A DNA stretch of 64,000 nt from Vicinamibacterales bacterium (GTDB lineage: Bacteria; Acidobacteriota; Vicinamibacteria; Vicinamibacterales; JAMQPK01). The stretch is from NCBI GenBank assembly GCA_035281225.1, contig DATEEI010000097.1, forward strand, positions 16,496 through 80,495, written 5' to 3'. Below the pieces are notes generated by a model. The model was not told where the DNA came from and ran no database searches. It saw nothing but the letters and a program-made list of their open reading frames with translations. Positions within the stretch are counted from its first letter, which is position 1, and the number at the start of each line of letters is the position of its first letter. Shown here piece by piece: positions 1-64,000 of the stretch. The position numbers and the translations under genes were made by a program.

Positions 1-12
1 TGGCACAGCCCT

Positions 13-1769
<1,757 letters not shown>

Positions 1770-1773
<4 letters not shown>

Positions 1774-3320
1774 GAAATGTCGGTGATGTGAATGTTCCAG
1801 TTTCGATCGTCGCGGGCCGGGAAATCGGTTCGGAAGTGCCCACCGCGGCTCTCTTCGCGCCGCAACGCTGCCCTGGCGATGAGCGCGGCGACGGTGACAA
1901 TGCTGGCCCGGCGCCAGCTTTCGTGGTCGAACGTCGGCCGGCTGGCCAAGTGATCCTCGATCGCCGCCTCCTGCTCTTGCAGCGCGCCGACGGCATCGCG
2001 CAGGCTCCTGCCAGTGCGGAACAGGGCGACCGACTTCCACATCATCGCGCGGACTTCTGCCTCGTTCATCTCGCGCGTCGCGCATTGCGGAGAGAGCGCG
2101 GGAGTCTCGCGGTGCATCGGCTCCGGCAGGTCGGCATCCTGCACCGGATCGGCCATCGCGCGACCGGCACGCGCCCCGAACACGAGCCCCTCGAGCAGCG
2201 AGTTGCTGGCGAGACGATTGGCCCCATGCACTCTGGTGCACGCAACCTCCCCGGCAGCGAAAAGGCCGGGCACGGAGGTGCGTCCTTGAAGATCCGCTTC
2301 CACTCCTCCCATCACGTAATGGGCGGCGGGCCCGACCGGAATCAGATCGCGCGCCAGATCGAAGCCGGCTCTCAGACAGACCGCGGCGATGGTCGGAAAC
2401 CGACGGCGCACGTCTTCGGCATTCAAGTGCCGGAGGCTGAGGAAAATCGGCCCGCCCGAACGCTCCGCCTCGAGCACGATGCTGCGCGACACGATATCGC
2501 GCGGCGCCAAATCGCCGGCGGCGTGATAACGCGACATGAAAGGCTCGCCGACCGCATCGACCAGCTGCGCGCCTTCGCCGCGCAACGCCTCGGAGAGAAG
2601 GAATCGCGGCGCGTCTTCCGCATCGAGCACGGTCGGATGAAACTGTACGAACTCCATGTCGGCGATGCGCGCGCCGGCGCGATACGCGAGCGCCACGCCA
2701 TCGCCAGTCGCCACGGCCGGATTCGTCGTCTGCTCGAAGACCTGACCCGCTCCTCCCGTTGCGAGCAGGGTTGCCCGGCCGAATACGCGGCCGGCCTCGC
2801 CCCGTTCGTCGATGAATCGCACACCGAGGCAACGGCCGTCTTCGACAATCGCGCTGACCGCCAGCGTGTTCTTGAGCACGCTGATGCGCGCGCTGGACGA
2901 GGCGCGCTCCCAGAGTGCGCGGCCAATCTCGCGGCCGGTCGCGTCGCTCGCATGCAGGACGCGCCGGACGCTATGCGCTCCCTCCGAGGCCAGCGCGGGA
3001 TGGCCCTGCGCGTCGCGATCGAAGCGCACGCCCCAGTCCACGAGCTCGCGTGTGTAGTGCGGACCTTCGTCGCAGAGCACGCCCACGGCGCGCTCGTCGC
3101 ACAACCCATCGCCGGCAATCATGGTGTCGCGCGCGTGAAGCTCCGGAGAATCGTCCGGACCGATGGCGGCGGCAATGCCGCCCTGCGCGTATTCGGTGTT
3201 GCTCTCGCTGGGATCGGCTTTGGTGATGATGATGATGTTGCCGGCAGGCGCCAATTCGACCGCGGCGCGGAGGCCGGCGATTCCGCTGCCAACGATTATG
3301 AAGTCACCGCGTGCTTCCAC
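1770..3320 (-). CDS. nadB: L-aspartate oxidase
   Basis: 516 aa, GTG start. FAD-binding IIVGSGIAGL, YAQGGIAA and HGANRLASNSLLEGLVFG are typical of NadB/SdhA-type flavoproteins. The stop overlaps the proS ATG (ATGA). Confidence 0.92.
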
Positions 3321-3388
3321 TGGCCGTATACTAACGCATTGGTGATCGCCCTTTCCTATCGCGCAATCACCAATCGCCCAATCTCGAC

Positions 3389-4471
3389 ATGCTAAGAGTC
3401 GACGTCTCGGCCGGATCTCATCGCTATCCCATTTACATCGAACATGGCCTGACGGCGCAGATCGGCCGGCTCATCGCGCAGTCGCCAAGCCCGGCCTCGC
3501 GTCAGTTTTTCGTCTCGAGCCCGCTCGTGTGGAAGCTGCACGGGAAGGCGATGGCAAAGTCGGTGCCGAAGACCGAGCCGATCCTGCTTCCAGATGGGGA
3601 AAAGTTCAAGCAGCTCGGCACCGCCGCGCGCGCGTACGAATCGCTCATCAAGCTCGAGGCCGATCGCGGAGCGGGCATCATCGCCGTCGGCGGTGGCGTC
3701 ATCGGCGACATGGCGGGCTTCATCGCCGCGACCTACCTGCGCGGGGTCAAGCTGATCCACGTGCCAACGACATTGCTGGCGCAGGTGGACAGCGCCATCG
3801 GCGGCAAGGTGGGCGTGAACCATCCTCTCGGAAAGAACCTGATCGGCGCGTTCCATCACCCGGCGCTCGTCGCCATCGATCCGGCGTTCCTCGAAACGCT
3901 GCCACGGCGGGAGTTTCGCTCGGGCCTCTACGAGGTCATCAAATACGGGATGACCTCGAGCCGCGATCTGTTCGAGCGCATCGACCGAGACATGGATGCG
4001 ATCTTTGCGCGCAAGGCCGACGCGCTCGTGCCGATCATCGGCGAGTCGTGCTCCATCAAGGCCGCCGTCGTTGGACTCGATGAGCGCGAGGCCGGACCTC
4101 GCCGCATGCTGAATTTCGGCCATACCGCAGGCCATGCGCTCGAGGCCGTCACGAAGTACAAACGGTTCAGGCACGGCGAGGCGATCGCCTACGGCATGCT
4201 CGTCGCCGCCGAAATCGCGATCGCTCGCGGCGTGATGCCCAAGGCGGATCGACGCGCGCTGGGCCAGATCATCATGAAGCTCGGCCCGCTTCCTCCGGTC
4301 GGCGATCTGTCGATCCGCGACGTGCTAGGGGCCATGAAGCACGACAAGAAGGTCGTCGACGGCACGCTGCACTACGTGCTGTGCACCGGCATCGGCTCGT
4401 GGAAGACGGTGACGGATGTGACGGAGTCGGAGCTCGCGGCAGCGCTGAAGAAGACGGGGCTGAAGAAATGA
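3389..4471 (+). CDS. aroB: 3-dehydroquinate synthase
   Basis: 360 aa. Motifs GGGVIGDMAGFIAATYLRG, VPTTLLAQVDSAIGGKVGVN and HGEAIAYG (metal ligands) are typical AroB. Confidence 0.93.
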   Translation: MLRVDVSAGSHRYPIYIEHGLTAQIGRLIAQSPSPASRQFFVSSPLVWKLHGKAMAKSVPKTEPILLPDGEKFKQLGTAARAYESLIKLEADRGAGIIAVGGGVIGDMAGFIAATYLRGVKLIHVPTTLLAQVDSAIGGKVGVNHPLGKNLIGAFHHPALVAIDPAFLETLPRREFRSGLYEVIKYGMTSSRDLFERIDRDMDAIFARKADALVPIIGESCSIKAAVVGLDEREAGPRRMLNFGHTAGHALEAVTKYKRFRHGEAIAYGMLVAAEIAIARGVMPKADRRALGQIIMKLGPLPPVGDLSIRDVLGAMKHDKKVVDGTLHYVLCTGIGSWKTVTDVTESELAAALKKTGLKK

Positions 4472-4486
4472 CGCTGCGCCCCGCTG

Positions 4487-4619
4487 AGAGGGATGAGGGC
4501 AGAGGGCAGACGTGACCCTCCTGCTTGAAATTTTCGATGGGCGGGAATCGATACTTGAAATATCTGCGTACTCGGAGAGGTCTGGCAATTCGGATTCTGC
4601 CCTCTGCCCTCATCCCTCT
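4487..4619. repeat. perfect 24-bp inverted repeat (agagggatgagggcagagggcaga / tctgccctctgccctcatccctct) flanking an 85-bp core, between convergent genes
   Basis: Left arm 4487-4510 is the exact reverse complement of right arm 4596-4619. Both arms are built from GCCCTCT-type heptads. The element lies between the aroB stop (4471) and the regulator stop (4633). Confidence 0.85.
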
Positions 4620-4632
4620 GCCCTGTCAAAGA

Positions 4633-6012
4633 TCAGTTAATTCCGTACTCCTTCAGCTTCCCCAGCAGTGCCTTGAACTGAATCCCGAGAATATCGGCGG
4701 CTCTGCCTCGGTCGCCGCCGCCGTCCCTCATCGCCTGCTCAATTTTTCTCTTTTCCACTTCTGTCAGCGCCCGGCGTGTGACATCGGCCAAGGTGCCGGA
4801 CAAATCGAACGTCGCCCACGGGCTTGGGGGGCCGGCGACGACCTGCGCGTGCTGCGACAGGTTCAAGTGGCGCGAGTGAATCGAATCGGTCTCGGAGAGA
4901 ATGACCGCCCGCTCGATGCAATTCTGCAGCTCGCGCACGTTACCAGGCCACCCATACTGCTGAAGCTCGTCGATGGCCGACTGCGCCAGCGTGACGGGCT
5001 TCTTCATGTCACGGCTGAACCGTTCGACGAAGTGCCGCGCGAGAATGGGAATGTCTTCGGGGCGATCGCGAAGCGGTGGAATCGTGATCGGAAAGACCGA
5101 TAGGCGGAAATACAGATCTTCGCGGAACTGTTTCGCCGCCACGGCCGCCCGCAGACCCTTGTTGGTCGCCGCGACGATGCGCACGTCAACGTGCAGCGAG
5201 GCCGTGCCTCCGACCCGTTCGAAACGGCGCTCTTCGAGCGCCCGCAGAATCTTCGACTGCAATGAGAGCGGCAGATCGCCAATCTCATCCAAAAAGAGCG
5301 TGCCTCGGTGCGCGACCTCGAACTTCCCAAGCTTGCGGCCCACGGCGCCCGTGAACGCGCCTTTTTCATGACCAAAAAGCTCAGTCTCAAGAAGGTTGTC
5401 CGGAATTGCCGCGCAGTTGATCGCGACGAACGGACCGTCGGATCGGGTGCCAAGCGCGTGAAGCGCGCGCGCAAATAGTTCCTTTCCGGTTCCGCTCTCC
5501 CCTTCGAGCAAGACAGTTGCATCCGTCCCGGCTCCCCGCTGCAGCGAGACCACCGCCTGCTTGAGCGCACGTGACTCGCCGATGATGGTCGGAGCCCCTC
5601 GTCGGGAGGCAAGCTCCTCCTTGAGCAGGACGTACTCTGTCATCACGCGCCGCTGCTTGAGCGCACGTTCGACCATGAGCATCAGGTGATCCGGATCGAC
5701 GGGCTTTGCGAGAAAGTCGAGCGCACCTTCCTTCATCGCCGCCACCGCATCCTGAATACTGCCGTAGGCCGTCATCACGATAACGGGCAGCTCCGGATCC
5801 AGCTCCTTCGCCGCGCGCAGCACGCCAAATCCGTCGCCTTCGGGAAGCCGGAGATCGGTCAGCACGAGCGCCGGTCGATCGTCCTGCATCGCCTTGAGGG
5901 CCTCACGCTGGTCCCGGGCTTCCAAGACGGTATGGCCCTGGCCTTCGATGGCCAGCTTGAGCATGGTTCGGAGTGAGTCTTTGTCTTCGACGAGAAGAAT
6001 GGAGGGAGGCAC
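4633..6012 (-). CDS. sigma-54-dependent response regulator (NtrC/PilR2-like)
   Basis: 459 aa. Receiver domain (LVLTDLRLPEGDG), AAA+ Walker A GESGTGKE, the GAFTGA sigma-54 contact motif and a C-terminal HTH. It is the last gene of the minus-strand minor-pilin operon. Confidence 0.9.
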   Translation of the reverse strand: MPPSILLVEDKDSLRTMLKLAIEGQGHTVLEARDQREALKAMQDDRPALVLTDLRLPEGDGFGVLRAAKELDPELPVIVMTAYGSIQDAVAAMKEGALDFLAKPVDPDHLMLMVERALKQRRVMTEYVLLKEELASRRGAPTIIGESRALKQAVVSLQRGAGTDATVLLEGESGTGKELFARALHALGTRSDGPFVAINCAAIPDNLLETELFGHEKGAFTGAVGRKLGKFEVAHRGTLFLDEIGDLPLSLQSKILRALEERRFERVGGTASLHVDVRIVAATNKGLRAAVAAKQFREDLYFRLSVFPITIPPLRDRPEDIPILARHFVERFSRDMKKPVTLAQSAIDELQQYGWPGNVRELQNCIERAVILSETDSIHSRHLNLSQHAQVVAGPPSPWATFDLSGTLADVTRRALTEVEKRKIEQAMRDGGGDRGRAADILGIQFKALLGKLKEYGIN

Positions 6013-6029
6013 TAAAAAGCGTGGATTGT

Positions 6030-6617
6030 TCAGCGTAACCAGCCGGAGGGAACGCCTTCGCGGCGCGCCTCGTCTTCGATGGCTGTGATTGCTTTCGTTT
6101 GAGCCTCGATATCGGCCTTCAGACGATCCTGTTCGGCAATCGCCGCGAGTCGTTTCTTCTCGACCACCGCTCGCTTGGCCGGATCGCTCACGTTCACGAA
6201 CTCGGTGTAGAGCCCGTTGATTTGGCTTTGCATCGCGTCGAGGAACGCTTTGCTCCGCTGAAGCGTCGTGCGTGCCGCAGAGAGACGGTCTCGCCAGTAT
6301 TTCTCGTCTTTCGTGGCAGCGGCCGCTTCGCCCTTCTTGGCGTCCGCCGCTTTCGCATCACCCGCCTTCACGTCTCCGGACGGGGCTTGCGCAGCCGGCT
6401 TGGCGGCCGTCGGTGCCGGAGTGACGGGTGGCGCAGGCGGTTCAACCCCCGGCTTCAGATCACCGTTGGTGTACACCTTCGCCGGAGGGGCTTTCGTCGC
6501 CTTCCGGCGCGCCTCTTCGGCCCGCGCAACATCAGCAAGCGATTGCGCCTCTAACTCCAGTGGAATCAGGATGATCGCGGCAATTAGCGTAGCGAGGAAA
6601 AGAGAGAGTCTTGGCAT
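6030..6617 (-). CDS. secreted coiled-coil protein, minor-pilin-operon associated (paralog 1)
   Basis: The internal ATG at 6615-6617 gives 195 aa, MPRLSLFLATLIAAIILIPLELEA|QSLADVARAEEARRK..KVYTNGDL. After a signal peptide come a P/A-rich linker and a helical C-terminus. The upstream part of track ORF 6030..6827 overlaps the pilX-like gene. Confidence 0.7.
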   Translation of the reverse strand: MPRLSLFLATLIAAIILIPLELEAQSLADVARAEEARRKATKAPPAKVYTNGDLKPGVEPPAPPVTPAPTAAKPAAQAPSGDVKAGDAKAADAKKGEAAAATKDEKYWRDRLSAARTTLQRSKAFLDAMQSQINGLYTEFVNVSDPAKRAVVEKKRLAAIAEQDRLKADIEAQTKAITAIEDEARREGVPSGWLR

Positions 6618-6675
6618 GCTTGTACTGTGATTTTTCCTGTCTGTCTTATCGGCCGAAACCTTGAAATCCATCGTA

Positions 6676-7218
6676 CTACCAGACCTCGATCCACGAAAGC
6701 GTCCCTTGCTGCCGCGAAACCACTGCCTCCACAGCCCTTCGCGTTCCACGAGGCCCGAATGCTTCTGCCCGTAGTGCCAGCACATCAGGCTGTCCGCGCG
6801 GATCGTCTGCAACCCACACGACAACATAAGACGTTGAGTGCCGCTCGCTGACCGCCTGAAGCCGACTAAGGGGGCTAAAGGCGAACAGGCGCCAGCCGCG
6901 GCTATCCAAGCTGGCGGTGATCACCGTGAGGCTCAACACCGAGCCGTCGCTGAGCTGACGGTCGCCTTGCGGTGGCCCATCGACGAAGGTTGACAATGTC
7001 AGCCCTGCCGATATGGAGCCCCAATCTGCCAACGTCGCAAGCTCCTGGCTGACGATCTCCAGGCCTGCCTCTGCCGCGTAGAATCCCTCCTGCGCGAGAC
7101 CGTAGTTTCCTGCGATCTGCATTTCCGTGTTGGTGATGATGACCAATGAAGCGCCGAGCGCTCCGAGCAGGACGAGCGCCATCATCGCAAGCACCAGCGA
7201 GCCGCGCTCGTTCCTCAT
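6676..7218 (-). CDS. PilX_N-domain minor pilin-like protein (GspK-like, short form)
   Basis: 180 aa. N-terminus ERGSLVLAMMALVLLGALGASLVIITNTEMQIAGN resembles a PilX N-terminal domain. The C-terminal LSWIEVW matches the LSWRE(I/V)R end of the two long paralogs. Confidence 0.7.
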   Translation of the reverse strand: MRNERGSLVLAMMALVLLGALGASLVIITNTEMQIAGNYGLAQEGFYAAEAGLEIVSQELATLADWGSISAGLTLSTFVDGPPQGDRQLSDGSVLSLTVITASLDSRGWRLFAFSPLSRLQAVSERHSTSYVVVWVADDPRGQPDVLALRAEAFGPRGTRRAVEAVVSRQQGTLSWIEVW

Positions 7219-8129
7219 GGTCTCAGGCCTAAATTGCGAGGCGTCACGTCGAACGTGATTTCCTGATCGACCAGCGGCGCGCGCAGAAGCGGTTGTTGTT
7301 GCCGCACCTGCAACGTGATGCGGATACGCCTGATGAGCAGGAGGTCTGCGTCATAGCGGGTGGTAAAGGCAGGATCGGGCAACCAGGGGCCGTCGGTGAG
7401 TTGCGCTCGATCGAATCGCCCTGCGCCGCCGTAGTACTCAAAACGAAGCGCCGCTACATCGTCTACCACCGGCAGATCCGTGCGGTCGCCATCGTATTTC
7501 ATCAATTGGCCGTGCCCGGTGGATGGATCCGTCTGCACCCAGTATGTCGCTGCCACGACTGGCGCGACGGTCGTGCCCGGCGCATACGATTTCGACAGCG
7601 TCCTGCCCTCGTGCACCAGCGCAAGTGACGCGGGCTGCACCTCCAGGATGCGAAACGTATCGTACGCACCGCTTTCATCGCATATCACTGCAAGCTCGTT
7701 TGCGGCGAAACTGCAGAGCGGACTTCCCGCCGGGCAACCGGGCTGTGCGTTGACGAGCACAATGTTCCCCTCCTCTGTCGCGACCCGCAAGGTCGTCCCG
7801 GCTCCAGATGTCGGGACATAGAGAACGGAGATGCGGTCGTCGAAGAATGTCCCGGGAGGATCGGGAGAACGCGCGCCCGTGCGAAAGGGCAGGACGGGAG
7901 GAAACGTTCCGCCTGGTCGCGACCCGGCGGTGACGATGTCCTTGAAGATCGCGTCGGAGGCCACCCGAATACGTTGCTGCACATCGGACAAGTCGGGATG
8001 CGCGAACATGCCGTACGCCGGATTTATCAGCTCGAAGATGGCTGCCGATAGCACGAGCATGATCGCCATCGCTACGATCATTTCGACGAAGGAGAAACCC
8101 GACGTCACCGCGCGACGGTCAGCGCACAT
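7215..8129 (-). CDS. PilW-like minor pilin (prepilin-type N-terminal cleavage/methylation domain)
   Basis: The internal ATG at 8127-8129 gives MCADRRAVTSG|FSFVEMIVAMAIMLVLSAAIF, a class III signal peptide with Glu+5. 304 aa; 4-bp overlap with the downstream gene. Confidence 0.75.
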   Translation of the reverse strand: MCADRRAVTSGFSFVEMIVAMAIMLVLSAAIFELINPAYGMFAHPDLSDVQQRIRVASDAIFKDIVTAGSRPGGTFPPVLPFRTGARSPDPPGTFFDDRISVLYVPTSGAGTTLRVATEEGNIVLVNAQPGCPAGSPLCSFAANELAVICDESGAYDTFRILEVQPASLALVHEGRTLSKSYAPGTTVAPVVAATYWVQTDPSTGHGQLMKYDGDRTDLPVVDDVAALRFEYYGGAGRFDRAQLTDGPWLPDPAFTTRYDADLLLIRRIRITLQVRQQQPLLRAPLVDQEITFDVTPRNLGLRP

Positions 8130-8529
8130 TCCGGCCCCGTATGGTAACGAGGTGTACTTCGCCGATGTGTCGGTGTGCGTGTTGGGCCGAGACCTGAATG
8201 AGCACGGCGTTCGGCACGAGCGCCACCGATCGAACTGACCAGCGCCTGACGTACAGCGCCCCTGCGCAAGCGAGAGGCCCTTCACAAACCACCTCGCCGC
8301 TGCTGTTCAGGTGCTCGACGGCGGCTTCGACATCCACCAGCGCGGGCTCGGCCCGCAACTGCTCCACCTTCTGCGTTGCAGCAATCATGGCGAGCGTCCG
8401 GTACTTCGCCTCTGCGTTCACCTTGATGCTGACCGCCGCGAGCTGCGCGAGAACGACGAGGGCGCCCGTGAGCAAGCCGATGGCGATCGTGATTTCGACG
8501 AGGGTGAATCCGGTGCCCGAATCGCGCAT
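8119..8529 (-). CDS. PilV/GspI-like minor pilin
   Basis: The ATG at 8527-8529 gives MRDSGTG|FTLVEITIAIGLLTGALVVLAQL, a prepilin motif. 136 aa; first gene of the minus-strand minor-pilin operon. Confidence 0.75.
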   Translation of the reverse strand: MRDSGTGFTLVEITIAIGLLTGALVVLAQLAAVSIKVNAEAKYRTLAMIAATQKVEQLRAEPALVDVEAAVEHLNSSGEVVCEGPLACAGALYVRRWSVRSVALVPNAVLIQVSAQHAHRHIGEVHLVTIRGRNVR

Positions 8530-8778
8530 GCGGGAGGGACTGCAACAGCGACTCCAGCCGCCATGCCCCGGGCAAGCGCGGGAGGTGGCAATAACTGCCA
8601 TGCGCAGCCGCAGTGAGCAGTGCAGTTCTGCTCACCCCCTGCCGGCGATCTCCCGGCCTTTGGGACCGTAGGCTGACGAATCCGCAAGTACGCCTGCAGA
8701 ATCGTCAGTTCGTGTTCCAGAACTGCACAGGGGGCCCCACGATCGGCCTCTTTTGCTAGGAAAAATGGTTGGCTAGAC

Positions 8779-8793
8779 GGCACGGTGGTTGCC
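8779..8793 (+). promoter_or_regulatory. candidate sigma-54 (-24/-12) promoter for the plus-strand minor-pilin operon
   Basis: cGGCACGgtggTTGCc has GG (8779-80) and GC (8791-92) separated by exactly 10 nt, very like the pilA promoter TGGCACGggcgTTGC. Caveat: it overlaps the TTG start in the ORF track and sits only ~15 nt before the alternative GTG at 8807. Confidence 0.4.
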
Positions 8794-9325
8794 TCTACAC
8801 TCACCGGTGTCGAAGCAACAGCATCGCGGTTTCTCGGTGATCGAGCTCCTGGTTACTGTGGCGATCGTCGCCCTCATGTCGGCGATGGCGGTCCCCGTGA
8901 TGAGCGGGGCGCGCCGTCGTGCGGCGGTGGCCGCGGCCCAACGCGAGGTGGCTGGACAGATCCGCGCGGCACGGTTTGCGGCGATCACCAGCAACAAGAT
9001 CATGCGGGTACGCTTCGCCTGCCCGGCCGCAGGTCAGTATCGTGTGATTGAGCTTACCGGTGTGTCATCGATCGACACAGACTCGAACCGATGCTCGTAT
9101 CCATGGCAACCGGACTCGGATCCGGCGACGGTACCGAATTTCGATGGACCGATCATGAACCTCCCGGAGGGCGTTTCATTCGCCGCGACGCAGAATTTGG
9201 AAATCAGTACGAGAGGAATCGTCACAGTGACAACCGGCTCACTGCCGGGAACGATCCAGGTAACCGATGGCTCTAGCACATTTACTATCACGGCATCTGC
9301 TTCCGGCCGCATTCAGACGCCGTAA
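8789..9325 (+). CDS. GspH/FimT-like minor pilin
   Basis: Prepilin motif ..KQQHRG|FSVIELLVTVAIVALMSAMAVP. The track start is TTG at 8789. GTG at 8807 would give a typical short leader, MSKQQHRG. Confidence 0.75.
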   Translation: MPLHSPVSKQQHRGFSVIELLVTVAIVALMSAMAVPVMSGARRRAAVAAAQREVAGQIRAARFAAITSNKIMRVRFACPAAGQYRVIELTGVSSIDTDSNRCSYPWQPDSDPATVPNFDGPIMNLPEGVSFAATQNLEISTRGIVTVTTGSLPGTIQVTDGSSTFTITASASGRIQTP

Positions 9326-9752
9326 GCGAGGGACGGCCCGCGACGAGCGCGGCTTTACCTTTGTGGAGGCGGTGATTGCGATCGGCATTCTGGCCGGCGG
9401 CATGGTCGCCGTGGCGCAGCTGCTCGTCTACTCGCTCCAGATGCACCACCTGGGACGTCGCACCTCCGAAGCCTCCGCCCTGGCAGCGGCAAAGCTCGAA
9501 GAGCTTCAGAAACAGAACTTTGACACCTCCACGGCGGTCGCGATCACGCCGGTGAGCCCGGACCCGCTCGGCCAGAACGTCGCGAACCACTTCGATACGA
9601 CCACCGCGGGATATACGAGGCGCTGGAAGGTCCTAGCGCACTCCTCCGGCAATGCCAATCTCAGGGAGGTCACTCTACGCGTGATTCCTCCGAACACCGA
9701 CCTGAACAGGTTTCGCACGGTTGAAGTCACGACAATTTTGAGGAGATGGTAA
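9267..9752 (+). CDS. PilV/GspI-like minor pilin
   Basis: Prepilin motif RDERG|FTFVEAVIAIGILAGGMVAVAQL. ATG 9267 is the only canonical in-frame start. It gives an unusually long 29-aa leader and a 59-nt overlap with the upstream gene. Confidence 0.7.
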   Translation: MALAHLLSRHLLPAAFRRRKRGTARDERGFTFVEAVIAIGILAGGMVAVAQLLVYSLQMHHLGRRTSEASALAAAKLEELQKQNFDTSTAVAITPVSPDPLGQNVANHFDTTTAGYTRRWKVLAHSSGNANLREVTLRVIPPNTDLNRFRTVEVTTILRRW

Positions 9753-10414
9753 GTAGCGTGATCCCCTCACCAGACAGGAATCAGGCGGGCTTTACCCTGA
9801 TCGAACTGCTGATGGCGATGGCCGTCAGCACCGCGATCATGGGGAGCCTCGTGCTCGTCAGTGCCCAGATGACCCGGTCGTACTACTCGCAGCTCGACGG
9901 CGCGGCCGTTCAGCAGGAGGGGCGCTATGCGCTCGACTTGATCGTCCGCACTCTGCAATCGGCCGGCAACAACCCCGAAACAATTGTGACCAGCCCTTGC
10001 CCGACAGCCGGCACCACGTTTCGCGCGATTCAACGCAACCCAAACGGCGCCGCCACACAGAACAACATACGCATCCACTCGGACCTGAACGGCAACGGCG
10101 TTCTCGGCGGCGCGACGACCGGCACCTGCCCCGATACGTATGAAGACATCACTTTCGCACTGAACACAACGACCCAAACGATCACCATGGACGACAACAT
10201 GATTGCCGGCGGCGCAGCTCTGGACATGACCGACACCGTGATCACCGGGCTGACCTTCGCCTATCTCGATTGCGCTCGGGCGGCGACCACCGACGACGAC
10301 GACGTTTGTTACGTTCAGGTGACCGTGACGTCGCAAACACCCACGGTCAACAACAACACGGGCGTGAAAACCACATACACAAACAACGCGGAAGTACGGA
10401 TGCGAACGAGATGA
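9746..10414 (+). CDS. PilW/GspJ-like minor pilin
   Basis: 222 aa with prepilin motif DRNQAG|FTLIELLMAMAVSTAIMGSLVLV. Overlaps both neighbouring genes. Confidence 0.75.
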   Translation: MVSSVIPSPDRNQAGFTLIELLMAMAVSTAIMGSLVLVSAQMTRSYYSQLDGAAVQQEGRYALDLIVRTLQSAGNNPETIVTSPCPTAGTTFRAIQRNPNGAATQNNIRIHSDLNGNGVLGGATTGTCPDTYEDITFALNTTTQTITMDDNMIAGGAALDMTDTVITGLTFAYLDCARAATTDDDDVCYVQVTVTSQTPTVNNNTGVKTTYTNNAEVRMRTR

Positions 10415-11799
10415 CACCACATCAATCATTTGCGGGCAGACGTTCAGAGCAAGGTGCGGCGCTGGTGATGGCGATCATTTGTCTGTTTCTCATCACCGGC
10501 CTGGCGACAGCCATGCTCACGAGCGCACGAACCGAGCGGTTGATCGCCACCAACGAGGAACGGGCCGTGCTCGCGCGAATGGCGGCCGAGGCGGGCCTGA
10601 ATCACGGTATTCAAGTCGTCGCCGAGCACCTCTCCTCGTTTCAGTATGCGAACATCCCCGCGGCTGCCAGTGATCTCTTCGACGGCCCGGATGATATCGC
10701 CGGCAACACAGACGATGGCATCCTGTCGGAGTATGGCCTCAATGCTGTGAGCACGACGACGACGCTGAGTGCGTCAGACCGCACCACGTACGACGTGCGG
10801 GCCTACGACGACGATAACGCTACCGCGCGCAGCATCACCCAAAGCACGGACGATCTCGGGCGTATCGGAGAGCAGGATCCGGCGAACGTCACGACCGATC
10901 TCAACAGGCGTGTCACGGTGCAGTCCACTGGATATGGGCCGGCGGGAACGACCACGCGTCTCGAAGTGACTCTAGGCGCCGTGCTGTTGCCTGCAATCGT
11001 TACAGGAGGCAACCTTACGATAACCGGCAATGTGGACGTCGGAGGCACGCTCGGCGGCGTGCACTCGAACGGCGATTTCGTCATAAACGGCAATGCTTTC
11101 AGTGCGGAACAGAACTGCACGGCCAGCGGGACATCGAATGACAACTTTGGCAACTGCAGCGCAACGGGGATCAACGATGATGGCCGTCCGAGTGTGACGC
11201 TACCGAATGTTCAGGCGTCGGACTACCTGGACGAGGCGAGATACCGCCTGAATGCCGACGGCACCGTCCTCAGTAGAGCCACTCCCGGGGCAGCGCTGGT
11301 AGCCTGCACAGGCGCGTGTCTTACCCCGCTCGGTTGGACGTTCAGCGGTGGCACATGGACACCGGGGGGAAGTCCCGACTATGGCGGCTACTATGTCGAG
11401 GGCGACATTACCGTCTCCTCTAACATATCGAATATCTCCATATTCTCCACGGGGTCGTTAACCAGCAACAACAATATGTCCCCGATTGATCCCAACAATG
11501 GCAACGCAGCGATCGCCCAGTGGGCGACAACAGCGTTCCTCGTCCTGAACGGAGATTTTCTGTCTGGCCCCTCCAACCTGGGATTAGCAGCAAATGACGC
11601 TATCGGAATCATTCTGGTTCGGGAGCAGATACGCATGCACGGCAACCACAACGTTTACGGCCAGTTAATCGCCCAGAATGCTTCAAACCTCTCGAGCACA
11701 GTGACAAGCAACGATTTCAACGGAAACATCAACATCCAGTACAGCGCAACGGCGGGCCTCTCCTCCTTCAACGTCCTGTCCTGGAGAGAAATCCGATGA
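10411..11799 (+). CDS. large PilX_N-domain protein (GspK-like; candidate pilus tip protein), copy 1
   Basis: The ATG at 10411 overlaps the upstream stop (ATGA). 462 aa: MTPHQSFAGRRSEQGAALVMAIICLFLITGLATAMLTSARTERLIATNEE, then a G/N/T-rich repetitive region (GGNLTITGNVDVGG..). C-terminal LSWREIR. Confidence 0.75.
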   Translation: MTPHQSFAGRRSEQGAALVMAIICLFLITGLATAMLTSARTERLIATNEERAVLARMAAEAGLNHGIQVVAEHLSSFQYANIPAAASDLFDGPDDIAGNTDDGILSEYGLNAVSTTTTLSASDRTTYDVRAYDDDNATARSITQSTDDLGRIGEQDPANVTTDLNRRVTVQSTGYGPAGTTTRLEVTLGAVLLPAIVTGGNLTITGNVDVGGTLGGVHSNGDFVINGNAFSAEQNCTASGTSNDNFGNCSATGINDDGRPSVTLPNVQASDYLDEARYRLNADGTVLSRATPGAALVACTGACLTPLGWTFSGGTWTPGGSPDYGGYYVEGDITVSSNISNISIFSTGSLTSNNNMSPIDPNNGNAAIAQWATTAFLVLNGDFLSGPSNLGLAANDAIGIILVREQIRMHGNHNVYGQLIAQNASNLSSTVTSNDFNGNINIQYSATAGLSSFNVLSWREIR

Positions 11800-12329
11800 T
11801 GCGACACAGAATGCTCGTCGCGATCGTTCTGTTCGGCGCCGTTCATGCGGCGCATGGGCAGTCTCTCGCCGACGTCGCTGATAAGGAAGCCGCGCGACGA
11901 AAGACCATCAGCACCTCGGGTCGTGTGTACACGAACCAGGACCTGCCGGAGACGGCGAAACCCGCGTCCGCGCCAGCGTCCACGACCGCATCGGAAGCCG
12001 CGACCGCTACGCCCGAAGCCGAAGCATCCGTGAAGGAAACAGGCACAGTCGAACCGGTACGCCCGGCTGGAAACGACAAACACTGGCGTCAGCGTGCCAG
12101 CGACTACCGACGTCGCTTGAATGAAGCGCGGGGCCACGTCGCAGCCGTTGAAGGCCGGCTGGAGACCTTGCGCGCCGAGAAACAGACACCGGCTACCGCG
12201 GCTGAAATCGCGCTCTCGGAAAAAGATCTCCGCAAATTTCAACGCAATCTCGCATCAGCCGAGAAGAATTGGGCGCGTCTCGAGTCTGATGCGCGCGCCG
12301 CGGGCACAGCGGCCTTGCTACAGGAGTAG
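11796..12329 (+). CDS. secreted coiled-coil protein (paralog 2)
   Basis: 177 aa, start overlapping the upstream stop (ATGA). Signal peptide ..VHAAHG|QSLADVADKEAARRK..RVYTNQDL, then a T/A/P-rich linker and a helical C-terminus. Confidence 0.75.
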   Translation: MMRHRMLVAIVLFGAVHAAHGQSLADVADKEAARRKTISTSGRVYTNQDLPETAKPASAPASTTASEAATATPEAEASVKETGTVEPVRPAGNDKHWRQRASDYRRRLNEARGHVAAVEGRLETLRAEKQTPATAAEIALSEKDLRKFQRNLASAEKNWARLESDARAAGTAALLQE

Positions 12330-12491
12330 CCGGCCGCCTCCGACATCCACACCGAAGCCGCCCGTAACCGCTCACCTCGTTGCCGCTCACCGAGCGTCTC
12401 CGCACACAACACGAATCTCATCTTGCAAAATCGCTAGCAAATTCGCATGGCTCGATCGGCCGTGGTCTTGCACTATTTGGACGCGAACGAG

Positions 12492-13892
12492 ATGACGACT
12501 CATGGATCGTGCGCGGACGCACGTTCGGAACAAGGCGCAGCCCTGGTGATGGCAATCATCAGCCTCTTCCTCATCACCGGCCTCGCGACAGCCATGCTCA
12601 CGAGCGCGCGCACCGAGTCGTTGATCGCCACCAACGAGGAACGGGCTGTGCTCGCGCGGATGGCCGCCGAGGCAGGACTGAATCACGGCGTTCAGGTCGT
12701 CGCCGAGCGGCTCGCCCTCTGGCAAACCGTTCCGTTTGCGACGACTCAGCTCGCCGTAACCGACCTCCTGAACGGTCCGGACAACGACAGCGCGACCACA
12801 GCCGACAACGGCATCCTGTCGGAGTACGGCCTCAATGCTGCGAATGCGACCACGACGCTGAATGCCACGGAGGGAACTCGGTATGAGGTGCGTGCCTATG
12901 ACGATGACGACGCGGCGGCGCGCGGAATCACGCTAAGCAGCGTCGACCTCACTCGTATCGGAGAACAAAATCCGGCGACCAGCACAACCCCCTATACCGA
13001 CCTCAACAGCCGCATCGTTGTGCAGTCAATCGGCTATGGACCGGCGGGCACCAGCACGCGCTTCGAAGCCATGCTTGGCACGGTGCAGATGCCTGCGGTG
13101 GTCAGCAACGGCGACCTGAATTTCAACGGCAACGTGACCCTGGCAGGAGCGCAGGGCGGCGCCCACTCGAACAGCGATCTGGACATCGACGGCAACTCTT
13201 TCAGCGCGACGCAAAACTGCACGGCCAGCGGAGCGGCAACCGGGAACCTGACAAATTGCGCCGGAGGCACCAACGGCTCGTCATTTCCGACCCTCACCGT
13301 CCCAAACGTCCTGCCGACCGACTACCTCGACGAGGCGAGATACCGCCTGAATGCCGGCGGCACCGTCGAGATGAGGTCGGCCCCCGCCGGCGCGTTTGCG
13401 GCCTGCACGGGTACGTGTCTGACCGGTCTCAATTGGACCTTTGGGGGCGGCACCTGGACTCTGAACGGGACCCCGCCCACGGGCGGCTACTTTGTCGAGG
13501 GCAACGTGGATATTGCCGGTAGCGCCACGGGAGTGTCGATATTCGCGACGGGGTCGCTGACGATGAGCGGGAACCGAAATTTAGCGCCTCCTGCCCTTCT
13601 TAGCTCCGGCAACATTTGGGCAACCACGGCGTTTCTCGTTCTGAATGGAGACCTCAGCGTCAGTGGAACCCCCAACCTGGGAACCAGCGCGCTGCCGGGG
13701 CTCATCCTTATTCGCGAGCAGATATCGATGTCCGGAAACGTGACCGTTTTCGGGCAGTTGCTGATGCAGGATGCGTCAAACATCTCCAATACGGTCGGGA
13801 CCAACGACATCTCGGGTTCCGTCAACATCACCTATACCGGAGCAGGCGGTCTCTCCGCCTTTACCATCCTTTCCTGGAGGGAAGTCCGATGA
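12492..13892 (+). CDS. large PilX_N-domain protein, copy 2 (tandem paralog of 10411..11799)
   Basis: Start placed at ATG 12492 by alignment with copy 1 (MTTHGSCADARSEQGAALVMAIISLFLITGLATAMLTSARTESLIATNEE). The DNA is also clearly homologous from about 9 nt upstream of the start. C-terminal LSWREVR. Confidence 0.75.
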   Translation: MTTHGSCADARSEQGAALVMAIISLFLITGLATAMLTSARTESLIATNEERAVLARMAAEAGLNHGVQVVAERLALWQTVPFATTQLAVTDLLNGPDNDSATTADNGILSEYGLNAANATTTLNATEGTRYEVRAYDDDDAAARGITLSSVDLTRIGEQNPATSTTPYTDLNSRIVVQSIGYGPAGTSTRFEAMLGTVQMPAVVSNGDLNFNGNVTLAGAQGGAHSNSDLDIDGNSFSATQNCTASGAATGNLTNCAGGTNGSSFPTLTVPNVLPTDYLDEARYRLNAGGTVEMRSAPAGAFAACTGTCLTGLNWTFGGGTWTLNGTPPTGGYFVEGNVDIAGSATGVSIFATGSLTMSGNRNLAPPALLSSGNIWATTAFLVLNGDLSVSGTPNLGTSALPGLILIREQISMSGNVTVFGQLLMQDASNISNTVGTNDISGSVNITYTGAGGLSAFTILSWREVR

Positions 13893-14428
13893 CGCGACAG
13901 ATGCTGCTCGGCGTCGTGGTTGTGTTTGTCTCGGCTGACACAGCGCGGAGTCAGTCGCTCGCCGAGGTGGCTATGGAGGAAGAAGCCCGGCGAAAGACCG
14001 TCAATACGCAGAGCCGCGTGTACACCAACAAGGATCTGGCGGAGACCGTCAGCCCCAACCCGACGCCATCACCGGCAGCGGTAACCGCGCCGGACGCAAC
14101 AACTGGCAAACTCCAATCTGACTCGGCGACGAAGCTAGCCAGCACCGCCGGATCGATCGACCGGGATATCGAAGAGAAGCAGTGGCGCAACCTGGCGCGG
14201 GATTACCGGATCCGTCTCAGCGAACGGCGGGACCACGTCGCAGCGGTAGAAAGCCGGCTGCAGACTCTGCGAGCCGATACGCAGACACCTGCAGTCGCGA
14301 GCGAGATTCGGCTCGCAGAAAAAGATCTGAGAAAATTTCGATTTAATCTGGAATTGGTGGAAAAGGATTGGGCGCGGATCGAGGAAGAGGCGCGCAAGGC
14401 AGGCGCATCCGCCTTGCTGCGCGAATAG
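13889..14428 (+). CDS. secreted coiled-coil protein (paralog 3)
   Basis: The ATG at 13889 overlaps the upstream stop (ATGA). 179 aa: MTRQMLLGVVVVFVSADTARS|QSLAEVAMEEEARRK..RVYTNKDL. Collinear with paralog 2. Confidence 0.75.
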   Translation: MTRQMLLGVVVVFVSADTARSQSLAEVAMEEEARRKTVNTQSRVYTNKDLAETVSPNPTPSPAAVTAPDATTGKLQSDSATKLASTAGSIDRDIEEKQWRNLARDYRIRLSERRDHVAAVESRLQTLRADTQTPAVASEIRLAEKDLRKFRFNLELVEKDWARIEEEARKAGASALLRE

Positions 14429-14434
14429 CGCCCG

Positions 14435-15691
14435 TCAAACGACAGGAGCCATCGGCAAGACCACTTGAAAACTGGCGCCTCCAGACGCGGACGTCATCAC
14501 TTGGATCCGTCCGTTGTGCGTGACGATGATCTTTTGCACGAGGGCGAGCCCCAATCCCGTCCCACGCCCCTTCGTCGTCACGAACGGCCGGAAAATCCGC
14601 TCCCGATCTTCAGGCGCCACGCCCGGTCCGTTATCGTCGACGGTCACGCGCACGTTCCCCGCCTCGACTTTCCCATCGATCACAACCTCCGGAGCAATGG
14701 ACGCGTCGACGCACGCCTCCACCGCGTTCCTCAGGAGGTTGCTGAACGCTTGCCGCAGCAACACATCATCTCCCTGAATCACTGGAAACTCGCCGCGGAT
14801 CGTCACGTCGCCGCCATGCGCTCGCGCGTCGTTGCGTAGCTCCTCGGCAGTGCGCTCCGCGATCGCGCGAAGATCGACGGGTGACAACGTCAGCTGTGCA
14901 GGGCGCGCGAAGTTCAGAAAATTCGTCACGACCTCCCCGAGTGCTTCCGTCTCCTGTCGAATACCCAGCACATGGGGATGAAAGGAGGCCGGCACGACGT
15001 TCAGGTCGATCAAACGGGAATAGCCGTGAATGGTTGCCAGACCGTTCCGAAACTCATGGGCAATGCCGGCGGTGAGCTCGCCAACCTGTGCAAGGCTTTC
15101 CTTCAGGCGCAGCTGCTCTTCCATCTCCACGACGGGCGTGAGGTCCGTGAAGAGACAGATCACGCCGTGAGGCTCCCCCTGCTCGTCCGATAAAGGCGAC
15201 ACGCTGACGCCGAGATATCCAGGGGAGCTTCCTGCCGGCCCGACGCACAACTGCCGCCGGATAATCGGCTTGCCCGCATTGAGGCATTCTTCGATGACCA
15301 GCGCGAGCGGCGGGGGCAGAAGCTCTCGATACGTCCGCTCGAGGGTAGCCTCAGGCAAGTGCAGGAGCTTCCGGCCGGCCGGATTCAGGATGCGGAGCCG
15401 GCTATCACTGCCGACCACGAGCAGTCCGGATGACAGGCTCTCGACGATCTCGCTGCTGAGCCGCTCGGATGCCTCGGCTCGCGCCGACATCTCGCGTTCC
15501 TGCGCCTTGAGCTTCGTGAGCGCCTCGTGAAGGGCCGCGGTTACGAACGCGCTCTCGGTGGTGCTCTCGCTGAGCGAGCGCCTCGAATCTCGCGCGGCGG
15601 CGGCAAATCGCAGCACCGCGAGGATAAGGACGCCGACCAGGGCGGCCACGATGGCGGTGAGGCCGATGATGGCGAGGACGGTTGGATTCAT
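14435..15691 (-). CDS. PAS-domain sensor histidine kinase (NtrB/PilS2-like)
   Basis: 418 aa. N-terminal TM helix, H-box AHEFRNGLATIHGY, and N/G boxes NLLRNAVEA, DDNGPGV, GTGLGLA. Confidence 0.88.
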   Translation of the reverse strand: MNPTVLAIIGLTAIVAALVGVLILAVLRFAAAARDSRRSLSESTTESAFVTAALHEALTKLKAQEREMSARAEASERLSSEIVESLSSGLLVVGSDSRLRILNPAGRKLLHLPEATLERTYRELLPPPLALVIEECLNAGKPIIRRQLCVGPAGSSPGYLGVSVSPLSDEQGEPHGVICLFTDLTPVVEMEEQLRLKESLAQVGELTAGIAHEFRNGLATIHGYSRLIDLNVVPASFHPHVLGIRQETEALGEVVTNFLNFARPAQLTLSPVDLRAIAERTAEELRNDARAHGGDVTIRGEFPVIQGDDVLLRQAFSNLLRNAVEACVDASIAPEVVIDGKVEAGNVRVTVDDNGPGVAPEDRERIFRPFVTTKGRGTGLGLALVQKIIVTHNGRIQVMTSASGGASFQVVLPMAPVV

Positions 15692-15726
15692 CGTCGATCG
15701 TCGATCGTCGATTGTCGATCGTCAGT
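15692..15726. repeat. heptad array cgtcgat x3, tgtcgat, cgtcagt, filling the whole pilD-kinase spacer
   Basis: Read directly. 7-bp period from the base after the kinase start codon (15689-15691) into the pilD stop codon (15722-15724). Confidence 0.85.
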
Positions 15727-16483
15727 AGTAAAAAGAGGCATACCAGTCCACGATGCGGTCGCCCGCAGCCGCGGCGACGAGCGCGGCGACGGCGAGGAAG
15801 GTGCCGAAGGGCAGCGCGTATTTCATGTCGCCTCGTTTGAGTGCGATCATGCCGACGCCGACAATCGAACCGATGAACGACGAGAGAATCAACGTCAACA
15901 ACGTGAGCTTCCACCCGAGGAAAGCGCCGATCATCGCCAGCATCTTCACGTCGCCGAACCCCATCCCCTCCTCACCTCGAATCCGGAAGTAGGCCTCCCC
16001 CATCAACCACAGTGAGCCTCCTCCGACCACGATGCCAATCGCGGAGCTCAACCAACCAGGCGGAAGAAAGAAGCTGAGCAGAAAACCGAGCACGATTCCC
16101 GGCAACGTGATGCGGTCGGGCAGAATGCGATGCTCGAGGTCGATGACGAACAGCACGATCATCGCGCACGCGAACACGATTCGCGCGTATAGCAATGGCG
16201 GTGCGAACAGCAGGACAGCGGCGAAAAACACGATAGCGGTCACCAGCTCGATTGCGGGGTACTGCAAGGAGATGGGCGCGCCGCAGGCACGGCAGCGGCC
16301 ACCGAGCATCAGATAGCTGAGAACGGGGATGTTGTCGCGCGCGCTCACGATCGCGCGGCAATGCGGGCAACGCGAGGAAGGCCACACAACCGACTCGCGC
16401 AGAGGCAGGCGATGGATGCACACATTGAGAAAGCTGCCGACCACCAGCCCGAATACGGACGCGATGAGCGCGGACGCAATCAT
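15722..16483 (-). CDS. pilD: prepilin peptidase / N-methyltransferase (A24 family)
   Basis: 253 aa. N-terminal CPHC..CRAC zinc motif, a polytopic membrane body and GFGDVKMLAMIGAFLG around the catalytic Asp. Confidence 0.92.
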   Translation of the reverse strand: MIASALIASVFGLVVGSFLNVCIHRLPLRESVVWPSSRCPHCRAIVSARDNIPVLSYLMLGGRCRACGAPISLQYPAIELVTAIVFFAAVLLFAPPLLYARIVFACAMIVLFVIDLEHRILPDRITLPGIVLGFLLSFFLPPGWLSSAIGIVVGGGSLWLMGEAYFRIRGEEGMGFGDVKMLAMIGAFLGWKLTLLTLILSSFIGSIVGVGMIALKRGDMKYALPFGTFLAVAALVAAAAGDRIVDWYASFYY

Positions 16484-17415
16484 CTCAGAACAGGAGGCGG
16501 GGCCGATGCTGCCATCTCCGGTGCGGCGGCGGGCTCGGTGGGCAATGGGCTCAATGACGACCCACGCCCGAGGCCCACATCACCGGTGGCGGCATCCAGC
16601 AGATACGGTGTGCCAGTGGGATCGAGGGGGACACCACGCAGCAGGCCTGCGGTCACGAGCTCGTTCCACGACCGCGCGTTTCGTCCGGCTCTCGCCGTAA
16701 AACCCTCTGATACGCGCTGCAGTTCATCGATCTGATCGAGCGCATCCAGCTGCGTCAATCGGCGGTGCGACGTCTCCCGAAGCCAGGCACTTTCCGACTG
16801 CGTGAGCTGCTGCCACATGAAGCGGGAGGCTTGCCGATCGCCGCCTCGCGCGAGCATCACCGCCGCATACGTCTTCAACCACCATGGGGCGCCCGGCCGA
16901 TCTCCTCCACGCTTAAACCACTCGGCCGCCTGCCTGTAATCGTGGAGATGCCAGTAGTAGATGAACCCGATGTCGTGATAGTAGTCCCACTTGTCCGGTG
17001 TCCTCCCAATGCCCTTCTTGAGCAAGGCGATCGCCAAATCGGATCGCCCGGCGCCGTTCGGCCGCGATTCGGCGAGAAAGGGTGCGCCAAACCGGTACGC
17101 AATCACAAATTGCGGATCGAGCGTCGTCGTGAGGTCGAGCAATGGGTAGAGCAGGTCATAGGTCTTCACGCCCTCCGTCTTGAGGTGTTCGCGGCCGTAG
17201 TGCTGAAGAGCTCTTATCCAGTACGCATCGGCAAGTATGGCATCGTAGGACAGGGCAATCTTCTCGATCATGCGGCCCGAGCTGACATACAGGAGCTGGT
17301 TGTCGGTTGGGCCAGGAGCGTAGGCACGATCGCGTGCCATCTGCAGACCGGTCGCGGCGATCGCCAGGCATGCGAGCGTCATCGCAAACGCGAGCGCTCG
17401 AGCGTTCCGGGTCAT
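16480..17415 (-). CDS. membrane-anchored helical-repeat (TPR-like) protein; possible accessory protein of the pilus-linked ABC transporter
   Basis: 311 aa with an N-terminal signal/anchor (ALAFAMTLACLAIAATG) and W/Y-rich helical repeats. 4-bp overlaps with both the ABC permease and pilD. Function inferred from context only. Confidence 0.55.
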   Translation of the reverse strand: MTRNARALAFAMTLACLAIAATGLQMARDRAYAPGPTDNQLLYVSSGRMIEKIALSYDAILADAYWIRALQHYGREHLKTEGVKTYDLLYPLLDLTTTLDPQFVIAYRFGAPFLAESRPNGAGRSDLAIALLKKGIGRTPDKWDYYHDIGFIYYWHLHDYRQAAEWFKRGGDRPGAPWWLKTYAAVMLARGGDRQASRFMWQQLTQSESAWLRETSHRRLTQLDALDQIDELQRVSEGFTARAGRNARSWNELVTAGLLRGVPLDPTGTPYLLDAATGDVGLGRGSSLSPLPTEPAAAPEMAASAPPPVLR

Positions 17416-18218
17416 TTGAAATCCCGTCGCGCGAAGATGAATGTTGCCACGACCAGGAGCGCCGCAATGTAGACCAGCGCGTAGGCAGTGTTGAACAACA
17501 GGAGCCCTGCCGGCACGTGAACGCCGTGCACAACCTGGGCCTTGACGTCGAGCGGCGCAAGGTTCGGCAGAAGGTAATACATCGCCCGGGCGAGATACGC
17601 GATTGGTCGAGAGTCGACGACCGCTTCGAAGTTCTTCAGGTCAGCGTTGAAGTGACCAATAATGTAGAGCCCAAACGTGAGTCCCGCCGCCAGCATTGGG
17701 CTCGAGAACGTCGAGAACAGCAGAGCCACGGCTGTGACGATCATCAACTGGAGGCCGATCATCGCAATGGCTTTGAGGAGCGCCGGATCGAGGGCCGACG
17801 CTCCCCAGTGCGGCCTGAACCACGAGCCGTCCATCCAGGCCATCACACCAAGAACCGTGTAGAACGCCACGGTCATCACCGCAATGTTGACCAGGAGGGT
17901 CAGCACCAGACCGAGGTACTTTCCCATGACGAGCTGCCGGCGGCTGATCGGTTTCGCGAGGAGAGCATAAATGCTGCGCCGCTCGACCTCCTTCGATACC
18001 AGGCCAATGCCGATGAACACCGCGATGAACGACCCGAACAACGACATCGCCGCCAACCCGAGATCCTTGATGATCTTGATTTCCTGCCCGGCCGAGAGCT
18101 GGCCCAGCAGATAGGACACGCCCATCAGCATCAGGGCGAACAGCACGAGGTTGTACGGCACCTTGTCGCGGACCGACTCCCTGAAAACGTTCACGGCGAT
18201 GTGGCGAATCGCGCTCAT
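17412..18218 (-). CDS. ABC-2 type transporter permease (PilI-like)
   Basis: The real start, ATG 18216-18218, overlaps the ATPase stop. 268 aa, MSAIRHIAVNVFRESVRDKVPYNLVLFALMLMG..., with six predicted TM helices. The upstream part of the track ORF is a spurious extension. Confidence 0.8.
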   Translation of the reverse strand: MSAIRHIAVNVFRESVRDKVPYNLVLFALMLMGVSYLLGQLSAGQEIKIIKDLGLAAMSLFGSFIAVFIGIGLVSKEVERRSIYALLAKPISRRQLVMGKYLGLVLTLLVNIAVMTVAFYTVLGVMAWMDGSWFRPHWGASALDPALLKAIAMIGLQLMIVTAVALLFSTFSSPMLAAGLTFGLYIIGHFNADLKNFEAVVDSRPIAYLARAMYYLLPNLAPLDVKAQVVHGVHVPAGLLLFNTAYALVYIAALLVVATFIFARRDFK

Positions 18219-19153
18219 CTCGGCCGCTGCTTCTGGACCTGCGCAACAAAGTAGTCTTCCAGCGTTTCGCGAAGCGGGTTCAGCGAAATGAGATACGCGC
18301 CCTCTGTCATCAGATCCGTCAACAGGAGATCCGGCGTCGGGTTCAGTGGCAGCTCCAGCGCGTACTGGTTCTCGGCCACGCGCGCCACCTTCGTGATTCG
18401 ACCGGCATGTTTGTGGAGCGTGTCTGGAGAGAGCCCGCCCACGACCAGGTCCCAGCCACGGACCTGGAACGCATGAATTTCGGACATGCGTCCCGTAGCT
18501 ACCAGCTTTCCCTGCGCGAGAATCGCCACACGACTGCAGAGGGCTTCGGCGTCCGCCAGCACGTGCGAGCTGAAGAAGACCGTGCACCCGCGATCGCGGA
18601 GCCGCAGAATGAGATTGCGCACTTCCCTGCGACCGAGTGGGTCGAGACCCGACATCGGCTCGTCGAGGAACACGACATCAGGATCGTTCAGGATGGCCTG
18701 CGCGATCCCGACCCGCTGAAGCATGCCCTTGGAGAATTTCCGAAGGGGAAGACGACGCTCAGCCGCAATGCCTACCTCGTCGAGCAGCGCAGACACACGG
18801 CGGCGGCGATCCGCAGCGGCATAGCCGAACAGGCTCGCGAAATAGGACAGCAGCTCTTCGGCGGTCAGATAATCGTAGAAATACGGGCTTTCCGGCAGGT
18901 ATCCGATGCGGCGCTTCACGCCAACATCGCCCACAGGCCGTCCAAGAACTTCGGCGCGTCCCGACGTGGGATAAATCAGCTGCATCAACAGCTTGAGCGT
19001 GGTGGTCTTTCCCGCACCGTTGGGCCCAAGAAACCCGAAGGTCTCGCCCTGCTCGACGGCGAGCGTCAAACCCTCCAGCGCGCGGTAGGATCGCGGACGC
19101 CAGAACCCGACTGCAAAACTCTTCGAGAGGCTGTCGGTCTCGATCGCTAACAT
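18215..19153 (-). CDS. ABC transporter ATP-binding protein (PilH-like)
   Basis: 312 aa. Walker A GPNGAGKTT, signature-like FSKGMLQRVG, Walker B VVFLDEPMSGLD. Confidence 0.92.
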   Translation of the reverse strand: MLAIETDSLSKSFAVGFWRPRSYRALEGLTLAVEQGETFGFLGPNGAGKTTTLKLLMQLIYPTSGRAEVLGRPVGDVGVKRRIGYLPESPYFYDYLTAEELLSYFASLFGYAAADRRRRVSALLDEVGIAAERRLPLRKFSKGMLQRVGIAQAILNDPDVVFLDEPMSGLDPLGRREVRNLILRLRDRGCTVFFSSHVLADAEALCSRVAILAQGKLVATGRMSEIHAFQVRGWDLVVGGLSPDTLHKHAGRITKVARVAENQYALELPLNPTPDLLLTDLMTEGAYLISLNPLRETLEDYFVAQVQKQRPR

Positions 19154-19192
19154 TCGCCCTGTATTATCGACCGAAACAGGAAGGGGGAGATT

Positions 19193-27293: not shown

Positions 27294-28708
27294 TTCAGAT
27301 TGTATTTCTTAGCGTAGTACCGGAACGACCGGTAGGGAATGCCCAGGAGCTCCGCGGCCTTCACCTGAACGCCGCCCGCCCGGGCGAGCGCCTGCGTAAT
27401 GTATTCCTTCTCGAGGCCTTCGACGTGCCTTTCGAGGTTGAAGCCGGACTCGGGCAGCAGGCCGGCGGCGGCTGGCCCTTTCGGCACCCGTTTGACGATG
27501 TGCTCGGGCAGGCTCTCAGGAAGAATCGCCTGGCTCTTCTCCAGGGCGACCGATCGTTCGATCACGTTTTCCAGCTCGCGGATGTTGCCCGGCCACTCGT
27601 AGGCCTCGAGCAGATCGATGGCGGTCTGGGACAGCGCGTGAATGTTCTTGCCCATCTGATCCCGATACTTCACCAGGAAGTAATCGGCCAGCAGCAGGAT
27701 GTCTTCGACCCGTTCCCGGAGCGGCGGAAGGTGAATCGGAATGACGTTGATTCGATAGAACAGGTCTTCGCGAAACTTTCCTTCGGCGACCATTCTGGCG
27801 AGATCCTGGTTCGTGGCTGCAATGACACGCATGGCCACGTCGAGCTCTTCGACCCCGCCCAGCCTGCGGAACTTGCGTTCCTGAAGCACGCGAAGGAGCT
27901 TCACCTGCATCAGCGGGTTCATTTCCCCAATCTCGTCGAGAAAGAGCGTACCGCCCTCAGCGGATTCGATCAGGCCTTTCTTATTCACAGTGGCGCCGGT
28001 GAAGGCGCCTTTCATGTGCCCGAACAGCTCCGACTCGAGCAGCGTCTCCGGAATGGCGCCGCAGTTGACAGCGACGAACGGACGATCGCGCTTCAGCGAA
28101 TAGAAGTGAATGGCGCGCGCCACCCATTCCTTCCCGGTGCCCGACTCACCGGTAATGAGGACCGTGCTGTCGGTCCGCGCGATCTGCTCGATCAGCTTGA
28201 ACACGTCGAGCATCTTCTCGCTGCGGCCAACGATGTTGGCAAACTGGTGCGTCGTCCCAAGCGCGCGCTTGAGGAGCACGTTCTCCTGCCGCAGCTGGCG
28301 CTGCTCGAGCGCGTTGCGAACCTTGATCTTCAGTTCGTCGACGTCGAAAGGTTTGCTCAGGTAATCGTGAGCGCCGAGGCGCATGGCCTCTATAGCCGTG
28401 TCGGCCGCCGCGAAGGCTGTAATCATGACGACGAGAATGTCCTGATCGATCCGCTTTGCAGCGCGAAGGACATCGACGCCGCTCATGTCGGGCATCTTGA
28501 CGTCAGAAATCAACAGATCGAACCGCGACCGTTCGAGCTGCTCGATGCCCAATTGACCGCTCTCCGCAACCGTCACGTCGTAGCCTTCGCGGCGCAGGAC
28601 GATCGACAATAGCTCGCGCATCGATCGCTCATCGTCCACGACGAGTAGCCGAGCCTGTGCAACCTGCGTCTTCACCGCCGTGCCGTTTTCCACTTCGGGC
28701 TGATTCAC
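27290..28708 (-). CDS. pilR: sigma-54-dependent response regulator PilR
   Basis: 472 aa, GTG start. Receiver ([13 protein letters not shown]), [14 protein letters not shown], and a C-terminal HTH ([20 protein letters not shown]). Directly downstream of pilS. Confidence 0.9.
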
Positions 28709-28722
28709 GTTTGCGTCACCAC

Positions 28723-28781
28723 GGTCCGGCTAAAGCCGGACACTACGAACATGGGTCCGGCTAAAGCCGGACACTACGAAC
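28723..28781. repeat. tandem 31-bp-period duplication of the pilS 3' end (28-bp unit ggtccggctaaagccggacactacgaac x2), each copy holding a hairpin
   Basis: Identical units at 28723-28750 and 28754-28781. On the minus strand each reads GTTCGTAGTGTCCGGCTTTAGCCGGACC (VRSVRL-stop) with stem GTCCGGC/GCCGGAC and loop TTTA. The pilS stop codon TAG spans the loop's last two nucleotides (TA) and the first G of the 3' stem arm. Confidence 0.9.
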
Positions 28782-30434
28782 TTCACGCACTGGCAGGCGG
28801 ACAGACACCGTCGTGCCGCGGCCTGGGGTCGAACTGACCTGGATTTCACCACCATAGTCGCTGACGATACGGTGCACGATCGCCAGACCGAGGCCGGTCC
28901 CTTTCGAGAACGAGCCCCGGAAGGGCTGGAAGATCGCGTCCAGCTCATCGGCGGGAATACCCACGCCTTCATCCGCCACGTCGAGCACGACCGTATCGTG
29001 ACCGTCGTCGGCTCCAGGCTGAATGCGAGCGCCGAGAATCAAACGGCCGCCGCTGCGCATGGCGCGAAGGCCGTTGGTCGCAAGATTCCACACGATCTGC
29101 CGAATCTGATTCTCGTCGGCCTCGAACCCCACGTCGGTCGCCGGAACCTGCACTTCGATAATGTGGCCTTCCTGTACTTCGGAGCTGTTCCGGAGCAGCA
29201 GAGCGGCATCGTTGAGGACCCGCCGGACATCAAACCGTGCCGTCGACAACCGCTGGGGACGCGCGTAGGCCAGAAACGATGAGATCGTGGCGTTGAGGCG
29301 CTCCGATTCACGCAGGACGATATCCATCAGCTGTGCCTGCTCGTCGGTGAGAGGCAGCTCCTGGCGAAGAATCTGGATCGAGCCCGACATCGACGCGAGC
29401 GGGTTCCGAATCTCGTGAGCGATGCCGGCCGCCATTTCTCCGACGGCGGCCAGACGCTGACGAAGCCTCGCTTCGCGCTCCAGCCTCTTGAAGTCCGTCA
29501 CATCCTGGAACGCAAACAGCAACCCGGCGTTTCCGCCCGGCGTCTGCAACTGCGTGGCGGTGAACCCCAACTCGATCTGCCGTCGGTCGCCGGTGCGATA
29601 GGGCGCCTCGATGCGGCGGCCGCGTCCTTCTGCGGCGCCCTGACGCAGATCGGTCGCAACAGGAGGCGGTAGCTCCAGGACATCCTCGATGCGACGACCG
29701 ATAACGGAAAGCGCCGAATGACCGGTGATCGTCTCAGCCGCCCGGTTGAAGCTGACGATGCGGCCGAGCCGATCGGTAGTCGCAAGGCCGCTCGCGAGGC
29801 TGTCGATGACATGCTGATTGAATGCCTGCAGATCGGCGATTTGACTCGACGCCTGTTCGAGCCGCGCGCCCGCGCGCTGCAATCGATAGGCGAGCGAGCC
29901 GCTGAGAAACGCGATCGAGAAAAACAGAAAGACATTCAGGCCGGTCGTATAAGCGACGATGCGGCGCGGCGGCAGCGCGCCTTCGTGCCCAAGGAGCGGT
30001 AGGCCCATGAGGCCGGCGAGTCCGAAATACTGCATCACCACGATGCCAACATAGAGCAGCGCGCTGAGCGTCGCGATCATCACGCCGCCGCGGCGGGACT
30101 GCACGCTGCTGGCGGCAGCGATGGGCAGCACGTACAGCGCGGCGAAGTAGCTGGTGAGACCTCCCGTGACGGTAATGAAACCCGAGACGACGATCGCGTC
30201 GCAGGCAAGCTGAACGTCGACGACCCACCGATAGCGCTCGGCCCAATTCAACGTCAGGAGCCACAGGACGTTGAGCGCAAACGTCAGACCGATGAGTACA
30301 AAGAGGGGTTCGCCAGGAAAATCGGCAGGTGACGTGAGCTGGACGAACACCGCCGAGCCGAGCAGCAGCGTGCTGATGCCGACGCGAATCGCGATCAGCC
30401 AGAAGAGTTTGCGACGAATGTCGCGCTCCTGCAC
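28761..30434 (-). CDS. pilS: sensor histidine kinase PilS
   Basis: 557 aa. Six N-terminal TM helices of PilS type, a PAS domain, H-box AHEIRNPLASMSGS and an HATPase_c domain (DEGVGI, GTGLGLAIV). Confidence 0.88.
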   Translation of the reverse strand: MQERDIRRKLFWLIAIRVGISTLLLGSAVFVQLTSPADFPGEPLFVLIGLTFALNVLWLLTLNWAERYRWVVDVQLACDAIVVSGFITVTGGLTSYFAALYVLPIAAASSVQSRRGGVMIATLSALLYVGIVVMQYFGLAGLMGLPLLGHEGALPPRRIVAYTTGLNVFLFFSIAFLSGSLAYRLQRAGARLEQASSQIADLQAFNQHVIDSLASGLATTDRLGRIVSFNRAAETITGHSALSVIGRRIEDVLELPPPVATDLRQGAAEGRGRRIEAPYRTGDRRQIELGFTATQLQTPGGNAGLLFAFQDVTDFKRLEREARLRQRLAAVGEMAAGIAHEIRNPLASMSGSIQILRQELPLTDEQAQLMDIVLRESERLNATISSFLAYARPQRLSTARFDVRRVLNDAALLLRNSSEVQEGHIIEVQVPATDVGFEADENQIRQIVWNLATNGLRAMRSGGRLILGARIQPGADDGHDTVVLDVADEGVGIPADELDAIFQPFRGSFSKGTGLGLAIVHRIVSDYGGEIQVSSTPGRGTTVSVRLPVREVRSVRL

Positions 30435-30442
30435 CGATGCTC

Positions 30443-31675
30443 CTAGACCAGCTTGCTGATCAAATCGAAGATGGGCAGGTACATCGCAATGACGATGCCT
30501 CCGACGGCTCCGCCGAGGAATGCGATCATGATCGGCTCGAGTAACGTGAGGAGGCCCGCCACCGCCGTGTCAACTTCCTCCTCGTAGAAGTCGGCGATCT
30601 TGGCCAGCATCGTGTCGAGCGCACCGGTGGTTTCGCCGACCGCAATCATCTGCGTCACCATCGGAGGAAAGACCCCTGTTTCCTTCAGCGGGGCCGAAAT
30701 CGTCTCGCCGCGTTCGATGCTCGTCCGCGTCACCTGGATAGCGGCCTCGATCACCGAATTGCCCGACGTCCGCGCGGTAATGTCGAGACCGTCGAGAATC
30801 GGCACGCCGGAGCTCAAGAGCGTTGACAGCGTTCGGCAGAACCGCGCCACGGCGATCTTGCGCATTAGGAGGCCCAGCACCGGCAGCTTCAATGTGATGG
30901 CGTCGATCTGGTGTCGCCCGGCCACGGTCGCATAGTACGCCTTGAACCCCCAGCCGATCGCGACGATGCCAACGATGATGAATGGCATGAAGCTGACGAG
31001 AAAATCACTGAGCCAGATGACGATGCGCGTCGGCAGCGGCAGCTCGGCGCCGAGGCCCGCAAACAGGGCCGCGAAGGTGGGAATGACCTTCCAGAGAATG
31101 ACGCCGACGACGACCACGGCAATCACGATGACCGCGATCGGATAGATCATCGCGGACTTGACCTGGCCCTTGAGCTTGACGGCCTTCTCGATATAGGTCG
31201 CAAGCCGCTTCAGAATCGTGTCGAGAATACCGCCGGCTTCGCCCGCTGCGATCATGTTCGTAAAAAGCGGGTCGAAGACCTTCGGGTGCTTCTTCATCGC
31301 ATCGGCCAGCGATGCGCCGCTCTCGACGTCCTCACGCGTAACCAAAATCGTCTCAGCGAAGTTCTTGTCTTCCTCCTGCGATCCAAGGATCTGGAGACAT
31401 TGCACGAGCGGGAGGCCGGCATCGATCATGACCGAGAACTGCCGCACGAACACGGCCAGGTTCTTCGGGTTGACCTTCTTACCCACCTTTCCCTTCTTCG
31501 GAGTGGCGGCCGCTTTCTCCTTCCCACCCTCCCGCTCTTTCGCGGGCGCGATGCGGGTGACCATCACCTGCTCGCGGCGCAACGCCGCAACTGCCGCGTC
31601 GGCAGTGTCGGCGATGCGCTCGCCGCTGATGGTCTCTCCTCCGCGTGTCCGTCCCGAAAAGGCAAACGTCGGCAT
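30443..31675 (-). CDS. pilC: type IV pilus inner-membrane platform protein PilC (GspF family)
   Basis: 410 aa with two GspF-type repeats and three TM segments. Sits between pilT and pilS. Confidence 0.93.
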   Translation of the reverse strand: MPTFAFSGRTRGGETISGERIADTADAAVAALRREQVMVTRIAPAKEREGGKEKAAATPKKGKVGKKVNPKNLAVFVRQFSVMIDAGLPLVQCLQILGSQEEDKNFAETILVTREDVESGASLADAMKKHPKVFDPLFTNMIAAGEAGGILDTILKRLATYIEKAVKLKGQVKSAMIYPIAVIVIAVVVVGVILWKVIPTFAALFAGLGAELPLPTRIVIWLSDFLVSFMPFIIVGIVAIGWGFKAYYATVAGRHQIDAITLKLPVLGLLMRKIAVARFCRTLSTLLSSGVPILDGLDITARTSGNSVIEAAIQVTRTSIERGETISAPLKETGVFPPMVTQMIAVGETTGALDTMLAKIADFYEEEVDTAVAGLLTLLEPIMIAFLGGAVGGIVIAMYLPIFDLISKLV

Positions 31676-31679
31676 ACGG

Positions 31680-32825
31680 CTATCTCCTTACGGTCGTCCC
31701 AGGCATTGGAGGACGCATGCCAGGCCGTGGGCCGAGACCGGCGCCCTGCACGACTCCGACACCCCGCGTAATCATCTGATCCAGCTCATCCTTCAGCGAC
31801 GAAGCTGTCATCGCCGCTTCCATCGTGACCTGCTTGCTTATGTACAGGCTGGCCAGTGACTGGTTGAAGGTCTGCGTGCCCAATTTTTCCTGGCCCGCCT
31901 GCATCGACGAATAGATCTGGTGGATCTTGTCCTCGCGGATCAAGTTTCGAATCGCCGGCGTCGGTATGAGAATTTCCTGCGCGACCACACGGCCGTGACC
32001 GCCCACCTTCGGCAGCAGCGCCTGACAGACGATGCCCTCGAGCACCAGCGACAGCTGTGTACGGATCTGTGACTGCTGGTGTGACGGGAACATGTCGATG
32101 ATGCGGTTGATCGTCTGCGCCGCCGAGTTGGTATGCAGCGTGCCGAACGTCAAATGGCCCGTCTCGGCGATGCGTAGCGCCGCCTCGGTCGTTTCGAGAT
32201 CGCGCAACTCGCCGATGAGGACGATATCGGGATCCTCTCGAAGAGCGGCGCGCAGCGCCTCGGTGAACCCGTGCGTGTCGCTGTGCACCTCGCGCTGGTT
32301 GACGAGACAGCCCTTGTGCTGGTGGATGTACTCGATCGGATCCTCGATCGTGAGAATGTGCTCGTTCCGCTCGCTGTTGATCTTGTCGATCATCGCGGCC
32401 AGCGTCGTCGATTTGCCGCTGCCCGTCGGACCGGTGACCAGCACGAGGCCGCGCGGCCGCTCGGCGAGCGTGGCAAGGACCTGCGGCAACCCCAGTTCCT
32501 TGAACCCTTTGATCTGCTCGGGAATCAGCCGATAGACGGCGCCGACGGCGCCACGCTGGTTGAAGACGTTCGAGCGGAAGCGGGCGATCCCTCGGATGCC
32601 GAAAGAGAAGTCGAGCTCCAACGCCTCTTCGAAGCGCTTCTTCTGCGCGTCGGTCATGACGCTATAGGCCAGCTGCTTGGTTTCGGTCGGCGTCAGATCG
32701 GGCAGTTCCAGCCGCCTGAGCTTGCCGTGGACGCGGATCTGCGGTGGCGAGCTGATCGCCAGATGGAGGTCCGAGCCCTCCAGGTCGACTGTCATCTTGA
32801 GCAATTCAGGCAATGTTGGTGGCAT
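31680..32825 (-). CDS. pilT: twitching motility retraction ATPase PilT
   Basis: 381 aa. Walker A GPTGSGKST and the PilT-specific AIRNLIREDKIHQI motif. Confidence 0.93.
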   Translation of the reverse strand: MPPTLPELLKMTVDLEGSDLHLAISSPPQIRVHGKLRRLELPDLTPTETKQLAYSVMTDAQKKRFEEALELDFSFGIRGIARFRSNVFNQRGAVGAVYRLIPEQIKGFKELGLPQVLATLAERPRGLVLVTGPTGSGKSTTLAAMIDKINSERNEHILTIEDPIEYIHQHKGCLVNQREVHSDTHGFTEALRAALREDPDIVLIGELRDLETTEAALRIAETGHLTFGTLHTNSAAQTINRIIDMFPSHQQSQIRTQLSLVLEGIVCQALLPKVGGHGRVVAQEILIPTPAIRNLIREDKIHQIYSSMQAGQEKLGTQTFNQSLASLYISKQVTMEAAMTASSLKDELDQMITRGVGVVQGAGLGPRPGMRPPMPGTTVRR

Positions 32826-32840
32826 AGGTTCCCTTCGCTC

Positions 32841-34598
32841 TCATTTCACCGTTTCCCGCGCAACCTCTTCTATCGTCGTGAGGCCTTCTTTGACTTTACG
32901 GAGCCCGCTCATCCGGAGGGTGAGCATCCCTTCCTCGATGGCCTTCCGGCGCAACTCGAGGCCAGACGCGCCCACGAGCACGAGCTCGCGGAGCTCATCG
33001 GTAATGTCCATCACTTCGTACAAGCCGGCGCGTCCCTTGTAGCCGGTGTTGTTGCACTTCGAGCAGCCCTTGCCCATTTTAGGGACCACCGACTGGGCGT
33101 CTTCAGCTGAAAACCCTGCCTGCACGAGCGCCTGCGCAGGCATGGGGTGATCGGTCTTGCAGTTCGTACAGATGCGGCGCACGAGACGCTGCGCGCAAAT
33201 CAGGTTGACCGAGCTCGCGACAAGGAATGGCTCGATGCCCATGTTCATCAACCGGTTGATCGTGCTCGGCGCGTCGTTGGTGTGAAGCGTGGAGAGCACG
33301 AGGTGGCCGGTGAGCGCCGCCTTGACGGCAATCTCGGCCGTTTCGAAGTCTCGGATTTCGCCGACGAGGATGATGTTGGGATCCTGACGGAGAAACGATC
33401 GAAGCGCAGCAGCGAAGTTCAACCCGATGTTCTCCCGCACCTGCACTTGGTTGATGCCGGGCAGGTTGAACTCGACCGGATCCTCCGCCGTCATGATGTT
33501 CGTTTCCGGCGTGTTGATTTTGGCGATCGACGAGTAGAGCGTGTTGGTCTTGCCGCTGCCGGTGGGGCCTGTGACGAGCACCATCCCCCACGGCCGCTGA
33601 ATCGCCGCCTCGAATTTCGTCAGCGACTCCTGCTCGAAGCCGAGCTTCGTCATGTCGAGCATCAGCTTGTCCTTGTCGAGCAGACGCATGACGATCTTTT
33701 CGCCGAACAGCGTCGGCAGACAGGAGACGCGGAAATCGATGTCTTTCGAATTACCGTTGTCCGAGTACCGAATCTTGATGCGGCCGTCCTGCGGCAGGCG
33801 CTTCTCGGCGATGTCGAGCTTCGCCATGATCTTGATGCGCGACGTGATCGCGTCGCGCATCTTCATGGGTGGCGCCATGATGTTGTAGAGAATGCCGTCG
33901 ACGCGATAGCGGACGCGGAACTCCTTTTCGTACGGCTCGATGTGGATGTCGCTCGCACCCTTTTGGATGGCCGACATCAGCACGACGTTCACCAGCTTGA
34001 TGACCGGCGCCTCCCCGCCCTGCTTCTCGAGCGACTCGGCGCTGATCTCCTCCATTTCCTGGAGGACTTCGACGTCGTCGGCGCCGGCGATGGACATCTC
34101 CTCCATCGACTTGGTCGCAATCTCGAGCGCGCTCGGTCCGCCCCCGAATCCGCCGGCCGACACGGCCTTCGTCGCGACCGAGTAGTAGCGCGTGATCGAG
34201 TCTGCGACCGCCGTCTCGGAGGCGACCACCGGCTCCACGTTGTAGCCCGTCATGAACTTGATGTCATCCATGGCGAACACGTTGGTGGGGTCGGTCATGG
34301 CGATCGTGAGCGTCGCCCCCGATCGGCTGAGCGGAATGATCTGGTATTTCTGTGCGGTCTCGGATGGGATCAGCTTGATGACGGCCGGATCGATCTCGAA
34401 CTGCGTCAGATTGATAGACGGAACGCCGTACTGCTTGCTGAGGAGAGCGGTGATCTCCTCGTCCTTGACGATGCCGAGTTTGACCAACGTGAAGGCGAGC
34501 TTCCCCCCATTAGCCTTTTGATAATTCAAGGCGTCCTGAAGCTGATCAGGCGTGATCCGCTTTTCTTTTAGAAGAATTTCGCCGATGCGAACGGCCAT
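32841..34598 (-). CDS. pilB: type IV pilus assembly ATPase PilB (GspE family)
   Basis: 585 aa. N-terminal T2SSE_N domain, Walker A GPTGSGKTNT and a tetracysteine motif CTNCK..CSKCNNTGYKGR. Confidence 0.93.
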   Translation of the reverse strand: MAVRIGEILLKEKRITPDQLQDALNYQKANGGKLAFTLVKLGIVKDEEITALLSKQYGVPSINLTQFEIDPAVIKLIPSETAQKYQIIPLSRSGATLTIAMTDPTNVFAMDDIKFMTGYNVEPVVASETAVADSITRYYSVATKAVSAGGFGGGPSALEIATKSMEEMSIAGADDVEVLQEMEEISAESLEKQGGEAPVIKLVNVVLMSAIQKGASDIHIEPYEKEFRVRYRVDGILYNIMAPPMKMRDAITSRIKIMAKLDIAEKRLPQDGRIKIRYSDNGNSKDIDFRVSCLPTLFGEKIVMRLLDKDKLMLDMTKLGFEQESLTKFEAAIQRPWGMVLVTGPTGSGKTNTLYSSIAKINTPETNIMTAEDPVEFNLPGINQVQVRENIGLNFAAALRSFLRQDPNIILVGEIRDFETAEIAVKAALTGHLVLSTLHTNDAPSTINRLMNMGIEPFLVASSVNLICAQRLVRRICTNCKTDHPMPAQALVQAGFSAEDAQSVVPKMGKGCSKCNNTGYKGRAGLYEVMDITDELRELVLVGASGLELRRKAIEEGMLTLRMSGLRKVKEGLTTIEEVARETVK

Positions 34599-34638
34599 CT
34601 CGTATCCATAATTATGACATTTATTGTCATTTAGTGAC

Positions 34639-35574
34639 TTAAAATGTTACTCTCACCCCTGCGCCCCACTCTGTCTCACCTTCACCGCGCGGCTTGGTCA
34701 TCTGACCTTCCGCAAAGACAGAACGAGGGAGTCTGACGGTCAAACCTCCCGAAAAGGCGCGATGCTCCTTGTTCAACATGTTCCATCGCAGCCCGACTCG
34801 GGCCCCAACCCGCCCTCCCGAGAGCCAATACTCTCCCCCAACCGCTGCCATCCGCAGATCGGCGGTCTCACCGGGCGTCTTCGTCAGATCGGCGTCAAAA
34901 GCCACTGAAAACGGCCCATGAAGTCCCGCCGGCAGTGACCTGGGCGCCAGCGCCAGGCCGGCACGAACCTGTCGCGTCATGGCCACCGATCCGTGCTGCC
35001 CTTCAAACTCGGGCTTTCGAAGATTCCTTCCAGAAATCCCGGCACGGAGGCTGCCCACCGACACGAGTGCCCCTGCATCCAAGTCCACGGTCGTCCGGGA
35101 CTCGAAAGCCTCACCCCCTCCTCTGACCAGTCGCGCAGTTGTTCCGATAACAAGCCCGGATACAACACTTTGCACAAACGTGACCCCGATATTTGAGGTC
35201 GTGAGAGGACGGACGTGCACCTTCCCCGATCCCTCGTTTTGTCGGTCAGGTGGGGCTTGAACTGTATGTGTGCGATAGAAGCTCAGACCCAGAACGGGCA
35301 TCGTCGCGCCTACGAACAGCTGCGAACCGGCCTCGCTGGGGTCTAAACCGAGCGCCCGTGAGGGCGTCGGGCCTCCCGATATCTGAAAATCGAAGTTCGC
35401 TCCGGTCGCGATACCGGCCGGATTCCAGTAGATCGCGCTGGCGTCATCGGCAACCGCCACAAAGGCGCCTCCCATGCCCTCGGCGCGAGTACCGATACCT
35501 CCGAAGGTTTGGGCGGCTACTGAAGTTGAAAGTGCGAAGAGTAACAAGAGCGCCAAAGCAGCGACTGTACGCAT
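34639..35574 (-). CDS. outer-membrane beta-barrel protein (PorV/TraF_2/FadL-like N-terminal motif)
   Basis: 311 aa. Signal peptide ..STSVAA|QTFGG, motif AEGMGGAFVAVADDASAIYWNPAG, alternating beta-strand pattern and a C-terminal ..GVRVTF. Confidence 0.7.
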   Translation of the reverse strand: MRTVAALALLLLFALSTSVAAQTFGGIGTRAEGMGGAFVAVADDASAIYWNPAGIATGANFDFQISGGPTPSRALGLDPSEAGSQLFVGATMPVLGLSFYRTHTVQAPPDRQNEGSGKVHVRPLTTSNIGVTFVQSVVSGLVIGTTARLVRGGGEAFESRTTVDLDAGALVSVGSLRAGISGRNLRKPEFEGQHGSVAMTRQVRAGLALAPRSLPAGLHGPFSVAFDADLTKTPGETADLRMAAVGGEYWLSGGRVGARVGLRWNMLNKEHRAFSGGLTVRLPRSVFAEGQMTKPRGEGETEWGAGVRVTF

Positions 35575-35634
35575 GCTCGAAGTTTACCGCTCTGGACAGC
35601 GATAGCTGGCACGAGCGCGTCCCGCTTCGGTAGA

Positions 35635-37113
35635 ATGCCCGTCGTGCGTGCATTCGTGAGATTTGTCGTCGAACTGACCCTCACGACGGTCGCTCTGACC
35701 ATTGCGCCTTTCTACTCCATCCAGTCCAAAGCCGCACTCATCGATCCCGACATCTGGTGGCACATCCGGCTGGGAGACTGGATTGCCTCGCATCGCGGTG
35801 TGCCGAGCGTTGGCGTTTTGTCCCAGCACTTCGAGCGACCATGGGTGGCATATAGCTGGGGGTTCGACCTGCTCGTATCCGCCGTGCACCGCTTCTATGG
35901 GCTTCCAGGCATCGTCGGATTTCTAATCTGCTTCCAGGTTCTGATTTCCCTTGTCTTTCTCGTGGCGATCCGGCACCTAGCCGGCAACCCCTGGTGGTCC
36001 TGGCTCATCGGCGCACTCTCGATTTACGCGTTCTACATCAACCCTCTTCGCCCGGGGCTGTTTACGCTCCTCTTCTTCACGCTCGAACTACTCGTGATCT
36101 TCGACGCCGAGCGTCGAGCGGATGACAGGCGACTGCTCTGGATGGGTCCCCTGTTCATGTTGTGGGCGAACTTTCACATCCAATTCGTCTACGGGCTGTT
36201 CGTGTTCGGTCTGTACGTGGCAGCGCGGCTGGCCGCCGGCTATCGAGAGACATCAGCCTCCGCTACGGGCCCGCGCGCCCTATTGCTAGGCTCACTCGTT
36301 CTGGCGGCCGCCTGTTCGTGCATCGGGCCTAACGGCGTCACGCTGTACAAGGTCGCGTTCAACTTCGCCGCGCATCCTGCGATCTATCAGGTCATTCAGG
36401 AACTGTCGGCGATGAACTTTCGACGGCCCGAGCACTACGTGCAGCTGTTGCTCCTGATGGCCGCGTGCTTTGCCGCGGGGCGGTCGCGCCGCATCGATCT
36501 ATTTCTGCCGCTGCTCCTGGTCGTGACAGCATTCGTGTCGTTCCGCTCGTTGCGGGACTCCTGGTTCGTGTCTATCGCCGCAGGCTTCGTCCTTGCCGAA
36601 AGCGCGAGAGGCGGAGCGCGCAAATCAGGGATCAACCCGGCAGGAGCGCAGCCGCTGGTTCGTCCGGCGATTCAGTACGCACTTGCCGCAGTGTTAGCGA
36701 TAGGTGCGTCATTCGTCATGGTGACACGGCAAGGCATCACTATGCCGGCGCTGGCAGCTGTGATCGATCGGGTGTATCCCCTTCGTGCGACGGACTTCAT
36801 CAGGGAATCCGGATTGAAGGGCCCGATGTATAACGACTTCAACTGGGGTGGGTTCCTCATCTATCGTCTGCCGAATCACCCTGTCTCGATGGATTCCCGC
36901 ACCGATCTGTACGGCGACGAACTTCTCGCGCAATCTCGGAGGACCAACAATGCGACTCCAGGTTGGCAACAGGATCCGCATGTGACGCGCGCGAACTTCA
37001 TCCTCATACAAAACTGGTATCCCTTGGCCGCAGCGCTCGCAAACGACAGGCAGTTCCGGCTTGTGTACCGGGACCATATTGCCGTCATATTCGTGCGCGA
37101 ACCGCCCGGATAG
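35635..37113 (+). CDS. polytopic membrane protein of unknown function (possibly GT-C-like)
   Basis: 492 aa with about 12 TM helices. First loop LIDPDIWWHIRLGDWI and a soluble C-terminal domain. The exact start is uncertain: a TAGAAT -10-like hexamer overlaps the ATG. Confidence 0.55.
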   Translation: MPVVRAFVRFVVELTLTTVALTIAPFYSIQSKAALIDPDIWWHIRLGDWIASHRGVPSVGVLSQHFERPWVAYSWGFDLLVSAVHRFYGLPGIVGFLICFQVLISLVFLVAIRHLAGNPWWSWLIGALSIYAFYINPLRPGLFTLLFFTLELLVIFDAERRADDRRLLWMGPLFMLWANFHIQFVYGLFVFGLYVAARLAAGYRETSASATGPRALLLGSLVLAAACSCIGPNGVTLYKVAFNFAAHPAIYQVIQELSAMNFRRPEHYVQLLLLMAACFAAGRSRRIDLFLPLLLVVTAFVSFRSLRDSWFVSIAAGFVLAESARGGARKSGINPAGAQPLVRPAIQYALAAVLAIGASFVMVTRQGITMPALAAVIDRVYPLRATDFIRESGLKGPMYNDFNWGGFLIYRLPNHPVSMDSRTDLYGDELLAQSRRTNNATPGWQQDPHVTRANFILIQNWYPLAAALANDRQFRLVYRDHIAVIFVREPPG

Positions 37114-37156
37114 GTGAACTCCGGAACAAAGCGACTTTCGGGCTCGTCTTAGCCTT

Positions 37157-37876
37157 GTGACAAGTAAACTTTTGACTGACTCGCACAGTAATCCACTGCG
37201 GCGCCTGATCGGGATGGTGCGATCGCCGCGCGCAACCCTCACGAGCGCGATCGCGCGCCCGCGATCGCTCGAGCTCGCCGTGCTGATCGTCTCGATCTCT
37301 GCCGCCTGCAGCGTTGGTTTTCTTCTGACACAAGTCGGGCAGCTCGCTGCACTCGATCAACAAGTACGACAGCTCGAGTCATTCGGCGTGGTGGTGACCG
37401 AGGAGGCCTACGCGAATTTCCGCAGCTGGATACCGTATCGACCGGTCATCAGCGCAGCGGTCATCGTCGTTGGATGGCCAATCCTTTGGCTGGCCTTGGC
37501 CGGCATCCTGAAATCGGCCGGCGATCGGATGGGCGGCACCGCCAGCTTCGCGCAGGTGCTGACGGTTGTGGTGCACGCGTCGGCGATCTTCGCGCTCCGG
37601 TCGCTGATTGCCGCGCCCTTGAATTACGCGCGCGAGTCGATAGGCGGCGCGACCAGCTTGAGCGCGATCATGCCGGCCTTCGGCGAATCGACATTCCCGG
37701 CGAGGCTGCTCGGCGCGGCCGATATCTTCGTGCTCTGGTGGATGGTACTGGTAGCAATGGGACTCGGGATTCTGTATGCGACACGGACGCTGCCGATCGC
37801 GCGGTGGCTGCTCGGCGCGTACGCGGCGGGCGCAGTGGCGCTGGCGCTTACCCAGGCTTTGCGAGGAGGCATCTAG
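37157..37876 (+). CDS. Yip1-domain-like membrane protein
   Basis: 239 aa, GTG start, five predicted TM helices. Family assignment is by overall pattern only. Confidence 0.5.
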   Translation: MTSKLLTDSHSNPLRRLIGMVRSPRATLTSAIARPRSLELAVLIVSISAACSVGFLLTQVGQLAALDQQVRQLESFGVVVTEEAYANFRSWIPYRPVISAAVIVVGWPILWLALAGILKSAGDRMGGTASFAQVLTVVVHASAIFALRSLIAAPLNYARESIGGATSLSAIMPAFGESTFPARLLGAADIFVLWWMVLVAMGLGILYATRTLPIARWLLGAYAAGAVALALTQALRGGI

Positions 37877-39211
37877 TTGTCGAGAACCAAGAAAATCATC
37901 ATCGCCGTCGTGGCCTTGCTTGTGATCGGATCGGCCGGAGGCTATGCGTGGTGGTCGAGACGCTCAACGGCGCCCGTGGTCACGGTCGAGACGATTCGAA
38001 CGCGCGATCTCGAGGCGCTGGTGTCCGCGTCTGGGAAAATCCAGCCGAAGCGCTTCGTCAACATCAGCGCGGACACCTCAGGCCGCGTCGTCGATCTGGC
38101 CGTCAACGAAGGCGACCGCGTGACGCTGGGCCAGTTCCTCATGCAGATTGACCCGCGCACGCTCCGCACGCGCGTCGAGAGCGGCCAGGCCGCGCTCAGC
38201 GGCGCCCAGGCGTCGCTCGAACAGGCACGTCAGGCCGTTGAGACCGCCCGCGTGCAGCTCAGCGTGGCGCAGCAGAACCTGCGCCGTCAGCAGGAGCTCT
38301 GGAAGCAGCAACTCACCCCGCGCGAAGTACTTGACCGCGCCGAGAACGACGTGAAAATTGCGCAATCCGCGCTGGCTGAGCGCGAGAAGCAGGTGCGCAC
38401 GCAGGAGCTCCGGATCGGACAGGACCGCGCGCAGCTGGCCAGCGCGCAATTCGATCTCAGCAAAGTGCGCATCGAATCGCCGATTGCCGGCATCGTGACA
38501 CGCCGAAACATTCAGGAGGGCGAAACAGCGGTTGTCGGAACGATGAACAACGCCGGTACGGTGCTGCTGACGGTGGCCGATATGTCGGTCATACAGGCGG
38601 AAGTAGAGGTTGACGAGACGAACATTCCGAACGTGTCGCTCGGACAGATCGCAAAAATCACGATCGATGCGATTCCAGATCGCACGTTCAAGGGACACGT
38701 CACCGAGATTGGCAACAGCCCGATCCAGGCGGCCGGTCAGGCCGCAACAACCCAGCAGGCGACGAACTTCAAGGTCGTCGTGGTGCTCGACGAGGACGTC
38801 CCCGACGTTCGCCCCGGATTCACGTGTACGGCCGAGATCACGACGGCGACGAGAAAGGCCGTCGTCAGCGTGCCGATTCCCGCGGTGGCCGTCCGCGAGC
38901 TGGTGTACGACGCGAAAGGGAAGGTCGTGAAGCCGGCGCGTACCGAGAACAAACGGCCGGCGCAGACGCCGGCGGCACCCGTCGAGCTCGCCGAGGGGCA
39001 AACGCGCAAAGAGACCGAGGGCGTATTCGTGATCCGCGACGGGCGGGCGGAATTTCTGCCGATCAAGATCGGTATCGCGGGCGATCGATTCTTCGAGGTT
39101 CTGTCTGGGCTCAAGGCCGGCGATCAAGTGATCACCGGGCCGTTCAACAATGTGCGCAATATGAATGACGGTGACCAAGTCAGGGTGCAGCCGCCGCCGA
39201 AGACGTCGTGA
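37877..39211 (+). CDS. efflux periplasmic adaptor (HlyD/MacA family)
   Basis: 444 aa. TTG start preceded by GAGGAGG. N-terminal anchor, a long coiled-coil hairpin (..QAALSGAQASLEQARQAVETARVQL..) and beta-barrel domains. Confidence 0.85.
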   Translation: MSRTKKIIIAVVALLVIGSAGGYAWWSRRSTAPVVTVETIRTRDLEALVSASGKIQPKRFVNISADTSGRVVDLAVNEGDRVTLGQFLMQIDPRTLRTRVESGQAALSGAQASLEQARQAVETARVQLSVAQQNLRRQQELWKQQLTPREVLDRAENDVKIAQSALAEREKQVRTQELRIGQDRAQLASAQFDLSKVRIESPIAGIVTRRNIQEGETAVVGTMNNAGTVLLTVADMSVIQAEVEVDETNIPNVSLGQIAKITIDAIPDRTFKGHVTEIGNSPIQAAGQAATTQQATNFKVVVVLDEDVPDVRPGFTCTAEITTATRKAVVSVPIPAVAVRELVYDAKGKVVKPARTENKRPAQTPAAPVELAEGQTRKETEGVFVIRDGRAEFLPIKIGIAGDRFFEVLSGLKAGDQVITGPFNNVRNMNDGDQVRVQPPPKTS

Positions 39212-40434
39212 ACAAGTACCTCGACGCGGCGGGCATCGCTCTCAGCGCGATCTGGTCGGCCAAGCTCCGGTCGCTGATGACCGTGCTCGGCAACATCGTC
39301 GCGGTCACGTCGATCATCGCGGTCGTGTCCCTGATCCAGGGGCTGAATGCCTCGGTCAAGCAGGCGATTCTGAACGAAGCGGGCGCCGATTCGTTTATCG
39401 TTCAGCAGTTTGGAATCGTCCGAAGCGATGACGAGTGGCTTCGTGTGCAGTCGAATCCGCGCATCACGCGGCAAGACGCGATCGCCGTGAAGCGGTTCAG
39501 CCCGCTCGTCTCGGCGGTGATGCTGAGCTCTCAAGGTCGCGCGCGTGTGACCTATCGCGACGCGTCGATCGACCGCGTCGAGATCACAGGCGTCACGCCG
39601 GAGTACGTGAATTTCTCCAGCTACGATGCCGAGCGCGGCCGGCTCATCAGCCCGACGGAGGTCGATGTCGCCCGTCCGGTCACGGTGATTGGTGCGCAGC
39701 TGGCGGAACGCCTGTTCGGCCTGGACATCGACCCTGTCGACAAGACGATCCAGATCCAAGGCATCCATTTCCGCGTCATCGGCGTCAGCGCGAAGCGCGG
39801 AACCGTGCTGGGCACGACGCAGGATGAGTTCGCGATTATTCCGCTCGCTCAGTTTCAGCAGATGTTCGGCGCGCGCAGGCAGTTGTCGATGTCGGTCAAA
39901 CCACGCGAGTTCGGCGAGATCAATGCCGCCATCGACGACACCACGCTCGCACTCAGAATCGCGCGCCGCCTGAAACCGAGCCAGCCGGACAACTTCGCGA
40001 TTTTCAGCTCGGACACGGTCCTCGGCCTCTATCAGACCGCCACAAGCGGGATTTTCGCAGTGCTGATCGGAGTTGTGGCGTTGTCGCTCGTGGTCGGCGG
40101 CATCGTCATCATGAATATCATGCTGATGGTCGTCACCGAGCGCACGCGCGAGATTGGCCTCCGCAAGGCCCTCGGCGCACGACGATCCGACATCACGACG
40201 CAGATTCTGACGGAGTCGGTCGTCCTGTCGGTATTTGGCGGCTTCGTCGGGACCGTTCTCGGAGCGATCATCGCGATCACGATCTCAAAGCTGACGCCGA
40301 TCCCGGCCTCGGTTCAGCTCTGGTCGGTCGGGCTCGGCATCGGCATCACCGCCTTCGTTGGTCTGTTTTTCGGACTGTATCCCGCGACGCGCGCCGCCCG
40401 GCTGGATCCGATTGAGGCCATGCGACGCGAATGA
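39208..40434 (+). CDS. MacB-type ABC transporter permease (FtsX domain)
   Basis: 408 aa. TM1, a large periplasmic domain, then the FtsX core with ERTREIGLRKALGA. Confidence 0.88.
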   Translation: MNKYLDAAGIALSAIWSAKLRSLMTVLGNIVAVTSIIAVVSLIQGLNASVKQAILNEAGADSFIVQQFGIVRSDDEWLRVQSNPRITRQDAIAVKRFSPLVSAVMLSSQGRARVTYRDASIDRVEITGVTPEYVNFSSYDAERGRLISPTEVDVARPVTVIGAQLAERLFGLDIDPVDKTIQIQGIHFRVIGVSAKRGTVLGTTQDEFAIIPLAQFQQMFGARRQLSMSVKPREFGEINAAIDDTTLALRIARRLKPSQPDNFAIFSSDTVLGLYQTATSGIFAVLIGVVALSLVVGGIVIMNIMLMVVTERTREIGLRKALGARRSDITTQILTESVVLSVFGGFVGTVLGAIIAITISKLTPIPASVQLWSVGLGIGITAFVGLFFGLYPATRAARLDPIEAMRRE

Positions 40435-41741
40435 AAACCCCGAGAATCCGCTACGGCCTTCTCCGCGAAGTCATCGTCATGGCCTTCGATACCGTCCGCA
40501 CGAACAAGCTGCGATCGGGGCTGACGGTGCTTGGCGTCGTGATCGGGATTACGTCGATCGTCGCCATGACGGCTCTTATCCGCGGCTTCGATACGTCGCT
40601 CCAGGAGAGCCTCAGCACGGCGATGGGTCCTCGCGCGATATTCGTCCAACGATTCGGCATCCTCAGCTTCGCCAGTGGCCGGGAGTTCTCCGAAGTCATC
40701 AAGCGGCCGACGCTGACGATGGGCGATGCGCGTGCATTGGAAGAGCAGGCGACCACGCTGGAGATCGTGGACATCCAGATCGGCCGCGGACCTGGCCAAA
40801 CCATCAGTCGGCGCGTCTCGTACAGGGATCAGAAAACCCGGCCCATGTTTGTCTTCGGCTCTGGCGAGCGGTATGCCGAAGGCACCCGCATTCCGATGAC
40901 GGCCGGCCGATTCTTCAGTGGAATCGAGGTCCAGCATCGCAGCAATGTCGCCGTCATCGGACACGGCGTCTACCAGCTGCTATTCCAGGAGAGAGGTATC
41001 GATCCTGTTGGGAAGACCGTGCGTATCGGCAGCGATCAGTTCACCGTCGTTGGCGTCTTCGGCTCGGTCCCGTCGCCGGGCAATTTCACCGTCAACCAGG
41101 ACGACTTCGTCGTCATGCCGCACACGACATTTCAGCGTGTGTACGGAGTGAGCATCGTTCAATCGTTCCGCGGACGACTGGGAATGCCCGTGATGATTTC
41201 GGTAGCGCCACGAGAGGGAGTCAGCCAGGCCGCCGCGGTCGACGAGATCGAGCGCATCATGCGCACGCGCCACGGCCTCCGACTGGACGAGCCCAACGAC
41301 TTCGATATCGTCACGCACGATGCCCTCATGCGCGTGTGGGATCAGATCAGCCGTGCGACGTTCTTTGCACTCGTCGTCATCTCGTCTATTGCCTTGATGG
41401 TTGGCGGCATCGGCGTGATGGCGATCATGTCCATCTCGGTGACCGAGCGAACGCGCGAGATCGGCGTTCGTCGGGCGCTCGGCGCGCGCAAGCGTGAAGT
41501 GCTGTTTCAGTTTCTCACCGAAGCCGTCTTCCTGACATCCGTAGGCGGGCTGCTCGGTATCGTCCTGGGCAGCGCCATCGGACTCGCAGTGCATTTCTTC
41601 ACGGGCTTCCCTGTCTCTCTTCCCATGTGGTCGTTCGCGCTCGGCCTCGGCTTTTCTGCGACCGTCGGGATCGCGTTCGGCATGTATCCCGCAATCCGCG
41701 CCGCCCGGCTGGATCCCATTGAAGCGTTGAGGTACGAATAG
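40431..41741 (+). CDS. MacB-type ABC transporter permease (FtsX domain), second copy
   Basis: 436 aa with the same architecture and ERTREIGVRRALGA. 4-bp overlap with the upstream permease. Confidence 0.88.
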   Translation: MKTPRIRYGLLREVIVMAFDTVRTNKLRSGLTVLGVVIGITSIVAMTALIRGFDTSLQESLSTAMGPRAIFVQRFGILSFASGREFSEVIKRPTLTMGDARALEEQATTLEIVDIQIGRGPGQTISRRVSYRDQKTRPMFVFGSGERYAEGTRIPMTAGRFFSGIEVQHRSNVAVIGHGVYQLLFQERGIDPVGKTVRIGSDQFTVVGVFGSVPSPGNFTVNQDDFVVMPHTTFQRVYGVSIVQSFRGRLGMPVMISVAPREGVSQAAAVDEIERIMRTRHGLRLDEPNDFDIVTHDALMRVWDQISRATFFALVVISSIALMVGGIGVMAIMSISVTERTREIGVRRALGARKREVLFQFLTEAVFLTSVGGLLGIVLGSAIGLAVHFFTGFPVSLPMWSFALGLGFSATVGIAFGMYPAIRAARLDPIEALRYE

Positions 41742-41744
41742 ACT

Positions 41745-41772
41745 CAGCTGCCAGCTACCAGCTGCGAGCTTG
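41745..41772. repeat. heptad array cagctgc cagctac cagctgc gagcttg (left flank of the four-helix-bundle gene)
   Basis: Read directly. Begins 4 nt after the permease stop. Reverse complement of the array at 42224-42251. Confidence 0.8.
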
Positions 41773-41841
41773 CAGAGCGTCACGGCCCGAAAACTGCACC
41801 TCAGACTAGCCAGAATCGCTAGATATTCAGGAGGCTCTGCG

Positions 41842-42213
41842 ATGCAGGACTTCAAGAAGCTTGTGGTGTGGCACAAATCTCACAACCTGGTCTTGGACGT
41901 GTACGCAAAAACCGCAAGCTTTCCGAAGGCGGAGATGTTCGGCATCACCGCTCAGGTGCGACGCGCTTCGGTGTCGATCGCGGCGAACATCGCCGAGGGC
42001 AGCTCAACTGGGAGCGACAAGGAGTTTGCGCGCTTTCTGCGAGTCTCAGCCGCGTCTGCCAGCGAGGTCGAATATTTTTCGATCCTCGTCGTGGACCTCG
42101 GACTATTGGATGTGCGAGCGGCCGACCGATGGGGACGAGATGTATCTGAAATCAGACGAATGATCTTCGGACTATTAGGCACCTTCTCAAAGCCAAAGTC
42201 GCATCCGCCCTGA
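41842..42213 (+). CDS. four-helix-bundle protein (23S rRNA intervening-sequence / S23-like family)
   Basis: ATG 41842 is preceded by AGGAGG. 123 aa, MQDFKKLVVWHKSHNLVLDVYAKTASFPKAEMFGITAQVRRASVSIAANIAEGS..EVEY, which is typical of this family. Confidence 0.85.
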   Translation: MQDFKKLVVWHKSHNLVLDVYAKTASFPKAEMFGITAQVRRASVSIAANIAEGSSTGSDKEFARFLRVSAASASEVEYFSILVVDLGLLDVRAADRWGRDVSEIRRMIFGLLGTFSKPKSHPP

Positions 42214-42223
42214 ACCAAACCGG

Positions 42224-42251
42224 CAGCTGGCCACTGGTAGCTGGTAGCTGT
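42224..42251. repeat. heptad array cagctgg ccactgg tagctgg tagctgt (right flank, inverted relative to 41745-41772)
   Basis: Read directly. Ends at the sigma-factor stop codon (42252). Confidence 0.8.
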
Positions 42252-42890
42252 CTAGTTCCTCTTCGCCGCCAGGTCCGTGGTCAGCCGCTTGACCGCGCGG
42301 TTCACGGCCATTCTGGCGGCGTCGACGGTGCGCAGTCCAAACCGGTGGGCGATCTCTGCAAGGCTCCACTGCACTTCGATGCGGCCGACGACCAGCTCGC
42401 GGTCTTTCGGCGAGAGGCGAGACAGCCCGTCACGATAGTGCTCGTAGGCCTCTTCCTGAATGGCAAACTCGAGCGGAGATGTCCGGTCTGACGGATGATC
42501 GTCAGGCAGCTCGAGCGGCGGTGGCTGGCGGACGATGCGCCGCACTTCGTCACGGATCCGGTTGATCACCGATTGGCGCAGATAGGCCTGCATGGCCCCG
42601 ACGTGCCGCGGCTCGAACGTGTCGAGGTTGTTGATGGCGTGCATTGCCGCCTCCTGAACCAGATCGCCCGTGTCCATACGGCCGCGCGCCGCTGCGGGGA
42701 GGCGGCCATGAGCCCATCGCTTGAGCGGTGGCAGGCAGCGCTCGAGCAGGGCTTCCATCGCCGGCCGGTCTCCACCGCGTGCACGCACGATCAGCTCCAT
42801 GGTCGGCTCATCGCTCAGCAGGAGCTGGGGCGCAGGCTCATTCTCCGCAGGATACTCAGGCTTCGTCATCGCGTGTTCGAGCAGGATCAT
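42252..42890 (-). CDS. ECF-type RNA polymerase sigma factor (ECF43-like, kinase-associated)
   Basis: Sigma2 region ..LKRWAHGRLPAAARGRMDTGDLVQEAAMHA.. and sigma4 ..WSLAEIAHRFGLRTVDAARMAVNRAVKRL. Start placed at the MILLEH.. ATG (42890). The longer track ORF (to 42962) would overlap the divergent kinase gene. Confidence 0.82.
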   Translation of the reverse strand: MILLEHAMTKPEYPAENEPAPQLLLSDEPTMELIVRARGGDRPAMEALLERCLPPLKRWAHGRLPAAARGRMDTGDLVQEAAMHAINNLDTFEPRHVGAMQAYLRQSVINRIRDEVRRIVRQPPPLELPDDHPSDRTSPLEFAIQEEAYEHYRDGLSRLSPKDRELVVGRIEVQWSLAEIAHRFGLRTVDAARMAVNRAVKRLTTDLAAKRN

Positions 42891-42949
42891 AGCTTCTCCG
42901 GTCAGAAACTCGGTATCGAGTATTCTTCCGAGCTGGTGGCCGGTAGCTG

Positions 42950-43861
42950 GTGGCTGAATCAATGATTGGGCAAACCGTTTCGCATTACATAATCGTAGGT
43001 AAGCTTGGGGTCGGCGGCATGGGGGTCGTTTACGATGCCGAGGATCAGCACCTCCCCCGCAGGGTTGCCCTGAAATTCCTGTCCGAGGAGCTCGCCGGGG
43101 ACGCCGACGCGACGCGACGCCTGAAGCGAGAGGCGCAGATCATCGCGCTCCTGAACCATCCGCACATCTGCACGGTGTACGAAATCGCGGAGCACGAAGG
43201 CCGTGCCTTCATCGCGATGGAGCGTCTTGACGGCAGGACCCTCAAGGCGCACATGGCGCGCAAGGAGCTCGAAACGGCGGAGATTCTCGGGATCGCGCTT
43301 CAGATTGCCCAGGCGCTCGAAGCGGCGCACGCCAAGGGCATCGTCCATCGCGATATCAAGCCTGGAAACATTTTTGTCGATGAAGGCGGGCGCGTGAAGG
43401 TGCTGGACTTCGGCTTGGCCCGGCGTCTTCCAAACCCTGCAGAACACAGCGTCGCGACACCGACCGACGGATCGACGATACCGGGCCGGCCGGTTGGAAC
43501 CGCGAGCTACATGGCGCCCGAGCGGATTCTGCAGTTGCCGCTCGACCCGCGCTGCGATCTCTTTTCGCTCGGCGTTGTGATCTACGAGATGGCCACGGGG
43601 AGGCTCCCGTTCGCGGGCGCCTCCCCTGCCGAAACCGTGACCAACATCCTCGAACGGGAACCGATCCCTGCGACGCAGCTTTCACCGGACCGGCCGGGAC
43701 AGCTTGACCGTATCGTGACCAAGCTCGTCGCCAAGCGCGCGGAGGACCGGTACGAGTCGGCCGGTGCCCTGCGCACCGATTTAGAGGCGCTTCGGAATCG
43801 GTCGAGCCTTCCGCTGATTAAACGTGTGCTTGGCAGGTGGTTCGCTACCAGTCGACCCTGA
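42950..43861 (+). CDS. Ser/Thr protein kinase, soluble kinase-domain-only
   Basis: 303 aa. [43 protein letters not shown]. Start is GTG 42950 or ATG 42962. Confidence 0.9.
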
Positions 43862-44201
43862 CTTCCCAAGGTCCTTTTGTTCCCTTGGTGATCTCCTCCT
43901 GCGTCCGTGGAATGGCGGGTACGCGAATGTCGAGCTCGTAGTCATCGGTCGGCGCATTCTTGCTCAGGTACGCAAGCAGGTCGGCCAATGACTTTCGTCC
44001 TCCCTGTCCGGTGAATCTCAACCGCACTCGCAAATAACCCCGATGGCCTTTGCCGGCAGAATTGCCTTTTCCGTCCGTTCCTTCGCCAATCAGTTCCACC
44101 GGTATCGGATCGCGCCCGGTAATCGTTGTGTCCCCAGCGCGATCGGAGTGCGAGACCGCCCAGTGCATGCTCTCGTTGGTGCCAAAGTTTCCAGATCCCA
44201 T
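43845..44201 (-). CDS. hypothetical small protein downstream of the large kinase
   Basis: 118 aa with a strong SD (GAGGAGGG, 4 nt before the ATG). No family recognised. The 3' end overlaps the convergent kinase gene by 17 bp. Confidence 0.55.
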
Positions 44202-44273
44202 TTAACCCTCCTCTAATGAGCCATAAACCCAGGGTGACGAACCGTACAACGAACGAAGTGGAGATCTTGAACA

Positions 44274-47200
44274 TCATTCGACCAACGGCCGAATTGTCGC
44301 TCTCGAAACGAAGCGGCTTCGGTACTGCTCGGAAAGCGAACTTCGAATCTGCGCAATGAGCTTCGTGGCAGAGGAACGTTCGGTGGCAGCCGCGATCGTT
44401 TCTCCTCGCCGCGCGAGCGCCAATCCGCGCCAATAGTGCGCTTGCGCGTTCAACTCAGGCCCGACCGTCACGCTCCCGAGCTCTAACGTGCGGAGGACTT
44501 TGGCATATTGCCGCTCCTGAAACTCCTTCCGCGCCCGTTGGAGCGCGCACTCGGCCCGCACGTGAGCCTTATGGAAGGATCTCAACGCTGCTGACTCCAC
44601 ACCAAGATAACATTGAGCTACCAACGTGGCGGCGCCAGGTACATCTCTCACGGCTGACGCGACCGCGTGCTGAAAATGCGTTCGTGCGGCGTCGGGTGAT
44701 CCGGACTCCAAAGAGAGCTCACCGAATGATTCGTACAGCTGCGGCGCAAGCCTCATTGCTCCGGTCGACTCGACCTGCGCCAGCGCCTGTTCGAGATGCT
44801 GCTTCGCACCGTCAAAGTCTCCCAGACGAACGAGCACACGGCCCAACGTGATGTGCACCTCAGGGACGCTGCTGTCAGAGGCCAGTGCGTCCACGAGAAT
44901 CGTGCGAGCGCCCTCGTAGTCGCTCTGCAGAACCGCGACGTCCGCCGTAGTAACTCTGAGCAACGTCAGCCGGTTCTTCAGGTCACGTTCCGTCGCTATG
45001 CTCGTCGCCTTCTGCAGAATTCGCCGCGCCTCAGCTAGACGGCCTGAAGCCGCTTCGCTCTCACCCTGAACCTGCATCGCAAAGACCTCAAAATCCGCGT
45101 AGCCCAGCTTGCGGAACGTGGCGAGCGCATTCGTGAGACGATGTGTGACCTCGGCGGGATCGAGCCCGAGCACAATCTGCAAATTCACCGCAGTCACTTC
45201 AAGCTCCGCAGCGCGGCGCTCGTTGCCTATCTGTCGGTAGACATCCCGGCTGCGCTCGTAATACGCGACCGCCTCGGAAGTGCGACCCATCGCTTCCTGA
45301 GCAACGCCGAGATTCATCAAGGCGACTCCCTCCAGACGTCGGTTTCCCACCTGCACGCCGCGGGAGAGAGCCTCCTGAAATGACTGCGCTGCCGCCGGGT
45401 AATTGGGTTCCCGAGCGGCTGCCAATCCAAGGTACTGATGGATCCGGGCAAGCCCATACGGGTAACCGAGCGATCTAAAGATCTCGTGCGCTGTCTCTAT
45501 TTCCGCTCTTCCTGCCTTCAAATTGCGCTGTTGGAGAAGTGCGTCAGCGTGACACAGTAGCGCTTGCGCTTCGCCCCCCCGATTGCCGGAAGTACGAAAA
45601 GCCCTCAGCGCGATTTGTGCGTGTCGCTCCGAGAGCGGATAGTCATCGAGAAAGGCGTATAGCTGACAAAGATCGACGTGCACACGTCGGTATTCAGGAT
45701 CGACCGCAAGCACGCGATGGTACGCTTCGACGGCAGGCTCGTTCCGGTTTTGTCTCTTAAGAAAATCAGCAAGTTCAATTTGCAGAGAGGGATCGTCGGT
45801 ATGGAGGCCACTCAACTCGCGGTAGAAGTGCTCCGCGCTTGTGAGATTGTTCTGGCTCTCCGCAAGAACGGCAGCGGCAAGGACAGCGCTGGATCTCGGC
45901 GTGTGGGCGCCAACGAGCTGGGATCCCGCTCTCGCCGCAGCCTCCGCGCCTTTCAGATCGCCCAATAGAAGTGACGTCTTGCTCAGCCATATGTAACTGA
46001 GAACGCGTTGCCCATCCAGCTCAACCGCGCGCATGAACGCGGCACGCGCGGTGCCATACTCCAGCTGTTCGTAGGCGTTCGAGCCCTCCTCGAACGCTCG
46101 AGCGGCCTCAAGCGTCGGGAAGCGCGCGGCTTCCGCGTTGGTCGTCGGTGGCCGATGCGGCCAATTGAGCTTGAACTGCGCCTGAATCCGCGAGGCCAGC
46201 GCCACCATCAATCGCTGAGCCGTCTCTTGGGGCAACGCCGAGGTGATGGAGTCGGTTCGGACGGTGGCGATATTTGTTCCGGTCTCCACATTCCGTACCT
46301 CCGCTTCCGCAACCCACGCTCCGTCGCGGTACTCGAGCGCTGGAACGATCAGAAATCTCACCCTGGCATCGCGGGCGATGGCTTGAATCGCATCCCGGCC
46401 TGATATGTCGCCGGCGCCGAGCAGATATCCGCGAAGAGCCTCAAGCAGACGCGAGTAAGTGGTAACACGCAGATTTGGCGAGTCCCGGAGTTCCCCGATC
46501 AACGATTGAGTCAGGGTCAACCGATACGCATCCAGAGCGCGCTCACCCGTATGATTCGCCACCGGCACGATAGCGATCGGCGTGCGGGGCAATGGCCTGG
46601 CGAGCCAGAGATAACCAGCGGCTGCACCGATGGCGAGCACGGTCGCTGCCACCACCACCGCCATCGTTCGCGAGCCACGCCGTATTCTTCCCTCTGCCCT
46701 CTCCCCTCTCCCCTCTCCCCTCTTCCCTCTTCCCTCTTCCCTCTGCCCTCTTCCCTCTTCCCTCTGCCCTCCCCCCTCCACCAGCACCGCTTCCGTCCGC
46801 ATGTCGAGCGGCATGCTGCGCCCTTGCAGGTGCCGCAACGCGCGGCAGAGGTCTCTGGCGTTCTGATACCGCTCGGCCGGATCCTTGGCGAGCGCGCGCC
46901 GGACGATCGGCACGATACCTTCAGGGAGGTCCGGCACCGTATCATCGAGCGGCGCAGGCTCCTCATTCTTGATAGCGTAGAACACCGCTTCCGGATAGGA
47001 CCCCTTGAACGGGCCGCCGCCCGTCAGCATTTCGTAGAGCACGACGCCGAGCGCCCAGATATCGCTGCGCTCGTCGGCTTCCTCGCCCCGCGCCTGCTCC
47101 GGCGACATGTACGCGACCGTACCGATCGTCGATCCTTCGAGCGTCAGCTTGAGCGCCGCGTCTGCAAGCTTCGCGAGCCCGAAGTCCAGAATCTTCACGC

Positions 47201-47573
47201 CGTCTTCGGTGACCACGAGGTTGCTGGGCTTGATGTCGCGATGCACGACACCCTGCGAATGCGCCTTCGCCAATCCTTCGGCGATCTCCGCGGCGATCTC
47301 GACCGCCTCCGCGGCAGCCAGAGGGCCCTGCTCGAGCTTCTGCTTCAGCGTCGGCCCGTCATAGTGGGCCATCACGATGAACAGCTGTCCGTCCGCGGTC
47401 TGCTCGACGTCGTGAATGATGCAGATATTCCGGTGATTCGTCGCAGAGGCGGCTTGCGCCTCCCGAAGGAACCGCTGCTTGGCGCCGGCGTCGTGGCACC
47501 ACTGCGGTGGCAGAAATTTGAGGGCGACGGCGCGCTCGAGCTTCGTGTCGCGCGCCAGATACACGACTCCCAT
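44274..47573 (-). CDS. membrane Ser/Thr protein kinase with extracytoplasmic domain and TPR repeats
   Basis: HRDIKPSNLVV, DFGLAKL, YMSPEQ; a single TM helix MAVVVAATVLAIGAAAGYLWLA; then a TolB_N-like segment and more than 10 TPR-like repeats. The ATG at 47573 falls inside the Gly-loop (..GGGG-MGVVY), so the true start must be upstream (see findings). Confidence 0.88.
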   Translation of the reverse strand: MGVVYLARDTKLERAVALKFLPPQWCHDAGAKQRFLREAQAASATNHRNICIIHDVEQTADGQLFIVMAHYDGPTLKQKLEQGPLAAAEAVEIAAEIAEGLAKAHSQGVVHRDIKPSNLVVTEDGVKILDFGLAKLADAALKLTLEGSTIGTVAYMSPEQARGEEADERSDIWALGVVLYEMLTGGGPFKGSYPEAVFYAIKNEEPAPLDDTVPDLPEGIVPIVRRALAKDPAERYQNARDLCRALRHLQGRSMPLDMRTEAVLVEGGGQREEGRGQREEGRGKRGEGRGERAEGRIRRGSRTMAVVVAATVLAIGAAAGYLWLARPLPRTPIAIVPVANHTGERALDAYRLTLTQSLIGELRDSPNLRVTTYSRLLEALRGYLLGAGDISGRDAIQAIARDARVRFLIVPALEYRDGAWVAEAEVRNVETGTNIATVRTDSITSALPQETAQRLMVALASRIQAQFKLNWPHRPPTTNAEAARFPTLEAARAFEEGSNAYEQLEYGTARAAFMRAVELDGQRVLSYIWLSKTSLLLGDLKGAEAAARAGSQLVGAHTPRSSAVLAAAVLAESQNNLTSAEHFYRELSGLHTDDPSLQIELADFLKRQNRNEPAVEAYHRVLAVDPEYRRVHVDLCQLYAFLDDYPLSERHAQIALRAFRTSGNRGGEAQALLCHADALLQQRNLKAGRAEIETAHEIFRSLGYPYGLARIHQYLGLAAAREPNYPAAAQSFQEALSRGVQVGNRRLEGVALMNLGVAQEAMGRTSEAVAYYERSRDVYRQIGNERRAAELEVTAVNLQIVLGLDPAEVTHRLTNALATFRKLGYADFEVFAMQVQGESEAASGRLAEARRILQKATSIATERDLKNRLTLLRVTTADVAVLQSDYEGARTILVDALASDSSVPEVHITLGRVLVRLGDFDGAKQHLEQALAQVESTGAMRLAPQLYESFGELSLESGSPDAARTHFQHAVASAVRDVPGAATLVAQCYLGVESAALRSFHKAHVRAECALQRARKEFQERQYAKVLRTLELGSVTVGPELNAQAHYWRGLALARRGETIAAATERSSATKLIAQIRSSLSEQYRSRFVSRATIRPLVE
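46691..46781. repeat. 13 tandem heptads CCCTCTN inside the kinase CDS
   Basis: cctctgc cctctcc x3 cctcttc x3 cctctgc cctcttc x2 cctctgc cctcccc cctccac. Translated on the minus strand as GGGQREEGRGQREEGRGKRGEGRGERAEGR. Confidence 0.9.
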
Positions 47574-47740
47574 ACCGCCGCCGCCAAGTCTGGCGTCGAT
47601 GCGGTACTGCGCGATGGTGGTGCCGATTAGCGGGTCGTGAGGACTGTGGTGCAGGAGCGGTAGCCTAACACAGAGCTTGCCTTGCCGAATGTTGGAGGTA
47701 TGATCGCCGTTTATCCCTGACTTTCGGAGGACTCACGTCT

Positions 47741-49837
47741 ATGAAGGTCTATGATGCGGCGAACATCCGGAATGTCGCGCTGGTCGGCCATAGCGGTTCC
47801 GGAAAAACCCAACTGGCGTCGGCCGCCCTCTTCGACGCCGGCGCGGTCAACCGCCTCGGCAAGGTGGACGAGGGCACTACGGTCACTGACTTCGACGAAG
47901 AGGAAATCGCCCGCAAGCACACGCTCTCCGCCAGCCTCGCCTACGCCGAGTGGAACAAGACCAAAATCAACATCATCGATACGCCCGGTATCGCGAGCTT
48001 TCTCGCCGACTCGCGCGCGGCGCTCCGCGTGGCCGATGCGGCGATCGTGGTCGTCGATGGCGTCTCCGGCGTTCAGGTGCAGACCGAAAAGGCCTGGCAG
48101 GCCGCAGAGGAGTTCGGGCTTCCGCGCCTTGTCGTGGTGAACCGGCTCGATCGCGAGCGCGCGAGCCTCGAACGGACGCTGGCCTCCATCCACGGCACGT
48201 TGAGCCGCACGGTCATTCCCATTCAACTCCCCATCGGTGAGGAGAAAGCGTTTCGCGGGGTCGTTGATCTCATCGCGCAGAAGGCATACGTGTATCAGGC
48301 GGACGGCAGCGGCAAACTTGCTGAATCAGCCATCCCCGCGGACATGGCCGACGCCGCCGCATCGGCGCGCGAGGCGCTGATCGAAATGGTCGCGGAAGCC
48401 GATGAGTCGCTCATGGAACAGTTTTTCGAGGCCGGGACCTTGACGCAGGAACAGCTCGTATCGGGTCTGCGGAGCGCCACGGCCTCGGGAAAGACGTTTC
48501 CCCTGCTCTGTACCTCCTCCGGCCTGAACGTCGGCGTCCAGCCGCTGCTAGACGCGATCGTCGGCTACGTACCCTCGCCGGCGGAGCGTCCGATTAGGAT
48601 CCTCGATCCCAAGACAGGAGAGGAAACCGAACGGCCGGTCTCGGAGACCGGTCCGGCGTCGGCGTTCGTGTGGAAGACGATCGCGGATCCGTTCGCCGGC
48701 CGCATCACGCTCTTCCGTGTCATGTCAGGCGTGCTCAAAACCGATTCTACGGTTCACAACAAGACGCGCGACACGACGGAGCGGCTCAGCCACGTCGTGC
48801 TGCTTCAGGGCAAGACCCAGACAAACGTGCCGGAACTGCGGGCTGGCGACCTCGGTGCGGTTCCCAAACTGAAAGATACGCTGACCAACGACACCCTCGG
48901 CGACAAATCCGACTCGACGATCTTTCCGGCGCTGAAATTTCCTGAGCCGGTCCTGTCCTATGCCATCGAGCCGAAGAGCCGCGGCGACGAAGACAAGATC
49001 AGCACGTCGATGCACCGCCTCGAAGAAGAAGATCCGTCCATCGGCTACAGCCGCGATCCGCAGACCAAAGAGCTGCTGCTTTCAGGTCAGGGGCAGCTGC
49101 ACATCGAGGTGACCGTCGCGAAGCTCAAGCGCCGGTTCGGCGTCGACGTCAACCTCAAGCCGCCGCGCATTCCATATCGCGAGACCATCAAGGCCGCGAC
49201 CGAAGCGCACGGCCGGCACAAGAAGCAGACGGGCGGCCACGGCCAGTTCGGCGACTGCAAGATCAAGGTCGAGCCTCTGCCGCGCGGCACCGATTTCGAA
49301 TTCGTCGACGACATCTTCGGAGGATCAATACCGCGACAGTTCATCCCGGCCGTCGAAAAAGGGATCCAGGACGCGCGCGTGCGCGGGTACCTCGCGGGCT
49401 ACCCAATGGTCGACTTCCGCGTGACGGTGTTCGACGGGTCGTATCACGACGTCGACTCCAACGAGCTTTCGTTCAAGCTCGCGGGCTCACTCGCGTTCAA
49501 GGATGCCATGACGCGCGCCCGCCCCACCATTCTCGAGCCCATCATGCACGTGGACGTCTACGCGCCCTCAGATTTCGCGGGCGATCTCATGGGCGATCTC
49601 AACGGGCGGCGCGGCCGCATCGGCGGAATGGATACGCGCGGCGCGACGACCGTCATCAAGGCCCAGGTGCCAATGGCAGAGATGCTCACGTACGAGCAGC
49701 ATCTGACATCGGCGACCGGCGGCCGCGGGAGCTACCACATGGAATTCTCACACTATGAGGAAGTGCCCTCGCCACTCCAACCGAAGATCATTGCGGCGAG
49801 CAAGGCCGAGCGGGGAGCGGTGCAGGAAGCGGAATAG
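47741..49837 (+). CDS. elongation factor G paralog (EF-G2-like)
   Basis: 698 aa with full EF-G domain order, but a G1 motif VALVGHSGSGKT instead of AHIDAGKTT. DTPG and NRLD are present. Not located in a str operon. Confidence 0.88.
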   Translation: MKVYDAANIRNVALVGHSGSGKTQLASAALFDAGAVNRLGKVDEGTTVTDFDEEEIARKHTLSASLAYAEWNKTKINIIDTPGIASFLADSRAALRVADAAIVVVDGVSGVQVQTEKAWQAAEEFGLPRLVVVNRLDRERASLERTLASIHGTLSRTVIPIQLPIGEEKAFRGVVDLIAQKAYVYQADGSGKLAESAIPADMADAAASAREALIEMVAEADESLMEQFFEAGTLTQEQLVSGLRSATASGKTFPLLCTSSGLNVGVQPLLDAIVGYVPSPAERPIRILDPKTGEETERPVSETGPASAFVWKTIADPFAGRITLFRVMSGVLKTDSTVHNKTRDTTERLSHVVLLQGKTQTNVPELRAGDLGAVPKLKDTLTNDTLGDKSDSTIFPALKFPEPVLSYAIEPKSRGDEDKISTSMHRLEEEDPSIGYSRDPQTKELLLSGQGQLHIEVTVAKLKRRFGVDVNLKPPRIPYRETIKAATEAHGRHKKQTGGHGQFGDCKIKVEPLPRGTDFEFVDDIFGGSIPRQFIPAVEKGIQDARVRGYLAGYPMVDFRVTVFDGSYHDVDSNELSFKLAGSLAFKDAMTRARPTILEPIMHVDVYAPSDFAGDLMGDLNGRRGRIGGMDTRGATTVIKAQVPMAEMLTYEQHLTSATGGRGSYHMEFSHYEEVPSPLQPKIIAASKAERGAVQEAE

Positions 49838-49838
49838 G

Positions 49839-49865
49839 GAAGGGCAAACACGACGTTTACCCTTC
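49839..49865. terminator. hairpin between the convergent EF-G paralog and rplQ genes
   Basis: gaagggcaaac-acgac-gtttacccttc, 10/11 bp stem starting 2 nt after the EF-G stop. No U-tract on either strand, so terminator function is uncertain. Confidence 0.4.
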
Positions 49866-49897
49866 GCCCCTCCCTTGCCCCTGATGGGATACGAGCT

Positions 49898-50488
49898 CTA
49901 GCCTGCCTTCTGCGGCGTGGTGCGCTTGGCGCTTCGCCCCTTCGTCTGGGCGGCGCGCGACGATTTCTTGCTGCCGGGATCGGCATCCTCGGAGCTCTTG
50001 CCACGCAGGCGATCCGCCGCCGCGCGGAGACGCCCGCCGACACCGGACTTCGGCTTGGGAGCCGCTGCCGCCTTCGTGTCTTTCGGCGCCGCCTTCGGAT
50101 CGTACTCGCTGCCGACGAGCTCGAGCTGCGCGAGCTCGGCACTGTCGCCGCGGCGGAAGCCGAGGCGCAGGATTCTCGTGTAACCGCCCGGCCGCTCGGC
50201 AAACCGCGGCGCGATGGTCTCGAACAGCTTACCGACTACGTCGCGATCGGCGAGCTCACGCGCGACAAGACGGCGCGCGTGGAGCATCTTGCCGTTGGTC
50301 TCGCCGCCAGCCAGGCCTCGCTTGGCGACCGTGATCAGCCGCTCGACGAACGGCCTCAACTCCTTGGCCTTCGGCACGGTGGTTTCGATATGCTCGTAGC
50401 GGATCAGCGCCGTCGCCTGATTGCGCAGCATGGCAACCCGGTGCTCGGTGACCCGCCCCAGTTTTCGATGTGCAACTCTATGACGCAT
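49898..50488 (-). CDS. rplQ: 50S ribosomal protein L17
   Basis: [53 protein letters not shown]. 196 aa, including a ~75-aa K/A/P-rich C-terminal tail. Confidence 0.95.
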
Positions 50489-50506
50489 GGTGTTCTCTCA
50501 ACGTGA

Positions 50507-51493
50507 CTATTCGGCCCGATTCGCAGCCGGCTGATCGATCCGCATGCCCAGGCTCAGGCCCATGCTGGTCAGGATCTCCTTGATCTCGTTCAGCGACTTG
50601 CGGCCGAAGTTCTTCGTCTTCAGCATCTCGCCTTCGGTCTTCTGCACGAGCTCACGGATGGTCCTGATGTTGGCGTTCTTCAGACAGTTATACGACCGGA
50701 CCGAGAGCTCCAGCTCTTCGACGCTCTTGTCGAGATTCTCGTTGAGCGATCCCGTCTGCTGCTGCTCGGCCTGCGCGTCGGTCTGATCGTCGGCCGATTC
50801 TTCCAGGTTGATGAAAATATTCAAATGGTCGCGCACGAGCTTCGCCGACAGCGAGATCGCGTCGCGCGGTGTAACCGATCCGTTGGTCCAGATATCGACA
50901 GTGAGCTTGTCGTAGTCGGTGGTCTGGCCGAGGCGTGCCGCCTCGACGAGGTAGTTCACCTTCTTCACGGGCGAGTGCACCGAGTCGATCGGGATCCAGC
51001 CGATGCCGAGATCCTCGTCGAAGTTCTTGTCGGCCGAGATGTAGCCGCGGCCGCGCTTCAGCCGCATCTCCATGTTGAGCTTGCCGCCTTCGGACACGGT
51101 CGCGATCTTGGCGTCCGGCTCCAGAATCTCCACGTCGCCGTCGGTCTGAATGTCGCGCGCCTTGACTTCGCCCGCCTTCTCGACGCGCAGATACAGCGTC
51201 TTCGTTGTATCGGTGTGCATCTTCAGCGGCACCTGCTTCAGGTTGAGGATGATGTCGGTCGCATCCTCGACCACGCCCGGAATGGGCGAAAACTCATGCA
51301 GCACGCCGTCGATCTTCACGGCGGTAATCGCCGCACCCTCGATGGAGGAGAGCAGCACGCGCCGCAGCGCGTTGCCGATGGTGGTGCCGAACCCGCGCTC
51401 GAATGGCTGGGCGTAGAACCGCCCGAAGCGATCCGTTAACGTTTCACGCTCTAACTCGAGCCGCTTCGGACGCTGAAAACCTTTCCACAACAT
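50507..51493 (-). CDS. rpoA: DNA-directed RNA polymerase alpha subunit
   Basis: 328 aa with NTD and CTD (..[24 protein letters not shown]..). Alpha operon position. Confidence 0.96.
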
Positions 51494-51609
51494 GTCGTAT
51501 GTCCTTCCCTACCGGCCTTGCGGCCTCAGACCTGCAAGTGTGATCACCGGCCTCCCACCGCAGGTCTGTAAGGCTGCGGGCCAGTGACTGGGTAAAGGGG
51601 TCTGACCCC

Positions 51610-52239
51610 TTATTTACTGTACAACTCCACGATGAGCTGCTCCTGCACGGGCAGATTGATCTGCTCGCGCGTCGGCAGCGAGGCGACTTTGCCCGAGAGC
51701 CCGTTCGGATCGAACGACAGCCACTCCGGAATGCCGCGGCCTTTCACTTCTTCAATCGCGTGCTGAATCGTCGGCGCCTGCCGGCTCGACTCGCGCACCG
51801 TGACGACATCACCTACACGGACCGAATAGGACGGCACGTCGACTTTCCGGCCGTTCACGAGGAAGTGGCCGTGCCGGACGAGCTGACGCGCCTGCGGCCG
51901 CGACGTCGCGAGGCCCAGCCGATAGGTAACGTTGTCCAGCCGGCGCTCGAGCAGCTGCAACAGCGTCTCGCCCGTGATGCCGCGCTGCCGTTCAGCCGAC
52001 TCGAAGTAGCGTCGGAACTGATCTTCGAGAACGCCATAGATGCGCTTGACCTTCTGCTTCTCACGAAGCTGAACGCCGTAGCCGACCATCTTGGCCTTCC
52101 GCGTCTTGCCGTGCTGCCCTGGCGGGAAATTGCGCTTCTCGATCGCGCACTTCTCCGTGTAACAGCGCTCTCCCTTGAGGAAGAGCTTCATGCCTTCTCG
52201 CCGGCAGAGCCGGCACACCGGACCTACGTATCGTGCCAT
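51610..52239 (-). CDS. rpsD: 30S ribosomal protein S4
   Basis: [26 protein letters not shown].., 209 aa. Confidence 0.96.
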
Positions 52240-52250
52240 TAATTGATCCT

Positions 52251-52285
52251 TCTCAGCTTCCAGCTGCCAGCTCTCAGCTGCCAGT
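52251..52285. repeat. heptad array tctcagc ttccagc tgccagc tctcagc tgccagt (rpsK-rpsD spacer)
   Basis: Read directly; 5 units with a 7-bp period. Confidence 0.85.
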
Positions 52286-52294
52286 GGAATTTAG

Positions 52295-52738
52295 TTATAC
52301 GCGTCGCCTCTTCGGCGGCCGGCAGCCATTGTGCGGAATCGGCGTGACGTCGCGAATCGACTTCACCTCAATGCCGATCGTCTGCAGCGCCCTGATCGCC
52401 GACTCGCGGCCTGAACCCGGGCCCTTCACGCGCACTTCAACCGAGCGCAGCCCCACCGTCTTCGCAACGTTGCCGGCAGCAATCGCGGCCTGGGTCGCGG
52501 CGAACGGCGTGCCCTTCCGCGAGCCCTTGAAGCCGACGCCGCCCGCGCTCGACCAGGCAATCACGTTCCCTTCGATGTCGGTGATCGTGATCATCGTGTT
52601 GTTGAACGACGCGTGGATGTGCGCGTAGCCGGTGTGCACGATCCGCTTCTCGCCACGCTTCTTGAACGTCTTGCGTGGCTTCTTCGCGCCCTTTTCGCCT
52701 TTTTCCGGTGCGGCGCCTTCTGCGTCAGTCTTGGCCAT
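52295..52738 (-). CDS. rpsK: 30S ribosomal protein S11
   Basis: ..[45 protein letters not shown].. 147 aa with a K/E-rich N-terminal extension. Confidence 0.96.
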
Positions 52739-52753
52739 CTGTTTCTTCGCTCC

Positions 52754-52830
52754 TAGCTACCAGCTACGAGCCACCAGCTACCAGCAGGTTCCAGCGAAAA
52801 CTGGAAGCTGGCAGCTGAAAGCTGGCAGCT
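52754..52830. repeat. heptad arrays tagctac cagctac gagccac cagctac cagcagg, then the inverted ctggaag ctggcag ctgaaag ctggcag (rpsM-rpsK spacer)
   Basis: Read directly. Central perfect hairpin ttccag-cgaaaa-ctggaa at 52789-52806. Confidence 0.85.
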
Positions 52831-53203
52831 ATTCAACCTTCTTCTTCGCGACCGCGCCCTTGCGCGGTCCTTTGCGCGTCCGTGCGTTGGTGCGCGTGCG
52901 CTGGCCGCGGACCGGCAGCGCTCGGCGGTGACGCCCGCCGCGGTAGCTGCCGATTTCCATCAGCCGCTTGATGTTCAGCGAAATCTCCTTCCGGAGGTCG
53001 CCTTCGACGCCGCCCTGCTCCTCGAGCACGCGGCTGATCTTGCGTACGTCGTCCTCGGACAGATCCTTCACGCGGATGTCAGGACTGACCCCCGCCTCCG
53101 TGAGAACCTTGTTCGATCGGTGCCGCCCGATACCGTAAATGTAGGTGAGGCCGATTTCGACCCGCTTCGTGCGCGGGAGATCGACTCCAGCAATTCTCGC
53201 CAT
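52829..53203 (-). CDS. rpsM: 30S ribosomal protein S13
   Basis: [26 protein letters not shown].., 124 aa. Confidence 0.96.
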
Positions 53204-53213
53204 AACTCTTTGT

Positions 53214-53255
53214 CCTCGACTGTCGACTGTCGACTACCGACTGCCGACTGTTAAC
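53214..53255. repeat. heptad array cctcgac tgtcgac tgtcgac taccgac tgccgac tgttaac (rpmJ-rpsM spacer)
   Basis: Read directly. The last unit contains the rpmJ stop codon (53251-53253). Confidence 0.85.
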
Positions 53256-53364
53256 CCTGCCTCTGCTTGTGTTTCTGGTTCGAGCAGATTACGCGAACCA
53301 CTCCGCGCCGGCGGACGATCTTGCACTTATCGCAGATGCGCTTGACTGACGCTCGTACCTTCAT
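53251..53364 (-). CDS. rpmJ: 50S ribosomal protein L36
   Basis: Not in the ORF track (37 aa). Manual translation gives [37 protein letters not shown], with the CxxC..C..H zinc ribbon. The 5' 38 nt overlap the map 3' end. Confidence 0.92.
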
Positions 53365-54139
53365 TGTCTCGTTCCTTCGCTGGCGCGCGCTGCAGAAGAG
53401 AGAGCACATCTGCACCGTCCGCCGTTACTGCAACCGTGTGCTCGAAATGGGCCGACAGGCTGCGATCCGACGTGATCGCGGTCCATCCGTCCTTCAGCAC
53501 CTTGACGCCGGCTTCTCCCAGGTTGACCATCGGCTCAATCGCGAGCACCATGCCTTCAGCCAGCCGCGGGCCGCGCCCCGGGTCCCCATAGTTCGGAATC
53601 TGCGGTTCTTCATGCAACTCGGCGCCGATGCCGTGTCCCACGAACTCACGCACCACCGAAAACCCAAACTTCTCCACGTGGCTTTGAACCGCGTGGCCGA
53701 GGTCGGACACACGCGCTCCTGGTCGAACCACTTCGATCGCCTTCCACAGCGCCTCTTCCGTTACGCGAAGCAAATCGGCTGCCTTCGGCGAAATACTGCC
53801 AATCCCAACCGTCACCGCAGAGTCTCCAAAAAACCCGCCCATCTTTGCGCCCAGGTCGATCGAGATGATGTCACCCTCGCGCAACGCGACCTTCGCCGAC
53901 GGGATTCCGTGCACGACCTGCTCATTCACCGACGCACAAATCGTCGCGGGGTATCCTTTGTAGCCCTTGAACGCAGGCACCGCACCACCTGCGACAATCC
54001 CTCGCTCGGCCAGCGCATCGAGATCTTCCGTCGTCACCCCAGGTGCCGCCGCCTCGCGCAGCTGTTCGAGCACGTGACCGACGAGCTGATTCACCTCACG
54101 CAGACGCTTTAGCTCAGCGGCCGATCGACAGACGATCAC
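53327..54139 (-). CDS. map: type I methionine aminopeptidase
   Basis: 270 aa. ..[10 protein letters not shown].. and metal ligands (D..D..H..E..E pattern). 4-bp overlap with adk. Confidence 0.94.
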
Positions 54140-54801
54140 GGCCGCCGTCCCGACGCAACCGGGACCATAGCATCGATGCCTGCCGCCAGATCAGCCGCAA
54201 CCCGATCCGGTGCCTGCGCGCCGTTGATCGATCGAAACGTTGGGCGCCCGCGATAGTAATCCAGCAGCGGCTTACTCTCCCGCGCGTACACCTCGAGCCG
54301 GTGCTGCCTCACGTGCTCGTCTCCGTCGTCCGCGCGGGTGATCATGCGTCCCCCACAGCGCTCGCACTTTTCCCTGTCGATCGAGTCTGGCTCGGCAATC
54401 GACGCGCATTGACTGCACACGCGGCGCCCTTCCATCCGGTGCAACAGCTCCTCATCGGGCACTGCCAAATCGACGATGACCAGCGGCACTCCCTGCAACA
54501 TGCGGTCGAGGGCCTGCGCCTGAGGAACCGTCCGGGGGAACCCGTCGAGGATGTAGCCCCTGGCGGTATCCGGGCGCTCCAGCCGCTCCTTCACGATGCC
54601 GACCATCTCGTCGTCCCCAAGCAGCTCTCCACGATCCATCAGCGCTTTGGCTCGCAAGCCAAGCTCGCTGCCTCCGGCAGCTGCCTCGCGCAGGATGTCG
54701 CCGGTCGAGATCTTCGGGATGCTTCTCGCCAGTGCCAGTCGAACGGCCTGCGTACCCTTACCCGACGCGGGCGGTCCCAACATGACCACATTGAGCGCCA
54801 T
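54136..54801 (-). CDS. adk: adenylate kinase (zinc-lid type)
   Basis: GPPASGKGTQA P-loop. Lid CSQC..CERCGG. 221 aa. Confidence 0.95.
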   Translation of the reverse strand: MALNVVMLGPPASGKGTQAVRLALARSIPKISTGDILREAAAGGSELGLRAKALMDRGELLGDDEMVGIVKERLERPDTARGYILDGFPRTVPQAQALDRMLQGVPLVIVDLAVPDEELLHRMEGRRVCSQCASIAEPDSIDREKCERCGGRMITRADDGDEHVRQHRLEVYARESKPLLDYYRGRPTFRSINGAQAPDRVAADLAAGIDAMVPVASGRRP

Positions 54802-56199
54802 CTATGCGCGCCGTCCACGGATCCGAGTCTTCTTCATGAAGCCGTCATAGTGCCTCATGATGAGCTGCGATTCGACCTGCTGAATCGTGTCCATCGCGAC
54901 GCCGACGATGATGAGCAGCGTGGTACCGCCGAAGATGAACGTGACACCCATGCCTTCGGTGATGAACCTCGGCAGAATGGCATCGAGTCGTTCGCCGATA
55001 AAAGGAATCGGCGCGACGCGGAAGCCGGTAATCAGAAAGTCCGGCAGAATCGCGATCAACGCGAGGTACACGGCGCCGGCCAGCGTGATGCGCGTCAGGA
55101 TCGTATCGATGTACTCGGCGGTCCGCTTGCCCGGCCGGATTCCCGGCACGAACCCACCGTACTTCCTCATGTTTTCAGCCACATCATCGGGATTGAAGAT
55201 GATGGCGGTGTAGAAATACGCGAAGAAGATGATCAGCGTGATGTAGAGCAGGACGTAGAGCGGCATGCCCATCTGCAGCTGATCGGTCACACGCATAATC
55301 CAGTGACCCGGATCGCTCGCGAACATCTGCCCAATCGTTGCCGGAAACGCCAGAATCGACGACGCAAAGATGACGGGGATGACGCCGCCGGTATTCACCT
55401 TCAGCGGAATGTGGGTGCTGGCCCCTCCGTACATCCGGCGTCCGACCACCCGCTTGGCATACTGCACCGTGATCCGCCGGCTCCCGCGCTCCACGAAAAT
55501 AATCGCCGCCACGACCAGTACCATCACCGCGAGCAGCAGGATGAGCCGGATCAGCCCCATCTGGCCCGTTCTCAGCTGATCGAACGTGGTAATCACGGCT
55601 GTCGGCAGGCCGACCACGATACCCGCATAAATAATGAGGGACATGCCGTTGCCGATGCCCCGCTCGGTGATCTGCTCGCCGAGCCACATGATGAGCGTCG
55701 TGCCTGTCGTCAGCGTCAGCACCGTGAGGAGACGGAATCCCCAGCCGGGGTTATAGACGAGCGGCAACCCGCCGGCAATCTCTGTCGAGCGCTCCAGCCA
55801 GATCGCAATGCTCAGTGCCTGTACGACGCTGAGCAGGATGGTGCCGTATCGCGTGTACTGCGTGATCTTCCGGCGTCCGAGCTCGCCTTCGTTCTTGATG
55901 CGTTCGAGGTACGGCCAGACCACAGTCAGCAGCTGCAGGATGATCGACGCGCTGATATACGGCATGATGCCGAGCGCGAAGATCGTCATCCTCGAGAGGT
56001 TCTGTCCCGAGAACATGTCGTAGAGACCGAACATCGTGCTGCGCGCCTGCTCGGCCAACTGGGCGAGCGCCGCCGTGTTCACGCCGGGGGTCGGAATGTG
56101 ACCACCGATGCGATACACGATGAGCAGTGCAAGCGTGAAGAGCACGCGCTTGCGGAGCTCGGCGATGGCGAACAGGTTCTTGACGCTGTCGATAGCCAT
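54802..56199 (-). CDS. secY: preprotein translocase subunit SecY
   Basis: 465 aa with 10 TM helices. Typical ..GIMPYISASIILQLL.. and spc operon position. Confidence 0.96.
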   Translation of the reverse strand: MAIDSVKNLFAIAELRKRVLFTLALLIVYRIGGHIPTPGVNTAALAQLAEQARSTMFGLYDMFSGQNLSRMTIFALGIMPYISASIILQLLTVVWPYLERIKNEGELGRRKITQYTRYGTILLSVVQALSIAIWLERSTEIAGGLPLVYNPGWGFRLLTVLTLTTGTTLIMWLGEQITERGIGNGMSLIIYAGIVVGLPTAVITTFDQLRTGQMGLIRLILLLAVMVLVVAAIIFVERGSRRITVQYAKRVVGRRMYGGASTHIPLKVNTGGVIPVIFASSILAFPATIGQMFASDPGHWIMRVTDQLQMGMPLYVLLYITLIIFFAYFYTAIIFNPDDVAENMRKYGGFVPGIRPGKRTAEYIDTILTRITLAGAVYLALIAILPDFLITGFRVAPIPFIGERLDAILPRFITEGMGVTFIFGGTTLLIIVGVAMDTIQQVESQLIMRHYDGFMKKTRIRGRRA

Positions 56200-56204
56200 G
56201 TTTC

Positions 56205-56648
56205 TTACAGGGTTTCTGCGGCTCCGCCGGCTGCCGCAATCTTCTCGGCGGCCTTGCCGCTGAACTTATGCGCGCGAATCGTGAGCCCCTTGGTGATCTC
56301 GCCGCGACCAAGCACCTTGACGCGCTCGGCCGATGGCGGGATGAGCCGGCGCTCTCGAAGCAAATCCAGCGTGACCACAGTGCCGGCATCGAATCGCTCG
56401 CCGAGCGTGTCGAGATTCACGACGGCGTACTCGACGCTGAACGGGTTATGGAACCCGCGCTTCGGCACACGACGCTTGAGCGGCATCTGGCCGCCTTCGA
56501 ACCCGCGCTTGCGCTTGAACCCCGAGCGCGATTTCGCACCCTTGTGTCCCCGTCCCGCCTGCGTGCCTTGACCGGTGCCGTGGCCGCGGCCGACGCGCTT
56601 CTTGGAGTGCTTCGCGCCCTTGGGCGGCTTGAGATTTGAGAGATCCAT
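56205..56648 (-). CDS. rplO: 50S ribosomal protein L15
   Basis: MDLSNLKPPKGAKHSKKRVGRGHGTGQGTQAGRGHKG.., 147 aa. Confidence 0.96.
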   Translation of the reverse strand: MDLSNLKPPKGAKHSKKRVGRGHGTGQGTQAGRGHKGAKSRSGFKRKRGFEGGQMPLKRRVPKRGFHNPFSVEYAVVNLDTLGERFDAGTVVTLDLLRERRLIPPSAERVKVLGRGEITKGLTIRAHKFSGKAAEKIAAAGGAAETL

Positions 56649-56650
56649 CG

Positions 56651-56857
56651 TTATTGCACCTCGAGGAGGTGACGAACCTTGTGAATCATGCCCCGTATCG
56701 ACGGCGTATCCGCCAGCTCGACCGTGTGGCGAATGCGGCGCAGGCCAAGGCTTTCGACCACCGCCGCCTGCTTCCTGCCGAATCCAATCGTGCTCTTCAC
56801 GAGCGTCACTTTGACGCGCTTGGTATCGGCCTGTTTCTTCGCTGCTTTTTTAGCCAT
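56651..56857 (-). CDS. rpmD: 50S ribosomal protein L30
   Basis: ..VKVTLVKSTIGFGRKQAAVVESLGLRRIRHTVE.., 68 aa. Confidence 0.93.
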   Translation of the reverse strand: MAKKAAKKQADTKRVKVTLVKSTIGFGRKQAAVVESLGLRRIRHTVELADTPSIRGMIHKVRHLLEVQ

Positions 56858-56861
56858 AACC

Positions 56862-56939
56862 CTTCGTCGTGTTCCCTGTTGCTTCGTGCTCTTCGTGCCT
56901 TCGTGATGCTTCGTGTCTTCGTGGTCAGTGTCTTCGTGG
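56862..56939. repeat. six exact CTTCGTG copies plus one degenerate copy (rpsE-rpmD spacer)
   Basis: Exact copies start at 56882, 56891, 56899, 56909, 56917 and 56932 (spacing 8-15 nt). The degenerate copy cttcgtc is at 56862. Confidence 0.85.
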
Positions 56940-57461
56940 TTACTTCGACACCATCTCCTCGAGATCCTTACCGCGCAATCTCGCGACGGACGAAGGCTCC
57001 TTGAGGTTCTCGAGCCCGTTGAACGTCGCCCGCACCACGTTGTGCGGATTCGCAGAGCCGAGTGATTTCGTCAGCACGTTGTGCAGGCCGGCCGCCTCCA
57101 CCACCGCGCGCACGGCGCCGCCGGCGATGATGCCGGTGCCGTCCGGCGCCGGCTTCAGCAGCACGCTGCCCGATCCAAACGTACCGACCACGGTATGCGG
57201 AATCGTCGTCCCCTGCAGCGGCACCCGGATTAATCCCTTCTTGGCCGACTCGATGCCCTTCTTGATGGCCGACGGCACTTCCTTCGCCTTGCCGACACCG
57301 AAACCCACAACGCCGTGGCCGTCGCCGACGACGACCAGCGCGCTGAAGCTCAGGTTCTTGCCACCTTTGACGACCTTCGTGACGCGGTTGATCGACACCA
57401 CGGTGTCCTTGATGTCGAGCTGGGCCGGATCGATCTTTTCGCGAACTCGCTGAATAGCCAC
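56940..57461 (-). CDS. rpsE: 30S ribosomal protein S5
   Basis: ..[42 protein letters not shown].. 173 aa, GTG start sharing 1 nt with the rplR stop. Confidence 0.96.
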
Positions 57462-57835
57462 TAGAACTCCAGTCCTGCTTTACGCGCCGCATCGGCGACC
57501 GCCTGAATCCGGCCGTGGTACAGGTAGCCGTTGCGATCGAAAACCACTTTAGTGATGCCCTTGTCTTTGAGGCGCTGCGCGATCGTCTGTCCGATGAGTT
57601 CCGCGCCGGCTTTGTTGTTGCCGCGCGTCTTGCCCTTCAGTCCCGACTTGACCGCCGCTTCGGTGGTCCCGGCCGACGCGACGGTCTTGCCCGTCATGTC
57701 GTCGATGACCTGCACGTAAATGTGCGACGAGCTTCGATAGACAGTCAGCCGCGGGCGATCCTGATCGCCGGCGATGCGCTTGCGCAGTCGAAGCTTGATG
57801 CGATAACGCCGATCTTCTCTCGTCTTGATACGCAT
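57461..57835 (-). CDS. rplR: 50S ribosomal protein L18
   Basis: ..[48 protein letters not shown], 124 aa. Confidence 0.96.
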
Positions 57836-57845
57836 AGTCTGTTCG

Positions 57846-57901
57846 CTCTTGGCTCTAGGCTTTGGGCTCTCGGCCTTGGGCCTGCCCTCATCCCTCTGCC
57901 C
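57846..57901. repeat. eight-unit heptad array ctcttgg ctctagg ctttggg ctctcgg ccttggg cctgccc tcatccc tctgccc (rplF-rplR spacer)
   Basis: Read directly. The last 20 nt (gccctcatccctctgccct) repeat the motif of 4600-4626. Confidence 0.85.
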
Positions 57902-58440
57902 TACTTGGTTCCCGTCTTGCCGGCTTTCTTCTTCAGCACTTCGCCGGTGAAGCGCACGCCCTTCTGCTTGTAGGGATCCGGTTGGCGCAGTCGGCGGATG
58001 TTGGCGGCGACCTGCCCCACCAACTGGCGATCAACGCCGGTGACGGTGATGTGCGTCTGCTTATCGATCACGATGTCGATGCCGGGCGGTACGTCGAACA
58101 CGACCGGATGCGAGTAGCCGAGCGCAAAGACGACCTGCTTGCCGCGCAGCTCAGCACGATAGCCGACGCCGACGATGTCGAGCTCGCGCTTGAACCCTTC
58201 GGTCACACCGAGCACACCGTTGGCAGCGAGGCTGCGCGCGAGGCCGTGGAACTTGCCGAGCTCGGGATCCTCGCGCGTAAGCGCGGCCTTGAGCTGGCCG
58301 TCGACAACCTCGAAGGCGATGCCCGGCGGAATCCGCTGCGTCAGCTTGCCTTTCGGTCCCTGAATATCCAGCGCGTCCGGGTTCACCTTGACGGTGACGC
58401 CCTTGGGCAGCGCGATCGGTTTTTTACCAATACGTGACAT
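57901..58440 (-). CDS. rplF: 50S ribosomal protein L6
   Basis: [19 protein letters not shown].., 179 aa. Confidence 0.96.
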
Positions 58441-58445
58441 GTTTT

Positions 58446-58473
58446 TTCAGCTCTCAGCTACCGGCTCAACAGT
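58446..58473. repeat. heptad array ttcagct ctcagct accggct caacagt (rpsH-rplF spacer)
   Basis: Read directly; 4 units. Confidence 0.75.
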
Positions 58474-58892
58474 TACCAAATATTGCACAGCACTTCGCCG
58501 CCGACGCCGGCGCGCATGGCGGCGCGGCCGGTCATCACGCCGCGCGACGTGGTCAAAATGCTCGTGCCGAGGCCGCCAAGCACCGGCGGCACGTCGGTGC
58601 TGCGGAAGTACACGCGGCGCCCGGGCCGGCTAATGCGCTCGAGGCCTGTGATGACCTTTTCGCCGTGCGGCCCATATTTCAGAAAGATGCGGACCATCTG
58701 GCGCGGCGCGACGGCTTTGGCCGCCTCAGGCGATTTCTCGTCGACGAGCTTGAAGCCCTGGATGTACCCCTCGTCCTCGAGAATGCGCGCAATCTCCACC
58801 TTGAGCTTCGAGGCGGGGACGTCCACTCGGGAATGCTTGGCGATGACGGCATTCCGGAGGCGCGTGAGCATATCGGCAATCGGGTCTGTCAT
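58473..58892 (-). CDS. rpsH: 30S ribosomal protein S8
   Basis: MTDPIADMLTRLRNAVIAKHSRVDVPASK.., 139 aa. Confidence 0.96.
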   Translation of the reverse strand: MTDPIADMLTRLRNAVIAKHSRVDVPASKLKVEIARILEDEGYIQGFKLVDEKSPEAAKAVAPRQMVRIFLKYGPHGEKVITGLERISRPGRRVYFRSTDVPPVLGGLGTSILTTSRGVMTGRAAMRAGVGGEVLCNIW

Positions 58893-58925
58893 GTGTTGGT
58901 TCTCTACTCGTTCACTGTTTCTGTT

Positions 58926-58999
58926 CCAGCCGGTAGCTTGTAGCTCGTAGCCTGTAGCGAGCCTTTCCTACCGCCTACCAGCTACCACCTACCAACTAC
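58926..58999. repeat. heptad arrays gtagctt gtagctc gtagcct gtagcga, then the inverted ctaccgc ctaccag ctaccac ctaccaa (rpsN-rpsH spacer)
   Basis: Read directly. About 11 units in strict 7-bp register; GTAGC and CTACC(GCTAC)-type halves face each other. Confidence 0.85.
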
Positions 59000-59174
59000 T
59001 CTTTGTCACTCCCGCGACGTCGCCCTGCAGCGCCAGCTTGCGGAAGCAGAGGCGGCAGAGCGCGAACTTGCGAAGGTAGGCCCGCGGCCGGCCGCACAGG
59101 TGGCAGCGGTTCCGCAGGCGGACCTTGAATTTCGGAGCCTTGTGTTCCTTGGCGATCTTTGCTGTAGTGGCCAT
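58989..59174 (-). CDS. rpsN: 30S ribosomal protein S14, zinc-binding type Z
   Basis: 61 aa with [22 protein letters not shown]. Confidence 0.94.
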
Positions 59175-59176
59175 AC

Positions 59177-59728
59177 TTATCTCTGTTCCTGAGCTCTGAA
59201 CGGCATCCCAATCAACTGAAGCAGCTTGCGCGCTTCTTCATCGGTCCGCGCGCTGGTGACGACCGAGACGTTCATGCCGCGCGCTTTGTCCACCTTCATG
59301 TAGTCGATTTCCGGAAACAGCAGCTGATCCTTGAGCCCGAGCGTGAAATTGCCCCGGCCGTCGAACCCCTTGGGCGACACGCCGCGAAAATCGCGCACGC
59401 GCGGGAGCGCGATCGTCACGAGGCGGTCGAGGAACTCGTACATCCGGTCGCCCCGCAGCGTCACGCTGGTCGCAATCGGCTGTCCCTTGCGCACCTTGAA
59501 GGCGGCGATCGACTTCTTCGCGCGGCGCACGACGGGCTTCTGCCCCGTGATGCGTGCGAGCTCGTCGGCGCCCACCTCGATGATCTTGGCATTCGAGGTC
59601 GCCTCGCCGAGGCCCATGTTCACGACGACCTTCTGGATCTTCGGGACGGCCATCACGTTCTTGTAGCCGAACTCTTTCTTGAGCGCCGGCACGACTTCCT
59701 TGACGTAGCGATCTCTCAGGCGGCTCAT
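59177..59728 (-). CDS. rplE: 50S ribosomal protein L5
   Basis: The real start, ATG 59726-59728, overlaps the rplX stop. [39 protein letters not shown].., 183 aa. Confidence 0.95.
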
Positions 59729-60057
59729 TTGTCGACCACTCCCTCGCACTTCCGGCAGATGCGGACCTTGCGGCCGTCGCCGAGAATCTTGCGGCCGATG
59801 CGCGTCTGCGCGCCGCATTCAGGGCACAGGAGCTGGACGTTCGACGCGTGCAGCGACGCTTCCCGCTCGACGATGCCCCCCTTGACGTTTCGCTGCGGGT
59901 TCGGCTTCGTGTGGCGTTTGATCATGTTCACGCCCTCGACCACGAGCCGGTTCTTCGCAGGGACGACCTTCAACACACGTCCGCGCTTGCCGCGGTCCTT
60001 GCCCGCGATCACGAGGACGTTGTCGTTCTTCCGAATGGGACTCTGCAATAAAGACAT
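59725..60057 (-). CDS. rplX: 50S ribosomal protein L24
   Basis: ..[24 protein letters not shown].. KOW motif, 110 aa. Confidence 0.95.
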
Positions 60058-60061
60058 ATAA

Positions 60062-60128
60062 ACCGTCTACCGTTTGCCGTTTACTGTTTGCCGTTCGGTG
60101 AACGGTGAACTGTCAACGGTGAACTAAC
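60062..60128. repeat. heptad arrays accgtct accgttt gccgttt actgttt gccgttc, then the inverted ggtgaac ggtgaac tgtcaac ggtgaac (rplN-rplX spacer)
   Basis: Read directly. Central hairpin ccgttc-ggt-gaacgg. Confidence 0.85.
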
Positions 60129-60496
60129 TACAGCACCTCAGGTGCAAGCGAAATAATCTTCATGAACCGGCGCTCGCGCAGTTCGCGAGCCACCGGTCCG
60201 AACACGCGCGTGCCGATCGGTTCGCGCTGGTCGTTGATCAGCACGGCCGCGTTGCGATCGAAGCGGATATAGCTGCCGTCCTTGCGGCGCTGCTCCTTCA
60301 CCGTCCGGACGATCACCGCTTTCACGACCTGGCCTTTCTTGACGGTGCCGTCGGGGATGGCTTCCTTCACCGACGCCGTGACGACATCGCCGAGACGCGC
60401 GTAGCGCCCGGTCGAGCCGCCAATCGGATTGATGACCGCGATCTTGCGCGCACCGGAGTTGTCGGCGACGTCGAGGATCGATCGCATCTGAATCAT
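60128..60496 (-). CDS. rplN: 50S ribosomal protein L14
   Basis: [22 protein letters not shown].., 122 aa. Confidence 0.96.
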
Positions 60497-60499
60497 GGC

Positions 60500-60754
60500 T
60501 TAGACCTCCAGCGCCTTTCGGATGACGCGCGTGAGGACCCACCGCTTGCGCTTGCTCAGCGGCCGGCTCTCGACAATGGCGACGCGATCGCCGATCTTGG
60601 CGGTGTTCTCCTCGTCGTGCGTCACGAACTTCGACGTCCGACGCTGGGTTTTGCCGTAGAGCCCGTGCCGCACCTGCCACTCGACAGCGACGACGCAGGT
60701 CTTCTGCATCTTGTTGCTGACGACGACGCCTTCCTTCTCAGATTTCTCAGCCAT
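60500..60754 (-). CDS. rpsQ: 30S ribosomal protein S17
   Basis: ..[40 protein letters not shown].., 84 aa. Confidence 0.95.
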
Positions 60755-60767
60755 GTGCTTCTATGCT

Positions 60768-60837
60768 CTCCGTTTACCGTTTGTCGTTCGCCGTTGACCG
60801 TGTCGCACGGTGCACGGTTGACCGTCAACGGTCAACG
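60768..60837. repeat. heptad arrays ctccgtt taccgtt tgtcgtt cgccgtt gaccgtg, then tcgcacg gtgcacg gttgacc gtcaacg gtcaacg (rpmC-rpsQ spacer)
   Basis: Read directly. Same CCGTT/AACGG family as 60062-60128, with palindromes accgtgtcgcacggt and cgttgaccgtcaacg. Confidence 0.85.
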
Positions 60838-61029
60838 CTTCCGTTGTTTCTCCGTCATGATCGTCTTGATGCACGCCAGGTCCCTGCGCGTATGGCGCAG
60901 CTTCAGCGGCGCATCGAGCTGCCCGAGCGACTGCTGAATGCGCATCCGGAACAGCTGATCCTCGAGCTCTTTCGCGCGCGATTCCAGATCGTCCACAGAA
61001 AGATCGCGCAGTTCCGCCACGTCCATCAT
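60832..61029 (-). CDS. rpmC: 50S ribosomal protein L29
   Basis: The real start, ATG 61027-61029, overlaps the rplP stop (ATGATG). [38 protein letters not shown].., 65 aa. Confidence 0.93.
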
Positions 61030-61451
61030 GACGCTTTCTCCTCGGCGAACCGGGTCGCGAACTTCGTGAGGATGGGCAGCTTCGACGCCGCCAGCCGCAG
61101 CGCTTCGCGCGCCTCGGTCTGGGTCACCCCTTCCATCTCGAACAAAATCCGTCCCGGCCGCACCACGCACACCCACTGGTCCGGCGCGCCTTTGCCCTTG
61201 CCCATTCGCGTTTCCTGCGGCTTCTTGGTAATCGGCTTGTCAGGAAACACGCGCACCCAGATCTTGCCGCCGCGCTTGATGAACCTCGTCATCGCGACGC
61301 GGGCCGCCTCGATCTGCCGGTCGGTCAGCCAGCACGGCTCCATCGCACGGAGTCCGAAGTCTCCGAACGACACGTCGGAGCCGCGCCACGCTTTGCCCTT
61401 CATGCGGCCGCGTTGCTGCTTCCGGTACTTGACCTTCTTCGGCATTAACAT
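61026..61451 (-). CDS. rplP: 50S ribosomal protein L16
   Basis: [21 protein letters not shown].., 141 aa. Confidence 0.96.
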
Positions 61452-61555
61452 TTCGTTATCCCTCGTGGGGCCCCACCCCCACTCGGCTGCCGTCGCTTAC
61501 GCTCCGGATCTTGTTGCGATCAATCCGGTGCTTGGTGACGGACGCTGTCTGAGCT

Positions 61556-61583
61556 AATCCCTAGTCCCGAATCACCAATCCCT
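61556..61583. repeat. heptad array aatccct agtcccg aatcacc aatccct (end of the rpsC-rplP spacer)
   Basis: Read directly. The 11-mer aatcaccaatc also occurs at 3365-3375. Confidence 0.7.
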
Positions 61584-62286
61584 ACGCTCGCGCCTCGCGC
61601 GGCCCCGATGGCCGGCGTGGAGCACGCTCCCTGAATTCCTGTTCCTCGCGCGCCGTCTTCGGTGTCAGGCGCTCGCCCTTATAAAGCCACGTCTTGACGC
61701 CGATCTGACCGTATGTCGTGCTCGCCTCGGCGAACCCGTAATCGATGTCCGCCCGCAGCGTCTGCAGCGGCAGCTGCCCGTGCAGGTACCACTCGGAACG
61801 CGCGATCTCCGCGCCATTGAGGCGCCCCGACACGCGCACCTTGATACCCCGCGCGCCGAACCGCAGCGCCGATTCAACCGCTTTGCGCATCGCACGGCGA
61901 AACGCCACGCGCTTCTCGAGCTGCTGGGCCACCGACTCCGCGATGAGCTGCGCGTCGAGCTCCGGCTTCTGAATCTCCTGGATGTTGATGAACACCTCGC
62001 GGTTCGTCCGCTTCTGGATTTCGGCCTTGAGCTTCTCGACCTCCGTCCCCTTGCGGCCGATGATGATGCCCGGCCGGGAAGTATGAATGTCGATCTTCAG
62101 CTTGTTGGCCGCGCGCTCGGTCTCAATTTTGGCGACGCCGGCGTGCGCGAACCGCTTCTTGAGGTCGGCGCGCAACGCCAGATCCTCGTGGAGCAGCTTC
62201 GCGTAGTCGCGATCGGCGAACCAGCGCGACTTCCACGTCTTGTTGAACCCGAGCCGAAATCCGTACGGATGTACTTTTTGACCCAC
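61582..62286 (-). CDS. rpsC: 30S ribosomal protein S3
   Basis: GTG start after [30 protein letters not shown].., 234 aa. Confidence 0.96.
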
Positions 62287-62295
62287 AGCAGCTCC

Positions 62296-62353
62296 TCGTT
62301 ACTTCTTACTTCTTACTTCTTACTTCCCACTTCTTACTTTTCGTGCTTCTTAC
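62296..62353. repeat. heptad array tcgttac ttcttac x3 ttcccac ttcttac ... ttcttac (rplV-rpsC spacer, extending into the rplV 3' end)
   Basis: Read directly. The unit containing tta (62334-62336) supplies the rplV stop codon, and the array continues about 17 nt into the coding sequence (..KSKKHEK). Confidence 0.85.
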
Positions 62354-62828
62354 TTTTCGCGGCCGTTTTCTTCGCCGGCGTCGCACGCTTGCGTACGGGT
62401 GTCGTCGCCGTCTCTCCGGCCTCAGGTTTCGCCTTGGCCGTCCGGCCCTTCGGCGCCGGTGTCGCCACCGCCGCAATCGCCAGCGGCCGCTCCGATACGC
62501 GCACTGTCAGATGCGCGGTGCGCTTCACGACACGGAACGCCCGGCCCATCGGGGCAGGACGAATTCGCTTCATCGACGGCCCCTGGTTGGCGTAGCACGC
62601 CGAGACGAACAGACGATCGACGTCGCCGCCGAAGCCTTCCTTCTGCTGCGCGTTGGCAATCGCCGATCGCAGCAGCTTGGCGATGTCGTGTCCGATCCCC
62701 TTGCGCGTGAACAGCAGTGTAGCGAGCGCACGATTCACATCGCGCCCGCGGATCAAATCCATCACCAGTCCGGCCTTCTGAGCCGACGTGCGGACGTACT
62801 TCGCTGTCGCGTGAGCTTCAATCGCCAT
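62334..62828 (-). CDS. rplV: 50S ribosomal protein L22
   Basis: MAIEAHATAKYVRTSAQKAGLVMDLIRGRDVNRAL.. 164 aa, including a ~50-aa A/K/T/P-rich C-terminal tail. Confidence 0.95.
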   Translation of the reverse strand: MAIEAHATAKYVRTSAQKAGLVMDLIRGRDVNRALATLLFTRKGIGHDIAKLLRSAIANAQQKEGFGGDVDRLFVSACYANQGPSMKRIRPAPMGRAFRVVKRTAHLTVRVSERPLAIAAVATPAPKGRTAKAKPEAGETATTPVRKRATPAKKTAAKSKKHEK

Positions 62829-62831
62829 GGA

Positions 62832-63164
62832 CTAGCCCCCCGCCTTCGCCCCGCCGCCACCAGCGGCGGGCGGCGCCGCGGCGGCCACCTGCGCGGCCTT
62901 TTCCGTCTTGGTCGTGTGTCCCTTGAACTGGCGGGTCGGCGAGAACTCGCCCAGCTTCTGCCCCACCATGTTTTCGGTCACGTACACGGGGATGAATTTC
63001 CTGCCGTTGTGTACCGCGAGCGTGTGTCCCACCATTTCGGGAATCACGGTCGAGCGGCGCGACCAGGTCTTCACCACTTTCTTCTCGTTATCGCGATTCA
63101 TCGCCTCGATCTTCTCGAGGAGCGGCGTATCAACGAACGGTCCCTTTTTCAGTGATCGGCTCAT
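62832..63164 (-). CDS. rpsS: 30S ribosomal protein S19
   Basis: Real start ATG 63162-63164. [52 protein letters not shown]. 110 aa with an A/G-rich tail. Confidence 0.95.
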
Positions 63165-63172
63165 AACAACTC

Positions 63173-64000
<828 letters not shown>

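Follow-up and report, generated by a model that had tools for sequence, protein, structure and literature searches.

Heptanucleotide arrays in a ribosomal protein cluster

The stretch of DNA analysed here (64 kb, hereafter the window) derives from a metagenome assembly of a member of the Vicinamibacterales (Acidobacteriota), described as a soil acidobacterium. From about 50.5 to 64 kb it encodes ribosomal proteins, all on the minus strand, and Pfam matches agree with the gene names given in an earlier note on this DNA. That note placed 7-bp-period arrays at 11 gene junctions of the cluster, listed below with the period-7 arrays reported by TRF, and nine of these are solid.

62287-62353, minus strand: rplV-rpsC junction, single arm of about six GAAGUAA units (sense); TRF 62299-62339 (period 7, 5.9 copies); spacer 45/47 bases heptad; RNA unstructured (fold z = +1.2)
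61553-61582, minus strand: rpsC-rplP junction, four GGGAUUN units directly 3' of the rpsC stop codon; a lag-7 segment
60755-60831, minus strand: rpmC-rpsQ junction, two arms (CCGUUSA units, loop, AAACGGY units); lag-7 segments 60767-60801 and 60805-60837; fold z = -1.2
60058-60127, minus strand: rplN-rplX junction, two arms of the CCGUU/AACGG family found at rpmC-rpsQ; TRF 60070-60095 and 60096-60124; heptad in 68 of 70 bases; fold z = -2.7
58893-58988, minus strand: rpsN-rpsH junction, two arms (GGUAGCU units, loop, AGCUACA units); TRF 58933-58958 and 58967-58999; fold z = -2.9
58441-58472, minus strand: rpsH-rplF junction, three weak AGCUGAG-like units
57836-57902, minus strand: rplF-rplR junction, two adjoining arrays of GGGCAGA and GAGCCMA type; TRF 57845-57874
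56858-56939, minus strand: rpsE-rpmD junction, a dispersed 7-mer, six exact CACGAAG (sense)
53204-53250, minus strand: rpmJ-rpsM junction, five CAGUCGR units from stop codon to Shine-Dalgarno, with a self-complementary GUCGAC core; TRF 53216-53251; fold z = -3.9
52739-52828, minus strand: rpsM-rpsK junction, two-arm hairpin of 90 nt, CCAGCUR family; TRF 52755-52785 and 52801-52830; fold -44 kcal/mol, z = -3.6
52240-52294, minus strand: rpsK-rpsD junction, five GCUGGCA/GCUGAGA units; TRF 52254-52284

The two exceptions are rpsH-rplF, where the three units failed every test (no significant array by TRF or lag-7, fold z = +0.4), and rpsE-rpmD. Six exact CTTCGTG copies do occur at the latter (56882, 56891, 56899, 56909, 56917 and 56932), but they are spaced 8–15 nt apart and therefore do not form a period-7 array; TRF returned periods of 8 and 18, and the RNA is unusually unstructured (z = +2.5). 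The statement that spacers are almost wholly heptad-periodic also failed at rpsC-rplP, with 29 of 130 nt periodic and the other 100 nt lacking the period; the sequence was otherwise described essentially correctly.

The lag-7 scan against shuffled sequence bore out the periodicity. At a cut-off of ≥15/21 matches the window contained 19 self-similar segments vs 0.85 in Markov-1 shuffles, and at a stricter 16/21 it contained 16 vs 0.15, with control lags of 4, 5, 8, 10, 11 and 13 giving 0–1 segments each. Within the ribosomal cluster, 471 of the 1005 non-coding bases belonged to heptad segments (47%), compared with 167 of 2100 non-coding bases elsewhere in the window (8%) and 194 of 59,126 coding bases (~0.3%). 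Among gaps of at least 15 nt, arrays were present in 9 of 13 within the cluster vs 4 of 23 outside it (Fisher p = 0.0035; p = 0.006 for co-directional gaps alone).

Several arrays incorporate sequence of the preceding gene. The rplV-rpsC array extends into the last codons and stop codon of rplV, its GAAGTAA units being a copy of the last 7 nt of that gene, and the first rplF-rplR array overlaps the rplF stop codon. At a distance of 511 nt, the rpsK-rpsD units find their complement in the 5' arm of the rpsM-rpsK element (inverted-pair match 24/30). Two-arm elements have fold energies far lower than those of shuffled controls, whereas the three or four single-armed arrays of the window (rplV-rpsC, rpsK-rpsD and the rpsE-rpmD motif) are unstructured. 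The rpsD-rpoA spacer, unlike the heptad arrays, holds a truly conserved, co-varying RNA.

The unit families noted earlier outside the cluster were recovered by TRF and pattern matches, and the window holds at least seven families in all.

4483-4627, no strand: inverted array pair (GAGGGNA/TNCCCTC) between convergent genes; TRF 4487-4510 and 4596-4624; arms pairing almost without flaw into a long stem (fold -75.6 kcal/mol, z = -6.8)
15690-15723, minus strand: prepilin peptidase-histidine kinase junction, ATCGTCG units throughout the 30-nt spacer (30/30 bases heptad); TRF period 7, 4.9 copies, 92% matches
41745-42250, plus strand: IVS-like cassette (arm, PF05635 gene, complementary arm)
42930-42960, no strand: weak array of the CCAGCTR family between divergent genes; pattern matches 42932-42957, under the lag-7 threshold
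46682-46785, minus strand: array inside a Ser/Thr-kinase-TPR gene, about 15 GGGAAGA/GGGCAGA units in frame; TRF 12.3 copies

The in-frame array (15 x 7 = 105 nt, or 35 codons) encodes a GRGQREE-type linker that runs, judging by Pfam and the translation, from the kinase domain to a predicted membrane segment. One 21-mer, CTGCCCTCATCCCTCTGCCCT, is identical at 57882-57902 (rplF-rplR) and 4604-4624, 53 kb apart.

Architecture and turnover of the arrays in Acidobacteriota

A survey of 81 acidobacterial ribosomal clusters gave the same period, with 302 non-coding segments at lag 7, compared with 19 (lag 8), 11 (lag 9) and no more than four for any other lag. Heptads covered 15.0% of non-coding vs 0.15% of coding bases. 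Arrays were found in 231 of 656 spacers of 40–230 nt (35%), and two thirds of these (147/231) were long hairpins with a common layout: stop codon, 3–5 units, loop, 3–5 complementary units, Shine-Dalgarno, start codon. The median arm was 26 nt and the median loop 20 nt, the stem starting 5 nt past the stop codon and ending 18 nt before the start codon, and a Shine-Dalgarno-like 4-mer was retained after the stem in 133 of 177 hairpins. Array length varied little (10th–90th percentile 31–47 nt) and 80 arrays began at the stop codon itself, while the units comprised hundreds of sequences, unrelated between junctions and genomes. The arrays are lineage-specific: many related genomes lack them, their distribution being patchy at the level of lineages, and 289 kb of S11 loci from distant bacteria (S11 58–72% identical) yielded only four segments.

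Occupancy of a given junction differed even between relatives whose S5 proteins are 90–92% identical. At rpsM-rpsK, the relative L088 reads TAG CC ATG where the window carries its 90-nt element, within flanks of ~93% nucleotide identity. The rplP-rpmC spacer is 2 nt in three genomes (L061, L080, L056) vs 94 nt in L076, and rplN-rplX is 25 nt in L044 vs 100 nt in L052 and L034. The rpmC-rpsQ junction has no insert in L001 (6 nt) or L005 (genes overlapping). Orthologous arrays, once aligned, differed in unit number: four vs seven units between L001 and L005, and three vs five at rpsK-rpsD between L088 and the window. L088 also has an array orthologous to that at rpmJ-rpsM, with different unit content, and the rpsE-rpmD motif stretch is orthologous and shorter in L001. 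The close relatives L052 and L034 carry different unit families at one junction, both arms having changed together. In L066, one element of ~100 nt occupies ten junctions with unit order and loop conserved, every copy facing the same way with respect to transcription. Neither target-site duplications nor a transposase were found at the orthologous junctions compared.

A PF05635 gene bracketed by the same arms

The cassette at 41745-42250 contains the only PF05635 (23S-rRNA-IVS protein) gene of the window, at 41842-42213; it encodes a four-helix-bundle protein whose nearest solved structure is XCC0516 (PDB 2GSC). The arms are 26 nt long, 85% complementary and 454 nt apart (left, 41745-41770, with units CAGCTGC, CAGCTAC, CAGCTGC and GAGCT; right, 42225-42250), and belong to the CCAGCTR family seen in the ribosomal spacers. 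Four orthologous loci (L171, L172, L174, L175) have the same layout with co-varying arms. The gene is syntenic at this locus down to 63% protein identity, so this copy has not moved recently. Among plasmid PF05635 homologues from Cyanobacteriota, Gemmatimonadota and Azospirillum, 13 of 14 had the same inverted-array bracket. Three 50-kb control stretches were scanned for inverted array pairs 150–2500 nt apart: in two, such pairs occurred only around the PF05635 gene, and the third (Calothrix) had none at that threshold. A 9-mer, CGAAAACTG, is common to the leader of the cassette and the loop at rpsM-rpsK (3 matches vs 0.44 expected), which is weak evidence of a connection. Counted against such a link is the ratio of one PF05635 gene to at least seven unit families in 64 kb.

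Relation to known repeats

STRR repeats of Calothrix and Nostoc are heptanucleotide repeats, those of heterocystous cyanobacteria having reportedly been described by Mazel et al. in 1990. The classical STRR units (CCCCAGT, TTGGTCA, CAACAGT) are absent here. The arrays in the spacers, short and tandem with heptanucleotide units, are of this known STRR, or long simple-sequence-repeat, kind. The earlier note knew of no described class with these properties; however, heptanucleotide repeats, including inverted pairs, are known in cyanobacteria, Xanthomonas, Geobacter and Beggiatoaceae. The class is therefore not new and Acidobacteriota are a new host, no report of heptad repeats in this phylum having been found in the literature searched.

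Among long simple-sequence repeats, those with tandem heptanucleotide units are the most frequent in many bacteria (Mrazek 2007, as summarised in PMC4679880 and PMC4692102). Like those repeats (Mrazek, Guo and Shah 2007) and STRRs, the arrays here are head-to-tail 7-nt units in a few to ~15 copies, almost only intergenic, with several unit families per genome and many scattered loci that vary between relatives and have no assigned function. They differ in their far greater unit diversity (hundreds), in being mostly short (3–5 units) and hairpin-paired, and in saturating ribosomal-operon junctions. Xanthomonas has 70–75 heptanucleotide inverted pairs per genome (GGGAATC; Rehm et al. 2015, PMC4692102) and Geobacter metallireducens has paired tandem 7–9-mer sites, including one in the proB-proA gap (Aklujkar et al. 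2009, PMC2700814). These resemble the acidobacterial arrays in placing opposite-strand arrays near each other, with a possible stem-loop, between genes and also within operons, and in varying in length between species while keeping the single or paired type; they comprise one or few unit families vs many here. Their units have been read as G-quadruplex formers or as global-regulator or IHF sites (PMC4692102, PMC2700814); quadruplex potential here is confined to the GGGATTN family (61553-61582), whose unit resembles G-rich Nostoc and Xanthomonas units (PMC4692102).

In marine Beggiatoaceae, TAACTGA heptamers likewise lie immediately 5' of start codons, and some of these sites (ahead of L3, S4, S1 and fusA) are within ribosomal-protein operons; unlike here, a single unit sequence is used, in 2–6 copies per set, and inversion is very rare (one indirect repeat in 170 sets; MacGregor 2015, PMC4679880). 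REP/BIME/REPIN elements and MITEs are also small, dispersed, non-coding palindromes in intergenic or intercistronic DNA that form mRNA stem-loops; here, no head sequence is conserved, the arms carry an internal 7-nt period and no target-site duplication was detected. The intervening sequences (IVSs) of 23S rRNA share terminal inverted repeats forming a ~28-bp stem and a loop with or without a PF05635 gene. In Coxiella burnetii the 28-bp terminal stem is cut by RNase III and the S23p ORF adjoins 3–4 tandem heptamers, a number that differs among strains (PMC4990558). Such IVSs lie in helix 25 or 45, their excision by RNase III has been shown by experiment, and they are considered selfish insertions into highly transcribed RNA (PMC4990558), whereas the inserts described here lie between protein-coding genes, have arms made wholly of heptamer units and may be processed likewise.

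Origin of the arrays

The arrays could be plain microsatellites, arising independently by replication slippage at any site where selection permits, through a bias towards 7-nt slips in the machinery that replicates or repairs DNA (reportedly hypothesised by Mrazek in 2007), with neither element identity nor mobility. The differing unit numbers of orthologous arrays fit this, as do the local stop codons built into many of them (the 80 starting at a stop; the rplV-derived GAAGTAA), the hundreds of unrelated units, the in-frame kinase linker and the patchy occurrence. Slippage leaves unexplained, however, the complementary arms with matching unit heterogeneity (as in the long, almost flawless stem at 4483-4627), the conserved loop and unit order of the ten L066 copies, the identical 21-mers and the inverted arrays that surround PF05635 genes as a rule. 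Whole elements of 75–95 nt turning up in 2-nt junctions and the narrow range of array length also count against it, and we regard it as unlikely.

Less likely again, in our judgement, are selected cis-regulatory elements, whether protein sites (S1, cold-shock protein, CsrA-like, IHF/HU) or the RNA insulators and processing sites suggested in the earlier note, kept at each junction for balanced expression. Such roles have been proposed for Beggiatoaceae, Nostoc and Geobacter repeats (PMC4679880, bioRxiv 10.1101/2022.06.06.494920, PMC2700814). They would accord with the sixfold enrichment of arrays in ribosomal-cluster over other window spacers, the low fold energies of two-arm elements, the single orientation of the L066 copies and a loop motif, RAAGCA, enriched in the sense orientation (22 of 177 loops vs 4.4 expected). 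Yet occupancy is not conserved at 90–92% S5 identity, many related genomes do without arrays, and units are unrelated between junctions and genomes; the rpsD-rpoA spacer is the contrasting case. Nothing indicates selection for sense-RNA pairing: stems of the surveyed hairpins had no sense-strand excess of G.U over A.C mismatches (111 vs 182 overall; by loci, 9 vs 24), so RNA pairing is not visibly selected, and fold energies were equal for sense and antisense. Units were not enriched in stop-codon or Shine-Dalgarno content, T-rich tails were rare (10 of 177 hairpins), and promoter-like sites were looked for without success.

An artefact of metagenome assembly or sequencing is unlikely, to the point of being barely credible: the source is metagenomic with MEGAHIT-style contig names and many related contigs are short, but 20,375 nt of the window are 100% identical to a contig of ENA assembly ERZ27257124, like arrays occur in dozens of other assemblies (apparently from long-read and short-read projects) and in finished cyanobacterial plasmids, arrays of 30–100 nt are shorter than a typical read, and each array is surrounded by undamaged reading frames, stop codons and Shine-Dalgarno sequences.

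The interpretation in the earlier note is partly supported, and its suggestion that slippage or insertion in 7-nt steps left these footprints fits best, given filled vs empty junctions, copy-number changes and dispersed copies. We lean, with restrained confidence, towards hairpin inserts that are small, dispersed and IVS-like, lengthen in 7-nt steps and are tolerated through folding. Most acidobacterial arrays would then be palindromic inserts of ~60–110 nt with a loop of ~20 nt, non-coding elements that enter, or are copied into, non-coding gaps, gain or lose length in 7-nt steps and are quickly replaced or decay; within coding DNA they would survive only where the reading frame is kept. In the polycistronic mRNA the two arms would be expected to pair into a 20–30-bp stem and loop the insert out, returning stop codon and ribosome-binding site to a roughly normal distance, which would explain how inserts are tolerated in essential, tightly coupled ribosomal operons. 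By analogy with 23S rRNA IVSs, the stem is a likely RNase III substrate. The hairpin model is incomplete, because some window arrays are single-armed and unstructured.

The shared arm design and CCAGCTR family suggest that the hairpin inserts are ORF-less miniatures of the PF05635 cassette. The bracketing of PF05635 genes by repeat arms in three or more phyla appears to be a new lead, and that these are the same arms may hint at where the heptad repeats come from.

Heptamer arrays in the ribosomal gene cluster

The S10-spc-alpha ribosomal cluster lies at 50.5–64 kb on the minus strand, as placed by Pfam and gene calls, with the gene order rplB, rpsS, rplV, rpsC, rplP, rpmC, rpsQ, rplN, rplX, rplE, rpsN, rpsH, rplF, rplR, rpsE, rpmD, rplO, secY, adk, map, rpmJ, rpsM, rpsK, rpsD, rpoA, rplQ. 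Its junctions fall into two classes, tight (overlapping or ≤5 nt) and long (32–130 nt), and in the majority of the long junctions Tandem Repeats Finder detected arrays of period 7. Segments matching themselves at a 7-nt shift (≥15/21 matches, hereafter lag-7 segments) numbered 19 in the window, where Markov-1 shuffles gave 0.85, while lags of 4, 5, 8, 10, 11 and 13 gave 0–1 segments each; the signal at multiples of 3 is owing to codons. On a gene map compiled from public gene calls, heptad sequence covers 47% of the cluster's non-coding bases, 8% of other non-coding bases and ~0.3% of coding bases, and gaps bearing arrays are concentrated inside the cluster (9/13, versus 4/23 elsewhere in the window, p = 0.0035).

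The arrays that an earlier note had described at the ribosomal junctions are thus borne out by both approaches, as is the enrichment of period 7 over shuffled sequence and of non-coding over coding sequence, with three minor corrections. The rpsE-rpmD spacer does contain six exact copies of CTTCGTG, but these are spaced 8–15 nt apart and hence are not of period 7. The putative array at rpsH-rplF amounts to three weak units, and the rpsC-rplP spacer is heptad-periodic over only 22% of its length, rather than almost throughout. The arrays are not artefacts, as a sequencing read exceeds their length and they were seen again in many other assemblies; across 20.4 kb the window is matched at 100% identity by a contig, named in MEGAHIT style, from ENA assembly ERZ27257124.

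Several unit families recur in the window (CCAGCTR, GCCCTCT, CCGTTSA, GTCGAC, GAAGTAA, GGGATTN and ATCGTCG), and a 21-mer of heterogeneous units is matched exactly between 4604 and 57882. The gene for a Ser/Thr-kinase-TPR protein of 1099 aa carries one array of ~15 units (46682–46785, minus strand) in frame where it codes for the juxtamembrane linker, giving a 7-residue-periodic GRGQREE/GRGKRGE peptide directly before a predicted membrane segment.

Two further features of the cluster were observed. The infA gene is absent from its usual place, and map overlaps rpmJ by 38 nt (53327–53364), as it does in the related loci L001 and L005; the map-rpmJ gap is ~250 nt in most other acidobacterial loci and encodes IF-1 in those examined (L025, L031, L076). 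The L22 protein (62334–62828, minus strand, 164 aa) has a lysine/alanine-rich C-terminal extension of ~50 residues past the Pfam domain, and the last codons of its gene are overlapped by a heptad array.

Most array-bearing spacers form hairpins between stop and start codons

We compared the ribosomal clusters of 80 acidobacterial genomes (loci L001–L080) with that of the window, giving 81 clusters. Of 656 spacers of 40–230 nt, 231 contained arrays and 147 of these formed a long hairpin. The usual layout, on the sense strand, is a stop codon, 3–5 units, a loop, 3–5 reverse-complementary units, a Shine-Dalgarno motif and the start codon. Median arm and loop lengths are 26 and 20 nt, with the stem beginning 5 nt past the stop codon and ending 18 nt before the start codon (medians), and a Shine-Dalgarno-like motif is kept downstream of the stem in 133/177 hairpins. 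The following regions of the window fold more stably than shuffled controls:

Folded regions in the window, with z-scores against shuffled controls
52739–52828, two-arm spacer fold, z = -3.6
53204–53250, two-arm spacer fold, z = -3.9
58893–58988, two-arm spacer fold, z = -2.9
60058–60127, two-arm spacer fold, z = -2.7
4480–4629, long perfect stem with convergent genes either side, z = -6.8

Two spacers of the window, that with GAAGUAA (z = +1.2) and that with CACGAAG (z = +2.5), are by contrast unstructured. Among the 177 hairpins of L001–L080, the loop k-mers AAGCA, AAAGC and GAAGC are over-represented in the sense orientation across different unit families; AAGCA occurs in 22/177 loops from 11 loci, versus 4.4 in shuffles, whereas just 5 loops contain the reverse complement.

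Distribution and unit diversity across Acidobacteriota

The nearest public genomes to the window are Vicinamibacterales MAGs with S5 proteins ≤92% identical. Lag-7 arrays were detected in ~50 of the 80 acidobacterial genomes, and many relatives have none. The densest loci carry up to 28 arrays per 14.5 kb (L076 from Pyrinomonadaceae, L061, L025 and L066 from Terracidiphilus), and across the homologous loci sampled the share of intercistronic bases in arrays ranges from zero to 84%. In the 81 clusters taken together, 15.0% of non-coding bases fall within arrays, compared with 0.15% of coding bases. Counts of non-coding segments were 302 (lag 7), 19 (lag 8), 11 (lag 9) and ≤4 (other lags), a >15-fold excess of lag 7 over any other non-codon lag. 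More distant bacteria (S11 58–72% identical) yielded four lag-7 segments in 289 kb from 68 S11 loci.

Unit sequences are extremely diverse across the acidobacterial loci and occur in both orientations, many with a 4-nt palindromic core (AGCT, TCGA or AATT). Hairpins of like build made from 8-nt units, e.g. ATCGAGTA / TACTCGAT, were observed in some Vicinamibacterales (L021, L029, L046, L074); together with octamer arms around a Gemmatirosa gene described below, these show that the period is not strictly 7.

Turnover and copying of elements

The presence of an array at a given junction is not conserved among relatives with S5 90–92% identical. At rpmC-rpsQ the window has 77 nt and L001 has 6 nt, while the genes overlap in L005; rpsQ-rplN is 107 nt in L005 versus 3 nt in the window. 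Other loci also differ between filled and empty junctions: rplP-rpmC is 94 nt in L076 versus 2 nt in L061, L080 and L056. At rpsM-rpsK, a relative with flanks of ~93% nucleotide identity (L088) reads TAG CC ATG where the window has a 90-nt element; the same relative keeps an orthologous CAGTCGR array at rpmJ-rpsM. At rplN-rplX, 100-nt spacers in L052 and L034 compare with 25 nt in L044, and the original Shine-Dalgarno region is kept. The close relatives L052 and L034 differ in family at this junction (GATTCCA versus GATTCGA), with both arms altered together, and decayed versions are seen in L044.

Unit counts also differ between orthologous spacers, being five in the window and three in L088 at rpsK-rpsD, and seven in L005 and four in L001 at rpmJ-rpsM. 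This copy-number variation supports the suggestion in the earlier note that the arrays are footprints of insertion or slippage. Local gain and loss of units is real, yet cannot explain everything, as entire elements are also copied into new positions: in L066 one ~100-nt element is present at ten junctions in a single orientation, with unit order and loop conserved. No target-site duplication was evident at three junctions compared in filled and empty states. In the search for copy-number polymorphism between strains, looking up exact proteins brought back nothing besides the source assembly and relatives of 78–93% nucleotide identity, and a metagenome scan yielded no match at >90% protein identity.

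Tests for a function in the spacers

Selection for pairing in the sense-strand RNA finds no support in two measures: stem mismatches on the sense strand are more often A.C (182) than G.U (111; 24 loci versus 9, in 177 hairpins), and folding energies of the sense and antisense strands do not differ (p = 0.12), so there is no sign of selection for mRNA pairing. The excess of A.C over G.U is the reverse of what is expected under RNA-structure selection or cytosine deamination of the sense strand. Units containing a stop codon, as needed to close all three frames, are not enriched (79/186 sense, 65 antisense, 75 shuffled). A role as intrinsic terminators is rejected, with T-rich tails in 10/177 hairpins and fewer terminator-like sites than expected. 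Shine-Dalgarno-like units, as repeated Shine-Dalgarno or standby sites would require, number only 7/186 and are not enriched either. No sigma-70-like promoter sites were found. Searches of the whole window gave zero Rfam matches at gathering thresholds and no rRNA, and 50400–62400 gave a single chance-level match (E = 0.61).

The look of a selected RNA in the same operon is provided by a positive control, a 66-nt pseudoknot between rpsD and rpoA (51524–51589, minus strand), which is conserved in 18 Vicinamibacterales loci and has no Rfam match. Pairing is 100% both in helix 1 (8 bp, 4 compensatory pairs) and in the pseudoknot helix (9 bp, 3 compensatory pairs), and its covariation score was reached by 0/500 shuffles; the RNA may serve rpoA/rplQ as an autoregulatory leader. 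Upstream of it, just past the rpsD stop codon, lies a GGGGUCAGACCCC hairpin followed by UUU (51594–51609, minus strand), possibly acting as a weak attenuator ahead of rpoA.

PF05635 genes are bracketed by inverted heptamer arms

Outside the ribosomal cluster, two arrays of the CCAGCTR family, which also occurs in the ribosomal-spacer hairpins, enclose a gene:

41745–41770, CCAGCTR array, first arm (26 nt)
41842–42213 (+), gene for a PF05635 protein of 123 aa with the annotation 23S rRNA intervening-sequence (IVS) protein
42225–42250, inverted complement of the first arm (26 nt, 85% complementary, 454 nt apart)

The nearest solved structure to this protein is XCC0516 of Xanthomonas. The same bracketed gene is present in four orthologous loci (protein 63–82% identical), hence 5/5 including the window, in long-term synteny, and the arms co-vary, CCAGCTN being paired with NAGCTGG and TCAGCT with AGCTGA. 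No further PF05635 genes were found in the collected loci besides the orthologous locus, and the 64-kb window contains one cassette only versus many unit families. A 9-mer common to the cassette leader and the rpsM-rpsK loop (CGAAAACTG) was set aside as weakly above chance.

A tblastn search of 72,556 plasmids recovered PF05635 homologues chiefly from Nostocales, and also from Gemmatirosa, Azospirillum and Riemerella. Inverted tandem heptamer arms (octamer in Gemmatirosa) surround 13 of the 14 homologues retrieved; they are 26–57 nt long, ~77–97% complementary and 347–520 nt apart, with a different unit in each. The bracket rule, a PF05635 gene between inverted heptamer arrays, thus spans Acidobacteriota, Cyanobacteriota, Gemmatimonadota and an alphaproteobacterium (Azospirillum). 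As a control, 50-kb stretches around three plasmid PF05635 genes contained just 3–9 arrays each. Inverted array pairs 150–2500 nt apart occurred only around the PF05635 gene in the Nostoc punctiforme and Gemmatirosa stretches, and the Calothrix stretch had zero such pairs at this stricter threshold. PF05635 genes typically lie between co-directional genes, e.g. cmr2 / cmr3, or adjoin cas4. Their presence in cas loci was already noted without mention of arms (PMC3936711), and we found no statement of the bracket rule in the literature searched.

Comparison with known repeat classes

The earlier note knew of no described repeat class with these properties. This novelty claim does not hold, since heptamer repeats are known in Xanthomonas, Geobacter and Beggiatoaceae. 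According to two later papers, heptanucleotide repeats are the commonest long simple-sequence repeats (LSSRs) in many bacteria, with a proposed origin in polymerase slippage (Mrazek 2007, via PMC4679880, PMC4692102). Xanthomonas genomes hold 70–75 inverted GGGAATC array pairs each; array length differs by species, but whether arrays are single or paired is preserved (PMC4692102). Geobacter metallireducens has paired inverted tandem 7–9-mer sites, one pair lying between proB and proA, interpreted as sites for a global regulator (PMC2700814), and ribosomal operons of Beggiatoaceae contain TAACTGA repeats (PMC4679880). We found no report of heptad arrays in Acidobacteriota in the literature searched.

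The window arrays match heptanucleotide LSSR / STRR-type arrays in their head-to-tail 7-nt units beyond chance length, strong non-coding preference, several dispersed families per genome and copy-number variation among relatives. STRR1-3 of heterocystous cyanobacteria have the units CCCCAGT, TTGGTCA and CAACAGT; the strict STRR definition (Calothrix / Nostoc) is not matched, as the host is a member of Vicinamibacterales and STRR1-3 are absent among the recurrent units. The stem-loop arrangement of the Xanthomonas and Geobacter inverted pairs is shared by the 147/231 hairpin-forming spacers, with window folds at z = -2.7 to -6.8. However, the G-rich, quadruplex-forming units of that class (GGGAATC / GGGGAYT) fit at 61553–61582 (GGGATTN) only, and most units are without G-runs.

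The 23S IVS shares further properties. In Coxiella its terminal stem is 28 bp long and is cleaved by RNase III, and it contains an S23p ORF and 3–4 tandem heptamers whose number differs between strains (PMC4990558). A terminal stem of at least ~20 bp is matched by both spacer and cassette arms, and a PF05635 (S23p) gene in the loop by the window cassette, its four orthologous loci and the plasmid homologues (13/14). The site differs, being helix 25 or 45 of 23S rRNA for the IVS, whereas all copies here lie between protein-coding genes.

The arms could act as the inverted repeats of a MITE; the three filled-versus-empty comparisons gave no clear target-site duplication. REP / BIME / REPIN elements are 20–40-nt palindromes with a common head, unlike the unrelated unit families without a common head found here, and no RAYT (Y1 transposase) Pfam family was among the called genes of the 64-kb window. 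A second, REP-like repeat type is present at 28723–28781, two exact tandem copies of the 31-nt GGTCCGGCTAAAGCCGGACACTACGAACATG, a small GC hairpin plus CTACGAA; L001, L005 and L025 have spacers with comparable motifs of a hairpin and CTACGA.

Interpretation and significance

On the most economical reading, the arrays in the spacers represent IVS-like hairpin inserts that lack an ORF and are made of heptamer units, related to PF05635 cassettes as short 23S IVSs are to those carrying S23p. Once folded, the stem would loop out the insert, leaving ~23 nt between stop codon and ribosome-binding site, which would allow inserts to be tolerated in coupled operons; by analogy, cleavage of the stems by RNase III would be a reasonable consequence. 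This reading does not account for the single-arm arrays, for many unit families beside one cassette in 64 kb, for the long-term synteny of that cassette, for the lack of target-site duplications or for the 7-nt step.

More broadly, the tandem heptamer arrays of bacteria (STRR, heptanucleotide LSSR), unexplained since 1990, could be the arms of widespread IVS-like cassettes. The full form would contain a gene of the PF05635 family, whose product is a pentameric four-helix bundle of S23p / Avd-like type, with ORF-less hairpins and single arrays as miniature or decayed derivatives. We put this forward tentatively, as a possible but rather doubtful generalisation. If true, the PF05635 protein would act in trans, recognising 7-nt-periodic arms or propagating them, or would depend on the arms for excision from host operon transcripts, and a cognate cassette would be expected for each array family of a genome.

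The ribosomal-operon arrays belong to a known, unexplained repeat class, to which Acidobacteriota are added here as a major soil phylum of hosts. They show that hairpin inserts of 60–110 nt can be accommodated at almost every junction of essential, tightly coupled operons, and their patchy acidobacterial distribution offers the contrast needed for phylogenetic profiling of the responsible factor. The cross-phylum association of PF05635 genes with heptamer arms joins two orphan observations, the heptamer repeats on one side and, on the other, S23p/Avd-like proteins without known function in cas and other operons, and makes both experimentally testable.

Follow-up and report, generated by a model that had tools for sequence, protein, structure and literature searches.

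Among the long microsatellites found between bacterial genes, tandem repeats with a 7-nt unit are the most common. STRR heptamers of heterocystous cyanobacteria were reportedly described by Mazel et al. in 1990, and, to our knowledge, no origin or function of heptamer repeats has become accepted since that year. Intervening sequences (IVSs) of 23S rRNA come in two kinds: ORF-bearing ones, which encode S23p and are present in Coxiella burnetii and Leptospira, and ORF-less ones, as in Salmonella. The Coxiella IVS consists of a stem, the S23p ORF, and heptamer repeats that vary in number between strains, and is cut in the stem by RNase III in vitro (PMC4990558). Proteins of the PF05635 family resemble Avd, the DGR accessory protein (PMC10053308). 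As far as it is relayed in the papers citing it, one survey found that, in many bacteria, heptamers outnumber every other kind of long simple-sequence repeat and proposed slippage as the cause of their excess (Mrazek 2007, cited in PMC4679880 and PMC4692102); the Calothrix STRR report is likewise taken from its citation in PMC4692102. In Xanthomonas campestris and X. citri, (GGGAATC)n repeats form convergent intergenic pairs, 70 to 75 per genome, and most of the repeats are transcribed; Nostoc carries GGGGA(C/T)T repeats (Rehm et al. 2015, PMC4692102). The TAACTGA repeats of Beggiatoaceae lie just upstream of start codons and are nearly all direct, with one inverted among 170 sets (PMC4679880). 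Neither heptamer repeats nor their convergent pairing are, therefore, new. We found no paper on heptamer pairs with many unit families inside ribosomal-protein operons of Acidobacteria and, apart from the mention of such repeats in the Coxiella IVS, no report linking PF05635 to heptamers.

Here, we analyzed a 64,000-nt stretch (“the window,” C97:16496-80495) of a 4.19-Mb draft genome of a soil Vicinamibacterales bacterium with a G+C content of 62%. The S8 protein supports the assignment to this order of the phylum Acidobacteriota. In the ribosomal-protein operon located in the window, four spacers on the minus strand contain facing arrays of complementary heptads arranged in a continuous 7-nt register, and each of the arms was called as a period-7 array by Tandem Repeats Finder (TRF). 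As can be seen from the sequence, TRF rows, and predicted fold, the hairpin in the S14-S8 (rpsN-rpsH) spacer spans positions 58933–58999. Its left arm is made of four GTAGCNN units (gtagctt, gtagctc, gtagcct, and gtagcga; 58933–58960), followed by the odd loop unit gcctttc (58961–58967) and a right arm of 4.5 CTACCNN units (ctaccgc, ctaccag, ctaccac, ctaccaa, and ctac; 58968–58999). Each unit starts at 58933 + 7k, a single register across both arms. The spacer is flanked by the genes of S14 (58989–59174) and S8 (58473–58892), both on the minus strand, and the S14 stop codon (58989–58991) lies inside the last heptad of the hairpin. The hairpin in the L14-L24 spacer (60062–60128) contains five NCCGTTT units and then four GGTGAAC units, with ccgttc-ggt-gaacgg at the center. 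In the L29-S17 spacer (60768–60837), CCGTTNN-type and then NNAACGG-type units are arranged around cacggtg. The S13-S11 spacer (52754–52830) contains 4.4 AGCTACC-type units, the central ttccag-cgaaaa-ctggaa, and 4.3 CTGGNAG-type units. All four hairpins are ORF-less and located between protein-coding genes. The sequence-only reading had described two facing reverse-complementary half-arrays in a common register at 58926–58999, a recurrence of this layout at the three other sites, and an architecture repeated with unrelated primary sequence. The sequences read as it claimed at all four sites, and the repeated architecture is real, both in these spacers and in the genome-wide class considered below.

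Other arrays are present in the window. On the minus strand, single arms occupy the S11-S4 spacer (CAGCTGC ×4.4, 52254–52284) and the L36-S13 spacer (TCGACTG ×5.1, 53216–53251); the L6-L18 spacer contains a heptad or 14-mer array of the GCTCTAG type (57845–57881), and the TTACTTC ×5.9 array of the L22-S3 spacer (62299–62355) overlaps the L22 ORF (62334–62828) at its 3′ end. A two-armed element at 4487–4624 is composed of AGAGGGC ×3.4 (4487–4510) and TCTGCCC ×4.1 (4596–4624), with the arms 85 nt apart. A single ATCGTCG ×4.9 array lies at 15690–15723, and the longest array of the window, TCTTCCC ×12.3, at 46686–46771. CRISPR elements were considered as the identity of the arrays and rejected.

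Folding of the focal spacers was predicted with RNAfold on both strands, and z scores were calculated from 200 dinucleotide shuffles per spacer. For the sense (minus-strand) RNA, the energies were −39.1 kcal/mol at 58926 (z = −4.17), −24.2 kcal/mol at 60062 (z = −2.35), −29.4 kcal/mol at 60768 (z = −1.99), and −53.1 kcal/mol at 52754 (z = −5.61); the plus-strand z scores in the same order were −3.23, −4.55, −2.67, and −3.52. Hairpins had been anticipated from the arrangement of the arms, and all four spacers indeed are predicted to fold better than their shuffled versions (sense z from −2.0 to −5.6). Across the genome, 71 hairpins with a median length of 80 nt and 31 predicted pairs had a median z of −6.5, and 92% of them scored below −3. 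A helix interrupted every 7 nt had also been expected. This part of the earlier claim stands for the 58926 hairpin, where 1×1 mismatches are spaced by 7 nt, and fails as a general rule: unpaired positions in 53 hairpins from across the genome had a lag-7 autocorrelation of only 0.07, the stems being mostly near-continuous. In the 52754 hairpin, interruptions occur about every 14 nt.

Stable GC-containing stems downstream of stop codons could be intrinsic terminators or attenuators acting within the operon. Yet none of the seven terminator-like sites in the 51500–63500 region overlaps an array, no U-tract follows the focal stems in the sequences examined, and the stems stand between co-transcribed essential genes. 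We find a termination role scarcely credible.

Such hairpins are found throughout the genome and form a class that is not confined to the ribosomal operon. TRF returned 654 rows of period 7, whereas the neighboring periods 6 and 8 yielded 161 and 252 rows; the multiples 14 and 21 accounted for a further 201 and 101. In total, 642 arrays have a 7-nt consensus, and together they cover 23.7 kb. According to a crude gene call using third-position G+C, 70% of period-7 arrays lie mostly in non-coding DNA versus 10 to 27% for periods 3, 6, 9, and 12. Adjacent arrays were defined as those separated by at most 40 nt; of 81 such pairs, 71 (88%) are reverse-complementary at 5 or more of the 7 positions and 57 at 6 or more, while ~12% of random array pairs match at 5 or more. 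The most common arm size is four to five units, the loops are 9 to 22 nt long, and the predicted stems are imperfect and 25 to 35 bp in length. The lengths of paired arms correlate (rho = 0.47, P = 4e-5). Complementarity in the mirror register exceeded that of unit-shuffled arms (mean z = 0.46, Wilcoxon P = 8e-4; 8% of pairs with P ≤ 0.05). Since this excess is small, the idea that the arms are true position-by-position mirror copies was rejected. A fixed polarity, with the G-rich arm at the 5′ side and the C-rich arm at the 3′ side, was rejected as well, being only a bias (46 versus 25 hairpins). The genome also contains ~500 single-armed arrays.

At least 11 unit families, obtained by greedy clustering, cover most of the arrays; single-linkage clustering lumped all units into one cluster. 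The largest families are ACCAGCT (92 arrays), AGAGGGC (74), AAGAAGT (62), ACTCTGG (54), and ACGACTG (51). The AAACGGT family, with 31 arrays, builds two of the four focal hairpins.

Placement relative to genes was determined for 65 hairpins, of which 41 lie in co-directional, 17 in convergent, and 7 in divergent spacers; 21% would be expected in divergent spacers from spacer length. The distance from the upstream stop codon to the hairpin has a median of 3 nt (interquartile range, −1 to 18), and ~30 nt ahead of the next start codon is left free. Hence, the hairpins occupy non-promoter spacers right after stop codons. Because the focal repeats are inside an operon, they are likely transcribed.

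The arrays of the source genome thus show the traits of the described heptamer class: an excess of period 7, intergenic and near-stop placement, convergent pairs, and variability between congeners. As in Xanthomonas, the unit is 7 nt long, arrays contain about four units and are intergenic, they lie within a few nucleotides of the upstream stop codon or overlap it, they are rare between divergent genes, and many form convergent pairs able to fold into stem-loops. In contrast to Xanthomonas, where essentially one G-rich unit is present and has been studied as a G-quadruplex former, there are at least 11 unit families here, most of them unable to form quadruplexes. With STRR and TAACTGA repeats, the arrays share tandem 7-nt units, abundance, intergenic location, and patchy distribution across phyla; unlike TAACTGA, which is located 5′ of start codons, they come after stop codons and are often paired.

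To follow the fate of the spacers, we compared the operon in 16 genomes of the same genus with an S8 identity of 88 to 98%. Orthologous spacers vary in length between 0 and 160 nt. In the source genome, 70 nt separate L14 from L24, compared to 133 nt in G008 and 0 nt in G012, the closest relative; the S13-S11 spacer, 90 nt in the source genome, is 2 nt long in five genomes and 2 to 39 nt in several congeners. The S14-S8 spacer contains a heptad hairpin in most congeners, and its units differ: GGTAGNN in the source genome and G018, CAGTTNT in G016 and G008, and CAGCTNT in G013, G005, and G004. In G015, there is a lone GAAGTAA arm together with GC-rich hairpins, and in G012, two arrays that are not complementary to each other. 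Conservation of this spacer is limited to the last ~30 nt ahead of the S8 start codon. At the L30-L15 junction, the GGGATTA family is kept in six congeners. The sequence-only reading had suggested looking for compensatory changes. Since both the unit family and the length change between congeners, no classical covariation can be seen; replacement, gain, and loss of arrays were observed instead, while the architecture persists. The class is, thus, made and remodeled at the DNA level, with arrays growing, shrinking, and being replaced between congeners.

These comparisons bear on the possibility that the hairpins are selected cis-acting RNA elements of ribosomal-protein operons, serving as processing sites, insulators of translational coupling, or stabilizers that tune stoichiometry. 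Strong predicted stems at many cistron junctions, the sparing of the ~30-nt translation-initiation region, and the persistence of a unit family at some junctions, such as GGGATTA at L30-L15 in six species, are consistent with such a role. In the 41 co-directional hairpins, sense strands are predicted to fold 2.3 kcal/mol better on average than antisense strands (23 versus 18 hairpins; P = 0.048) and contain 117 G-U pairs versus 82; this slight advantage may be a weak hint of RNA-level constraint. However, the same elements are found in hundreds of unrelated spacers, convergent ones included; a junction that is filled in one congener may be empty in another or contain unrelated units there; and whole families of the order carry no such elements. 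Covariation is absent, and a scan of positions 50000–64000 against Rfam 15 identified no family, the sole match being a chance hit to psaA with 19.2 bits compared to a threshold of 50. The spacers of the 16 congeners provided no evidence that a particular RNA structure is being selected for in this operon. We therefore consider a selected regulatory role improbable.

A different kind of element is located at 41745–42250 on the plus strand of the window. Here, a CAGCTNC left arm (41745–41770) and a CTGGTAG right arm (about 42224–42250) enclose a gene with an AGGAGG site (41842–42213), whose product is a four-helix-bundle protein matching Pfam PF05635 (E = 5.4e-32) and TIGR02436 (E = 1.3e-30). 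The best match of this protein in PDB is 2GSC, XCC0516 of Xanthomonas (E = 2.7e-14); the text of Rehm et al. 2015 (PMC4692102) contains neither “S23” nor “xcc0516,” and the PF05635 link is absent from it.

There are 10 PF05635 matches in the genome. Genes of other kinds can also be found between matching arrays: Hsp20, L21, L9, and S11 are bracketed in this way because both neighboring spacers are filled. Bracketing as a trait of PF05635 genes only was therefore rejected, and the background rate was measured: 6 of 809 other genes of up to 170 aa (0.7%) have reverse-complementary arrays on both sides. For PF05635, this is the case for 7 of 10 copies (binomial P about 1e-13), and a period-7 array is present within ~160 nt of 9 of 10. 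The arms of these copies belong to at least eight unit families. For the AGAGGGC and AAACGGT families, no PF05635 copy with matching arms was found in the draft assembly.

The cassette resembles 23S rRNA IVSs in that inverted termini form a stem and a PF05635/S23p gene may be present in the loop. This build is seen in 7 of 10 PF05635 genes of the source genome, and stems are present in all four focal hairpins. Unlike IVSs, which occupy rRNA helix 25 or 45, the elements are located in mRNA spacers; the four focal hairpins contain no ORF, and heptads make up the arms in their entirety rather than a few units only. Conserved rRNA motifs were not found in the draft assembly. With Avd, the protein shares the four-helix-bundle superfamily, and it gives a weak hit to NF033474 (E = 7.8e-4), whose 19.7 bits fall well short of the NCBIfam cutoff of 80; in contrast to Avd systems, an unsystematic look beside the cassettes noticed no reverse transcriptase and no template or variable repeats.

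Palindromic, intergenic sequences that are present or absent at orthologous sites could also be miniature elements of the MITE or REP type that are mobilized in trans by a transposase. Such an origin is very improbable, as the elements have no conserved sequence or ends, with at least 11 unit families and variable unit numbers. No target-site duplication was found at arm edges in the sequences of the focal spacers and the 41745–42250 cassette, and the arms show an internal periodicity that is foreign to known MITE and REP elements.

A tree was built for 34 PF05635 copies belonging to 19 genomes within the genus. Its clades follow unit families of the GGTAG, ACGG, AGGCTTC, GACTG, and AGGGATT types, an agreement that mostly reflects co-inheritance at syntenic loci. 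At a locus ~16 kb from S8, AGCT-type arms accompany one protein subclade and ACGG-type arms another at orthologous positions. GGTAG-clade copies in G003 and G006 carry GGTTGGT arms, and their flanks do not connect them with the main GGTAG locus. With conserved flanking genes as the reference, the orientation of the PF05635 gene is reversed at loci L120, L127, L128, L134, and L141, and at L145 compared with L096. The interior between the arms has thus flipped several times; in DNA, the arms therefore act like inverted repeats that recombine with each other.

At a site between genes of an M20 peptidase and a VOC-family protein, 17 genomes with readable upstream sequence were compared. The gene and the arms are present in nine of them. 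In G002, the gene is truncated and the arms are closer together, ~210 nt apart; in G031, a lone arm stands beside the VOC gene. Neither gene nor arms are present in six genomes, including G015, for which only 425 nt of upstream sequence is available. The arms and the enclosed PF05635 gene are, therefore, gained or lost as one unit. Gene-linked arms are modestly more stable than solo operon arrays (mean unit match of 5.25 versus 4.77, P = 4e-4), and at least six congeners retain some of the solo arrays, e.g., GGGATTA.

Two further genomes are informative. G028 has six PF05635 copies and zero operon arrays, and four of the five PF05635 genes fetched from it lie between complementary inverted tandem arrays with a period of 7, 8, 9, or 11; in G024, the arms have periods of 7 and 20. 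The arms therefore look intrinsic to the PF05635 cassette.

The wider distribution was assessed in 80 genomes, found through S8 and scanned for operon arrays. Operon loci rich in period-7 arrays were seen among other Vicinamibacterales, Thermoanaerobaculia, many Pyrinomonadaceae and Blastocatellia, two Anaerolineae-type Chloroflexota, and one Nitrospirota; in the same scan, operon arrays were absent from three other Vicinamibacterales, Bacillota, and most other groups. In the first panel of 50 genomes, an operon locus with at least five rows of period 7, 14, or 21 was counted as array-rich and one with no more than two as array-poor; PF05635 was detected in 24 of 24 array-rich and 7 of 26 array-poor genomes (Fisher P = 2e-8), and the Spearman correlation between PF05635 and operon arrays was 0.67, an association uncorrected for phylogeny. 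Among 11 sister families of the order, two array-rich genomes carry eight and four PF05635 copies, and five PF05635-free genomes also have no AT-containing heptad arrays. Over both panels, PF05635 was present in all 26 array-rich genomes tested. Several genomes have PF05635 and no operon arrays; the gene is thus at most necessary but not sufficient.

All the arrays might still be plain microsatellites, with slippage filling neutral spacers, palindromic seeds pairing the arms, PF05635 genes merely landing or surviving there, and the RNA having no role. The abundance of heptamers and their proposed slippage cause, as credited to Mrazek 2007 in PMC4679880 and PMC4692102, agree with this, as do the ~500 single-armed arrays, free variation of length and unit among congeners, the weak mirror-register complementarity, and the two big unit families, AGAGGGC and AAACGGT, that have no cognate gene. 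However, slippage alone does not explain convergent pairing, i.e., the reverse complementarity of 88% of adjacent arrays and the correlated arm lengths. It also leaves unexplained the enrichment of arms around PF05635 genes (7 of 10 versus 0.7%). Orthologous sites that lack both arms and gene, arms with periods of 7 to 20 on PF05635 genes even in a genome with no operon arrays, and the presence of PF05635 in 26 of 26 array-rich genomes likewise speak against it. We regard a purely microsatellite nature of the arrays as rather unlikely.

The account that we consider probable is that the focal hairpins are gene-less, IVS-like members of the genome-wide set of heptad palindromes, with an origin at the DNA level, and not regulators specific to ribosomal proteins. 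Selection for structure and a common generating mechanism had been offered side by side as explanations of the repeated architecture. The latter is better supported, given the genome-wide spread, the occurrence in several phyla, the turnover among congeners, and the arms of PF05635 genes; the former is unsupported. If the hairpins are IVS-like, their copies in the ribosomal operon would be ORF-less relatives of the PF05635 cassette, in a relation that would parallel that of ORF-less to ORF-bearing 23S rRNA IVSs. They may be decay products or by-products of the cassette, and the intermediate in G002 would illustrate one existing path. No PF05635 gene was found in the ribosomal-operon loci of about 110 genomes, and descent of the focal hairpins from the cassette is therefore something that we infer. 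The heptad arrays would grow through replication slippage, the mechanism put forward for simple-sequence repeats with a heptamer unit. The genome carries a gene for RNase III (C109:7373-7756), and by analogy with the Coxiella IVS, the 25- to 35-bp stems, once transcribed, could be cleaved by this enzyme in the spacers, their length being in principle sufficient; stems that escape cleavage would persist as passive stem-loops between cistrons.

We also put forward, as a tentative extension, that PF05635 proteins are the partner of tandem-repeat palindromes, with arms and gene forming a transposase-free cassette and gene-less hairpins and arrays being its offspring. If so, the pentameric protein may read or maintain arms of ~5 units, and distinct paralogs may pair with distinct unit families. 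The hundreds of gene-less hairpins and single arrays, including those in operon spacers, may then be non-autonomous.

Overall, the comparative evidence reveals arms that act as recombining inverted repeats and travel together with a small conserved gene. The source genome represents an extreme form, with ~11 unit families and hairpins in the normally tight spacers of an essential operon. For annotation, such spacers call for caution, as they would be repeat insertions rather than conserved regulatory RNAs. If the partnership between PF05635 proteins and tandem-repeat palindromes is true, one class of elements would explain the heptamer excess of bacteria (STRR, GGGAATC), the 23S rRNA IVSs, and an orphan protein family.

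In the loci of the same-genus genomes that carry the gene of the 23S-rRNA-IVS protein family PF05635, the orientation of this gene relative to conserved neighboring genes is reversed in L120, L127, L128, and L134 compared to L093, in L141 compared to L094, and in L145 compared to L096. The heptad arms keep their position in the loci where the orientation of the PF05635 gene differs. This amounts to repeated flipping, among congeners, of the segment enclosed by the inverted heptad arms.

Inverted tandem arrays also bracket PF05635 genes in genomes from other families of the order (L158 to L162 of genome G028 and L166 to L168 of genome G024), where periods of 8, 9, 11, and 20 nt occur besides 7. 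Arms of period 8 are of the type CGTTCAAG / CCTTGAAC, and those of period 9 are of the type GGGCGAGTG / CTCGCCC... The architecture of the arms bracketing PF05635 is constant, while their period is variable. Beyond the window, on the same contig, a PF05635-like fragment is located at C97:94126-94429 (genome G000; E value of 2.9e-8 against the genus profile). It is enclosed by CTAGTCG and CGACTAT arrays lying 223 nt apart, and the element is probably a further cassette in decay. The longest array in the window is TCTTCCC, repeated 12.3 times (46686-46771).

Non-heptad repeats are also present. Members of a second family consist of a GC hairpin of the GTCCGGC-TAAA-GCCGGAC or GCCGGCC-TGAA-GGCCGGC type followed by CACTACGA; the family includes a perfect 31-nt tandem duplication at window positions 28723-28781, is also found in congener operon spacers (S13-S11 of L103 and L14-L24 of L106 to L108), and looks REP-like. 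The L22-S3 spacer of G002 (L108) contains three tandem copies of a ~75-nt unit, and in both G002 and G015 (L109) the S14-S8 spacer combines one heptad arm with GC-rich hairpins of the GGGGCCCCGCGAG type.

In the S14-S8 spacer (L103 to L117; window 58893-58925, S8 being on the minus strand), the 3′-terminal ~30 nt, upstream of the S8 start codon, are conserved genus-wide. This stretch, with an (A)GAGAAC motif 8 to 12 nt upstream of the ATG in place of a GGAGG Shine-Dalgarno sequence, may be an unusual translation-initiation signal.

The S11 gene, too, sits between AGCT-type arrays of one family (window 52254-52284 and 52801-52830), and the genes for Hsp20 (C109:18613-19061), L21 (contig C43), and L9 (contig C80) are likewise enclosed by same-family arrays. 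These four genes are bracketed by matching arrays because the spacers on both sides of them are filled, which cautions that not every enclosed gene need be cargo.
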